Shown here: positions 1 through 64,000 of the stretch, one piece after another
Position numbering within the stretch: position 1 is the first letter of the stretch
How the letters are laid out: the number at the start of each line of letters is the position of its first letter
Assembly: GCF_000002865.3 (NCBI RefSeq)
Contig: NW_001865042.1
Location: forward strand, 1,402,914-1,466,913
Source of the DNA: Monosiga brevicollis MX1
Lineage: Eukaryota
Direction: 5' to 3'
DNA length: 64,000 nt
Position numbers and translations under genes: made by a program
The notes under the pieces: generated by a model
Databases searched by the model: none
What the model was told of the DNA's origin: nothing
The model's input: the letters and a program-made list of their open reading frames with translations, nothing else

Positions 1-79
1 TTGCCGGGCACAAATGGCCAGAGAGGAATTGAATGGCGAATTCTTGATTCTTTTTTATTTTTTTCTGCGCCCAGGCACG

Positions 80-2670
80 TCATGCGGGGTAGGTCAGGCG
101 GCCGGTGCTGGCCATGCGCCGCGCGGTCGGGTCTGAAAATGGGAAGGTTGAGACCACCGTGGGCAAAAAGCGCTTGGCCTGCATGTAGGCGCGAATGTCG
201 GAGCGTTCTTCAAGGCGCGCCAGTGTCCAGTATAGTTCGAGCTGCTGCGGGCCAGACATGTCAACCGCTTGCTTCTGCAGCTGACTTCGCTGCGCAAGGG
301 CCTCTAAATACTTTTGCTCTTCCTCGATGGCTAGATCAACTGGCACGGGCGCACGGCTGCTGGCGGGAGTCGCACGCGAGTTGCGCCGGGCGGAACTCAT
401 GGGGGTATTTGCGGCCGAGCCGCGTCGGCTTGAGGTAGCGGAGCTCCAGTTGTGCAAGGGCGTGTTGACGGCGCTGGCACCATGTGTTCGGTAGCTCCCC
501 GGTGTGTGGGGGGCCAAGGCACCTGGGCCACTGTATGGGGTCCCGGCAACGAGGCCATTCTCTGGCAGGGCCAAGGTTGCGGCAAGCTCATCGAGGCGCA
601 CACGCTTGGGATCTGTTTCATCAGGTTGTTCCAGGACGTCGTCCTCCACACCTTCATCCGAGGCAAAGAGCACACTTTCGGGAAAGCCGGCCGAGAACTC
701 ATCACGGATTTCTGGGTCCTTCAAGGCACGCGGATGTCTGCCAGGGTCAAGATCAACGGGAGCACCAGTGAGGAGTGTAATTGAAACGGTCGGCATCAGC
801 CATGGAGTTGCAGATGTGTACGGACGGGCAAGGCACGTCGGGCGAAGCACGTGAAAGCGACTCGTGCAACATGCCTGGTAGAGCAGTCATGATACTGCCA
901 TTGCAAAACTGCAACGGGATAGCGAGAGTGTGGTAGCGTGCGTGGTCGAAGGCAGTGCGCACGCCAAGTATGCTGGACCTATGCAAACGTCGCACATCAG
1001 ACAAATAAAGATTGGGGGAAAAACTTTTAATGGACTGCCGCTGTGCATACCGCGCTGTGGGTGCTGGACACAAAGAGCCCTTTCTCTTCGTATCCCTGAA
1101 GCAGCTGTCCATTGAATGCGGAGGCCTAAGGCGGAAAAGGGCGACAGCAGAGTGAGTGGCGACACGGGTCAAGGCCGCCTCATGCAAGCAACATCAGCAC
1201 TTGACCGGCGAACAACTTGCGCAGAGTTGCCTGTATACCTGTTGGGCCATGCTTCGAATGACGCTCCTTTGTTGGGAAAGTTTCATATCACTGATTAAAG
1301 TGCGAGACAAGAGTACACAGTCGTAAGATGGGAATTGTGGCCCTTTGTTGTAAGAAGTGCGGGAATGTAGATCGCTGGCGCGCATTCTTCAGCACGGCCA
1401 ATGTAAGACCAGCCATCCGGGCAGGCGTCAATCGAGAACATACTGGTTTTGGACCTCCGGGGCTAAACGTTGCTGCTCGACGAGTTCGGCGGTCCACAAA
1501 TCGGGGTGATGTTGTTTGAGGTACTCGAGGGCATCATCGGTTTGCACGACGGTGACGCCGCCGCTTGCAGCAGCCAGATTGGTATGGATAATGCCTGAAC
1601 GTTGCGCGTAGGCGAACTCTCGGTGCTTGATGACGCGCACTTTAACGTCTGCAATTGAGCCGGCGGCGTTCAGGTCAAGCACAGCGAGCCGAAGGCACAA
1701 CAAGGGAAACTTCCCGTCTTTCCATTTCTTGTGATCCTCTCTGATCGTTTACGAAGATAACATACGAGCGTCACGCATCATCTGCAAAGTCTCATCGAAG
1801 GAACGTCGTAGAAGAAGGCACATGTGGATGAGGGGGGTCATCCACGGGCCATCCCTTTCCTCTTGCGGCCAACGGTACGCGGGCATGATCTTAGACTTGC
1901 GCACGCCCATATCCTCTTGCAGACGAACTGTGGTAGAAGGCAGGCATGAAAAATATGAGCACCGACAGCAGACATGTGCCTGCGCACCGCTGAGCGCGTA
2001 AGGACTGGAGGCTTGAAAGGGGTGTATGAGAAAAAAAAAATACCTACGTTTAGCCCAGCGTGGCTTGGGGATGTTGCCACCGCACGCAACCCATTCGGCA
2101 GCCTTTGTCGTAATGGCTTCCCGAACGACCGCCTTTGAACGCGGTGGGAGGTTCAACGGTATGAGTCCAAGCAGGGTACACAGGAGGGGCACGAAACGAG
2201 CCGTTGAGACGGGTTGAAAGGGCAGGGGCGATGTTGCAGACACGTACGTGAGGGATGCAAGTTTCACGTCGCATGTGGGTCTTGAGGTCTGAAGGGGTGC
2301 GAAAGGTCCGCGAGCACCAGGGCGTTGGACATTGAAGATAGTGCAGGTCAGGTAGCGTACAGAGGAGAAAATCTCGTTGGCTGGTCATTTGCTCACAGGC
2401 GCCTCGGATGGAGAAGCGGGGATCTTGGACAATGGTGTCCATGTATTCCTGGGTGAGAGGCTCGAGGGGGCGCAGCCCCAAGTCACCCTCGGTGCCGGTA
2501 CTAGCAATTGCCTCATCGTTGGTGTCGGCGTGGGCGCCGATGTGAAGAAGATTGGCTGGCCTATACCGGCGCTCGACCGGCTCAGTCACGACGGCGCTGG
2601 CTGCCGTCTCCGCATCCTCCTCAGCCTCACGAGCCGGCGACGCCGAGCGTGGGGATGCTGGGTCCGCCAT
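80..2670 (-). CDS. PHF10/SAYP-like protein with an N-terminal C2HC zinc finger and no PHD fingers (multi-exon)
   Basis: ATG at 2670, zinc finger CPTPWC-x12-H-x5-C at 2257-2331, stop at 80-82 followed by an A-rich tract. Spliced exons give AYRWPQEERDGPWMT...DVKVRVIKHREFAYAQRSGII...GVTVVQTDDALEYLKQHHP...RSMAQQ|ASAFNGQLLQ, which aligns by eye with the PHF10 SAY region (EYKWPPDETG...DLERRDLSHKEKLYL...GLTALRSDEVIDLM...KKAAEFNSNL). Confidence 0.65.
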
Positions 2671-2814
2671 GTGTGTTGCTGTGCCTTGCTCCCTTCAAAT
2701 TCGGCTTATATATCCGAACCACCGCCACCGCCAGCTCCTATCTCCTCGGTCCCAGGCCGCCCCTGTTGTTGACTCTTGCAAGAGCGCGATGAAGCGCGAC
2801 ACTTGAAAGAAGCT

Positions 2815-3152
2815 CAACACACACTCAGAGAGCGCGGCGCAGAGAGAGAGACAGACAGAGACAGAGAGAGAGAGAGAGAGAGAGCCGTTACAAAAACCAA
2901 AAGACAGAGAGAGTTTGTGAGAGAGAGAGTTTGAGAGAGAGAGAGAGAGTTTGAGAGAGAGAGAGAGTTTGAGAGAGTTTGAGAGAGAGAGTTTGAGAGA
3001 GAGAGAGAGAGTTTGAGGGAAAGAGGAGAGTTTGAGAGCTTGAGAGAGAGAGAGCTTGAGGCTTGAGAGAGTTTGAGAGTGAGAGATTTAGAGAGAGAAA
3101 ACGAGAGCTTGAGAGCTTGAGAGCTTGAGAGAGAGAGAGAGTGTGTGTGTGT
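2815..3152. repeat. Compound (GA)n microsatellite with GTTTGA/GCTTGA interruptions, in a divergent intergenic region
   Basis: Directly visible low-complexity tract between two divergent ATGs. Confidence 0.95.
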
Positions 3153-3595
3153 GATACCAAACGATAGAGAGATGTATAGTGTAACATCCGCCACATTTTA
3201 AACAGGTACAGAACCAGTACGGTCAGCGTTGGTGTAGTTAAAACTTCGGTTTGTGCTGAACCGAATAAGGTTTGTGTGTGCTGTCGGCGGTGGTTATTGC
3301 TGCTGATAGTCGAGTTATTGTAGAGGCATTCTAACGGTTTTTCTGTTTTTTTTTTTTTTTCGGGTTCAAAACGGCAGCGACTCGACCCGGGTGTCGGTGG
3401 TGTGGGTGCCGGCGGCGGGTGTTGGAATCGCCTCGCTTGGAGGGGCTGGGGCCAGGAGATGCATGGCGGAATAGCGGTGTCTGCTGCAACAAGTTCCAGG
3501 GGCTGTGCTGAGTCACAACTTGGCGAGGACGGCAATCAATTGTGCCGCCACCTTCGGGCTCACGTCAGCCAGGATACCGCTCGTCCAAGATCAAC

Positions 3596-6500
3596 ATGGG
3601 TGGGCATAGAGCTGAAGTCGCTATTGCGGCATCGGCAGATGCACACGTTGAAGATGAACAGGATGTGGAAACTGTCCAGCTGACTGCCGTTCACATGCCC
3701 ATCTCTACCTATTCTCGAGGTTCCATTGACGAGCTGGAGGTCTTTATGCCCCGGCGCAAAGGTCGGCAAGCCTTGGTCGCCCCACGATTCCTGCACGGGG
3801 ACACACGTGACCCCATGTTGGCAGCCGATGACGTCTTGGAGGATGCTCGTTTTCACGAAGCTGGTTTTCAGCGCCGCTGCTTGGGCCCCAGAATGATGCG
3901 CCAAATTACCGCTCTGCAGCGCCACCACGATGAGCTCGAATTTGTCTGCCCCAATGAAAGCTGCGTCAAAGCCTATCGCTCCTACACCGGCCTCATCAAT
4001 CACATCAACACAGCTGCCTGCAGCACCACTGTGCGTCTGACTCACCATGGCAGAATGTCGCTGTCAGATATCCCATCCTCTTCCCTCTTTTCGCACTGGC
4101 CTTCACACTCATGTCCTGCCTGGCTGGTTGCCCACGGTTTCTCAATCACAGAGCGAGGTGTGTCGTGTCCTGTCCGAGCGCTTCCAACAGCTCAGTCAAG
4201 TACCACCACAGCGCGAAATGCATCTCCGTACGCGTGATCACGATAGTCTGCCTGCCTACGAGCTGGACAAGGTGCCTCATCCGTCCCATCGCGCTGCCAT
4301 CACCAAAGTCCGTTCATCTTGCCATCATCCCCCTATCTTTTTGACTCGGCCCTCCCTTGTGTCATGTTCAATAGAAATGGTGGACACCAGCCCTCGTGGC
4401 TTCGCTGGCCTTGAGCGCAACTCCTGAGGAACTCGTGACGATTCATAGTAGGCTCGCGCTCTGCTCGATGACCATGGCACTTGTGGTATCGACCAACCCT
4501 GGCTTGTTGCTTATTGGCTGCTCCTCGCGCTTGCCTTGGAATGGCAGAAATCCCACACCGCATGGCCTCACCTTCAGAAGTGGCCACCCTTGAAGCAATG
4601 CAGTTCATCTCACCCCTGACCTCAATGAACTGTGAGTTGTGACTTTGCTTGCCATGGTTAGGCTGATCCTGCACGTGGCATGAGCTTGGCTGTGTGGTGG
4701 CAAGCATCAGCGCATGCTAACCAGCCGGACCAGGCCCAGTCCACCCTGACCAGACCCAGTCCACCCTGACCAGGCCCAATTCACCCTGCATCTCACCCCA
4801 TCTCACCTCATCTCACGCCCACGTTTGTTTGAATCAACGTCACGTTAAAAATTAGCTCGGGGCGTGCGTGTTTTTGATGCCGATGCCATCTTGGGCATGG
4901 GTCAGTTCGCTAAGACACGCGCCCGACGAATGGACGAGCTGATGATCCGCCGACGCGACACCAACGAGACAGGCTTGGCGCATACCGCTCACGAGGAGCC
5001 CACGCGCGAGCCCACTGCCCCGTACGTTGGAATGCCTCACAGAACGCGCCGCTTTGAACGTTGGCCCATACTGCTTCCTGGGCACCGTGGCCCCATTGCA
5101 TGCACGATATCCCACACTCATTCACGTGTGACACGGCATGGCGGCATCAATGCGAGATAGACATCTTGTATGGCTTCGTTGCGCCCAGGCCAAGCGTTCC
5201 ATCGCCGCCCAAGCACACGCTTACAATACAGCAATCCTGCATCAGTGCTTGCGCGACAATCGCCGCCATCAGGCCATCGAAACCCAGGTCCGCGCCCCGA
5301 CGTTGCGAGGATGGCTCTTTTTTGTGTTTGCGAGCAACTCAATTTTTATGCTGCGATAGAACATGCAATATTCTGCCGCGCGCCGCGCCAAAATGCTGTC
5401 ATTAATTCAAAGTTGTCGCCGTCCGGTGCGCCTGTTCAAGGAGCAAGGACAAGATGGTGTACTTCGGTTAGAATTGCGTGGATCTGCATGTCTCATCTTG
5501 AGTGGGCTTGTCCGCCTTGTCGCTATATCGACAGCTCACGGGCCCCGTCATGTCAACTTTTGCACGCAGGTTGTTCGGTGACGAGTATGAAAAATATATC
5601 GAGAGGCACCGCGTCGCGCCTCCTGAGGCTGCTTCAGCGCCGACCAGCGCGCTATCGTATTTGAAAAAAGCCAAGCATGTCTTTGACATTCCCCAAATCA
5701 CTCGAGATTTGGTGCTGCGACGTGCGCACGAGCGTGCACTCACAGTCCCACGCGTAAGTCGACCCAAACTCATAATTCGGATGTACGGTCTGTCATCTTG
5801 TCTGACAAACCTGGTCGGCAACACTAGATCATGGCGGTGCCGCGGCCAGACGACGTGTGCACCGTCTGCCAGCGCAAGGGGCTGGGTGAGGGAGCGCCGC
5901 ACATGCAAGAGATGCTGACGTGTAGTGTATGTGGTGGCACGGGACATCCCAGCTGTCTTCGTTTGCCAGAGGAAGCAGTGTACAAGATTCGTACATACGA
6001 ATGGCAATGTATGGATTGCAAGGCCTGCGGCATATGCGGCGACTCGACTGACGACGACAAATTGCTGTTCTGTGATCAATGCGATCGTGGTTATCATACT
6101 TTCTGTGTGGGCCTTCACCACACGCCGCGTGGTAAGTCCATGCCAGAGCAGTTGAGGCCGTACCTACAAACCCATGGTGACTGACCCCATTTTGTGCCTC
6201 CGTCATAGGTCGATGGGTGTGTGAGGCTTGTGGCCAGTGCGACTCGTGTGGTGCAACTGATCATCACGGGGACAAGTGGCACCACGTGGTACGTGGCATC
6301 GTTTCCTTGGGCTGCCGATCATGTTCCTTGCAGGTGATGCTTTACGCATCTCGTTGCGCATGCTTCACGATACTCCGTCTCTCCTCTCGCTTATCGCTTA
6401 GACTCAGAAGGAAGCGGATGGGAGCAAACGTTTCATTGTTACCGTCTGCAAGCCTTGCCACGTTCAGTTTGATGCTGGGCACGTCTGTCCCGTCTGTGTC

Positions 6501-6856
6501 AAGGCCTACGATCCTGACAAAGACAGCGCAGCATTGGTTCAGTGCACCATATGCGAACGAAAGCTCCACCAAGGTATGCACACTTTTTTTGCCCCGGGGT
6601 GTGTGCGTTGCTAATCCGTTTGTTTGACTGCGCTTTCTGTTGCGTGCAAATCTTTTTTTCAAAAATCCCCGACGCTGCCGGGGCTCCCATAGCTTGCGAA
6701 GCAGACACGCCGCCAAGTGACACACCAGAGGGTTTGGGATCGATTTACTACTGCTCACTTTGTCGGGGCCTGAAGCCGGATATTTACGATGCCCATCATG
6801 CACGCAATCGACGCCAAGCGACAGGAGCAGCAGCTGCGCCCGGGAACTCGGCATGA
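3596..6856 (+). CDS. PHF10/BAF45-like protein: zinc finger, SAY-like region, double PHD finger and a further PHD (multi-exon)
   Basis: Zinc finger CPNESC-x12-H-x5-C at 3947-4021 and RSIAAQAHAYNTAIL near 5195-5240. The double PHD reads CTVC...CSVCGGTGHPSCL...YEWQCMDCKACGICG...LLFCDQCDRGYHTFCVGL...GRWVCEAC, followed by CPVCVKAY...VQCTICERKLHQACE...YYCSLCR. GT-AG introns link the exons. The upstream part of the model is less certain than the PHD part. Confidence 0.7.
4719..4816. repeat. Intronic minisatellite (about 20-nt ACCAGACCCAGTCCACCCTG, about 3 copies, then CATCTCACC repeats)
   Basis: Direct tandem copies are visible. Confidence 0.8.
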
Positions 6857-7040
6857 GGGGAGTGCGTGTGCAAAGTGAATACCTAAAAATTGAACATTGC
6901 ACTAGTCACCGACTCGTGCAGTCTCCAATCATCGCCAACACGAAAAAAACAAAGCAAAAACACACAAGACTGGTCGCTTTGGGGATACCCCGAGGGGGGT
7001 TTGAAGGTTGCGGGGCGGCACCCAAACTGCCTGTCAATGC

Positions 7041-9441
7041 TTACGCATCCGGCTCAGGAAAGCGCTCACTCCACGTTTTCAATACGGGTCTTAAAACTTC
7101 TGGCGCGTTGTTTGACTTTTTCACCTGCCAGAAGAGTTGGCTAGCAGCTTGGATGATATCGTCCGCTTCAAGACCATCCCGGATGTTGTTGGCAATCTAG
7201 AAGCGCACAAAAGCACAGAATATCAGGCAAGGTGTGGCACGTCGGGTGCTAGCCTGCCAGTCCTGGCCTGGCCTGTGTTTCCCCTCTCGGTCCACCTGGA
7301 GTGCAAGCAGGATGATATGAAACATACCTGCAATACGATTTCCGGCTGGGGATCATCTAGTGCCATGAGGGCGTCGCGCTGAGAGCGCAACATGGCCGCA
7401 CAGATGAAAAGCTGAAATTGTGAAGAGAGATGCTGCGACCATATGACCTGTCACAAGGCAAGGAATGAGCGAGCCATGTTTTTGACCGAGCCAGGAAAAA
7501 AAAAAAAAAAAAATAATAATAAAATAAAATACACGAGCCAGTCGATGCACAACACAGCAAAAAGCGCGCACTCTTGAACCACGCACCTCCCAAATTTTAC
7601 GTGCACCAGAGACGTCAAAGTCGCGTTTGAAAAAGACCAGGAGCCAGCGCAAGCAAAACAGAAAATGGGTGGAATTGGCTCGCTCAAGCTGATGCATAAG
7701 GTGGGGGTCCACAAACCGAACCAACGTGGACACGAGCTTCAACTGGTTTTCAATGCCATGCTGATCAAAAGCATAGAGCGGTTCGAGGTCCTCCATCCAG
7801 TGTGCAAAGGCCCAGAAAGTCAAGGCTTCATCCCGAAATACAAGCCAAAGGGCTGATGCGATATCATTCATACCCTGAACGTAACCTACGGCATCGAGTG
7901 TCGTGTGACGCGAAAGCCGAGAAAGAGGGAGCGGCGGAGTCGCGAGGCAAGGGGTGGCAAGCTTAGGGCGCAAAAGTTGCGCAAAGGCGGTACAGAGGCA
8001 TAGTACAGCAGGCGCACGCACCGAGGTCAAAGTTCAGCATGAGGTAGGCGAGAAGAAGCTCGCGGACGGCCGTGAGGCCTGCTGAATCCTCGTATTTGAA
8101 TTCTGGCAGGTGGCGATCTGTTCGGGGCACGTCCTTGTCAATGCTGTGGATCATTTCGCGTAGACGTGAATTGCGAGCGAGTTGATATTCGGATTGCGTC
8201 TGCCATTGGGTCTTGAGAAGTTGATAGCGCTCGCGTTGATCCTCCATCTCTTCGGCGGTTGGTTTCATGGGTTGTTGTAAGAAGAAGCGCCAGGCAAACG
8301 GCCGAGCCTCATCTTGAAGGGTGTGATCAAACACTGCGCGACGAAAATCTGCTTCATCCTTGAGTTGACCTTTCTCGTCAAATTGCTGATGCACCTCTTC
8401 CAGAGTAAGCGGCGCCAGACGGAGACAAGCAGGGGGCTCAGGTAGCTCGTGAATCTCCATCACATCAAACTCGCCGAGATCGTTTTGGGTTGTATGCCGA
8501 CAGACAGCGTCTCCCGAATCATCGGCCGCGGTAGGGGTCTCTGGTTCATGCATGACAGGGTCGAAGAAATTTGTGGTGTTGATGACGTTGTCGGGGTTCA
8601 TCATACGCGAAAAATACTGGTTCAACTTGACAAAAGGCATGGCCCATTGATGCTGCGCAAATCAAAGACAAGTTGGAGGTTAGCTGAACAAGCGAGCCAC
8701 TCAAAAGGTCCGCTGTGACTGTGCTTGTCGTCCGAGTCATCATCCAAGTATCAAAGTGGGGTGCGTGCAAGGGCGGGCGTGTATGGAGGCCTATTGGCCC
8801 TTGGCAGGAGCGCACGACCTACCGAATGCACACCCACGGATTGTGCTTTGCGAGCAAATTTGGGGTCAGCGGTTGCTATCCACTTGAGCAGTCGATCGAC
8901 ATCTTCCTTCCCCTTGGTAAAAACGAGGGGGCCAAAGGTGCCTCGGCGTTCAGAGATGATGATGAGCTGGTTGCTCTTGGGGCATTGGTAGCCCGTGACC
9001 TCGCTGACGGGGATCTCGTATTTGATCACGCCGAGCGATGCCGCCTCCGAAGCCTGAACCGCTCGCCAGCGCAGCTCCATGCGACGGCGAGCGCCGCCAT
9101 CAGTCTGAGGGTTGTCAAGAGGCTCCATCAGTTTGGTCGAGAAAGGTCGGCCAGCGGGCCCAGAACAGAGGCGTGGGTGGTTCTTCTCGACAAAACACGT
9201 TCGTACAAGCACGTACCACACGCAGAAGTTGGAGGCAGCCCTGCACGGGGGGTCGCTGCAAGTTGACGGGGTCAGATTCGAAACAGATCTAAATGCAATG
9301 CAATGCAGTATCAAGTGCTTTGTGAGAATCGCACTCGTAGGCCTGGTCTGTGCTTACCTTGCCCTTCGCGAGGACAAGGTGAAACCACCATCAGAGCATG
9401 TTGGAGGCCAGCACATCTACCTTCTCGTCCTTGTCCACCAT
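7041..9441 (-). CDS. TBC-domain Rab GTPase-activating protein, TBC1D15/17/Gyp7-like (multi-exon)
   Basis: Contains the TBC catalytic motifs IDKDVPRTDR (arginine finger) and YVQGMNDIAS (glutamine finger), plus FCLRWLLVFFKRDF and an N-terminal PH-like segment. Stop TAA at 7041-7043; the start is uncertain. Confidence 0.88.
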
Positions 9442-9774
9442 GTTGGTGCGGTATACGGGTCAAGAAGCGTCCGACTTGAATAAAGTATTCCTACAGGTCC
9501 AAGCGCAAGAACAACTGCGCACGCGTGAGCGGCAACAACACCGAGCCACCGCGGGGTAGCCAGCCAGTTGCTTTTGAGAGTGAGCTCCAAAAAGCATTCC
9601 CCCCCCGCCCCCCGCCTCCCTCGAGCCGATCAAGCCGTACCAGTACCGTCTTAAGGCACCGCGTTGATGACAAGCAAGCTCCACCCAGCCAGTCGTCTCG
9701 ACTCAATGGTCCCCACTAATCGCACCGTCAAACGTCAACGCGTCCGTCAGTACACGTTCTCCCGCGCTGCCGTT

Positions 9775-9908
9775 CCCTCTCTCTCTCACTCTCTCTCTCA
9801 CTCTCTCTCTCTCTCACAAGCTGTGTGTGTGTGTGTGTCTCTCGCTCAAATTCACTCTCTCTCTTCTCTCTCTCTCTCTTCTCTCTCTCTCTTCTCTCAC
9901 AACACACG
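9775..9908. repeat. (CT)n/(GT)n microsatellite in a divergent intergenic region
   Basis: Directly visible. Confidence 0.9.
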
Positions 9909-10238
9909 TAACGTTATGGCGTTGCGCGTTCGTTTCGAAGGCCCCCTCTCGGATCTAAACTCTTGGTGCTTCTTTAAAATGAAAAGGGGGATTTATGACC
10001 GTTATGCGTCTGAAGCACAAACAGCAGTAAGACGGTCACACACAGCACACGAACTCGGGGACACAGGGCGTCAGATTGAACTTTGCCATCCTGACGGGCA
10101 ACGTGTGTGAGCCGAGGACGAGGTCAAGTTTGAGGACGAGGTCAAGGACGGGGTCCAGGCCCTCAAGGTCAAGGTCGAGGGTGAGATCGTGGCGGTCAAG
10201 AAGATGTGGCAGGTTTTAGGGTTGTGACAAATGAAAAG

Positions 10239-13131
10239 ATGAGCGGGCTGCCCGGTGGCCAGGCGGCAATGAGTGCCAGCTCTCAAGTGCCCATGTCGGT
10301 ACCCATGCCAATGCCCGTGACCACGCCGGTTGGAATTCCCGAGCAGCTTGCGGAGCAGTATCCCTTTCCAGCCGACATTTCCTCGCTTGCGTCATCAGCA
10401 GCGGGAGGCCAACACATTGCTTCCGTTGCCACTCCCGGTCACAATGACTGGGGTTACCAGGTTGCTTTGCCCGGGGGTGGAATGGGGTTGGCCCCACCTC
10501 ACATGCCAGCCGACAGCGGATCACTCCTGTCAAATGGCGGTCCTTTTGCATACCCCCCCTTGATGCCAGGGTCATACTTGGCTCATTCTGCACTTGGTCT
10601 TCCAGCAGAGGCTGCTTCTCCACCTGGCTCAGTACCTGCTCTTGAGCCAAGAATGACTGCCCCCATCTTTACACACAAGCCCCTCGCCCCTCCTTCTCAG
10701 CAGATGGCACTTCCAGTTCAAGCTGCCGCGCCGCCCCCAGCTGTCATGTCGCAAGCAGCCACTGGCCCCGTGTCGTTACAAGGCGGCCTCCCCCAAGCCA
10801 TGCCACAAGTGCTAGCAGCTACTTCATCGTCGCACCCGTTACCGCCCAAGCGGACCACTCGGAGCTCCGCCCAGAAGAAAGCAGCCGGAAAACGCAACAG
10901 CCGGCCCAAGAAGCCCCCCTTGCCGCCAGGCCCGCCGCCTGCCGCCAGCCTTCCCGTTGCCAACACGTCCATGGCTGGCCAAAGCGGCCCGCCGCTGACT
11001 GCTTCAAGCCATCCCGGCCCTGATACTATTCCTGGTGACTCTACAGCTGCCGGCTCAAAACATGGTTCACCAGATAACGCCGAGGCACCCAGGCAACCAA
11101 CAAGCACGGGTATGCCAATGGCTCTCAGGGACCCCGCCTTCGCTTGTATACTTCTCCTTTTTGTCAACTCACTCTCTGGTCTTGCCAGTGGCACCCTTGT
11201 TCAAGCGCGCCTCAGGCAAACGCAAGAGCAAGGTGGCTGCTGGTGCGACGTCCAACGCAAATGCAGGAGAAGTGCCTGCTCGAATGCCTGCTGGCAAAGC
11301 GGTGCCTACCAAGGCCGCACCCATCTTCATGACGCGCGAGGACAAAGCAAAGGAAGCAGCCAAGCTTCGTCGCGAGGTGTGTTTTAAGGACTCCCTGTGG
11401 CTCATGTCAATCATGGTTTGTGAGGGAGCGAAAAGAGTATGTTATGTGCTCATTCACTCTTTGGCTTTGCCCAACCTGGGCATCTGCAGCGGCTCCACCA
11501 ACAGCGTGAATCGTCTCGTCAATTGCATGCTACTCTCTCGGCTGGCAAGCAATATGAAAAGGTCCGAAGCTCCTTCCACGCACCTATTCTTCCAATGTAT
11601 TCCGTGCCGATTCACGTGCTCTTTCTCCATCCCATATGACTTTTGGCCCGACACAGACAATGACGCTAGTGCTACGACACGATGGAATGGGCCCCGATGG
11701 GACGCACCAGGCTGACCTGGCTAAGCTGGCTAAACCCGCCCCATGGCCCGGGCGCTGCCTGTTGGAGTCTTCTGCAACGCCCCAATCACCGCGAGCGTGC
11801 AGCAACACCTTGCCTTTTCCGACCCGTCACCGGCAGAGTAACACGCACGAAAATCTCACGACAATGACGCGAGAGGCTTCGTCTCTGGGGCTATGTGATG
11901 TGTCGCGCCTGCGTGCTTCTTTGGGCATGACAGCGCCAACACCTGGTCCAGATGTCATCGAGTTGGCCGATCCACTTCCCATCCCCTCGGGCTACATGGG
12001 TCTCGCGGCAGCCACGGCTTTGTATGAAGGACACTACATGCCTCTCAGCCATACACACCCGCAAAAGGTCTGTCATCTTTCCGAGTGTCTTGCCTGTTCG
12101 CCTCTGGTGCACTCACTCAAAGCTGCTAGCTAACCTTCGGATGGATACACGGTGGTTGTGTTTTGCTGTAGGACCAAGCCGTATGGAGCCTTCACTATCA
12201 GCCAAGCCGCGTTGATCATCTCATTCATAATCGCCGCCAAGGTAGGCAGCGAGGAAGGCGCAAGCGGTAGAACGTGTCGCGTACTTTGGCTCGTGCCTAT
12301 CGTCATTTTCGTTTTGATTTTTTTTTTCACTTTTTTTGCCCTCAATTTGCCGGGGGTCTTTAGGCCGGTTGTTACGGGCCTGGTTGCAAACAGCCAAAAG
12401 CAGGCTTGCCAGCTTGATTGGCCGGCATGGTACGGCCGGAAAGGAGGGCAAGTCACGCCGACAGCCCAAGACCGTGCGGCAAGAGCCGGCCTTTGTCGTG
12501 TCTGACGAAGCCGCAGATAACAGCGATGATGACTTTGTCATGCCTCATGTACGCCCGCTCAACGCGTTTTACAACCGCCCCGTCAACCATGTGACCATAT
12601 CAATTGCTGGTTTCGTTTCCACTCAAGCCATCGGTGGCCGCGGCATGCTGTTGGTGCCCTGTGCAGCGTACCTTGCGAAATTTGGGGGGTCATCCTGAAT
12701 CAGATGATGAGGAAGAAGAGGCAGAGAATCGCGTTTTGGCCTTAGTCGGCCCTACTGGTGCGTTGGTTTCGATGCGCATGTGACTCTAGAGTCATCCCTC
12801 TGACAGGAACCTCCGTCATGACTGGCCTTGTCTCATTGTAGGATCGGGCAAGACGGCAACTCTGTATGCGTGCGCTCAGGAGCTGGAGTTTGCTGTCATG
12901 GAAATCAACAGCTCCGACTCTCGTTCGGGTCGCAATGTGCGTGCCAAGCTTGAAATGTGAATGTCTGGCTAGTTGAGTGTGTGGTTCCTCACCATTATTT
13001 TTCACCTGTCTGCAGTTGACGCGCATTCTTTCCGAGGCCGTTGCATCACACCAAGTGGCATGTCAAAGTGACGTCACTCCGAGCGGCGAGCCTGGTTCTT
13101 CACAGGTGTGCTCTGATGTGCGGCCGTCACA

Positions 13132-13178
<47 letters not shown>

Positions 13179-14326
13179 ACGATCGGTTGTGGACAATGCG
13201 TTGAATAGGAGGCATCGAGTCAAAACTCAACTACAGCATCGACTCCTGGAAGCAGTAACGTGGCCATTCTGGATGCTGCGCTGATACTGATTGAAGATGT
13301 GGATCAAATATTTGATGATGACAAAGTAAGCTCGACTTTTGTCGTATGGGCTACTGTATTGCGCTTGTCGCTCGTGTTGTCGTTACCGGCACCATTGTCT
13401 AATTCCGCACGTGCTCGCTGATATAGGGGTTTTGGCCTTCGTTGCTACAGCTAGCAAAGGAAACAAAACGGCCCATCGTTATTACGGCGGAAGGTAAGAA
13501 CCCGCCGACCCGTATCGAACACTCGCCCCAGAGTTGACAACGGCAAGTGCTCACGCAGATTCATAATTCTTTGCAGACGAGAGTGCATGGCGGGACAGTG
13601 GACTGAAGCCAAAGGTCATTCACCTTGAACGTCCATCTCCTCATCGTCTTGCGTTGCACGGCGAGGTATAAAAGCGCGTGGCTGCCGCGCAAAACTTGCT
13701 CCCACGTCTTTGACATTATCTGACCATGTAGATAATCCTTTTCCCACTTCACACCCGTGCATGTGCTCACACCGGCCACTGGGCTATCTTTTCGCACCAA
13801 TACAGCTCTTACTGGCTTCTCGGGGACAAGCCATACCTTCAAAACGCCTCCTGCACCTGGCCCAGCGCGTCAACGGGGATACGCGTCGTTTTTTTAATGA
13901 GCTTCAGCTTCTTGTGCTTGCCCCGCACTTGCACACAGCCGTGGTAGGTTGCAATGGCCCAACTTCTTTGGCAACCGATCAAACTAGCAGATGCCACGAC
14001 TACAGCCCAGTGTGCTGCAAGGTGTCTTGTGTTGCTAATCCACCGTTTCAACCACTTTTATAGGAGGAAGAGGGTCTCGAATACCAAGCTAGTTGGTCTT
14101 GGGTAAGCAGACAGGGAGTCAGCGTGGATTGAGCAACTTCCCTCTTGCTCTTAGTTTTGTTCATGTGTCGAGGTGTACACTCACCCCCTATTGCGATGAT
14201 CGATGTGCAGCCAACCATTTCTCTCGTCGCCGAGTTGCGCTGCATTGACCTTCTCGATAATGAACGCCTCGGGCAATTGGCGCCCTCTCTCTTGCAGGTT
14301 TGTGTCACCGTGTCACTGCGTATCTC

Positions 14327-14385
<59 letters not shown>

Positions 14386-15107
14386 CCAGACAAAGAAGTT
14401 TTAAATTTTGCCTTTGCGAGATTTCAGCACTCAAAGCAGCCAACGCACGCTTGCTTCGCCCTGTCCGACAGACAGAGCATTCAAGTGCAAGTCCCGAACC
14501 CAAAGGCCCAGCTTCGCCCTTGCCTACCAGTCCGAGCGCACCCGCATCTTCCCGTGCTGGTGATCCTGGTGAATTGACTCCAACAGATTTGATATCGCCG
14601 CTCGCCACCAGTGGCGGCAAGTCGGCTCCAGATGCGGAACAACCTACGGCTCCTCGCGATGCCCTCCGGCTGGAGCAGTGGGCACGGACAGCATTACCTG
14701 TTGCCCCAAGCCATCTCCTTCAAAGACGCGCATTTCGCTTGGTATCAAAGCCATTGTTGTCGAAAAACTGCTTTTGCTCCGCCTTCGCGTTGTGCCCAAG
14801 CTAATCGGTCTTGGCGTTTATGCCGGGATCATACTTAGGATTCTTGGCCCTGGCAGCGAGTAACGAGTCAAATTCGCCTTCGACGCGCCGAAGCCAAACG
14901 CCGCCGGTCTGATTCTCTGATCCTTTTGCCGGGCCTGTGTTTGACCGTTCTGGCGGTCGTGATGAAAGTTGTATCTTCACTCGTCTCACACGAAGTGTTA
15001 TTCGGTTTGACAGGGCATCAAACCTGCGCTCCTCACTCGACGAGCTGTTGGCCGCCACAAGTTTATATCCTTTTCCTATGGTCGGCTCTCCCACCTCGAC
15101 GGCATAG
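10239..15107 (+). CDS. ATAD5: ATAD5/Elg1, RFC-like PCNA unloader large subunit (multi-exon, long Pro-rich N-terminus)
   Basis: The spliced Walker A region LVGPTG|SGKTATLYACAQELEFAVMEINSSDSRSGR, ILSEAVASHQV, LILIEDVDQIFDDDK|GFWPSL...ETKRPIVITA and GDTRRFFNELQ all match ATAD5/Elg1 AAA+ motifs. The N-terminal extent is less certain. Confidence 0.85.
14328..14383. repeat. Intronic (GT)n
   Basis: Directly visible. Confidence 0.9.
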
Positions 15108-15356
15108 GAGAGAAGTGGTTTGCGCTCGTGCTCTCTTGTTGCTTTTTTTCTTCTCAGTCACGTCTCGATTTTTAAAACTCAACTTGTAAATTTTGTTTGG
15201 ACACTATGGCTGAACATGTCATGTTGGTCAAGACGTGGTTCATTTTAAAGTTTACACTGCCAGGGAAATGCAAAGGCCAATAGAATCGATCCTTCGATTG
15301 GTTGTCCGGATTGCTTTTGACGGGAACAAGCCCAGCCATGTGGGAGACATGGGCGA

Positions 15357-17992
15357 TTACTTGCGATGTTGACGCCGTGAGTAGTTGCTGGAGCCACGAC
15401 CCGCGCGCTGATTTCCAATTCCGAGAATGTGGCGCACCTTTCTTTGGTACACAAGAGCAACACCGATTAGAGCAAAAACAGTCAAAGTGAGCAGAAGGGA
15501 GGAAGTGGAGCTTTGTTCATCGGCAAGCTCATCTTCACCCTCGATGGGCGCGTGGGTCGCGCTTTCCAAAGAATTCAACCCGGAATCAAACTTCTTTTCA
15601 ACGGCAAACGCATGCATGTCGGGCCGCCCGGCGTCCGGTTGCTCATCGCTGCGCCAGCCATTGGGGTTGCTTCGTTCTGGGTTCTCCATTTGCCAGGCGT
15701 TGTTGTAGCCATCACTCTTTTGCGCGTTTCCGTCTTGCTCGGGCTCTTGACCTGGCATGTTATCATGCCCGCCAGCTGTTTCGTCAGGGTACTGCTCAGC
15801 AGCACCCCGTTCTGTCATGCTTTTTTCGCCTTGATTCTCAAGCTCTCGGTCGGGAGCATTGCCCGTGTCGAAACGCGAATCGGCAGGCCATTCATGGTCA
15901 CCACCTTGTGCTGGCCTATTACTTTGCAAGTCTTCTTTGTTCAGCGGCCTCTTGCTCCAGGGTGAATCCCCATCCCCTAGGGGATTGGCATCGTCTAGCG
16001 AAGCGTCGTCGGTCTTCGAGATAGCCGCATCATCTTCCCATTGCCCTTTTGAAGCTGGGGCATCGTCGGTCTTCTCAGCGGGGGCATCGTCGGCCTCCTC
16101 AGCGGGGGCATCGTCGGCCTCCTCAGCGGCGGCATCGTCGGTCTCCTCAGCGGGGGCATCGTCGGCCTCCTCAGCGGCGGCATCGTCGGTCTCCTCAGCG
16201 GGGGCATCGTCGGCCTCCTCAGCGGCGGCATCGTCGGTCTCCTCAGCGGGGGCATCGTCGGTCTGCTCAGCGGGGATATCTGTTTGAGAGGGTTCGTTTG
16301 GGTTTGAAACCGACGTGACACCAGTTTCACTTGCTCGAGTTTCAGTTGCCACACGATCTGCGGCCCCAGCGCTTTCTGAAGATGGCGTGTGATCAACTTG
16401 GGAAGACAAACCGTTGTTAGGATCGGAGGCACCATTGTCTTCTGAGGCAAAGCCGTCATTGGATTGTTGGGCGGCGTTCTTTGTGTCACCGTCGGCGAGA
16501 GGTGATTCTCCATCCACTGCTGGCTTTTGACCGGCTGGAAAAAGAAGGGCATTGCTGTCGGGCTGTGCTTTTGCTTCTGATTCTCGATCGTCGGGATCCT
16601 CTGGTTCAACTAAAAACGCCTTATCAGCCTCCTGCATCCGTTCTTCTTGGGCTACTTGTACGGGATCAGCCTCCTCCATCATTTGAGTAAGCGAATCACC
16701 TGCCGGCACTGCACCTGCGTCATTTTGAGCGGCCTGTTGCGTCTCTTCTCGTTCAACCTGGCCGTAGTCGTCGTCGTCATCCGCTGCGTCTGTCGCCGTG
16801 CCCTTGGTGTCGTCGGCAAAACTCTGAGCAGATGTTTCATGTGCGCCTGCAAGCGCATTCATGGCGCGGTCAGCAGCACCATTCTCGACGAAGCCGTCAG
16901 CAGCACCATTGTCAGGGCCACCGGCAGTCTCGGTGCCGTCGACACCATTCGTGGCAGTGTCAAGACTGGAATGGGCCGCAATAACCTCGGCTTCGCCTTC
17001 CTCAAGAGCAGATGCAGTCTTCTCTTCACCAGCAGCCGCTGCATGAACAAGTTCCTTGTCTTCGACGGCAAGCGCTTTGTCATTCCCGTCGGCGACATAG
17101 GCATTTTCTGCAGCCTCTTCACGAGCTTCATCATCGTTGGGGTTGGTCGCTTGATCGGCCGACAGGACACTCTCAACGTCACTTCTACCATCTTCAGTTG
17201 ACAGGTGTGCTTTCATGTCGTCAGCCTGCGCCTTTTCATTTGCATCGAGCGCCTGGCCTGGCACCAGTTGGTCTTTGTTTTCCTCCATGCTAGTTGTGAG
17301 ACCATCTTCTATAGAATCCCCAAAAGCAACGGCAGTTGTGGGCAAGGTGCACTTTGCGATGGTAGGGTACAAAAATGTTCAAAAACAGCAGGAAAAGTGG
17401 GATTGACGCTGGAGGCATGTTCATAGGCAAGGGCTCATACCTTGGTCCGCGTTTTCAGCCGGGGGCAGCGTATTGGCGGCATCCTCAAACGTGTTATATG
17501 CAAGACCACCGTTCGCAGTATCGGCGGGAAGGTCTGGGGGGTCCGCTGCTGTGCCTGCCAAACGCATCATGCCAAGAAGGGGTGAGATGGAAGAGGAGAA
17601 GATTGTAACGGTCCAGCAAAGATAAAGTGCCGTGTCGAGCCCACCGTCGGATCTGGTTGGCACATCCTCTGCAAGCAAAACGCGGAACGTGAGGGAGCGT
17701 TAGATGCATCGAGCGAGGGANNNNNNNNNNNNNNNNNNNNNNNNNNNNNNNNNNNNNNNNNNNNNNNNNNNNNNNNNNNNNNNNNNNNNNNNNNNNNNNN
17801 NNNNNNNNNNNNNNNNNNNNNNNNNNNNNNNNNNNNNNNNNNNNNNNNNNNNNNNNNNNNNNNNNNNNNNNNNNNNNNNNNNNNNNNNNNNNNNNNNNNN
17901 NNNNNNNNNNNNNNNNNNNNNNNNNNNNNNNNNNCTGTGACGCAAGGCATGATGAGGAGCAAAAACGCGCACACCAGGCCCCAGCGCGCCAT
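15357..17992 (-). CDS. Acidic single-pass type-I membrane protein (signal peptide, D/E-rich ectodomain with tandem repeats, transmembrane helix, short basic tail)
   Basis: Signal peptide MARWGLVCAFLLLIMPCV, a 671-aa acidic ORF, and the transmembrane segment LLLTLTVFALIGVALVY followed by QRKVRH. Interrupted by an N gap. Confidence 0.7.
16055..16270 (-). repeat. Coding 24-nt tandem repeat, 9 copies (EE[T/A]DDA[P/A]A)
   Basis: Unit approximately GGGGGCATCGTCGG[C/T]CTCCTCAGC on the + strand, with partly alternating variants. Confidence 0.95.
17721..17934. other. Assembly gap (N run)
   Basis: Run of Ns. Confidence 1.
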
Positions 17993-18517
17993 GGTGATGG
18001 GTCGCAATGCAACTTTCACCGCCAGGGGCTGAGGGTTGGCGCTTGACTGGCCCTACAAGAAAGCGACAAAAGGGGAGGTGTGCTCGTGGTGAGTGGTGCG
18101 GCCCAATGACGCAACTATGAAATTGGTCCATCTGATCTGCCGCCGAGCTACGATTGGGTAGCGCCAGCAGCGGAGCAACCAACCTTGGCCAAAATGCTTG
18201 AAAAGGCAGTAATGCAAGGTTAAATAGCTCGCCTGTCCGTGGCAGAGCCGTGCCCGGGTAGCCTGTGTGCCACATGCAAGGACCAGCGTGAGCCGCGAGC
18301 ACCGCGCACGCGTGATCGAGGCGATAGAGGTGGTAAGAACACCGAGTGTAAGAAAGTAAGCAGTCGGTGAGCAACTGTGTTCATGTGCAGGGGACGAGTG
18401 TAGCAAGCTTCAGGAAGAGGCCTGCCAACGCTTTTCGGAAGAGGAAGCCAAAAGCACACCAAGTAGCGGCAGTCCGCGCTGCCATTGAAGTTGCCCACAA
18501 CGGTCATCCCCCTCGAG

Positions 18518-18518
<1 letters not shown>

Positions 18519-18596
<78 letters not shown>

Positions 18597-18784
18597 ATCC
18601 GAAGAGAGAGAGAATGCTGGAGCATCTGTCGTTTTGGCACTTTTGTCAGACATTTTAGAGAGAGAGAGGGAGAGTAGGAGAGGTGCTTGAGAGAGAGAGA
18701 AAGAGAGCTTGAGAGGTGAGAGCTTGAGTGAGAGCTTGAGAGAGAAAGAGAGAAAAGAGAGAAAGAGAGAGAGAGAGAAAGAGA

Positions 18785-18849
<65 letters not shown>

Positions 18850-18860
18850 GTGTGTGTGTG
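18519..18860. repeat. (CA)n and (GA)n microsatellites in a divergent intergenic region
   Basis: Directly visible. Confidence 0.95.
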
Positions 18861-19091
18861 TTCAAGTCTGTCTCTTGTGTCTCTTATTTCTCGCCTGCCC
18901 GCCTGCGCTTTTCTTGGTGGTGGTGGTTGACCGCTGAACTTTTTGCGCTTGTCGTCGTGTGTGTGTGTGTGTGTGTGTGTCCCCTGGAGAAAGGAGATGC
19001 AAGTGGCAGGTTGAGCGGTTGGGCTTTGCTTGGTGCACTGATATTGGTGCCCACCAAGCGTCCCTGCCCAAGACAAACCCATCGCTTTGCC

Positions 19092-21210
19092 ATGGCCTCG
19101 ACTGGGCCGCCCGCCTCACCGGCCAGCAAGGCTCGGTCCAAAAAGCCGGGCAATGATTCGGGCCCGAACAAAGGTGATGCAGACAAGGTCGAGGACCCCT
19201 ACGTGGCAGCCGCGCGTCGAGCTCAAGTTGAGGCCGGCATGGTGGACGAGAGCGGCAAGAGCCGTGCCCTGCAGTTGCTCATGAAGGCCATGCAGACAGA
19301 GCTCGACCAGCAACTTTGCGACGAAATGACTCGCCATTACAACCGCCTTCTCAAGATTCAAGCACGTCAACGTGTCGATGTCTCTCCAGAAGAGTCAGTT
19401 CCATTGCATCGGGATCTGGTTGGCCCAAGATCATGGTAGAAAAGGGTGCCCATGTTCGCTCGCTCGCTGTCTGAACCAATGTTTGATATGTTGAAGGAAG
19501 GGTTGGAAGGGGGGAGGTTGGTGCTATTGTATCTTTGGTGGCTGTGATGATTTGTCCATCCTTTGTAGCCCGTATTCCCTGGATGAGACATGACCAAGGG
19601 TGCTTCATCTCATGCTTCTGCTCACTCTTTGATCTTTGGGTGCGCGTGTAGACTAGAACAGCTTTTGATGCAGAAATACAAGGCTGCCATCAAGGCTGTT
19701 CGAGATGCCAAGTATGTGCCTGCCAGCACTTGCACTTGGCTTTGCTGTGATCTGGCTTGTGGCAGCCCTCTTTCCTTGACCTGCACGCTCCACACGCGTC
19801 TCATCTATTTCATGGCTCGATTCGCTTCGGATGGCATCTTCCGCTGGTAGAGCGGCCCCATTGCCGCCGGAGCTGGCCGCACAAGCCGAGAGCAAGGCCA
19901 AAGCAGACGCCAAGGCCAAGCGAAGCCACAAGGCCAAGTCGAGCACAAAATCCAGTCGGCGTGCATCCTCCGCCAGCTCTGATCTCGCGACCGGTGTTAC
20001 CGCAGGCGCCTCCACAAACAATACCACAGCGAGTCAGTCCACCAACGGCAAGCGCTCCCACAAGGCAGCCAAGTCAGCCTCGTCCAAGACGGGTGCGTCC
20101 AAAGCAAGCTCGTCCAAAGCAAGCTCGTCCAAAGCTGGCTCGTCCAAAGCTGGCTCGTCCAAGACGACAGGATCCAGATCATCAAGTAAAGCCTCAAAGA
20201 CATCACCCAAGGCCATTTCATCCGCATTGCCTGCACCCACGTCGAGCGGGGACGCGGCGACGACGCCGTCAACGGCTCAACATGTTCCCAGTGCAAAGGA
20301 CTCTGCCAAGCGAGCATCAGCGCCCAGCGAAGACGAGCCACCCACCAAGACGCCCGCCCGCAGCGAACCGGAGCCCACAACATCCAAACCTGCACCGCCT
20401 GCTTCCATGGAGACTCAAATGACCGACGCAGGGCCATCCCACATGCCTTTGCCGGGCCAAGTTCCCATGGCTGCCGTCAATCCCCCGCTCACGCTAATGG
20501 CCGGATCTGAAGCGCAAGCGATAGCCTCCCCCACCACAGTGGCTCCTGCAGAACCCACACCTGACCACACGTCTGCTCCTATGGCCGATTCGAGCAGTGT
20601 GCCAGCCTCGAACGAGGCCGCGCGCCCCCCAAGTCCGCAGCCTGCTCAATCCATCGCCCTGGCCTCATCTGAAGTCCAGCCAGCGATAGAACGGGATGCC
20701 CCGGCAAAGCCCGTGGCCGAGTCCGTGGCTGAGCCAACGGCTGAGCCTAGCAAGATTGAGGCCACAGCCACTGCTGTTGCAAGCAAGACCACCACTGAGC
20801 CCCCAATCGAGACACCAAGCGAGGTATCGGCCAAGGGGCCAACTAATCCCCCAACAGAAGCCTCGACCGAGGAGCCACGCGAGGCTTTGGCCGATGCTTC
20901 GCTCAAGCCATCATCCGGGGACCCCGAGCCAGTGGTACCTACCGCTTCGGTAGGCGGACAACCTGCGAGCGCGGCCATGCCATTCGCACAGCCTCTTGGG
21001 GTAGATTCTTCGCAACCGTCGATTGTAGCCAGTGCCTCTAGTGGACTGATAGAGCAACCATCAACTGCATCCATGCCAGAGCCCGCGACTGTCACCAAGC
21101 AGGATCGGGTTGCCACCCCACCCCCAGCCCCGGCTCAAGCGCCGCCGACAGGCAGCCCTCCGAAGCGCGCGTTTATCTTGCCTGACCTCAGTCAAGCCAT
21201 CACACCTTGA
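19092..21210 (+). CDS. Hypothetical protein: helical N-terminal region, then a long Ser/Ala/Pro/Lys-rich low-complexity region
   Basis: ATG at 19092, short spliced exons, and a 459-aa ORF with coding-like codon usage. Includes a 15-nt SSKA(S/G) repeat near 20090-20165. Confidence 0.6.
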
Positions 21211-22486
21211 CAGTCATGTCGCACAATGGCTGCTGCTGCTGCTCCTGCGTGCTAATATCTGCCTGGCACGGCGTTATTATCACTTGTTTGGTTGAGCTTT
21301 GGCATGTTCACACCGTTATTCGCCATTCAAGTTCAAAACTAAGCATCCAAGTCTTTATTCTTCTTGCATTATTATGATTATCTGATGTCATACCACGTTC
21401 CTTCACTGTCAATCATCACATTATCAGTTCAGTCCAGCGCGTCGGCCGGCTCATGGGTTCAACTACCCAACCAAGAGGGAGAAAAAGCACGGCGCCTTGA
21501 AAGACCAATGACTTCCATCCTTACCTCGCGCCTTGGAACAGCTCCAACTTCCCCCATCATCTGTAAGCAAACAACAACTTGAATCACGCACAACACACAA
21601 CAACAGTTGAAGCCTCATTTAATCTCCCAGTCTCTTAGTCTCCTCAAGACTCAAGCCACAAGACTCAAGCTACCTTTACCGTCCTTGCGCTTCAGTTCAG
21701 TATTTTGTTCTCGCTGGCGACTTTTGCGTCACACACGCTTTCGTTCGTTTTCTGCGACACTGGTCCAGGAGGGCAAACGGCAGCGCTCGACGGTAATGCA
21801 TTTGTGACGTTGTTCGTTGGTTGTTCGCTGGTTTGGAGACCGGTCTCGTGTGTGCTTTTTTGGAATGCCGCGCTCACGGCTGGGTTGGTTGTCTCGAGCC
21901 CTCTTCTCACTGATGCATGTCTGCCTTGCACTTCACGAGCAGTCAGGCGGAGGCCGACAAAAGGCAGCTTCAGGTAAAGCAGCGCTCGCATTGGAACCAA
22001 AAGTTCATCTGCCACCATCGGCATAGCAGAGGAAAGGGGATGCTATTTAATGAGGCATCACTTTTCCGTTGGGGATACACAATACCTAGCCCGGGTTGAA
22101 TAGCTCGTATCGCCCAAGAAGTGGCTGACGGGAGCGAGAAGCACATCTTTATTCCACAACGCACCCACGTCATTCATATCATAAAGGAACCGCATTGCAC
22201 ATTCCTTCAACTCGTTCCCTTTCCAGCCCCGACCACTCCTGTGGCACATGTTTGCGGAAGTTGTCGGCTTGCTCATCGACTGGTTGGCCTTGTCTGCCCG
22301 ACAGCCACCTTCCTCCGAAAGCTTGCGTTGCTCCCCTGCCCCAGTTGCCGGCCTTCATTTTGCAAGCTCGTCATCCCTTTTGAGTACCGACTTCTTTATT
22401 TGCAAGCTCTTGGGAAATATTTTTGTGTCGTTGTCACGCCCGGCACGCACACGCTCCACTTGGGGCGTGTGCCGTGACCCAGCGTC

Positions 22487-25400
22487 ATGAAGGTCCGCGT
22501 GCCTGAAGACCGCCGCAGTCTTGAGCTGGTAAGTTTGCGATTTGATTTTGATCGGTGGCCTGCGATACACCTCACACGCACGCTTCTGCCGCTCGTGATC
22601 TTACATGCTGTGACTGCATGTTGGCGCAGACGGAAGGTGCGTTGGAGGTCTACAATGATATCGTGCAGGCCAAGGACGAAGACCTCCTTCACGTCTTGCA
22701 GCGCATCGACGACGTCCCGCGCTCGCGCGTACGTTGAACTCGTCACCGTTGAAACATGCTCGGGTGCCCACAATGAGCGGAGGAGTCACTCTGTTGCCTG
22801 GTTTTTGACTGCAGGATGACGTGTACAGCTGGGCTCCTTGTATCGATCGCCTCGATGCGATCTTGGAAGACTTTGCTTCTCAACTACCCTATTACACGGA
22901 CACCGCGCTCCGCAGCAATCAGTTGCACACAGTGCCTTTGCCCTTTATTCAATTCCGTGATGAGGTTTGAGTCCCGCTCCAAGTCCCATTGTTTGGACAT
23001 CCGGGCCAGCGTGGCTTCATTTGCGTGGCGCCTTTGGTCTTTGCAATAGGAGCAACGTCAGTTGATTTTGGCGTGCCTTCGCGTTGTGCGCCTGATTTTT
23101 GAATCTGTGGCCACAAAGCATGTCTCGGCGTGGCCTTGCACCAAGGTTGGTGCCAAAAATATGGCTTGTAAATTGTGTGTGTGTGTGCGTGTGTGTTTGT
23201 TCCCTTCTTTTCCCATTCCCTTCCCTCGTGCATGCGCAAGCCCTTCTCGATCATTATACAACTTATTCTTGTGTTTGCCGTTCGAACCACACCGTGGTTG
23301 AAACATAGCTTTTGTTCGCGTTGATGAATACGGATGATTGCGACTTGATGCTGGCCGTGGTGCATCTCCTCGCCACTCTGGGGCGCCATCGCGAGATTGA
23401 CGATCGTGACCTGGACGCCCTTCTTATTGCTCGCTTGCAATGTCTGGCCAAGGTAAGCCAATAACCTCCAGTTTGACCTGGAGGCGACGTGCTTGCCTCA
23501 CTCAACTCATCGCGTGATGATAACATGCAACGGGTCATCGCATCACTTTTCCCCATACTTTTAGAAATGGGGGCGTGGCGGTCATACCCACGTTTTAGTG
23601 GACATTTGCTTGAAGCCGACGGATGAGTTTCCCGAGGGCGTCTCGGATGCACAGATGGACCTCTTCATCAATCAAGGAGACGACCCCACGGACGCGGCTC
23701 GTCAGGGACCCCTCAGCATCCGGCGCCCGAACCTCGATGCAGACCCACGACCAACGCGCAAACTCTTCGAGGACTGCTTGGCTGACTTCAAAGTGCCGCC
23801 CAAGTACCATTTTGAGCTTCTTTTCCAGTTGCTAGTTCGACACAACTTTCACAGACTCGAGGAGCGCCGCAAACTTCTCCAAATTCACATCCTGGCAACC
23901 AGCGCCTTGGTTATGTGCTCGGCCAACGGCGGCTACGATGCCAGCGGTATCGCAGCAAATTACGCCGCCAGTCCCTCCTCTGGGGTCTCGGAACTCGTTG
24001 AGATGCTTGGCAACAACGACATTCCAGCCATCATTCGAGTGGCAGGCTTTCGCCTACTGCAGTCCCTGATTCAGGCACAAGTGGCTGCCGAAGCGGTACT
24101 CACAGAGTGTGGCGTGGGTCAATCGCACGGCTTGATCCCCACCCTTTTGAGGCAGATGAACGAGCGCCTCTCACCCTCGGAGGGTAGCAAACAGGCCGAA
24201 CCCCTCGATGATCCGATCGAGCAGCGCTTCTATCTCGGTGTCCTTTCGGTCGTGCAACTGATTGTGGCCTTTCCTCGTGGTGGTCAGAGCTTTATGCGCT
24301 CTGGCGTACTCAGAACCCTCTCCAATATCCTCAAGAACCCAGTGAATGTGAAGTTCGCCACCCGTGCAGCGCGCACGATTGAGAGCATCCTGCACATTGC
24401 CAGCGTGGATCGCCATGGACCTGAACTGGTGGATACGCGCATCTTTGAGTCCACTCTGGAGACGATTCATCAACAGGTGCTGGCTGCCGTCGGCACGGTC
24501 GAAGATGACCACCTGCGCCGTTCCGTATCCCATGTCATGCACCAAGTCATGGATCAAGTGGCGCCCGAGACTCCATTGGAGAAGAGCACTCCTGCAGCGC
24601 AGGGCAGCGCAATCCTTCAAAGTCAAGCGGCCATCCCGCTGTCTGCAGAGCGTAAATCACTTCTCAAGATGCTTTTGCGCCTGCATTCTCAGTTGGGCTT
24701 TCGGCAACCTTTTGCCACGCTACAGCGCAACGCGCTAAGCGGCACCCTTTTGGCCGACTTTGATGCCATTCTCCGTAACGAACAGGCCTTTGGTACCCCG
24801 GTTTGGTGCCTCGTCACGCGCTGGCTGATTGACTTTGCTAATGCAGAACCCAATCTCGTTTCAGTACTTCAGGAGTCGGGTATGCTTGAGACTGTGCTGG
24901 ATGTCATTCGTGAGCGACGCATCCCTGCCTCTGCGGATGCCATCGTCAGCTTGCCCTCGGTGCTCTCATCCCTGGTCCTCAATGGACAGTTGCTTGACGT
25001 GCTGGAGGAGGCCCGTCCTTTTGATGCGATAATCGAGCTCTTCACGCAGGAAAAGTACCGCGTTTGTCTTGGTGGTGATAATGCAAGCGCCGTGGGCGCC
25101 GCCCTGGACGAACTCTGGCGTTACCAACCGCGTTTGCGTCCCGCGGGCATGGCCGCTCTGCAGACGCTTCTTGACAACTTGATCGCCAAGGGACGTGATA
25201 GCGGGCAGTACCTCATCACCCCGGGTTCAGATGCGGGGTTGAAGCGTATGCGTAAGACTCGTCTCGAGGAAGGCCTCACAGAGCAAGAGCTCGGTCGCTG
25301 GCCAGAGGACGGCTCACCTACTCCTAGCACGGCTATGGAGGTGGACAGTGGTCCTTCCCCGGCAGTCGCCTCTGCTTCATCATCAACTGACACGCGCACC

Positions 25401-28400
25401 CATTTGCCCCTGTTGGATTACATGGCCAACGCTGCTCACTTGATCGATGCGATGCAAAGCAGCAGTCCGCACGATCATCACACCAGACATCTGGCCCAGG
25501 CCGACGTGGCATCAAAGCTCATGGAGCTTCTGACCTTACCCACCTTGCCGTACGATCTGTACGAGTCGTCTTGCTTCAAAGCCGTAGTTTCAGCAGCGAC
25601 TCTCTCGGCCAATCATCCCGACTACGACTCAGCCGCGCTTCATGAAGCGTTCAACCGAGAGGTGACGGCCATGGATGAGCGCTGTGCTGAGCTCCTCAAA
25701 ACTCCTAGCAACCACCTGGTGCCCAACATTCTACAGAGCTTTGAGTCTTGGCAGCTGGCTTGGACGCGGCTACTGGCCTATCTACAGCTCTATTCGAGCA
25801 TTGTGAACAGTCGCCCTGCCGCGCGAGACCACTCCGAGCGACATTCTGCACTCTGGGCCAAGTTGATGAATATGGGCATCATGCCACGTCTAGGCCGAGT
25901 CATCAATGCAGCGAGTTGCCTAACATCAGCGGCCCGCCGCGTGTATGTTCCTTTCCAGCTGCGGACCAAGCACTTGAAGCTGCGAGCTGAACGAGAGGCC
26001 TTGCTCACGCCAGGCACACAGTACTTGGACATTTACCGGCTGTTTGGCTTGGCTGATCTCTTGAAACACGCTCGTAGCTTTTACGTCAAGTTTCTGGAGC
26101 GATCCCTGTCGCAAACACGTGCGCGTCACCTCATGATGAGTCGCCGCCGTCCTTCACAAGACAAAAACGAGGGCGTCATGTCTTTTGTGATTGAACATGC
26201 CGTCAACAACCTGCAAGGCTGTGTCACGGCCTTGCAAGACTCCCCATCTCTGCGCCACCTGGACAGTCTGCACCATTCCATTCTTGTGGCTCAAGAGTTG
26301 ATTTTTACCTTTCGCTCAGGCCAGATGCAATCGGAGGATCAGCGTGCACTTCAGCTTTTTGCCGAAATAGGGGGTTTCCGTACTGCTATGAGCTGTCTGA
26401 CGTCCCTTGTCCAGCTCTTTGGGCAAAGCGTACCTGATCACTCGGGCCTATCACAGCCTGACCCGGACTCCACGTATGTGCCCAACCCGCGATTCGGTGT
26501 GGCGGACTGGCCGACAGACGTTAAGGTGCGGGTTGAGGTACATCCCCACCCCCTGCGTCTGATGGACGCCATTCGCGTGCAGCCGACATCTTCTGGAGCC
26601 TGGCGCTGTGATCTCTGCGATACGAATCGCAATGATCGCTTTGCTTGGCACTCAGAGGTGCAAAACTACGACCTCTGTGCCTGGTGCTTTCAGCGTGGCG
26701 TAGCTTGCTACGCACAGCGGCGTTACCAAGATGACTTGCGTGAGCTACTCAACTGCTTTCGTACACTCTTCGACGTGAACCTGGCGGAGGGCGCATCAGC
26801 GAGCGACGTTCAGCACCTGCGCCTGATGGAGCGCGAAGGCATCTGGCGTGAGCTTATTGAGCAACTGCAATTGCTTTGGACGCATGACAGCATTCGCTTC
26901 GCATCGCTTGAACTTCTGGAGGGGCTCTGCCTCTTGACTCGCCAGTTGTTTCATACCTGCGCCCGCTATGAGGAGATTTCCAAGTCTCATCGCGCTCGTG
27001 AGAGCCGTGCTCGTGGTGGCTTGACCTCTTGGATGGCTGCTACCAATCCCGGCGAGGAGCAGCCCATTCCCGGCAGCCTTTTCTTTGATCATCTCTTTGG
27101 CGAACGTCAAGCCGCACGCAGCAGATTGCTTGGGGACATGCCTGCATCCGGTCTGGGTGCTCTGGCTGGCTTGAGAACACCAGCTGCACCGCCACCTCCC
27201 CCCGAGGTAGAGGTTGACGAAGAGTTGGTGCGTCACATTCAGGAGATGGGCTTTACGGCTTACCAGGCTCGCACAGCGCTGCGTCGTTCGCGCAACGACG
27301 TGTCTGCCGCCGTCAACATTATTTTTGAAGGCACAATCCCACCGGATGATCCCCAGCCTAACCGAACCGCGTCGGCTTCGGCGACTGCACCCAGCACGAA
27401 CGAAGCTTCCAGTGAAACAGGTGGCAATGTGGGAGGGGGAGGAAGTGCTGCTGCGAATACCGACCTCTCTGCCGACTCAGCACAAGCCACCGGGGCCCAG
27501 CCTGAGCCCGAGCAGCCTGAAGCCCAAGGCGAGGACGAAGACCAGGACGAGGAGGATGAAGCTGCCATGTTTGCGCGTGCAATCGCCATGTCCATGCAAG
27601 GAGGTGGTGCAGAGGCAGGTTCAAGCGCTGACGAGGGCCCGAGCGACAGCGCAAATTCTTCTGCGACCAATGCTGCCGATCAGAGTGCTCCTCGTGCCGA
27701 AGAAAATGCCGCATCGTCAAGTCAGATGGATACCGCCGCCGACAACGACGATTCCAGCCCATCTGTATCTCGTCGTCTATTGTCCATGCCACGAGGTGGT
27801 GATGACCCGGACCAATCTTCTCGCGAGGAGCAGCGGGTTGCACAAGAAAAAGAGCAAAAAGTTCACGACGAACTCAAGGCTGCCATGTCTTCCTTGGCTA
27901 AGGGCAATTTCGATACCATGCTTGCGGTACGTTGCTGTGTGTGCGGAATCATACCATGTGCGCACGCTCTTCTCTTCTCTCTCATGCGGAAATTTGTTAT
28001 TTCGTGTCTTGCACTCACTCGCTTCGACTTCCCTTCGATCTGCGCCTTGGGTTCTAGATTATCAGCGCGCAACCTGTCATCATCAACACGGTGGCATCAT
28101 GGGTCATGTATCTCATCTCGCATGACTTGGATGGGACCGGCGCCGAGCTTCGTCTTGATTTGCAAAACAAGGTCAAGGCATTGTTGGATGAAGAGTTGGC
28201 TTCACTTCAAGGCGCTGCCTTTGATTCTCTGGTATACAGCAGCACGAGTCGCCATCTCGACGTCATGTTGCGCCTGTACCTTATGGTGACTTCGGGCAAG
28301 ATTGAGGATCTTGCCTCTTTGGCCGAGAAAGTTCTGGATTTGATCCACGCTTGCTCTGTGCCCAAGGATCGAGTAGGTTGTCCGGTTTGGTTAGCCTCAG

Positions 28401-31400
28401 CTGTTCTCCTGCTGGATCAACTCGAGCGCTTGCAGCGCACGGATCAAGTGGTGGCTCTAGCACGCCGTCAAGCCGCTGCCGATCACCGTCCTCACATGTG
28501 GCAGTTTGCCCATCAGCGCAACACCTGGCGCACTATGTGGAGTGACTACAACGAAGCCTCACAAATCAAATTGGAACTGGCATACAGCAACATGGCAACG
28601 ACGGTGGACCTCGAGGTTGAAGGGCGGCAATATGCCGTTGATCTCATGGCCATGCAGCAGGTCAACAAAACCACGGGCTCTGGGCGTAGCGTGCGACGCA
28701 TACCCATGCAAGATGCTTCCCAGAAAGCCGCTGATTACGTTTTACCGGAACTTGTGGGTCCCGCGGATATGGAACCTACATCGCAGCCCGTCTGGTGCCA
28801 TGCAGCGCCCGTGGTCACTCAGCTGGCTTCCTGGCTCAGCTGCCAGCTGGACCATCCCACTTCAGACGCTATCCTACGCCTTTTGATCCGTGTCACGCGC
28901 GATGTTGAGCTGGCTCAAGCCTTGGTGGAGTCGCCCGGGTTTGCTGAGCTTCTTGATATCTCGCAAGGCCAAGTTTATACTGGCTTTAGTGCTTCCTTGG
29001 CTCTCCTGCTGCGTCATGCAGTCGAGGAGCCTCGGGCACTGACGGCACACTTTGCTGAGACTTTGGCCCAGTCGCAAGCCCTGCGTAACGGCGCCACATC
29101 CAATCTGGAACAGCTCCTGCGCAACTTCAAGCCTCAAGTGTTGCGTGACACACCAGCCTTTGTGGAAGCTTGCGCCCATGTTCTGAAGTTAAAGGAGGCC
29201 ACCACACAAGCGCAAAACGCCTCGGTGTGCCTGCGTGGCAACCCAGAACTTCTTTGGAAGGCTTGTGGCGAGTCCCCAGCGCAACAGGCCGTCTGTGAAC
29301 GACTATGTGTGGTGCTGGCTGCACGCTACGATGACATGCGCGATTGGCACGAGAAGAGCCAGCTTCGCGAGAACCACGACGGAAGCCTCTTCCCCATTCG
29401 AAAGCCCACCAGCGCCGAGACAGAGCTTGAAATCGGCGCTCGCGCTTCTGCAGTCAAAGCCATTTCTCTGCCAAAGGTGCTCTCTTATATTGCGGAGCTG
29501 GTGGGCACCTACAAGCACGTCGGGCAAACTTTGTTGCACTGCAATGTGCCCCTCTCCTCGGGCTCGGTATCTCTGATTGCCTTTGTCATCCGACACATCA
29601 TTTTGCGCAAGAGTTTTGTCAAAGTTGAGCCTGGCACCGTGGGTGCCGAGGTGCACAGCGCCGCGATTCAGCAGGCCAAAAACATTTTGCACAATTTGGT
29701 AGCCGCCGGTGATGCAGCCGAGGAAGGTGTGGTGCGTGAAATCTGTGAACAATACCGAGCTATGGACGCTTTGGCCGTTCATATGCCCGTCATTGACCAG
29801 TGCGAGGCCCTGAACCTCTTGGTGACGGACATTTGCAAGAACGTGGCACTCGCTGGCCGCCGGTTCGTGGCGGAAAAACTACCAGAAATCATTCTCGAGG
29901 CAGCCGTGCAACAAGATTTGAACAATCCCAAGATGGATTATTTTGTCGAATCCGTCGCAGTCGTGCTGGAGCAGTTGACGCGCCATGCGCGCCCCGCCTG
30001 GGTGCAAGCTGCCAAGATGGCTGATGTAAGTAGACTGCATTAGTTGTTCCTGACTGAGCTTGCCATGGGTGACATTTTCTTGTGTCGCACTTTTTAATGC
30101 AGTTGAAGGAATTGCTCACCTCACATTTTGCTACCCCGCTCTACCGCACCTCGCCCGTTTTCCTTTGTAGCGAAAGGCACAAGGCGTGGCCACCGAGGAG
30201 GATGATTTTGCTTCACGTACCGTATCAGACGCCTTCTCTGCTGCAATGGAGTCCATGAGTGCCATGGAGCGAGGAGGGGCTAACGCTCGCGGTCGCGACG
30301 ATGCTGACTTGATGGATCAGTCGCAAGATTACGGCCATGATCACGAGGACCACGATGAGGAGCAAGACGAGCATGGACATGTAGAAGAGGAAGACGACGA
30401 CGATGAGCACGACGGGGATGGTGCTGATGATGACGACAACGATGATGATGATGATGATGATCATCATCATCATCACGACGACGACGACGGTGACAACGAT
30501 GATGGCGAGGATGGGCCAGATGGCGAAGCCCAGGATGAGTTCGATGCCATGCTGGTTCGGGGAATTATCGACGCTATGAATGCTCGTGATGCCAACGGAG
30601 AGGATGGCCCCATGGCAATGGAGGTGGAGGTGGAGATTGCTGGCCCAGGGGACGCTGGAGCAGCCGGATTTGGCGAAGGCTACTACGAGGATGAGGACGG
30701 CGACGACGCGGAAGACGATGACGATGACGTTATCGATGAGCGCCACCACCATCACCGTCGCCACCACCATCATGGGGATGACGATGAAGCCGACGATATG
30801 CAGCCTGCGGATGATGACGTGCTGGACGACGGGGCAGTGGAGGTTGAGATCTACGAGGGCGCTTCTGAGGACGGTGGTGAGGGCGAGCAAGGCTTTGATG
30901 ACATGGACTTTGATGAAGATGAGGATGAAGATGATTTAGAGGATGAGATGTACTTCCGGAGTGGCATGGAGGAGGAGTCCTATTACGAGGACGAAGAATT
31001 CGATGACTTTGTCAACTTGCACGCCGATGATGCGGAGTTGCAAAGCGAAGCATCTAACGACGAAGAACCAGCTCTGGACTTTGAGGACGCACATGCTCTT
31101 CGAGACCCTTGGCATCGGTCCGAGCTCAACCTTGGTATGGGAAGTGGCCTTCATCGTCGCAACGCCCAGCGCCGCCGAGGGCATCCTCTGGACGTCCGAC
31201 GTGAACAAACGACCAACGCCAGCGCCGAAGCCGAATTGCCAGCCATGCATTCCATGTTGGCAATGTCCATTAACCGTGGGGGTGGCGCCATGGCAGAAGC
31301 CACAAGCAACCGCGCGCGTGGCGGAGCCCGTCGTGATGAGCGCGCGTTGGCAGCCGTCCAGGAGCTGCTTCGCAGTGGCCAGCTGGATGGTCTACGTCGC

Positions 31401-32481
31401 ACCAACCGCGCCGCCGACGTGCACATCTACGATGGCAACAATGAGCCCATGATTGCGCGCGTGACCGATGGAGGTCTCAATGTGGAGATTCGAGACCCCA
31501 ACTCTTCACAACGCCCTGTGGTACAGCGACCCACGCCCGAGCAACGACTCAAGACAGAGATGGACGTCATCGAGGGTCCAGTGGGCCCTTCTCTTCAGTA
31601 TGCATGCTTGCAAGTTTTTGTGCGCTTGACGAAACGGTTTCGTGAAGATCAGGCGAAAGCCTCGGCTGAGCGCGAGGCCAAAGCCAAGATTGAACGTGAA
31701 GCCAAAGCCGCGCAGGACAAGGCTGCCAAGGAGGAACCACGCGACGCTGCTCAGGAGACTGAAGCCACGTCATCAGCCACTACAAACGGTGAAGGCGCGG
31801 CTCCAACCGAAACCGCGCCTTTGACCGAGGTTGGAGAATCTGAGCCTGCTTCTGTTTCTCCGTCAGGGCAAGACCAAGAAGGCGTGCGCGTTTCTCGTGC
31901 CGAGCCAGAGCCTTCAACTGTGGGCAGCGAGGAAACGGCAAGTGCACCGGATGATGCCACCGCGAGCGTGGCCGGCACTGCTGTTGCTTCAGCAACAGGT
32001 GCATCCGCGGCCCCGGTGGACAGCTCAGCAGCCGTTCCACCTGGTGCGGCATCTGGAGATCCGCCACTCGAATACGAAAATGAGCTATTGTCCTTGCTGC
32101 CCGAGGACATTCGTCAAGAGGTACTCCAGGCGCAGGCCATGGTGCGAGAAATGCCGCAACTGCCTGTTGAGACGCTGAACTGCTGTAATCCAGAGTTTTT
32201 GGCGGCTCTGCCGCCAGACCTCCAGCGTGAGGTTCTGGCACAAGAGCGCCAAGCACTGGAGCGTATGCGCCGCGAGCAACAGGCTAACGAAGGTGGCAAC
32301 GAAGCAGCTGCAGGCTCGGAGCACAGTGGACCCGCTGAAATGGACATGGCCTCGATGATTGCGTCCCTGGATGACAATTTGCGGCGCGAGGTGTTGCTTG
32401 AACATTGTAAGTCACACTGTTACATTTTTATGGCGAGTATTATCTGGTCGAGACTCTGCTCGACAAACGATGAAAATGTGC

Positions 32482-32540
<59 letters not shown>

Positions 32541-35500
32541 GGGGGGGGGGGGGGGGGGGGGGGNNNNNNNNNNNNNNNNNNNNNNNNNNNNNNNNNNNNN
32601 NNNNNNNNNNNNNNNCTGAGCCCTTGCGTATCGATTCTCAAAAATTGCCTGTGCACGTTTTGTTGTTGCAGCAAACGACGAAGCATTCTTATCTCAATTG
32701 CCGCCCGCCCTTGCCCAAGAGGCGGCTTCCTTAATTAACGCACGGGAACAGCATCAAGCGCGGCATCGAACTTCAGCGCGACCACTCCCGCGTGAAACTA
32801 ATCGGGGTGAACCTCATGATCATCTGAGAGATCACCGTGAAGAGTCCAGGCACTCGGCAATGCGTCAATCTGCCAAGGATCGCCTGCCAAAAGACGGCGT
32901 GGCGGTCTTGGATACCGAGTCCATTGACAAGCTGCTCTATTTGCTGATCGTACCGGCAGCTTACAATGAGACCTACCTGGCTCGGACCTTTGCGAATTTG
33001 TGCAGCCATTCCAAGACGCGGTACCAAGTCCTGATCTCATTGTTTGCCATTTGTGATGCTCTCGGTACGTGCCTGGGCAAGCGCACGCTAGCCCCCCTTG
33101 CCTGCTGTTGCACGTTCTTTCCTTTGTTACTCGCACTTTTCTCACCGCCGGCTTATTGACCATGCTGGTGAAAATGGCTGTACGTGTCGACTTTACAGTG
33201 TCAGATGTAGAAGCTGAAACGGGCCGCGTAGAAGAGGCCAATCCAACGCTCAAGCTGTTTGTGGTGCGCCAGAATGGCAAGGCGCGTTTTGCTGCCGGCG
33301 TTCACGTCGTCATGCGAGCCCTAAACATTCTCAACTTTGTCGTTCGACACTGCCCACCGGCCGTGGATATGATTTTGGGCACGACCCTCTCGCGATCTCT
33401 GGCCGTTCCTGAGGGCTGCCAGTTGTGGAACTCCCTGTTTGCCTTTGCCACTCGGCACGGCGAGCCCTCTGCGGCCTTGAGCCGCTTGCTGCAAGATCAC
33501 CGTTCGCGACGGCGCCGTGGGCGCGTGAGCACCTCGGGAGCACGCCCTGCACTAAGGATCCTGTTGGACACGAGCAAGGCGCCTGTGGAGACGCTGCGGA
33601 GTATGTGTTACCAGGTGATCCGGTTGCTAAGTCACGTTTTGTCTGCATTACCAGATGCTGAGGCCCGCGCCAAACACGAGCATAGCGTCCTTCAGTGGCG
33701 TGAAAAATACCCCGACGAAGCTGCGAGCGTGGATGAAGAAACCACTCCGACACGCACGCGGTCAGTCAAGCGTCGCCCCCACCAGCCTCCGCCTATTGCG
33801 CCTCCGATGGCGGCGACCGAGACAGATATTGATAGCCTTTTTGAGCTGATTTGCCAAAGCGCCACCTTCAACGTTTCGGCTTCGCGCGACCACAAGATGG
33901 TCACGCCACTGCTGTACAACGCGGAGAACCACCAGCTGGTCATTGATGCTCTGCATCGATATCTTGACATTTGGAAGGATGCCGTAAATGATGACATTGG
34001 CAAGCTCGAAGCGATTGTCTCTTTGCATGAGCAGACGCCGCCACGTGGGCGCCCGCAGCCATTGCAGATGGGGCCCCAGCGGCTTGAGGATTCACCCGCT
34101 TTGCGCAAGCACTTGCAGGACATGACTGCACCGGGTGCGGCACAGCGGATTTTGTTGCGCTTGTTGCGACTTGTCAACTTTCTCAACGACAAGGAACTTT
34201 TGCTTTGCAAGAGCATGGAGACGCCCAAGGCCACCGAGCCGGAAACCAAAGAGGCTGCGGCGGGCAACAGCGCTCCCGTGGAGCCGCCGACCGATTCGAC
34301 CGTCCCCGAAACTCCCACAAGTACGCCGGCACGCGGAGCATCAACAGGTGCTTCCACATCCAATGCAGCCACTGCATCGCACGGAGATGACGCAGGTGAG
34401 ACCGAGGCTCAAGGCGACCAACCCGCCGAATCCGCGCACCAACCCGGGGATGACCAAGCAGAGAAGGACAAAACAACGGCCAAGTCATCAACTGTACCAA
34501 GCACGGCCGATTTGATTTCCAAGTATCGACCACCACGTTCAGTGATTGAGTTGGATCTCGATCAGCTTTGGACCACTGTGGGCCACTGTCTCATGTCTTT
34601 CAACAAGTACGACGACAGCATTCAGATTCTGAGCACCTTGCAGCCTCTTATCGAGGCCTTTTTGTTTTGTCATCAAGATGTTGTAGCAGCGGCGCGGCTA
34701 GCCGCACCGCCTTCAGCCAACTCCGTGGCTGGGGCTGGTGACAAGAACGGGTCTGGAAGCCGCACCAGCTCGGCCCCCTCCACGCCGGTGGGTTTGGCCC
34801 GGAGCTATTCATGGACCACGGCAATGCCTGGCCAATTATCTGCCCCCAACGATCGCGAGCTGCGCTTTTTGCAGTTTCTCGAAGCCCACGCAAGTGTCAT
34901 TAATGACATTGTGCGCAAGCGGCCCGAGCTCCTTGGCAAGCGTCCATACAGCTTGTTGACGCGATTTCCCACTATTTTGGATTTCGAAGTGAAAGAAAAG
35001 TTTTTCCGCAAAAAGATCAAACCAGATCGCCACCGTCGTGTGCCACTGCGCATCCGCCGTGACTACCTCTTCGAGGATTCTTACCAGCGCGTCATGCAAC
35101 TCAATGCGGGTGAGCTGCGTGGACGTCTCAACGTACAGTTCCAAGGCGAGGAGGGCATTGATGCCGGCGGTCTGCTTCGTGAGTGGTATTACACGATTTC
35201 GCAGTCGATCATGAATCCGAACTACGCCCTCTTTTGTCAGTCGACCCCGGGTTCAGAAACGTATCAACCGAATCAGCACTCGTCCATCAACGTCGATCAT
35301 CTGCGTTACTTTCAGTTTTGCGGTCGCGTGGTCGCAAAGGCCATCTTTGATCATCAGCTGCTTGATTGCCATTTTACCCGCGCCTTTTACAAGCAAATCT
35401 TGGGTATGCACGTGTCATGGCGTGATCTGGCGGCCGTTGATTCGTCTCTCTACAAAAATCTCCTTTTCATCCTGGAGAACGACGTGACGCCTTTTGAGGT

Positions 35501-36350
35501 GTGTTTTGCATTATCTGGCCGTGCCTGTCGCGTGTTCTGTTGAATTGGGTTTGAGCTTGTTCGTGTTTGCTTGCTTGTTCGTGTGAGCTTACTTTGCTTT
35601 GCTCTTTTTCCAGGGTGATTTCACGTTTTCTTTGGACGTGGACCGATTTGGCAAGTTGGAGACGATTGATCTCAAGCCCGGGGGACGTGATTTGAACGTG
35701 ACTGAGGAGAACAAGAAAGAATACGTGCGCTTGGTCGCGGACATGAAACTGACAGAGGCCATCAAAGATCAAATCAAGGCCTTCCAAAAGGGCTTTTACG
35801 AAGTTATTCCACAAACTGACATTGCACTCTTCAACGAGTCGGAGCTCGAGCTTTTGATTTCTGGTCTGCCTGAGGTGGACATTGACGACTTGCGCGCCAA
35901 CACGGATTATCACTCGGGTCTCTCGGCAAGCACGCCAGTCATCCAATGGTTCTGGCGCGCGGTGCGCTCCTTCTCGCGTGACGAGCGCATCAAGTTGATT
36001 CAATTTGTCACGGGCACTGGTCGCATCCCCGTGGGTGGCTTCTCCAAGCTAGTTGGCATGAGGTGAGGCATCCTTTTCCCATTCTACTCCTTTGCTCGCA
36101 AAGCAACGCGCGAGTGGCTTGCCATCGTGCGTGCGTGTGGTCCTTATCCATTTAATTATGCAATTTCGTCCCTCACTCTCACGCTGCCGTGATCGATCGC
36201 CGGTGTAGTGGGCCACAAAAGTTTAACATTCAAAAGGATCGGTCCGGCCCGCAGCGATTGCCTCAGGCCCACACTTGGTACGTAGTCTGTTTCAACCCCA
36301 CACACCGCTGGATCGTCGTAACTTTGGCATATTCATGTTATTCTTTGGTC

Positions 36351-36384
<34 letters not shown>

Positions 36385-36508
36385 GAATGATTTTCTTTTT
36401 GACAGTTTCAATCAACTGGATCTGCCCGAATATGAGAGCTACGAACAGCTTCGCGAGGCCTTGAAGCTTGCCATTATGGAGGCCTCTGAGGGATTTGGGT
36501 TTGGTTGA
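22487..36508 (+). CDS. HUWE1: HUWE1/Tom1/UPL1-family HECT E3 ubiquitin ligase (multi-exon)
   Basis: N-terminal ARM-like region (W...IDRLDAILE), UBA ([15 protein letters not shown]), UIM-like motif ([14 protein letters not shown]), WWE, an acidic tract, UBM repeats ([15 protein letters not shown]) and a HECT domain ([17 protein letters not shown]...LPQAHTCFNQLDLP...EGFGFG*). Confidence 0.96.
32564..32615. other. Assembly gap inside a HUWE1 intron, after (GT)n and poly-G
   Basis: N run preceded by simple repeats. Confidence 1.
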
Positions 36509-36961
36509 GCCTTGATTCGTTCCAAACGAATGGAGACTGACTGAGCTGTAATTTTTTTTTTTTTTTTCAGCGCGTGCGATCAAAGATTGCCATCTCCTTT
36601 TGCCCCTTTCCCCGCTCTTTTCCCGTTCGTGTTGCCCTGTAAAGACGCGGACATCTGGCTGTTGTGTTGAACAATTGTCGCTTGTATCTTTACGTATCTT
36701 GGTTCGCACCGCGTGGTGTCTGAAGCTTTTGCCATTTTGTCCACAACGGCATCCTCGAGCCTAGAGAAGCGCCATCCTGTGCGTCTGATTAGTGCCTTGA
36801 AACTCTCAACGTGGATTCTCAATTGATGCCATATCTGCCTGCGTGCTCGTCCGCATCCTTCTCCACAACCCAGCCCTTCAAATCAATTTGGCGTGACATG
36901 AATCTTGTTTTGTAAATGCCTTTTGTTTTTGCTTTTTCTGACCAATTTCCAAATGCTTGTA

Positions 36962-36962
<1 letters not shown>

Positions 36963-37041
<79 letters not shown>
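36963..37041. repeat. (CA)n just upstream of the PhyH gene ATG
   Basis: Directly visible. Confidence 0.95.
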
Positions 37042-37044
<3 letters not shown>

Positions 37045-37072
37045 CGTTGGCATTTGGCTTTGGATCATCAGA

Positions 37073-39356
37073 ATGGCAGCGCTTTTGTGCCAATCTTGGC
37101 GAGGTTGCTGGCGACCTCGAGCACTGCCTTGGAGCCGGGGCCGTGCTGTAGGAAGTTTGGCGGTGAGCTGCTGGCTTTTGGTTCAGTTGATTGAAACATT
37201 GTAGCAGGCTCGTCACTCAAAGCCCTCTTATCCTAATTTGTTTGGGTAACAACTGCAGTCGCGAGAGCTGCGGGCAGCCAACACCACAGAGACGGATCCC
37301 GCGGTGCTTCGACAGCGCGTGGTCGATTGGCGCCGTCCCTATACACCAGGTGTGTGCTGCCGTGCGTAGTGCCTTCCTTTCCTCCTACTGTTGGACCCAC
37401 ATGTCGTTCAATCGTGATTGTATCGGCCACCGACTGGCAATTTCTAGGTCCGCTCACAGAAGCCGAACTTGAGGCTTTCTTCACCGATGGTGCGTCGCAC
37501 GGACACGGTTGCCCTTGAACTTGCCGCCACAGGAAATAGGCTGGAAAGGTTGTGGGAATTTTCCAACCCTGAGCCCGGTATTGATGGGCTGCGGTGGCTA
37601 GGTTTCGTTATTAAGGAGAACTTGTTGACAGATGTTGAGCTACAGCCGGCATGTGATGCGATCGACGAGGTGCGTTCATCGCCAGCTCGCACCTCCGATC
37701 CGACCACCAAACCACGCCGTGCCATCTTGCTCGTGTCATCTTGCGCGTGCCATCTTGCTGGCTCTGCGGTGCTGACTGATGTTCGGACTGCTCCCTTACT
37801 TCTCTACTGCCGATTGCTAGCTCGTGGACCGGTTGGCCCATCGCATGCATCAAGCCGGTGTGATTACGGTGCGATCAGAACCGGTGCTACTTTCTTGGCC
37901 CGAGCTATTGTCGTGACATGATCAAGAGGGTGCCGATTTCCTCACGTTTGACTGATGTGTGCATGCAGAACTTGTGTGAGCAGGAGGGGTTCTCTTCGCG
38001 CCTCACAGCCCTGGAACGCCAATTCCCTCATGCCTCTGTGCTCCTGCACACCGAGGGCATACTGCATCCCAACATCCAACAGCTGTGGGCCAATCCAAAG
38101 TTGCTTGACATTGCCCAGCAAGTGCTGGGGGGTGACTTTGCTGCACACCCCGTGTGGAACCTTCGATGCAAGGTATGTATGCGCCTTCCTCTTCACCTTG
38201 TCTTGGCGGGCAGTCTCGTGCGCCACGCCTCTAGTCTTGCCCCGTTGATGCGAAAGGCTTCTTCGCATGACTTCTCACACAGACACCGCAACAAGAGCAA
38301 GCTACGGTACCATGGCATCAGGACATTGGTTACCTTGATGAGAGTTGCTGGAGCGTCCTGCAGGCAAGCCCCTGTTTGTTCTGCCATGGGTTGCGGTGCA
38401 ATCTGCGCCTTCTGATTACCGGTTGGGCTGGTGTGGCTAACCGTGCAGCTGACGGCCTGGATCCCGATGGTCAATGCCACGCAAGAGAATGGGTGCATGC
38501 AGGTACATTTTTTGTCTGGCTTGGCCCGCAAAGGTTGTGGTGCCTCGACGTGGTGGCGGTGTTGGCGGCGGCGGCGGTAAAAGAAAGCCAGCGCCCGAGC
38601 ATTGATGCTTCTTCCCAACATGCCTGATAGGTCGTACGGGGTGGACATCGTACGGGGCTGGCCGGGCAGCACACCTGCTGTGTTGGAGGTACCTGGTACA
38701 TTGACCTGCCGGAAGAACAGATGACGTCCGTACTACAATGCGATTTGGACGCGGACGTGGTCACGTGTGAGGTGGCCAAGGGCTCAGTCCTGCTGCTCAA
38801 CAACTTGGTGCCTCACCGTTCACTCAACAATCTATCCGATCACATCCGTTGGAGCTTTGACCTGCGCTGGCAGCAGACCGGACTTCCCAATGGATTTTGT
38901 GGGTTGTTTTTCGTATTTTGCTCCTGGGCAGGAATGGATTGGGAGAGGTGCCAGTCAAGACAAGCTCATCTGAGCTTGCACCCCAACCAACACTGGTCTG
39001 TGCCTTAGACGGCATCAAGGAGAGCTTGCCAATGCGGGCCGATGGCAATCGAGCATATCCAATTGCGTGGGATGGCTGGGCTCAACAGGATCGGCAGGTA
39101 GCGCAGCGCGCGCAGGTGGGCCCAAATGCCCGTGAGGCCATCGCTGAAGTGACAGACAATCTTGAAACCACAGTCGTCGGTCCCTGGATGAACCGGTGTG
39201 TCGGCGCATGGCTTGCTATGGCAGATATCCATCGAACCCTTGACCCGCGGTTGCGTCACACCTCTCGTTCTTGGCCTCGTCAGGTGGGAGCTGGTGAACC
39301 ACAACCGTCACACCGAAGCCCTGCGCCAAGCACCAGACCGGATGAGCAAAGCCTAG
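37073..39356 (+). CDS. Phytanoyl-CoA dioxygenase (PhyH)-family 2OG/Fe(II) oxygenase with a possible mitochondrial presequence (multi-exon)
   Basis: VPWHQDIGY (HxD), LTAWIPMVNATQENGCMQVVRGGH, and GSVLLLNNLVPHRSLNNLSDHIRWSFDLRW (distal His and the 2OG-binding Arg). The N-terminus is Arg-rich. Confidence 0.9.
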
Positions 39357-39784
39357 AATCCCACATCAATGAGAGGGGGGCCCGCTCTTGTAGGCTCCAT
39401 CTGAGATGAATGTACCACTGTGGAAGGGCGCTCTTGACCAGCGCTACACTGTCACAGACCGCCGAACCGTGTCGCTGTCGGTCAGCGCAGGTCCCTCAGA
39501 TCCATTGATCGTTACTTTTTGGTTTTCTTCCATATGTTGTTTCACTTTATTGTTGTGAATTAGAAGATGCAGTTGATGTCGAGCAAGATGTATTTGCTTA
39601 TGGATTTTATGTATAAAATAATAGTGATAATGCTGATATTCATGTATAGGTAAGCTTATTTCAGGTATAAACTATTCAAGATGATGCAGGTCATCAAGTA
39701 GACAACGTGCTAAATATCGTGGTTAATGTCGGCGCGTTTGTTGTGATGTTTTACGGAGTGGGTCATCATCGGGACAGTGAGATC

Positions 39785-41555
39785 ATGAGGGCACTCGTGG
39801 CGGCAGCACTGCTGCTGGGATCGGTGGCTGCCACCGCCCCGACGACGGTGGTGCTCGACATGGATAATATCTCGCATGCCAATACGCCAGGGCTGCACGG
39901 CTGCCACATTGATCTGGGGTACGGTGATGCTCTCAGGTTTCAAAGGGTGCAGGGGCACTGGCATCTGCTATGAACCAAGAAGGTGCGTGCGCTGATGCCT
40001 CACCTGCAAACGTGCTTTTACCGCCCACGTAGCTATGACCATCAAGCATATGCTTTTACAACCGAGCTGGTGTATGGAGAATCCTTTGAAAGTTTCAACC
40101 TGCCCTCGGCGGCGCCGGCCATGCGAGCGTTTGCAGACCTCGACAAGACGGTGGCCGATCCTCGCGGCATCAACAACGGCAATCAGACGCTCTACTGGTT
40201 TCAAGTGCAAGGAACCTCGGATCAGTTGCTCAACATCACTGACCATCCGTTCAATGGGCTGCAAGCTCTACGCCTGCACGCCAGCAACACGTCTGGCCCC
40301 GTGGCCATTAGTAACCGTGGTTTCAAGGGCCAGGGCCTTGACCTCAAGGCCAACCACGACTATGAGGGCCTGGTATATGCTCGTGCCAGCGTACCCACCC
40401 TGGTCTCCGTGAGCCTTGAGGACTTTCACGCAGGCCGTGTGCTGGCCCTGGCCACCCTCAGTATACAGGGCACTGGCAACTGGGAAGCCTTGGCCTTTCG
40501 GCTCGTCAGCAACAGCGATACAGCGTGCTTTGATTACCCATGGGGCCAGCCTCCCCTCTACTGCTACCCGGGTCTCCAAGACCGCATCGGGCATGCGTGC
40601 TGGCAATGCGGAGGCCAGCTTGTCTTTCGTTTGCTCCAGGGCCAGGTCGACTTGGATATGGCATCCCTTCAACCGGGCTCTTGGGGCCGGTTTGCACCTG
40701 AGCAGCGCGTGCGCCGTGATATTGTCGAGCACCTTTTGGCCATGGGCGTCGACGGCATTCGCTTGGGGGGCACTTATGTCAAGACCGACGTGGCTTTGGC
40801 CAACAGCAGTGAGATTGGCTACTACTGGAAGGCTCTGCGCGGCGCCCCGAGCTCTCGCCCACCCATTGTGCAGATGGGTTCGGGCATCTCCAATTTTTGG
40901 AATCCGCAGCTACGCTCCGCCGTCTTTGGGCCATTTGAGCTGCTCAACCTTACAGAGCAGCTTAACATGACCGCTACCATCACGCTCAATCATCTTGAGT
41001 CGGCAGCAGATCTTGCTGACCTGGTATCGTACATGTTCGCCACCAATGCCTCGGATGCGATGGCCCAGCTGCGACAGCAAGATGGCCACCCCGAACCCTA
41101 TAATCTGGACAAATTTTTTGAACTCGGAAACGAGGTTTGTCACCCCTCTCGCCGCACACATTTGGGGCCATTGTGGCATCTTCCGTGCTCAAGCATTTGA
41201 GGGGATCTTCTCACTTGTCCGTCTGCTCGTTGTGCAGATTTTAAACACCAATTACGTGTCCCAAGTGGCAGAGATGGAGGGTCGAGCCAAGAGCTTGAAT
41301 CTGGGCAAAAAGCTGCGATACGCTTGCCCATGGGAGTGCCTCAACGATATTTTTAGAAATGGAGCCAAGCAATATGGTGCACAGGTCTGGTGCTCGTACC
41401 CGCGTCTGAAGGCCTGCCTGATACTTGCCGGTCCAACGCTGAGATTTAACCTCTTCCACACCCCAGGTGTACCTTGATCGGCACGATGCCGACGATCCAC
41501 AAGCCTCGACCTTCGATCCCATTATTGCTCAATGGGAAGCGGTAGGTCTCAAAAC

Positions 41556-41630
<75 letters not shown>

Positions 41631-42485
41631 ACGACCACTGTATTTCATTGAGCCGTCGGTCATGCCCATGGCGCAGCCTCCACCAACTCATTTGTCACCT
41701 TTTCGTAGGAAGGCATTGACGCCCGCTTTACAATTTGGGAAACCAATACGGGCACCTTGCACGACATGCGCCGTGCCTTGCAGGAGGCCCAGGACATGAA
41801 CCAGTATGAGCGGCGTGGATCGGCGAGCCTTCGCCTGGACAGCCGCACAGCCTCGTTTTGCGTTGAAGCTTCAGGCCACGACGATCTGTGGGCCGATCAG
41901 CATGGCGACCAGGGCCTCATCTTTTTTGCTCCGAATCAAACCTGGGCTCAACCACCGTACCACGTTCATGCCATGATTCAAGACACGGCCTTGCCCTGGG
42001 TTTTGAGTGTACCGGACCCGTCCTCGACCGGGATTGACCTTGCCGGTAAGCATATTCAAATCCCCGCGAGGCCTCGCTGCCACCAGCTGCACCCCCGCCT
42101 TGTCTTCTCTTGATTGGGCTGGACTTGGACTTGCCAATTGCGTTTGCAATTGGCTTGATTGTCAGCACGTCCTGTTCACGCTCGGTCGTGCTTTTTCGAT
42201 TCAGCGTTGGTGAGCGATGACAAAAGACAGGTCACAACCAGGCTGGTAAACTTCGAGGCTACACCATTGAGTGTAGTGCTGGATGTGCGCGGACACACTG
42301 GTCAACGAGTGCAAGCGGAGACACGTCAGCTGTCCGCGCCTAGCGGAGACCTCGACGCAGCTAACCCTGCGTGGCAGCCTGATTTGATCACACCCAAGCT
42401 CGATGTTGTTTCCATCGTGCTCGGGCAAGATGTGTGGGAAATCCCGCCTTTCTCTTTCATGACCATCACCTTTCATCTAGAATGA
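39785..42485 (+). CDS. Secreted GH51 alpha-L-arabinofuranosidase-like glycoside hydrolase (multi-exon)
   Basis: Signal peptide MRALVAAALLLGSVAA, ELVYGESFE, ISNRGFKGQGL, IRLGGTY, the acid/base motif DGHPEPYNLDKFFELGNE, and a C-terminal beta-sandwich ending IPPFSFMTITF. Confidence 0.85.
41557..41629. repeat. Intronic poly-A of about 70 nt
   Basis: Directly visible. Confidence 0.95.
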
Positions 42486-42655
42486 ACCCACCTGGGCGCA
42501 ATCGGCTGCTCAGAACTGGATTGATATGCGAGTTAAAGATAAGCACATAAGAAACCTGAATTGAGCTTGAGAAACAAGAGACTATGCAACATTGAAACAA
42601 GAGTATGTTATGGCTCGGCGGCTTGCACCGACAGGCTTTTTGGGCCGGTTGCAAA

Positions 42656-45600
42656 TCATTGCAAATGTTGTTGCAACCTGCCCTCAAGCTCCTCAATGGT
42701 GCGGCCGTGTGCTGTCACACCGATGGTGTTAAAGGCAAAACCGCCGTTCTCGGTGCGGCTGATGCGAGCCAGAATGACGGCTGTGTCCTCTTCAACATTC
42801 GCCAGCCAATCCAGTGAGAAGCGGCAAATTTCCTTCAGCTTGCCATCGCGCTGCGTCACCATGCGAATGTGCACGTTCTCGACATCCTTGAGAGCACCGC
42901 CCTCATACACGGCGGCGTACAGGAAGAGGGCATCGGAGAGAGGATCCAGCTTGCCAAACTCGATGATGATTTGCTCGTCGTCACCTTCGCCCTCACCGTC
43001 ACGGTTGTCGCCCTGATGCTGGCAAGCCCCATCGTTTGTGGTGAGCTTCTCAAAGTCGCAGTAGTCTGTGCGTGTTGAGCCGGAATAGACGGCCAAACCG
43101 CAATCCAGATCCATGGCAATGTCCTCATCGACATCCCAACCCATGCCAATCACCACCGGTGCCTCCAGAGCAAGCGCAGGGACCTGAGTTTTGAAAGCGC
43201 AAGGGAGGTACCAAGGAGAAGCAACGGACATGGGCGAGTGAGAAAGAGAGAGGCACGGAGAAGCAAAAGGAGAAAAGAAAAAAGAAAAGGAGAAGAAAAG
43301 AAAAAAAAAAAAAAAAAGCAATTCAACAAACCTCAAAGTTGTCACCAGGAATCATCTTGAACGGGTTGAAAGCGTTGGGGGCCTGGAAGTTAGGATCCTG
43401 TGCGGGACACGTGCAGCAAATGAAATGAGCGCTGACTCCATGCACAGTGCTGGCTCGTCCACGTGGATGGTGCAACGAAGACAGAGAGACAGAATAAGAT
43501 CTGTCGTCAAAGGACTTTGAACAAAGGCTACGCACCTGATTGGGGGGGATGAGGTTCATTTCCTTGATGTAGCGCATTGCAAGCGGAGCAGCATTCATAA
43601 AGTTTTGCGAGGCCTCCTTCTCGCGCTCAGCGCCCTGAATGGCCTCACCCAGGCCCATCATGTGCCATTGTGAAGGATCATTGATGTCGCGATAAATGAG
43701 ACCCAAAAGCATCTCTGAGCGTGTGACGCGGCTCAAGTTGAAATCCACCAAGCCACTGGGAGGGACACGCCCGCTGTCGCCGGCATGAATGCTCATGCTG
43801 CATTGCTGGACAGGGCTGAGATCCTCACCGTCCACGGCAACGTTGAGAACAACGGCAATGACATAGGTATTTGGATCAGTCTCTGCCAAGTTGAGAATAA
43901 AGTGTTCATCATCAAAGTCGTCACCCACAGGCACGTGAGCTGAGGCCTCGGTGTTGTCACCCATGTGATGCATCGAGTTGTCGTGGCTGGAGTGGATGAG
44001 GTGATAAATGTTATCGTGCAAGACACCATGGCGATCGAACATGATAAGGGAGGCATCAGGATCGCAGCTGCTTCCCTCGGTGCATTTCCAAAACACGCGC
44101 AAGCGCATCTTGTTCTTGGTGAGCTCATCATCAAGAACCACGGCGTTGAGAAGCTCGAGGCCACACAGCTTGGATTTGTTGAGCTCCTCCTCGTCGACTT
44201 CTTGACCATAAAATTCGTTGGGATCGGCAGGTTGGCGCCAAACATTGTGTGTCACATTGTCGGTGCCATCCTGCACTGTCTCCTTGGGATACACGCCGTC
44301 AAGGCTAAGTCCAAAGGCTTGGACAGCAGCCATAGTGCACTGCATGACGACCGCGGGGTATGCAAGAAGACGACGCCACCATTACCAACAACGATAAGAG
44401 CGGCCAACACGAGTGATGTAGTGAGCAAATGTGGCGGGCACTCTTGTCAAGCGCCGAGAGTGCTCAAGAGAGGAGCAAGATAGCAAGAGCGCGTACCGTA
44501 TGGAAGCGGACAGCAAGAGGGCCATAGGCGTGCTTTTGAATCACGCGACTTTGAATGTCAATGCCTGCAGCAGTCAGACATTGCAGTGAATCGGTGAGTG
44601 AGCCTGGCCAGGCCAGCTTCGGCTCCGGTGGGGAGGGGCTCGTCATGGCTCAGCAACAACAAGCGCGCCAAAAGCATGGTATTTGGGTGATGGGAAGCGT
44701 ACCATCCATCTCACGCACGGCCGCCGCGACCCGATTGATGCTCGTGTGGTTGATCGCGTCAAAGGTCTCGAAGCGACGACAAAAGGTTTCTGTGAGTGGG
44801 GAGGGGAGGAGATTGTTGAGCGCCGGGTTTCAGTCGAGGTCACGTGGAGGCGCAAACGCAAACACATCAGAACTTCTGTCGGCACTGCTGGGGCCAGGAG
44901 CTGACCTCGGTCAATGAGGGCCTTGACCTTTTCCCAGCCCTCGACCATTGGGCTGGGGTAGCCGACCAAAAGCAGGCCGGCACGCAAAACGCTGACCACG
45001 TCCATTGGCACTGAGCCCTCCAGATTGCGAGCCTAGCACATGTCATCAGGAATGGGGCGCGGTGATCAGCCTGGAAACATGGTGCCATCCATGCTGCAAA
45101 AGAAGCGACCTTGTTGAGAGACGAACCTCTTCGCTGATGATAACGTCAGCAATATCGGCAATGCAATGCACGAGAGCCGCCCGGCCAAACTCTTGAATGC
45201 TAGAAGTTGAGGCTCGCAGGCCATGCTCGCGGGACTTGACCTAAGATAAACACATCCGTCGTGATTAAGAAGAGGGGCCGGTACAACGAAGAAGGAGCCT
45301 TCCAGAGATAGCGGCAGAGCTTTGGGAAGCGAAAAGGTTGGACCACACGTGCGCACACACACAAACAAACATAAAAACAGGAAGAAATAAAAAAAAGCAG
45401 GCGGGGGGAAGAAAAAAAAAAACGAACATCGGCCAGATATTCTTGGCAGGCATTCATAAAGGCATTGGGGCGGCGCTCCGCTGCTAGGCGTTCCTCCTCA
45501 GCCTATTCATGGCATTGCAATATTACAGCAAAGATGAGCGCTATCAGGTCAAGACACAGATCGGTGTCGTCACGCTTGCAAAAGACGATGCAAGTGAGAA

Positions 45601-45834
45601 GAAACGTACACGACGCTGACGATCGGCTTCTTCGTGGCGCAGTGCTTCTTCAAGGAGCTTGGCACGGCGATCTGCTTCGGCGTGGCGGAGCTTTGTAAGC
45701 TCTTGTTGTTTAGCATCGTGGCGAAGAAAGTCGGCAAGCCACTCGATGGGATCATCCGGTTTGAATTGGGCCACGAGAGCGCAGCCACGGGTAAGGGTGT
45801 CCCCCAAGGCCTCACGAACGTAACGAGCATCCAT
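42656..45834 (-). CDS. Dpy-30 (DYDC-like) + coiled coil + dynein MTBD-like helical domain + two TerD domains (predicted single multi-exon gene)
   Basis: The Dpy-30 motif is YVREALGDTLTRGCALVAQFKPDDPIEWLADFL. The TerD motifs are DPDASLIMFD...HHMGDN...DDEHFILNL and GMGWD...DLDCGL...QHQGDNRDGEGEGDDEQIII. All introns are GT-AG and in phase, including the linking intron at 44340-44496. The individual domains are more certain than the fusion. Confidence 0.72.
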
Positions 45835-46201
45835 GACGCTGGTGGCGCCCGTGCTCTTTCGGTGGTGCACAGTCGGGAAGGCTGGCGGATCGGAAGTGCC
45901 GCGCGTTTGATGGTCTATCTGAAGACAGGCACGCAAACTAAAAATGAGCGAAAAAAAAAAGGGTAAAAGAGAAGAAGCGAAATCGCCAGTGCCATCATGT
46001 AAACCCTCCACGTACCCCTCCTCAAGACGTTGATAGAGGTTGTCGCGGGGCTTGGCGTCTGGCAAATAATGATGCGCGACGTTGAAAAAAAGAAATTTCG
46101 GCGCAAAATAACATCCGACCAGGTCGTCACTAAGGGCCTTGGACAACATATCCTTAGAACACCTGTTTTGTTTATGTGAGCTTTATCTGACAATTATTTT
46201 G

Positions 46202-46377
<176 letters not shown>

Positions 46378-46590
46378 ACTCGCTCTTGTTGAAGAAGGAA
46401 GGGGGCACTTTACATTCAAATTGAGACCAATAGGTATGTGAGCTGTTTGTGTTCCGTGGACCCTGCGGTCCAGTTGTTCGGCAGAGGCTGGAGAGGGAGG
46501 GAAAGGGGCAGGGCGAGCGTGTTTGTGAGTTTGCTCATTCTTGTGCGTACCTCTCGGCGTGGGGTGGTGCAGTACCCCCAAACCGTCAAC

Positions 46591-46830
46591 ATGAGCAACG
46601 ATCCGGAAATCCAACGCTTCATGGAGCAGCAGACGGCGGCAGCCCGCGTGTCAGCAGCCTCGCTTGGCTTTGCAGAGATGTGCTTTGAGAAATGTGTGGA
46701 CCGTATCGGTAGCAAGGAAATTTCCTCCTCGGGTGACTCGCGCACGGCCTCGTGCATGTCCAACTGCGTTTCTCGCTTCCTCGACACGAGCGAGCTCCTC
46801 CTGCAGCACATCCAGTCCAAGGCGACATAA
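46591..46830 (+). CDS. TIMM8: Small Tim chaperone, Tim8-like (twin CX3C)
   Basis: 79-aa intronless ORF: DPEIQRFME...CFEKCVD...SRTASCMSNCVSRFLDT. Confidence 0.88.
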   Translation: MSNDPEIQRFMEQQTAAARVSAASLGFAEMCFEKCVDRIGSKEISSSGDSRTASCMSNCVSRFLDTSELLLQHIQSKAT

Positions 46831-47146
46831 GTAGACCGACTATCTGATCAAAGCCTTCATCCTCAACAAGAATAGCCCCTCGCACAAGGAACGCTTCCCA
46901 TCCTTCCTCGAATTGAACCACTGAGCCCTGTGCATCAGATCTGTGTTGTTTTCTACTTTTTTCTTTTCCTCTGAAGAACGCCCAAAACGTTACAGACAAC
47001 TTCACCCTCGTAGGATGCCACGACATATCCCCCGCCCCCATCCATGGTAGTGGCAGCCCATGCCTTTGGACTGCCTACCTCCAAACCTCCCATCCGTGAA
47101 GCCGCCACCGCCCCAGCTATGACCATGTCCCGTCCGCGACCTGTGC

Positions 47147-47147
<1 letters not shown>

Positions 47148-47211
<64 letters not shown>

Positions 47212-47220
47212 GTGTGTGTC
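47148..47220. repeat. (CA)n followed by a short (TG)n
   Basis: Directly visible. Confidence 0.9.
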
Positions 47221-47575
47221 TACACTTACTGGCTGTTGCGGTCGTGTTGCAGCGTTGACAACATGTGTTGTATCTATCATCTTCACTTTGTGCCGCTGTT
47301 CACTGGTTTCGTCTTCTGTTTTTTTTTTTTTTTGAAATTTTTCAGCGCAACGGCAGCGGGGTGACGGCCGGCAGTGGCAAGCGTGGCACATAACGTCCAA
47401 CAAGCTCGAACACGGGGGGTTTTCTGGGGTGTGTGTACACGCTCATCCACATAGGTGCTGTGTCTTGAGAGCCGAGCTTTGTGTGTCTCGTTTCGGCAGC
47501 GTAGAGCTGGTCTCGAGGCCGGTGGCTGGTTGGTCACACAGGCAGGAGGGCAGCGACGAGGGGGTCGCTTGCGCC

Positions 47576-50454
47576 ATGGCGTCGCTGGGCGCAGCTCGCA
47601 AACGAACAGCCGCCGCCGCGAGTGGAGCCGCTGGGGCTGCGGGGGGCGATTTGGATGCCTCATTGCAAAGTGGGCGTAATCTTTCGCGCCTCGACCGCTT
47701 GCTGGCACATGATTCTCCGGACAAGCGGGTCAAGGGCTGGCGTCTCGACATTTACCAATCATCTCCCAATGCTTCCCCCGACGTGGATGCGGCGACCGAG
47801 GCAAACTTGCGCCAGTTACGCGCCAAGGTGCGCGCACAGGAGGCCGAGATTTTGAATTACAAGGCTGACACCTTGCAGGTATGTGCGCCTTGCCTTGTCA
47901 CCATGCTGCCTGCATGCCTGTTTGCGCGCTCGTTTGTGCACACGTTCAAAAGGTGATGTGGCTCATTCCTCTCCTGACTTTTAGCTCAAGCAACGAATTG
48001 ACTCGCTGACGGCTGAAAGCGAGGCCTTACGCCTCGACATCAAACGCGAGCGCGAGCACCGGGAACGAGGTGCGAGGAGCCTGGGTTTGCCCCACACCCA
48101 CGCGAACTCTCTCACATCTCTGGCCTCTGCTGCTTGACCCAACCGTTTGCGCAGATGTGGCAGATCACGCAGCTGAGAAAGCGGATCTCCAGCGGCAGCG
48201 GCGCTTCTTGCTGGATCGCGAGGAGAGTCTGACCAAACAGCTCGCCGAGACCGATGAACAATTAACGACACAACGTCAAGAATCGCGCACCCGGTGTGTA
48301 TCGTGCTCAACACCTTGGCGCGGCGCATTGCCCTAGATATCTGGTGTCGGCGCTGACCTCCCAGCATAATGGCTTGGCGTAGGATTCAAGCTTTGGAGGA
48401 TGACGTTTTACAGCTCAAGGAGGAACTGGCACGACATCAGCGCCAAGCGCAGTCGTCCAACTCTGCAAGCCACAGCTTGGATGCTGAGATCCAATCTCTC
48501 AAGGCTGAGATGATGCGCCTCGTCCAGGATCGCGAAACACTTTTGGGCGAGCAAGACGACATCCATGACCTGCGAGCCCGTTGCCGCAAGGCTGAAGAAT
48601 CGTCTTCTCACTTGGTACAATCCGCCCCCGAGCCTACTTCCTGACTCTTTTTTCTCGGCTACTTCCGGGTCTCACTGCTTGTTGCGCACGTCACAGGAGC
48701 AAGAGGTTACACGTGCCCGGGCTCGTATCGTGGAGCTGGAGCAGGCGCGCAGCACGGAAACACAGCAACAGCTATCCCAGGGTGCCGATGCCCGCCTCTT
48801 GCGCAAACTCCAGGCCGATAACCAGTATTATCGCGAGGTCAGCTTCCCGGCTTTGCTCGCAGCAGCTTCGTGTTGTCTTTCACCTCACGCCTCATGGCTT
48901 GGTCAGAGCTGTCAAGTTAACTCATTTTTTTTCCACGTGCTGCCGACGCTCCACTTGAGCTAGACGGTGGAGAACAATAGCCTACTACAGGAAAAGCTAC
49001 AGACCAACCAACGCCAGCTGGCACGGGCGACAGAACAGCTGATGGTAGCTGGTCAAGAGCTGGCAGCCCTCGAGTCGTCCAAAGACTTTCTCCAAGAATG
49101 GGAAAAAGTACTGGAGGTGCTGCGACAGCACGGCGCGCCCATTCCCGTGGCACCCAGTGATCTGGCAGCCTATCTGGATGATCTGCACCGTCAGCTCGTG
49201 GTACTGCAGAGCTCGAGCAGTCACGCCTCCTCCTCGAGTCACTCGCAAGAGTTTCTCTACCAACGCTCGCAAGAGCAGCTAGCCGCTTTGCAGAAACAGC
49301 ACGACAAGGATGTTCAGGAGTTGGATGCCCTCCGCGTGCGCTCTGACAAGCTGCAGCGTCAGCTCGATTTTAACCGCAAGGAAAAGGAGGGTTTGCGTGG
49401 TGTGGTTGATTCATACAACCAACACGCCTCCACCATCACCAAAAACGTCGATAAAATCTTGTTTCAGCAACTCGAAATGCTCAAAGGCCAATTGCAGCTG
49501 GCAGAGAAGCGCAACGCTGAACTCGAGACCCTTTTGGAGGCAGCACCAAAAGCGGCTACAACATTGGCTGCCTCAACGTCGGCAGCCTCCGCCTCCACCA
49601 AAATCTTGCGCTTCAAGGATAGCCCCGTGACCTGGTCCGTGCACCACGCAACGTTGCTTCAAGGGACCAAGCTCCATACACGCGCTCTAGCAATGTCTAT
49701 TCGTTGCACCTGCTCATTATTTTCTCTCTCGCCTTTGATAGGGCCAAGGCAGCTCAGGTGGAAGAGCTCAAGACCTTGCGTAGCCGTGTGCAAGAGTTGG
49801 AAGCCCAGCTGTTGACGCACGCTCCAGCTGGCAACGCAACCCAGTCCAATGAGGATGTTGCGGCTGTCTTGGCCGAGCGCGAGGCACTACGACAGGAGCT
49901 TCAACAGTTGAAAACCCGTATGGAGCGACTGAAGGACGTGTTTCAGAAAAAGGTGACTGAGTTTCGGGTAGCCTGCTACGAGCTCTTGGGCTTTAACATT
50001 ACCGTGACAACCCACGACAACGACACGCGGTGCGTTGTGCGCTTTGGTCGGATGTGCTGGCGTGATGATGGCTTGGTTCTGTGCCTAGCTGAGGATGCAA
50101 CGGTCCTTACTCACTGTCCTGTCGCTCGCCATCTTGATCTTGTGGTAGGTTCGAGCTCAAGTCGATGTATGCAGAGCGCCCGCAAGACACCTTGATCTTC
50201 CAACACATGAAAAGTGGCATGCAGCTGTTGGGCACGGAGCACTCGCGCCAGTGGCAGACTGAAGTTCAGCGTAAGTTCGCATTGTTGGGGGTGGCTACCT
50301 TTGGTGAAACAACGTCTCTGTGCCGTGCAGCGCCAAGGCCACTCACCCTTTCGGTGGTTTGCGCTTTCTAGATTACTTGGTCAAATGCAACAGCATCCCT
50401 GCCTTTTTAAGTGCGGTCACATCCGAGCTCTTCAGCCGCACTACCATGGCCTGA
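47576..50454 (+). CDS. MAD1: Spindle checkpoint protein MAD1 (multi-exon)
   Basis: Long coiled coil, a Mad2-binding-like KILRFKDSP, and the C-terminal RLKDVFQKKVTEFRVACYELLGF...LKSMYAE...SIPAFLSAVTSELF. Confidence 0.92.
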
Positions 50455-50646
50455 GACGTGTGGACATTTCGAAATGTGCTGGTTGGGCGGTGAATGTCCC
50501 AAAGAAGAAGAAGAAGAAGAATTGATTTTTTTTTTTTTTTGAGTCGAAAAAAGGAGACAGAAAGAAAACACGAGGATGCTCCTTCAGAGCTGCAAGTTTG
50601 ACCACTGCTGGGCGCAGGGTGTGACTCAATGGGAGGAAAGGGGGAT

Positions 50647-52095
50647 TTATGTGCGCTTGTCAAGAGCGGATACGAGGCTGGCCATGTCTGATTGGATGCT
50701 AATGGCGAGCTCCTTGAGCTGTGTGTTGTTGTCCAACAGCTCAATGCACTCGGTGTAGGGGTTGTAGCGCGCGGTGAAGGGCTTCTTCATCTTGCGGGCA
50801 AACTCACGCACCTTCTGCTTGGCGCTAGTGAAGGAATCGGCCACGAAATAGACGGGCTGATACTCGGTCACGGGATACTCCTGCACGCACGTGGTCTCCG
50901 GATCAAAGGGCCGGACCTCGGGCTTGTCTGTGAGGCAGTACTCCAGCTCGCCAAAAGAGGAAAGCAGACCGGCGCCATATGCCTTGAGCTCGCCGTTTTG
51001 GCGGCAGAGACCGAATTCGACGGTGAACCAAAAGACAGTGGCAAGGCGCAAGATATCCTCGTCAGAGGCACCTAGAGAGGCGAGGCCAATTTCTTGCGAG
51101 AACTCGGCAAAGCTTTTGTTGGCAAACAGGGGCACGTGGCCCAGAATCTCGTGGCAAAGGTCGGGCTCGGGGGTGTAGAGAGGCATGCTCGAGTGGCGAA
51201 TGTACTGAGTGGAGTGGAACACGCGGAAGGCGAGGCCAGCCAAAAAGTCACGCGACGAGAGCAGGCCAGCAACAGGGCGCAGACGAAAGCCGGTGGAATC
51301 GTGCAGAAAGCGCGAGATATCCTCAAGCTGGGGGACGGTATCCTCGCGATAGTTGCAGTTTTCTGTCAAAATGTATTGCAAGCGGTTCAACGGGTAGCCC
51401 CAAAGATGAAGGAAGAAGCAGGGGTGATGAGGCTCAGCAAGCTGCACACGTGTGCACTGAGCAGAGCTGCCGGTCAAATTTATGACAACCAGCACGAGCA
51501 GGAGAGAAAGAGTTTCAAAACAAACGAGACACGGGCCGAGGTACATACCAATGAGGAGGGGAAACACCTGGTTAAACTCGGCGCACGCGTGCGTCGGGTA
51601 CAGCTTGGTCAATTGGCCAAAAATCTTGCCCCTGTAGTGGGGATCAGATGCCGGGTGAGAACCACAGGCTGTGGCAAATGGGCAAAAACGACTGGCGACA
51701 CGGGTATGCCAAAGTGGCGAGCAACTTTGTTAAGAATGGGAGGCGGTCGGAGCGGGAGCGATCTGACCAAGTCTTGATCTCGTCTTCGGTGTAATCGATG
51801 CGGGGAATGGGCTCGCCGTGGCTACAAGGCGGTGTGGCAAGAGGGATGACGAAGAAAGTGGGTGAGGATCGTCCCCTTGCGGCTGAGAGGGGTGTGGGGC
51901 AAGTGGTGGTGAATGGGCAAAGCTGCCTACCGGTAGTTGATGGCAATGTCGGCAAAATAGGCGCGACGCTTGCGATAGTTGGCATCGGTAAAGCCAGGGT
52001 GGTCCGACTGCAAATCGCGACCCGCATCCAGTACACGGTCCGCAAAAAGGTCCTACAGATAGATTTGGTGACCATGGCATGAAAAGAGAGCAACC

Positions 52096-52127
<32 letters not shown>

Positions 52128-52825
52128 TTGAAGACAACAAGACCGGGAAAGGGGGTGACGAACAAGCTCGCGGATCTTGCGAGGGAACCAGGAGGCATTG
52201 TCGGTGTCGGGATTGGTGTCGAGGATATGGGCGGAGATGGCACCTTTGCCGATGAGCGCGTCGGCGACCTGACGAATCTATGACCAAGCATCCAAAGCCA
52301 CGGCACAAGCAAGGCGGAAAAAGAAGTGGGTCAGCGGATGGCCGAGACTCTGCGCTACCAAGGCGCGCAGGCTGATGGGCAACAGCGGGTACGTGGTGCA
52401 AGGCGACGTTTAACCGCAGGCGTGCAATGGAGCAGCATACCTTGTTGGTTGATTCCTTGGTTTGGACGTAAAATTCGTATTGCTTGGGGTTGGTCTTGGA
52501 GGGACGAGATTCAATGTGTTCGAGATCAATGCCGGTGTCCTTGAAGACGGACAGGGCGTCCTGCAGCGCACCGGGCTTGCTGTCAATGGCAAAGATCAGC
52601 GAGACGTTATCCACTTGGTCTCCATCCTTGGCCTGCATTCGCACACGTCATCAAAGTGCAACAACAAGGGTCAGTTGTAAAGAAAAAGAGAAGCCTCGCC
52701 CCAGGTCGCGCAGCGCAGTTCATCGACAGGCGCGAGGGGCGAGAGGGGCGAGGCGCTTGCGCACGAACCTTCTTGGAGGGCATGTAACCCGTGTGAGTCG
52801 AAGTGCGCTTGTACGCGGCATCCAT
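50647..52825 (-). CDS. PAH: Phenylalanine-4-hydroxylase (ACT domain plus biopterin-dependent hydroxylase; multi-exon)
   Basis: [11 protein letters not shown]...HIESRPSK (ACT), [46 protein letters not shown] and [10 protein letters not shown]...[14 protein letters not shown]. Confidence 0.96.
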
Positions 52826-52981
52826 CTTGAACTCGGTACCTGATCCTTACAAACCCACGAGCAAGGACAACGCAGCAGACAGCAGCAGACAGTGGCAGTG
52901 GGTCGCAAATGCAGCAGCTTCACACCAACAACTTGCGGAAGAAGAAAAATGTCGTCATGGCGTGCGCGCGCTGCTGCTTGT

Positions 52982-52985
52982 TGTG

Positions 52986-53074
<89 letters not shown>

Positions 53075-53138
53075 TCTCTCCGTCTCTGTCTCTCTGTCTC
53101 TCTGTCTCTCTGTCTCTGTCTCTGTCTCTGTCTCTCTG

Positions 53139-53198
<60 letters not shown>
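52982..53198. repeat. (GT)n, (CTCTGT)n and (CT)n compound microsatellite upstream of PAH
   Basis: Directly visible. Confidence 0.95.
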
Positions 53199-53202
<4 letters not shown>

Positions 53203-54080
53203 TTTCTCGAAGCTCTCACATGAAGAACTCTAAGCGCTCTCTCTCTCTAATTGCTCGCCGAGTGTTTCCTGATGTTATGATGTACCGGCCAAGGCCTGCT
53301 ATGGTGAACGAGTTAGGGAAAAGCCCCGGTACGGGTGTGTGTGTTTCAAGACTGGAGAACGCGTCGGTATTGAGCAGACACGTCTCGACTTTCTCGACGA
53401 TGATGGGACGACGCAACACTGTGAGTCGCACTGCACTGGCTCCACGTGTGGTCTCGCGGACCGCCTCCAACCCACCTCCCACCCGATCACGGATCGTTGC
53501 AGCTTATAGGAGAATCAGTACCTTGGCCAGACAGACGCAGGAAGAGACACAATCACAAGCACCGACACGGAGAGCCTGCAGCCCGGGCGCCCGCCGATCT
53601 GGTTGGCAGTGTGCCCGCGCACGTCGAGCGTCAAGGTGTCGGAACAGGTGTCGCAATGCTCAAGGTCCCTGGGGGTCAGATTTCTTAGCTCAATAGGGAT
53701 ATGCTTAGCAAGGCTGAACCAGCTTATGGCGGGAGGTCAGCGCATATTTGCGTAAGATCTGGAAATGATGCAATTGCTGTCTGACAATTTGCTTGATTTT
53801 GGTGGGGTGGCTATCGGCAGTGTGTGTGTGTGAGGAATAATGATGTTGACTCGATAGAACAAGTGCAGGTCAATTTGTACCCCGAGCCGCAGAAGAGGGT
53901 TCACAGAACTGATCGCCTCGCTCAGCGTGGGATCGGGCGGCCTTGGGTTTGTTCCTGCATATACAACATACAACAACATGAAATCGACAACAGCTTGTCC
54001 CGGCTGTGATAGTCGGCACAAGAAACAGGGTGTATGCAACACAACGATCAACGCACCACGCACAACGCACGTGCGAATAC

Positions 54081-54121
<41 letters not shown>

Positions 54122-54193
54122 CACCTTCACGCACGCGCACAAAAGGCTGGGGGCCAAGCTGCGACGCCAAAGGGGTCAAGTTGTGTTTGCTTT

Positions 54194-56041
54194 TTACTCT
54201 TGCTTGACACGAGGCAAAATGCTCATCTTTTGGAGCTGGGAGACGGTAAACCCGCGCACCGTTTCCAAGACGGGGCAAACCACCTGATCAATCTGGCGAC
54301 CAAAGTGCTTGAAGAGCACGGGGACGGAAAAACCGTACACGACTGTCATCAGCAAAAGCATGGGGATGGAAAAGACGGACAGCACGTTGACAAGAATGCG
54401 GAGGCCGAAAAAGGCCATGATCGAGTCGATAATGCTGTCGCAGCGCAGCCATGTGCGCGCGCGCGAGACGACATAGCTGCCCCCCTCAGCTGCGCTGGCC
54501 ATGGCCTGCACAATGGCTTGGTGGCGCGGCAGCAAGTCGATGGTATACGCCTGCACCAGATCATAGTACGGGTCGACAAACTTGTTGATGGTTTGCTGGG
54601 CTGAGGTTTTGAAGAGCTTGTCCGAGAGCGCGGCCCCAATGTGGACGACGATGGAAGCCCCCAAAAGCATCTCCACGGCAAAGCAGCCCAGGTAAATGAT
54701 GCTAAAGCGCTGAGTGAGGAAGCAGTACCACATGGCAACGGCCGCACCCAAGGCAATGCCGCTCTGCGCGGGTCGCTCCCAGGTCAATAGGGACTGGGCG
54801 GTGGGGTGCGTGGCGTTCTGAAACGACTGGTAGACGTTGAGTGAGTTGATGGGGCGCGACCACCATGGCTCGCCCTCAATTTCCTCGGGCTCAGCGTCGC
54901 CTTCCTCCTCTTCGGCGTTGCCCTCAGTCTCAGCCTTGGCGGCCGCAGCCTTGGCCTCCTGCTGAGCTTGCTCATGCGCTGCCTGAAGGCCCTCCTTGGT
55001 TTTGGTCAGCTGTTGCTTGATGGCTGCCGAGGCTGACGCCCCAGCAGCCTGAGCTTGCTGTGCAACGCCGGCCACCTTGTCCTTAATGTTGGCCATCTTG
55101 CCCTCGCCTTCGGCGGCGGGCTTCTCGGCTTCGGAGCTCTCGGTGTGGCCGGCCACCTTTTGGTATTGCGCCTTGATGGCCGCGGCGGCGTTGGCGCCGG
55201 CGGCCTTGGCCTGCTGGCCCACAGCCGCGGCCTTGTTTTTCAAAGCGGTGGTGCGCCCCTCGTCGGCGTCGTTGGTAGGCGCCGGCTCGGGGGACGAGGC
55301 CGAATTGGAAGCGGCGCGCAAGTGTTGGGGGTGAAGGTCGTCGTCTTGAGGGGCGGCATTGCCATTGTCGTCAAGGTCTTCCTTGGCTGCGTTGGCGTAC
55401 GTGTGATCGGGGTGGTAACCGTCCTCCGATTCGTGTTGCCGCATCTGAGAGCGACCCTGTGAGTCCGAATTCTGATAGGCACGGAATTGTGCGGGGTTGT
55501 CACCAAAGTGATGCTCGGGGGCGGCGTTGGCCTCGGCGCGGGCGTGGGCAGGGTGAAGGTTGGCATCGCCTTCCTTGACCGTGGTGGCGTAAGATTGACC
55601 GGCCTGGGCGGCGGCCTCCTCGTCATTGTCCTCGTGCTTGAGGCGCATTTCCGAACGGCCCTTGGAGTCGGTATTCTGGTAGGCTCGGAACTGGGAAGGG
55701 TTGTCCCCAAAGTGGTACTCGGGACCCTTGTTGGCGCCTTGGCGGAGGTTGCTGGGGTTCATCTTGGCTTGGCCATCGTCGGCCTTTTGAAAGGACTCCG
55801 GGGGTTGGTAGCCGCCCTGATCCTCATGTTGGCGCATCTCAGAGCGATCGTTGCTCGATGCATTCTGATACGCCCGGAACTGGGCTGGGTTGGCCCCAAA
55901 GGGCTGGTCTTGGCCGGCCTTCTCCATGGGGCGATCTTGGCGCTGGTGCGCTTGTGTTGACTGTGGAAGCATGTCTTCGGCCTCGGTGTGTTCAATCACG
56001 TCGAAACCTTCATCGGTGGTAAATGACGAACGCTGCTCCAT
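54194..56041 (-). CDS. Reticulon-domain protein with a long hydrophilic repeat-containing N-terminus (intronless)
   Basis: SLLTWERPAQSGIALG starts the reticulon homology domain, followed by two long hydrophobic hairpins and FSVPVLFKHFGRQIDQ. Confidence 0.85.
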   Translation of the reverse strand: MEQRSSFTTDEGFDVIEHTEAEDMLPQSTQAHQRQDRPMEKAGQDQPFGANPAQFRAYQNASSNDRSEMRQHEDQGGYQPPESFQKADDGQAKMNPSNLRQGANKGPEYHFGDNPSQFRAYQNTDSKGRSEMRLKHEDNDEEAAAQAGQSYATTVKEGDANLHPAHARAEANAAPEHHFGDNPAQFRAYQNSDSQGRSQMRQHESEDGYHPDHTYANAAKEDLDDNGNAAPQDDDLHPQHLRAASNSASSPEPAPTNDADEGRTTALKNKAAAVGQQAKAAGANAAAAIKAQYQKVAGHTESSEAEKPAAEGEGKMANIKDKVAGVAQQAQAAGASASAAIKQQLTKTKEGLQAAHEQAQQEAKAAAAKAETEGNAEEEEGDAEPEEIEGEPWWSRPINSLNVYQSFQNATHPTAQSLLTWERPAQSGIALGAAVAMWYCFLTQRFSIIYLGCFAVEMLLGASIVVHIGAALSDKLFKTSAQQTINKFVDPYYDLVQAYTIDLLPRHQAIVQAMASAAEGGSYVVSRARTWLRCDSIIDSIMAFFGLRILVNVLSVFSIPMLLLMTVVYGFSVPVLFKHFGRQIDQVVCPVLETVRGFTVSQLQKMSILPRVKQE

Positions 56042-56398
56042 CGCGCCGGCCTCTGTCAGAGTGGCGAGCGAACGTCGCTGCAACGTTAGCACTGCACGAC
56101 AAGCGGGAGGCGTGGTTGATTGACAAGGCAAGGCAAGCGTGACGGGTGACGGATGGCTTGAGAGGAGATTTCACACGACAAGGGAAAAATAACCCCCAAA
56201 AAAAAAAAAGCCACTGCACACAGTCGCAACCAGCACCCAGTGGCATCCAGTAGTACCCAGTAGTACCCAGTAGTCAAAGGCGATTGCGTCTGTGATGACC
56301 CCCAAAGCCTCTGTATCAGAGTAGTGCAGTGTGCAATGCTGTCCCAGCTGTGATGGGCTCGTGGTGATGATGATGATGCAACATGACACTCATCTTCA

Positions 56399-56462
56399 CG
56401 ACTACACTACTACACTACTACACTACTACATTACTACATTACTACTACACTACTACACTACG
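56399..56462. repeat. (ACTAC/ATTAC)n pentanucleotide repeat
   Basis: Directly visible. Confidence 0.9.
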
Positions 56463-57707
56463 AACCGATGACGCTTGCCAATGACACGCCACACATAATG
56501 AAAAAAAGAGACGAAAGAGAAAGGGGTTGTGTCAGTAGCAATCTGTTTGTATGTAGTCTCCATGTTGTGTGTGTGTGTGTGTGATGATGCAAGCAGTCGC
56601 GGACGAAAATCAAGAGCGGGGTTCAAAAAAACGGCGGCCTGAAGGTGGGGGGATGGGACGTGATGTGTACGTGCGTGCGAGAGAGAGGGGTACTCCGAGA
56701 GAGAGGGGGAGAGGGGAGAAAAAGGAAGTGTGTGCATGAATGGTGGAGCTCTCACACAGCTCCAACACGGCACGAGCATGGTGATGATCACACGGGTGGA
56801 TGATTTGTGTCGCGGTGGTCAAGGCAAGGGGCGCCCAAAGCATGTCATGGTCAGTCGGTCGCAGGTTAAAGGGGGCGCTTACCTGGTGCTTCAAAATGCC
56901 TGTGGTAATGAAATGAGCAAGGAAAGAATATGCACTGTCTGCCGTTCGTCAGCAACAAGAAAAATACAAGATGCGAAGAAAGAAAAGCCCCGAGCAGGAA
57001 AGAAGGAACAACTGGATCGTTGAGAGCGCCACGCCACACTGTACTGTTGGCAACCAAGACAAGGGTTCCGCGTGGTGCGGAACAGGAAGCACATCGGTTG
57101 GCTGGCTGTCCATTCAGCCGCCCACTCAGCGCTGCCTGTGCCAGCTTGGTGAAGCACCCGCCCACACATGCATATCCGGGCTGCCTGGATCTTCGCGCGG
57201 CGACGCCGCTGCCCTTTCCACCCATCGCTGACAAACGTAACGTCACCAAGGATTTACAGAAGACGAAGGCAGTCAATGGTCGTGTGTGGAGTCAGTAGAC
57301 GAAATCAGTCAGATGGTTGGATTTTGACTCAGTAGACGAAACCAGTGACCTGTATGCTACTTCCTCGACTCAAATTTTTTTTTTTTTTTTTTTTTAACGG
57401 ACGCTCGGCGGCAGCGGCAGCGCCGGCATCAAGTCCCTGCTATCCCCATCTGCCCTCACACACCTACCCTTGCTAATTATTCCCATGTTTTTCGGTCAAC
57501 CTCTTTCAGAACTGACCCACTGACATATACTGTTGACCTGGTACCGATTAGCCCGAGGGTTTACAGCTGTCCCCCAACGGCAAAGCAGATGAGCGTTCAG
57601 TCCTCAGAGCGTTGATCATATGTGTTGAAGCAGCCGTGAGCCGCGCTCACTTTGCTCTTGTTTGACTTGTGAACGCATCTTGCCTTGCCCTGTTGGACCA
57701 CACCGGC

Positions 57708-60700
57708 ATGGAGGATTACGATCCAGCCATTGCCGCAGCCGAGCTGACTAATCAGCTGGGCAAGGTTGGCGGCTTTCTAACCGTGCACTCGACCTCGGCC
57801 TTTGATCGCGAATTTTATCACAAGGCCCTCCTCGCCTTTGATAAGTTGGATCCCATTGTGGCTCAAAAGGTGTGCCACCTCGCCTCGCCTCGACCAGCCG
57901 CACACGACCAGCCAGTTCATGCTCACCCTGCCCGCCCCCCCTTTTTTCTCCTTTTCTGGCCTCAACTGCAGATTCTTTTTACTCTGACCTTTTTGACCCA
58001 TGAAGAGTTGGAGACCGTGGCCCAAGAGGCCCGGGCCCTTTTGGACAAAGCAGAAGCCACCTCTGACTCACACAAGCTGGCTTGGCTGGCCATTATCGTC
58101 AAGTTGCTCCGTCCCCTCCTTGATGAACATCGTCTCGAATGGCGCATTCAAACTGGTACCTGCTCCATTCCCGGTGCCGTGGACTCAATCCTCAACACCG
58201 GTATGTTGTCCTCCGTTTTCCTCTCCAAGCTCGCAATGCATTTGCGCGCCTTGGCCCTGGCGACCCCGACACCTTTGTCGACAGTTGCTCGCCTGCTGTC
58301 TAACTTGAACGATGGACCTCGGCTCACACCCTAGTCTCCGATGCTCAGCATTGTGCCATGGTTCCCACCCAAAAACGTATCAAACCCCTCAAACCCGAAG
58401 AGAAAAAGTATTTTCTGGAACAAGGGCTCTTCCGCGTTGCCAAAGTTCCTGCACCAGAACCACTCAGTCGTCAAATTCACTCCCGCAGCGCAACCAGCCG
58501 ACCCGCCTCGGGCTGTACGTCGGCCGCTGATTAGCCTAACCCTCACCCTAATCCTGACCAAAAGTCCTTGTTCTTGCCGCCGTGCTCGCTCCTGCCACTC
58601 CTGACCACCACTTGTTGCATTGCTGCCATGCCTTTTATCACAGCCAAACCCTTGGGTAGCATGGCCTCACACCAAGCCGATCGCATGGTCTGTCCTGCGT
58701 GACCGCAAGAAGGCTGGATCCTGCCTCACACATTCTCACTCATCTTTGTCATTGGCTCCCTTGCTTTTGCAGCGCAAACTGAGCATACCACAACGCATGT
58801 CTCATTCACGAGGCCTAGCTGGACCTCGTCTGGGTGACTCTGGAGCTGGGCCTGGCACCAGCAGCTTTGGTATGAGTGGTGCAGGTGGAGCCGGCAGCGT
58901 CGACCGCCTTAGCCGCCGTCAAATGTTGCGCAAACAGTTTATGCAACAGCCAGCTGACCCCGCTCCAGACAGCTCCAACGCCCCAACTACCCCAGGTGCC
59001 GAGCGCACTGCCACCAAACTCTTCTCCACCGAAGACGTTAGTGCACGATACCGTTTTCTGGCTGCTCTTTGCTTGTACTGTGCTTTGCCGAGGCACGTCT
59101 AGTCGATGCACCAGCCTACTCGCTCATGCATGCCTTCTCGGCTACGTTCTGGGTAGTTTGCAGCTCTGGAGCGTGCTCAGCAAGAAGCCAAGGGTACGTG
59201 CCTCGTGATACACTTTGCTTGCCTGGCGTCCTTGCCATGTTCATCGACCCATCTTATGTTGTCTTGGCACGTGTGCTGGGGCCGGTCGTCACCTCACACA
59301 GAGGCAGCCAAGCGTCGGCCCTCAGCCAAGCGTACGGCCAGTGGCTCAGCCAAGAGCGAAGCCAAGCAAGCTAAAACGACCGCGCCCGCTGCGGAAGCCA
59401 ACTCGGAAACTGGTTCGTCAGCTCGCCACCTTTTTAATCTGCCTCGTCGATCGGCAACTCACTGCCTCCTGCCCATACCGCCAGGATCCGCCGTCACAGC
59501 CCCATCGACGGTCACAGCCAACCCCATGGCCAACCCCATGGCCAACCCCATGGCCAACCCCATGCCTACGCCTTTGTTTGGACAAGCCGCGGAGGAGGAT
59601 GCGTCACAGGTCTGTCTGGCCGTGCATCATTATCGGAGGGTGGGCCAATGATTGTTGCTTCTTCTGCTCTCTTATTAATCTGTGTATGTGGACCATGTTG
59701 CCGGGTTGAGCAGGAGGTCGCAGCATCACCACCGCATGATGAGCCAGAGCCTGTTGTTGAGGCTGAACCCGAGGCGGACGAGACTAGCAAGCCCGAGCCT
59801 GCGGCCACACCGAAGCGAGGCCGTGGTCGCGGTCGTGGTGGACGAGGTCGCGGCCGTGGTCGCGGCCGCGGTGGTCGCAAGGCTGCAGAGACAGAGGAGC
59901 CAGACCGTGAAGCTCACGCTGCCATGACAATGGCCCCCGCGACTGCGATGCATGCTGGCTACCCTGCGGCCATGCACGGCAACGTGCCTGTTCCCTCCCT
60001 CTCAAGCGCGAGTGTGGCGGGAATGCAGACTGCATCCTCGAGCTACGGCACGGCGTCTATGGCTGGGCCCACCCCAACTTCGGCTGTGCCTGGCCAGCCG
60101 ACCGCGGCACCATCTGGTATGAATATGGGCATGTATAACCCAAGCATGGCGGGCGGTATGCCTGCTGGGCTCGACCCAAATACCTACAACACGGTATGTC
60201 TTGGGTTTACCCGTGCACGAGTTACTCGTTTTTCTTGCTTTTTCTTCTTTTTTTTTTTTCCCTGTTCAACTCACCTTGCTCGTTTCTCAAACAGATGATG
60301 ATGGTCTATCTGAGCCAAATGCAACAGCAGCAGCGATTGCAGCAGCAGCAGCAACAACAACAACAACACTCGGCACAGCTGCATCAACAACAGCAGCCGG
60401 TGCACTCTCAGCATCAATCGCAGGTTCAGCAGATGGGCCAACTCAACCCGCAAATGGCCCGCCAAATGGCCCAGCACATGCCGCAAATGACACCACAGAT
60501 GATGCAGCAAATGGGTCAACACTCTCAGATCAATCCGCAAGTAGCCCAACAGTATCAAGCCCAGTTGGCGCAGCTTGCTCGCATGAACCCGCAAGCAGCA
60601 ACGCAATATGGTGCCCCTCAAGCCCAGCAAGCTCAGCCGGCCCAACAAGCTCAACTGACACCCCAAATGCTCATGATGATGGAAGCCATGAAGCGCCATC

Positions 60701-60729
60701 AACAGCAACAGCGGCAACAGCAACATTAG
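57708..60729 (+). CDS. NELFA: NELF-A-like protein (N-terminal NELF-A domain, RG-rich segment, Q-rich tail; multi-exon)
   Basis: LTNQLG...AFDKLDPIVAQK|ILFTLTFL...AEATSD...WLAIIVKLLRPLLD...LKPEEKKYF aligns by eye with the human NELF-A N-terminus (LHNKLG...CFHGLSSAVKLKLLLGTLHL...ASLDSDPWVLMVADILKSFPD...MLPLECQYL). Confidence 0.62.
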
Positions 60730-61017
60730 TTGTCACAGCAGGCCATGTTGAAAGCATGCATCAAGAGTGAAGAGTTACAATGTGGCGCGGAAATTTATGT
60801 TTGCTTCCCTCTTCTTGTTGTTGAAAATTAGCTCATGGCTGATGGAAAATAATTTTCTATGATCGACTCTTGATCTATTCCAACCTTCTCAGCAGCAGCA
60901 CCGCAAGGCAGTCGACTTGGGGGAAGAAGCAGCGCGAGCGTCTCCGCATGTATTGGAATGGCTGCTCAGCAGCCCGAGAAGAGCGATTGTCAGCGCCTCG
61001 ATGATGGGCCGCTATAG

Positions 61018-61817
61018 TTAGTGTCGAAATGCGGCCAGGATCCACCAGAGGGAGAGAGTCAGAAGCGGTAGGCTATAGGGGCACGTGGAACCGAGAGGTC
61101 CAGTTGAGCGCCACGATGATAAGGCCAAACAGGGTGCCGCAGCTTTTGTGAAACTCACTCTACAAAGCCGGTAAAATACCAGTACAGCCAGCTCGGGCGG
61201 ACGACAGCCACAAAGTAGCTGAGTGCTGGGCAGGCAGCTAGGTGAAAGAGAACGCCTGCAGGCAAACAGGAGCAGCCATGAGGTAGCGTGTGCGCATGGT
61301 GTAAGCATTTGAGCGCGGCTGCTTCAGTCGATCGGTCGAGTGTGACGGGCCTATCAAAGTAGCCCAGCCGTTGAACATGGTCCGACCCGAGAAGAAGCCC
61401 AAGGCCTCGATGCCCAATGAGCAGAACCCCAACGCCAATACACTCTTAAATCTGTCACGTACGATGAAAGGGTATGAGCGGGCTGTTGTTGGCAGTTTGC
61501 AGGATCGAGCTGGGTGTGCGGGGCGAACGAGGGGTTGGGGAAAAGCGCGTACTCGGTGCGATAATCGCTGACAGCCTTGTCAGGAGACACCAGATTAGCA
61601 TCGACACTGGCTTCAACGTGTTCCTCCTGCCAAAAGCACCCACTCTCATGAGGCCGCTGTCACCGATGCCACACCGAGGGTGGCGCCAGCTCCGAACAAG
61701 GAGCACCAGACGAAGCCTGCTCACCAGTCGCAGCACAAGCACCAGCAAGAGCTTGAATCGGGCAATGTAGAGCAACGCCCGCAGCGGCACCGCGGCCCGC
61801 TCAAATCGCAGCATCAT
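61018..61817 (-). CDS. TMEM107: TMEM107-like ciliary transition-zone membrane protein (multi-exon)
   Basis: VPLRALLYIA...IEALGFFSGRTMFN...LFHLAACPALSYF...YWYF...LP matches TMEM107 (VPSRFL...ELAGFLSGVSMFN...H...ALSFF...YWYIF...LP). Confidence 0.8.
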
Positions 61818-62312
61818 GAAAGCACGGCCAGCCAAACCCCGACGCTATTCACCCCGAACCTACAGCTACAGCGCATCGTCTTCTCCCCCCTGGTCGCGCC
61901 TCGAGCTCCAGCACCTCGTCCAGCGTTGAAACTTTTCTTTTTTAAATTTCAAATTTTGTCGGATCAGATTCAAAAAAAAAAAATTTTTTAAAAAAATTTT
62001 TCGATCTGATCTGATCTGTACATGTACATGATAGATAGAGGCTTAGAAGTGTGGCCGGAAGCTTCTTGGGCGTATCAAAATTATTGTGTAGCCGGTCATG
62101 ATGTGACAGCAAGCATGACCCAAACTTACAGCCGTGGATCTCAGCCAGGAACAGGAGCAGGAACGAACGCGGAGGCGCTGCCGGAGGAAAATAACTTTGG
62201 GGTTAGGGAAATAGGGTTAAGCACGTTTCGACGAAAGAAGTGAGCATAACATCTCTTGCGCTAAATATAGGGGCTAGCCCTTGGTGACCATGATGTGTGA
62301 TTTTGTGTGCCG

Positions 62313-62313
<1 letters not shown>

Positions 62314-62374
<61 letters not shown>
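62314..62374. repeat. (CT)n in the TMEM107/PFDN1 divergent intergenic region
   Basis: Directly visible. Confidence 0.95.
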
Positions 62375-62380
<6 letters not shown>

Positions 62381-62638
62381 CGTTTTTTTTTAAACAGACG
62401 GGATTTGGTAAAGTTGGCCGACTTTGGTGACTGGTGCTAGTGGCGGGAATTGGTTGATGGCTGTCTGTCTGTCTGTCTGTCTGTGCCTGGGCAAGGCCTG
62501 TTGGGTGGATGGGGTTTGAGGCTGGGTGGCTTCTCATGGGGGGCGATACTGGCTGATGGCGCATGCCGTTTGGTCTCATGCTTTGTTGACGGACGCTTGA
62601 TCATTGGTAGAGAAGCCGGCTCGTTTTTAGACGACACC

Positions 62639-63435
62639 ATGGATCCCGAAATTCGCAAGGTGGGTTCATCTCGCGCGTCGTTGTGACCCGACCGCACGGG
62701 GTGTCCTCTTTTGCAGGCACCTGCACGGCTCATTTCCTTGGTGTCATAGGCATTTGAAGAGGTTCAGCGCCAGAGCCAAGAGACGGCGGTAAAGGTGCAG
62801 CTCACCGAGCAACAAATTCAAAAGTACTCGGGCGACAAGCGCCGGGCTGAGCTTACGCTTGCGGTACGGGTGGTGCATCTTCTTGCTCCTACCTCACAAT
62901 GTTCAGCCTCGTGCATCCAGATTCTCACAACACGCGACTTCTTTTTTGATTGCACCTTGCGCTCTGCCGGCATTTCATGCTTTTGCACAGGAGGTGAACC
63001 AGGTTCCCGAGGATACGCGACTGTTTCGGGCGGTTGGCAAGTGGTACGATCCGTCATCAGAAATTGGCCACTCGTTCGAGTAGATAAACATTTGTGTCGC
63101 CCATGCCAATTCATTTGTCTTTGTGCTGTTTTCTTCTAGCTTTGTGCTTGAGACTCGTTCGACAGTGGTGTCTGGCCTGGACAACAAGGTGGCCGAGTGC
63201 GAGAAGGAGGTGGCATCGCTCCAGGTTTGTGCCCTGCTTTGGCCGGTATCCTTGGGATCACCTTCGTGTTGCGGTTGGTGTGTACATGTGTGTGCACGTG
63301 TGTGTGCTCATTCTGCGCACTTTGCGCATTGGTAAACATCAGAACAAGCGCAAGTGGATGGAGGAGTCCCTCGCCCAGAGCAAAGCCAACGTCGAAGAGC
63401 TTTTGCGTCAGCGACAGGAGATGGCCTCTTCGTAA
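62639..63435 (+). CDS. PFDN1: Prefoldin subunit 1 (5 exons)
   Basis: Spliced product: MDPEIRK|AFEEVQ...KRRAELTLA|EVNQVPEDTRLFRAVGKC|FVL...|NKRKWMEESLAQSKANVEELLRQR. Confidence 0.88.
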
Positions 63436-63734
63436 ACGCAGGCCTTGCCTTTATTGTCCCCGCCACACATACACACGCGGACACTCCAGAGAACATATTG
63501 GTGCCAAGAAAGGATGTGCCGCAAACTGGACGCACGCATTTGATGCGTCTCATTCCCTCCAGACCGCCAGTGGTCCCGAGAACAAAAACCACAATCATGA
63601 AACAACAGTCTAAAGAGTACATCACCATACACAACATATGGCGTAAATTGATCCAAAAAATGACAATGCCGGGCGATCATTCAACAAGTTTGGCACGTTG
63701 GGCCAGGACGAGTTCGCTTAGACCCGCAAGCAAC

Positions 63735-64000
63735 TCATAGGTTGCGGCATGTCGCGCCAGTGCACTCGCGAAACTGCTGCAGCCGGGTCGCCAGCGCCTC
63801 GCGCTTGCTATCGGGTAGGCTGGCAAAGGTATTGTTTAATTGCCAATAATCCAGCGCAATGTTATAGTACTCCTTGTACTGCTCCGCGTCGACAAACTCG
63901 CAGTAGAGGGAATTTTCCGTTTCTGGTTCAACGACGGCAGTTACGTAAACGTGAGTGAGCCCCACTCCAAGGGGGTGACGACCAGTTTGGGAAGCCACAT
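63735..64000 (-). CDS. 3' end of an N-acetylglucosamine-6-sulfatase (GNS)-like sulfatase, truncated by the window edge
   Basis: LYCEFVD...KEYYNIALDYWQLNN...LATRLQQFRECTGATCR* resembles the GNS C-terminus. Confidence 0.7.
   Translation of the reverse strand, partial: VASQTGRHPLGVGLTHVYVTAVVEPETENSLYCEFVDAEQYKEYYNIALDYWQLNNTFASLPDSKREALATRLQQFRECTGATCRNL

Follow-up and report, generated by a model that had tools for sequence, protein, structure and literature searches.

The 64,000-nucleotide stretch of DNA analysed here, from the choanoflagellate Monosiga brevicollis MX1 (the window) carries, near its left end, two head-to-head genes that raise the question of whether a unicellular relative of animals encodes one chromatin-remodeler subunit in two forms, with and without a histone-reading module. 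An earlier note, made from the sequence alone, had described the pair as PHF10/SAYP-like paralogs about 925 bp apart that share an identically spaced zinc finger, a short motif and segments alignable to the PHF10 SAY region. The + strand gene was held to end in PHD fingers and the - strand gene in an acidic, Pro-rich tail with a helical region, and the two were taken to have arisen by an old inverted duplication and to encode, as two genes with a shared promoter, the reader-on/reader-off switch known from vertebrate PHF10 isoforms, implying alternative PBAF assemblies.

Gene models were derived from the contigs of four sequencing runs placed on positions 1-7400 of the window. Two of the runs, X3 and X4, belong to the same study, and their RNA nature is a tool's guess only; their contigs omit segments with GT..AG or GC..AG ends, across which the contigs of X1 (probably a DNA run) are collinear, and the X3 and X4 contigs were therefore treated as RNA-derived. 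Depth in contig-based runs is no basis for ranking expression of the + gene against that of the - gene. The resulting models show two divergently transcribed, spliced genes whose start codons do lie 925 bp apart, with stop codons at 80 (- strand) and 6856 (+ strand). The RNA contig ends of the - gene (2825) and the + gene (3376) are separated by 550 bp, and this divergent intergenic region contains a GA-rich compound microsatellite (2841..3142, no strand; identified with Tandem Repeats Finder) at which all contigs are broken, leaving loose ends, and the summed depth is very high. The promoter common to both genes that the earlier note supposed is putative, and head-to-head neighbours less than 1 kb apart are unremarkable in compact genomes.

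The + gene (3596..6856) encodes 671 amino acids in an open frame of 12 coding exons (3596-4030, 4152-4271, 4375-4447, 4548-4631, 4856-5021, 5161-5287, 5360-5466, 5570-5753, 5828-6131, 6209-6288, 6402-6573 and 6693-6856), preceded on the + strand by a 5' UTR that reaches the RNA contig limit (3376..3595; X4 contig piece 3376-4030). All 11 introns are GT-AG. Ten of the joints appear in X3 as well as in X4, and the eleventh intron (4632-4855), deduced from record length, was confirmed by a loose end of 14 letters at 4631, for which 4856-4869 is the sole match. A single X4 contig links 3376 via all exons to 7196; the contig joints and the spliced 671-residue frame thus connect 3596-5500 to the PHD exons, as had been assumed. 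Searches of a protein collection with the PHD exon and the first exon returned no identical protein, and the first exon had no match among the longer proteins, whereas phenylalanine hydroxylase of the same genome is present in that collection (MONBRDRAFT_31770, with which its exons in the window show 100% identity); the + gene is apparently absent there or represented in fragments.

The - gene (80..2670, - strand) encodes 587 amino acids in 8 coding exons (2248-2670, 2048-2132, 1766-1927, 1444-1648, 1239-1290, 1051-1125, 875-978 and 80-737), modelled from X3/X4 contigs, splice-site refinement and the open frame, with a 5' UTR running to the RNA contig limit (2671..2825, - strand; contig pieces 2247-2825 in X3 and X4). 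Among its 7 introns, joints are listed for 738-874, 979-1050 and 1126-1238, and 1291-1443 follows from the listed pieces; introns 2133-2247, 1928-2047 and 1649-1765 were deduced from 246 nt of record length, depth bins and strong donors, with exons 2048-2132 and 1766-1927 placed by record length and depth bins. This upstream model, picked by donor strength, record length and depth, was checked by the uninterrupted 587-residue frame from 2670. Intron 738..874 is of the GC-AG type (joint 737/875 in both X3 and X4; + strand ends CT..GC) and shifts the frame into the last exon. The proposed 3' end of the coding sequence at 80 (stop codon 80-82) agrees with both the RNA-contig model and the open frame; the RNA contigs continue straight past this stop, and alternative - transcripts that include PHD exons beyond the left edge of the window are possible.

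Inspection of the + gene revealed the anticipated C-terminal readers. A double PHD finger (DPF; 5858..6231), interrupted by intron 6132-6208, gives a Pfam PHD match of 3e-16 with two stretches and a PHD_4 match of 2.8e-8; it is followed by a zinc knuckle and third PHD finger (6232..6763; weak Pfam PHD match, E 0.012, on exon 6402-6573) and, after the third PHD, by a conserved motif, YDAHHARNRR (about 6785-6814). Alignments by blastp to P0038, P0001, P0002, P0042 and the sponge PHF10-like protein P0035 extend to residues 657-659. The 54 database matches of the DPF comprise 26 named PHF10 or PHF10-like, 7 with uninformative names, 21 nameless and none named for another family, and human PHF10 is the best match among PDB sequences (95.4 bits; DPF2 93.4, DPF3 92.4). 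A Pfam scan found no PHD in any exon of the - gene, and no PHD-like sequence was found outside the + gene in the 64-kb window (best tblastn match E 0.083). Scanning metagenomes with the + PHD exon yielded 7 loci, including an animal-type PHF10 (L002) and a short contig 61-63% identical to the + gene (L001); as none of the 7 carries anything similar to the - protein, the scan is uninformative on conservation of the gene arrangement.

In place of the readers, the - protein ends in a lineage-specific 218-residue tail encoded by the last exon (80..737, - strand), which lacks a PHD or other known domain and consists of an acidic stretch (17 D/E in 60 residues), a Ser/Thr/Pro-rich part and a mixed-charge C-terminal region. 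Neither the whole exon at E<=1 nor its last 106 residues at E<=10 gave a Pfam match. A search of 1.84 billion representative proteins with the exon brought up P0061 alone, a repetitive sequence resembling carrier proteins that we judged spurious, leaving the tail without a detectable homologue, and no orthologue of the - gene architecture was found in that collection or at the metagenome loci.

Membership of both genes in the PHF10/SAYP (BAF45a, 'SMARCG') family is supported. Profile comparison gave 167 bits for the + DPF against a 35-sequence PHF10 profile and 26.9 bits for the - protein against the PHF10 profile. The - protein contains a SAY domain at residues 187-369 (737..1877, - strand; five exons and the first base of the last exon), including YRWP and YPVAVL motifs, that scores 35.7 bits against a 37-sequence animal PHF10 SAY profile (E 1.5e-9 among 4005 targets; best of 2000 shuffles 6.5), with all three sub-regions outscoring 1000 of 1000 shuffles. 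Trichoplax PHF10 is matched by the - protein at blastp E 1.5e-5 and a Smith-Waterman z of 12.1. The central SAY exon, too short for a single-sequence search, recovered no PHF10 among PDB sequences, its sole match being an unrelated chain at E 1.6.

The corresponding part of the + protein (residues ~146-370; 4152..5466, + strand), assigned by profile, Smith-Waterman comparison and collinearity in the multiple alignment, appears to be a strongly degenerate SAY-derived region. Against the animal profile it reaches 7.2 bits (E 0.79; 3 of 2000 shuffles higher), its sub-regions are indistinguishable from shuffles (345, 209 and 56 of 1000 as high), and its z against Trichoplax PHF10 is 1.3, such that the docking ability of the + protein may be lost or altered. 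The post-finger region nevertheless aligns with P0038 (z 6.0) and P0001 (z 5.8) at scores that none of 500 shuffles attains, the N-terminal half is 24% identical to P0038 over 250 amino acids (39.3 bits), and P0038 and P0001 themselves score 94.3 and 71 bits against the SAY profile. Judged by sequence similarity, the + protein is thus tied to SAY only through these intermediate homologues; the claim that both proteins carry SAY-alignable segments stands for the - protein and, for the + protein, is supported by way of P0038 and P0001 alone.

A 15-residue Req-helix-like motif is, as proposed, common to both proteins at near-equal positions: residues 305-319 of the + protein (5195..5239) and 304-318 of the - protein (1099..1256, - strand; coding 1239-1256 and 1099-1125, split by intron 1126-1238), with 8 of the 15 residues identical. 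The - motif crosses the RNA-verified exon junction 1239/1125 (joint 1124/1238 in X3 and X4), and in every column it can be aligned with the segment of Trichoplax PHF10 that is matched by Pfam DPF1-3_N (the 'Req helix' segment); the + motif retains an A-x-Y-N core and has E-T-Q in place of the family D-x-Q-T. Pfam searches of the motif exons at E<=10 returned nothing relevant. According to the parts of PMC9741621 drawn on here, this segment docks PHF10 and DPF2 on SMARCC and SMARCB1 in solved PBAF/BAF structures, the Req helix of PHF10 packing on the SMARCC SWIRM domain and SMARCB1 RPT2 with the PHDs flexibly tethered, and the choice between PHF10 and DPF is attributed to contacts of the eReq extension with ARID subunits.

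The shared zinc finger was likewise recovered, as a C-x4-C-x12-H-x5-C pattern at residues 118-142 of the + protein (3947..4021; weak Pfam zf-C2H2 match, E 0.25) and 114-138 of the - protein (2257..2331, - strand; zf-C2H2 E 2.6e-5, 24.9 bits, just below the 25.2 cut-off). Among 62 proteins scanned with this regular expression, the pattern lies upstream of the SAY region only in the two Monosiga proteins and P0038; a fourth match, in P0004, falls inside a PHD finger. The finger precedes the SAY and Req-like segments and ends in Cys (C2HC), differing from the Krueppel C2H2 finger found between Requiem_N and DPF in d4/DPF1-3 proteins, and Pfam Requiem_N (PF14051) had no match at E<=1 in exon scans or E<=10 on the motif exons, a test limited by the intron that splits the - motif. 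The N-terminal winged helix of many animal PHF10 proteins (PF21459, INI1_DNA-bd), present in the animal matches P0045 and P0009, gave no match at E<=1 for either gene in an exon-by-exon scan, which an intron-split domain could escape.

Comparison of the two proteins points to common descent. Their N-terminal parts, including the finger, align with a Smith-Waterman z of 8.6 (0 of 500 shuffles reach the score), and the + finger region gives z 11.3 against P0038; after the finger, similarity between the two is marginal (z 3.2; 8 of 500 shuffles as high). Whole proteins are 22% identical over 222 amino acids by blastp (E 5e-4), and no DNA-level similarity between the genes was found (best E 0.097). 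Five of the 7 - introns have a + counterpart of equal phase at or near the same position: the one that follows the finger agrees exactly in column and phase, and another four agree in phase and lie within 1 to 8 columns. In a SAY tree the two proteins form a clade with 97/93 support, which unites the longest (+, 4.95 substitutions per site) and third-longest (-, 2.23) terminal branches, making long-branch attraction possible. The shared intron phases, the joint clade and the adjacency of the genes favour the proposed old local inverted duplication, which most likely produced the head-to-head pair.

We consider it probable that this paralogous PHF10/SAYP pair diverged in a complementary manner, giving predicted SWI/SNF complexes with or without a reader module. 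The ancestor would probably have had the order finger, SAY, double PHD, knuckle and third PHD that is intact in P0038. From it, the - copy would have dropped the whole PHD module and kept a conserved SAY, acquiring a new helical tail that is acidic and rich in Ser and Pro; the + copy would have retained all PHD fingers, with a SAY region evolving at roughly double the rate of the other (terminal branch 4.95 versus 2.23). Since both copies retain a Req-helix-like segment, either could occupy the single SMARCG slot in the base module of a SWI/SNF (PBAF-type) complex, and the outcome would be complexes with or without a tethered histone-tail reader, in parallel to the vertebrate PHF10-P/PHF10-S isoforms and fly dd4/toothrin. 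We infer that both proteins would be incorporated into SWI/SNF, that they would exclude one another there and that the alternation would have regulatory meaning; alternative assemblies with and without the reader module are a reasonable expectation from the two protein sequences. The equation of the pair with one protein in reader-bearing and reader-less form survives in part: PHDs are confined to the + gene, but the copies are asymmetric, the PHD-less one keeping a conserved SAY and the PHD-bearing one a degenerate SAY, so that the presence of readers is not the sole difference between them. An intact anchor on the PHD-less copy, as seen in its sequence, complicates a simple on/off switch. 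A tentative reading is that the PHD-less copy is a competent SWI/SNF subunit that competes or is exchanged with a PHD copy whose anchor has co-evolved or weakened.

The asymmetry of the SAY regions also feeds other interpretations. The copies could be specialised for ARID2-type versus ARID1-type SWI/SNF rather than forming a reader-on/off pair of one complex, the divergent + SAY/eReq region reflecting adaptation to another ARID partner. Table S1 of PMC11678306 gives a d4 copy number of 0 for M. brevicollis, and with no d4/DPF1-3 gene each PHF10 copy may have adapted to its own SWI/SNF subtype; the role of eReq-ARID contacts in the PHF10-versus-DPF choice (PMC9741621, in the parts drawn on here) and the strong asymmetry of SAY divergence point the same way. 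We regard such specialisation as unlikely, however, given a + DPF that is slightly closer to PHF10 than to DPF2 or DPF3 and the lack of a Requiem_N match in the scans above. The asymmetry could also mean that only the - protein, whose SAY is conserved throughout, is still a SWI/SNF subunit and that the + protein, none of whose SAY sub-regions is significant against the animal profile, works on its own as a chromatin reader with three PHD fingers or belongs to another complex. The collinear similarity of the + protein to the SAY of P0038 and P0001, the A-x-Y-N core and E-T-Q of its Req-like motif, and its preserved finger and spacing make this decidedly unlikely.

Complementary degeneration and adjacent, divergent transcription would equally suit a split subunit, in which the two proteins associate, for instance via the finger region, into one PHF10-like unit that the - protein anchors and the + protein reads with. 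Such an association is very improbable: the docking-type motif common to both copies suggests that they compete and do not cooperate, and in the experiments reported in the parts of PMC4111760 drawn on here the PHF10 isoforms of mammals fail to co-precipitate with each other. It is hardly credible that the - gene is merely a transcribed, decaying duplicate without function: its lost PHD module, homologue-less tail and unusual GC-AG intron would fit decay, but its 587-codon frame is intact over 8 spliced exons, its terminal branch is shorter than that of the + copy, and its SAY is the better conserved of the two despite a duplication old enough to erase DNA similarity.

In the parts of a published survey drawn on here, SAY domains are confined to metazoan PHF10 (PMC9170682); the statistically clear SAY domain of Monosiga puts the origin of PHF10-type subunits before the animal/choanoflagellate split. 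On the favoured reading of complementary divergence, the pair would be a third independent case of a BAF45-family protein with and without the histone-reading module, after vertebrate PHF10-P/S and fly dd4/toothrin, which would lend weight to a functional requirement for SWI/SNF assemblies without readers, as opposed to splicing noise; the separable genes of the pair suit genetic testing of such a requirement. If the PHD-less copy is indeed a competent subunit, PBAF-type complexes without readers would be older than animals, as would the SAY domain, and the same need would have been answered repeatedly, by the isoform switch in vertebrates and by toothrin in flies.

Among known proteins, the closest in layout is P0038 (704 aa, from a public run assembly), in which the same finger is followed by SAY, DPF, knuckle, third PHD and C-terminal motif, and which is 28% identical to the + protein over 639 amino acids. 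Its match to human PHF10 (7Y8R_R; E 4e-51) extends over SAY, with residues 226-434 aligned to 76-271; a protein-atlas search with its finger and SAY part gave best scores of 0.83, below the informative level. Unlike the Monosiga pair, P0038 combines a well-conserved SAY (94.3 bits) and all PHDs in one protein and bears two additional N-terminal fingers. Two further systems can be likened by description. Drosophila SAYP is much larger than the Monosiga proteins. Also known as e(y)3, it is the founding SAY-domain protein, a Brahma-associated coactivator with C-terminal PHDs (PMC3424582 and PMC3315317, in the parts drawn on here), and differs from the pair in being a single gene. Plant TPF1/2, described in the same parts of PMC9170682 as SMARCG-class SWI/SNF subunits with three PHD fingers, share that number with the + protein but have a Tudor-like C-terminus and no SAY.

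Drosophila dd4 and toothrin offer a separate DPF-less gene alongside a DPF-bearing paralog. In the parts of PMC11678306 drawn on here, toothrin is the DPF-less paralog of dd4, both associate with the BAP complex, and paralogs are proposed to take over earlier isoform roles. The fly pair, however, belongs to the sister family (d4/DPF1-3, with Requiem_N and not SAY) and arose by retroposition with non-overlapping introns, whereas the Monosiga genes share intron phases and lie head to head. The vertebrate isoforms invoked in the earlier note are confirmed by PMC4111760, which describes, in the parts drawn on here, PHF10-P and PHF10-S, with and without PHD fingers, as PBAF subunits that do not co-precipitate each other. 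Both vertebrate forms have SAY, to which the - protein shows homology directly and the + protein via P0038 and P0001; as in Monosiga, one form has a C-terminal DPF and one lacks it. The Monosiga forms differ in coming from two distinct genes that have diverged strongly, not from alternative splicing, and in carrying an N-terminal C2HC-type finger in place of the winged helix of animal PHF10. Relative to PHF10-P, the + protein has an extra knuckle, a third PHD and a degenerate SAY; relative to PHF10-S, the - protein has its 218-residue novel tail in place of a 6-residue PDSM SUMO motif, and the psi-K-x-E SUMO-type motif (psi-K-x-E-x-x-S-P in the PDSM of PHF10-S) has no match in either Monosiga protein. 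At the level of genes, the arrangement in Monosiga resembles the outcome of alternative PHF10 splicing in vertebrates.

Contigs from public sequencing runs were aligned to window positions 1-7400 for both members of a divergent gene pair, which an earlier note had described as head-to-head PHF10/SAYP-like paralogs, one with and one without PHD fingers. In contigs of X3 and X4, two runs from one study whose RNA nature is only the tool's guess, segments with GT..AG ends (one with GC..AG) are skipped that are covered collinearly in X1, a run that is probably DNA, indicating that X3 and X4 carry spliced transcripts. Ten joints of the plus-strand gene are present in both X3 and X4, and an eleventh intron (4632-4855), deduced from record length, was confirmed when the 14 letters of a loose end at 4631 proved to match 4856-4869 only; all 11 introns are GT-AG, and the spliced frame runs for 671 codons (3596-6856). 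A single X4 contig links 3376 through every exon of this gene to 7196, which removes the possibility, raised in the earlier note, that 3596-5500 is not joined to the PHD exons. X3 and X4 contigs bearing its 3' exons and UTR reach 7196 and then cross a minus-strand intron (7197-7327, CT..AC); because these contigs traverse both this gene and a convergent RabGAP-TBC gene (7196-8661, minus strand; Pfam RabGAP-TBC 8.5e-23 and 2.4e-9), the two 3' ends overlap or abut.

For the minus-strand gene, three joints are listed in contigs, one more is deducible from the listed pieces, and three upstream introns were placed using 246 nt of record between mapped pieces, depth fractions in three bins (85, 162 and 166 nt) and strong donors. 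The resulting frame is open over 587 codons, from 2670 down to a stop at 80-82; an exon at 875-978 and a GC-AG intron at 738-874 depart from the naive reading of 80-886 as one long ORF, and the proposed coding end at 80 stands despite them. Contigs of this gene extend past the left edge of the window by 409 nt (X3) and 1842 nt (X4), a run-on that need not be coding, since the plus-strand contig likewise fuses with its convergent neighbour. No second PHD region occurs within the 64 kb. The start codons of the two genes lie 925 bp apart, matching the spacing first estimated, and 550 bp (2826-3375) between the RNA contig ends are assigned to neither gene. Inside this gap lies a GA-rich compound microsatellite (2841-3142), where all four runs show numerous loose ends and summed contig depth is in the thousands; the repeat appears to be of a type found genome-wide that interrupts DNA and RNA assemblies at the locus.

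Elsewhere, the window holds a giant HUWE1-like HECT E3 ligase gene (23565-35543, plus strand) with DUF908, DUF913, UBA, WWE and HECT domains and an internal assembly gap (a run of N) at ~32.6 kb; a second such gap at ~17.8-18.0 kb appears as X in an ORF translation. There are also two adjacent TerD-domain ORFs (42656-44381, minus strand; 2.5e-20 and 4.2e-8), a family better known from bacteria, a MAD1-like mitotic checkpoint ORF (48964-49815, plus strand) and an ORF in which a reticulon domain is combined with a long repetitive N-terminus (54194-56170, minus strand). The exons of a phenylalanine hydroxylase gene (50650-52638, minus strand) are 100% identical to M. brevicollis MX1 MONBRDRAFT_31770, with mismatches only where the alignment enters introns (next named match: Salpingoeca rosetta, 74%), bearing out the attribution of this DNA to a unicellular relative of animals. 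In a collection of 5.8 billion proteins that does contain this enzyme, none is identical to the PHD exon or first exon of the plus-strand gene, and public annotation of that locus, queried by these exons, seems missing or fragmentary.

The plus-strand exon at 5828-6130 encodes a double PHD finger (DPF; Pfam PHD 3e-16), and among its 54 database matches 26 bear the name PHF10 or PHF10-like, 7 are named uninformatively, 21 are nameless and none is named for another family. Against solved structures, human PHF10 ranks first (95.4 bits) only narrowly above DPF2 (93.4) and DPF3 (92.4), so the DPF alone is insufficient to fix the family. Five matches also possess the C-terminal knuckle, third PHD and terminal motif, among them a sponge PHF10-like protein (P0035) and an unnamed 704-aa protein (P0038); the latter aligns with the plus-strand protein across 639 aa, matches human PHF10 over SAY and DPF (E 4e-51) and has the same zinc finger ahead of SAY. 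The knuckle and third PHD that follow the DPF (6232-6856; P0038 587-704) also occur in several unnamed homologues. This region of P0038 resembles MLL1 PHD3 (39 bits), and its residues 487-689 align with a KMT2D chain; a triple-PHD PHF10 may be ancestral, with later loss in bilaterians.

We compared both proteins with a SAY-only profile made from 37 animal-type matches. The minus-strand protein attains 35.7 bits (E 1.5e-9 among 4005 targets; maximum of 2000 shuffles, 6.5), its match covers the YxWP, A-x-[FY]-N and YPVA-x-L hallmarks, and all three sub-regions outscore every one of 1000 shuffles. The plus-strand protein reaches 7.2 bits, exceeded by 3 of 2000 shuffles, and none of its sub-regions is distinguishable from shuffles with this profile. 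Its part between finger and PHDs does significantly resemble SAY in P0038 (z 6.0) and in another homologue, P0001 (z 5.8; 0/500 shuffles each), and is collinear with SAY in a multiple alignment. Thus the proposal that both genes carry SAY segments holds directly for the minus-strand protein and, for its partner, through P0038 and P0001. These similarities argue that both genes stem from a finger-SAY ancestor, SAY being preserved in the PHD-less rather than the PHD-bearing copy.

The two other shared elements first noticed were likewise recovered. Both proteins have a C-x4-C-x12-H-x5-C finger, and their finger-bearing N-termini align with z 8.6, a score reached by 0/500 shuffles; among 62 proteins scanned, P0038 is the only other one in which this pattern precedes the SAY region, and the fourth match, in P0004, falls within a PHD finger. 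A 15-residue motif has 8/15 residues identical at nearly equal positions (305-319, plus; 304-318, minus), and blastp of the full-length proteins aligns 222 aa at 22% identity (E 5e-4). Both motifs align column for column with Trichoplax PHF10 residues 149-183, where Pfam DPF1-3_N matches weakly and below cut-off (18.3 bits). As described for human PBAF, the PHF10 'Req helix' lies packed against SMARCB1 RPT2 and the SWIRM domain of SMARCC, as DPF2 does in BAF, and its extension touches ARID2 at the ARID domain; neither the winged helix nor the PHDs are visible in that structure (PMC9741621). We infer that the shared motif is the likely counterpart of this helix.

The intron after the finger is identical between the genes in phase and alignment column, and four more minus-strand introns match plus-strand introns in phase at offsets of 1 to 8 columns (5/7 matching). 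In a SAY tree of 19 rows and 201 columns the pair forms a clade (support 97/93), which may reflect branch attraction, as the plus-strand protein has the longest terminal branch (4.95) and its partner the third-longest (2.23). No DNA-level similarity between the genes is left. The old inverted duplication first proposed is still the simplest reading, as a local event after which the copies diverged asymmetrically and in complementary ways.

Both the family and the principle of paralogs assuming isoform roles are already known. What appears to be new is the presence of a SAY domain in a choanoflagellate, together with the finger-SAY-tail architecture and the complementary pairing of two head-to-head genes. 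SAY domains are reported solely from metazoan PHF10 in PMC9170682, whose main text names Capsaspora and no choanoflagellate and whose supplements may list more species. A full-text literature search found no co-occurrence of PHF10 with choanoflagellates, and for PHF10 with Monosiga it found a single paper, which states only that Monosiga has double-PHD genes not homologous to D4; in a mixed-topic search the pairing was absent from the 15 best-ranked of 841 papers. For M. brevicollis, MONBRDRAFT_15569 is given as a double-PHD gene in PMC11678306.

The identity and structure of both genes are near certain. By homology, SAY/Req would anchor the subunit in the SWI/SNF base and the PHDs would serve as a tethered histone-tail reader; the two proteins would occupy one slot alternatively. 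The pair could instead be specialised for different ARID-type complexes, a reading favoured by the lack of a Monosiga d4 gene in Table S1 of PMC11678306; the plus-strand protein could have exited SWI/SNF; both could act jointly as a split subunit; or the minus-strand copy could be decaying. We favour alternative occupancy of one slot, given the SAY/Req homology and two precedents, and hold this mechanism, taken alone, to be about evenly balanced between true and false; the whole statement, of a PHF10-family pair alternating in one SWI/SNF slot, strikes us as somewhat more likely than not. In mammals, PHF10-P and PHF10-S are described as integral PBAF subunits that do not co-precipitate each other (PMC4111760), and in the fly, toothrin is given as a DPF-less paralog of dd4, with BAP association for both (PMC11678306).
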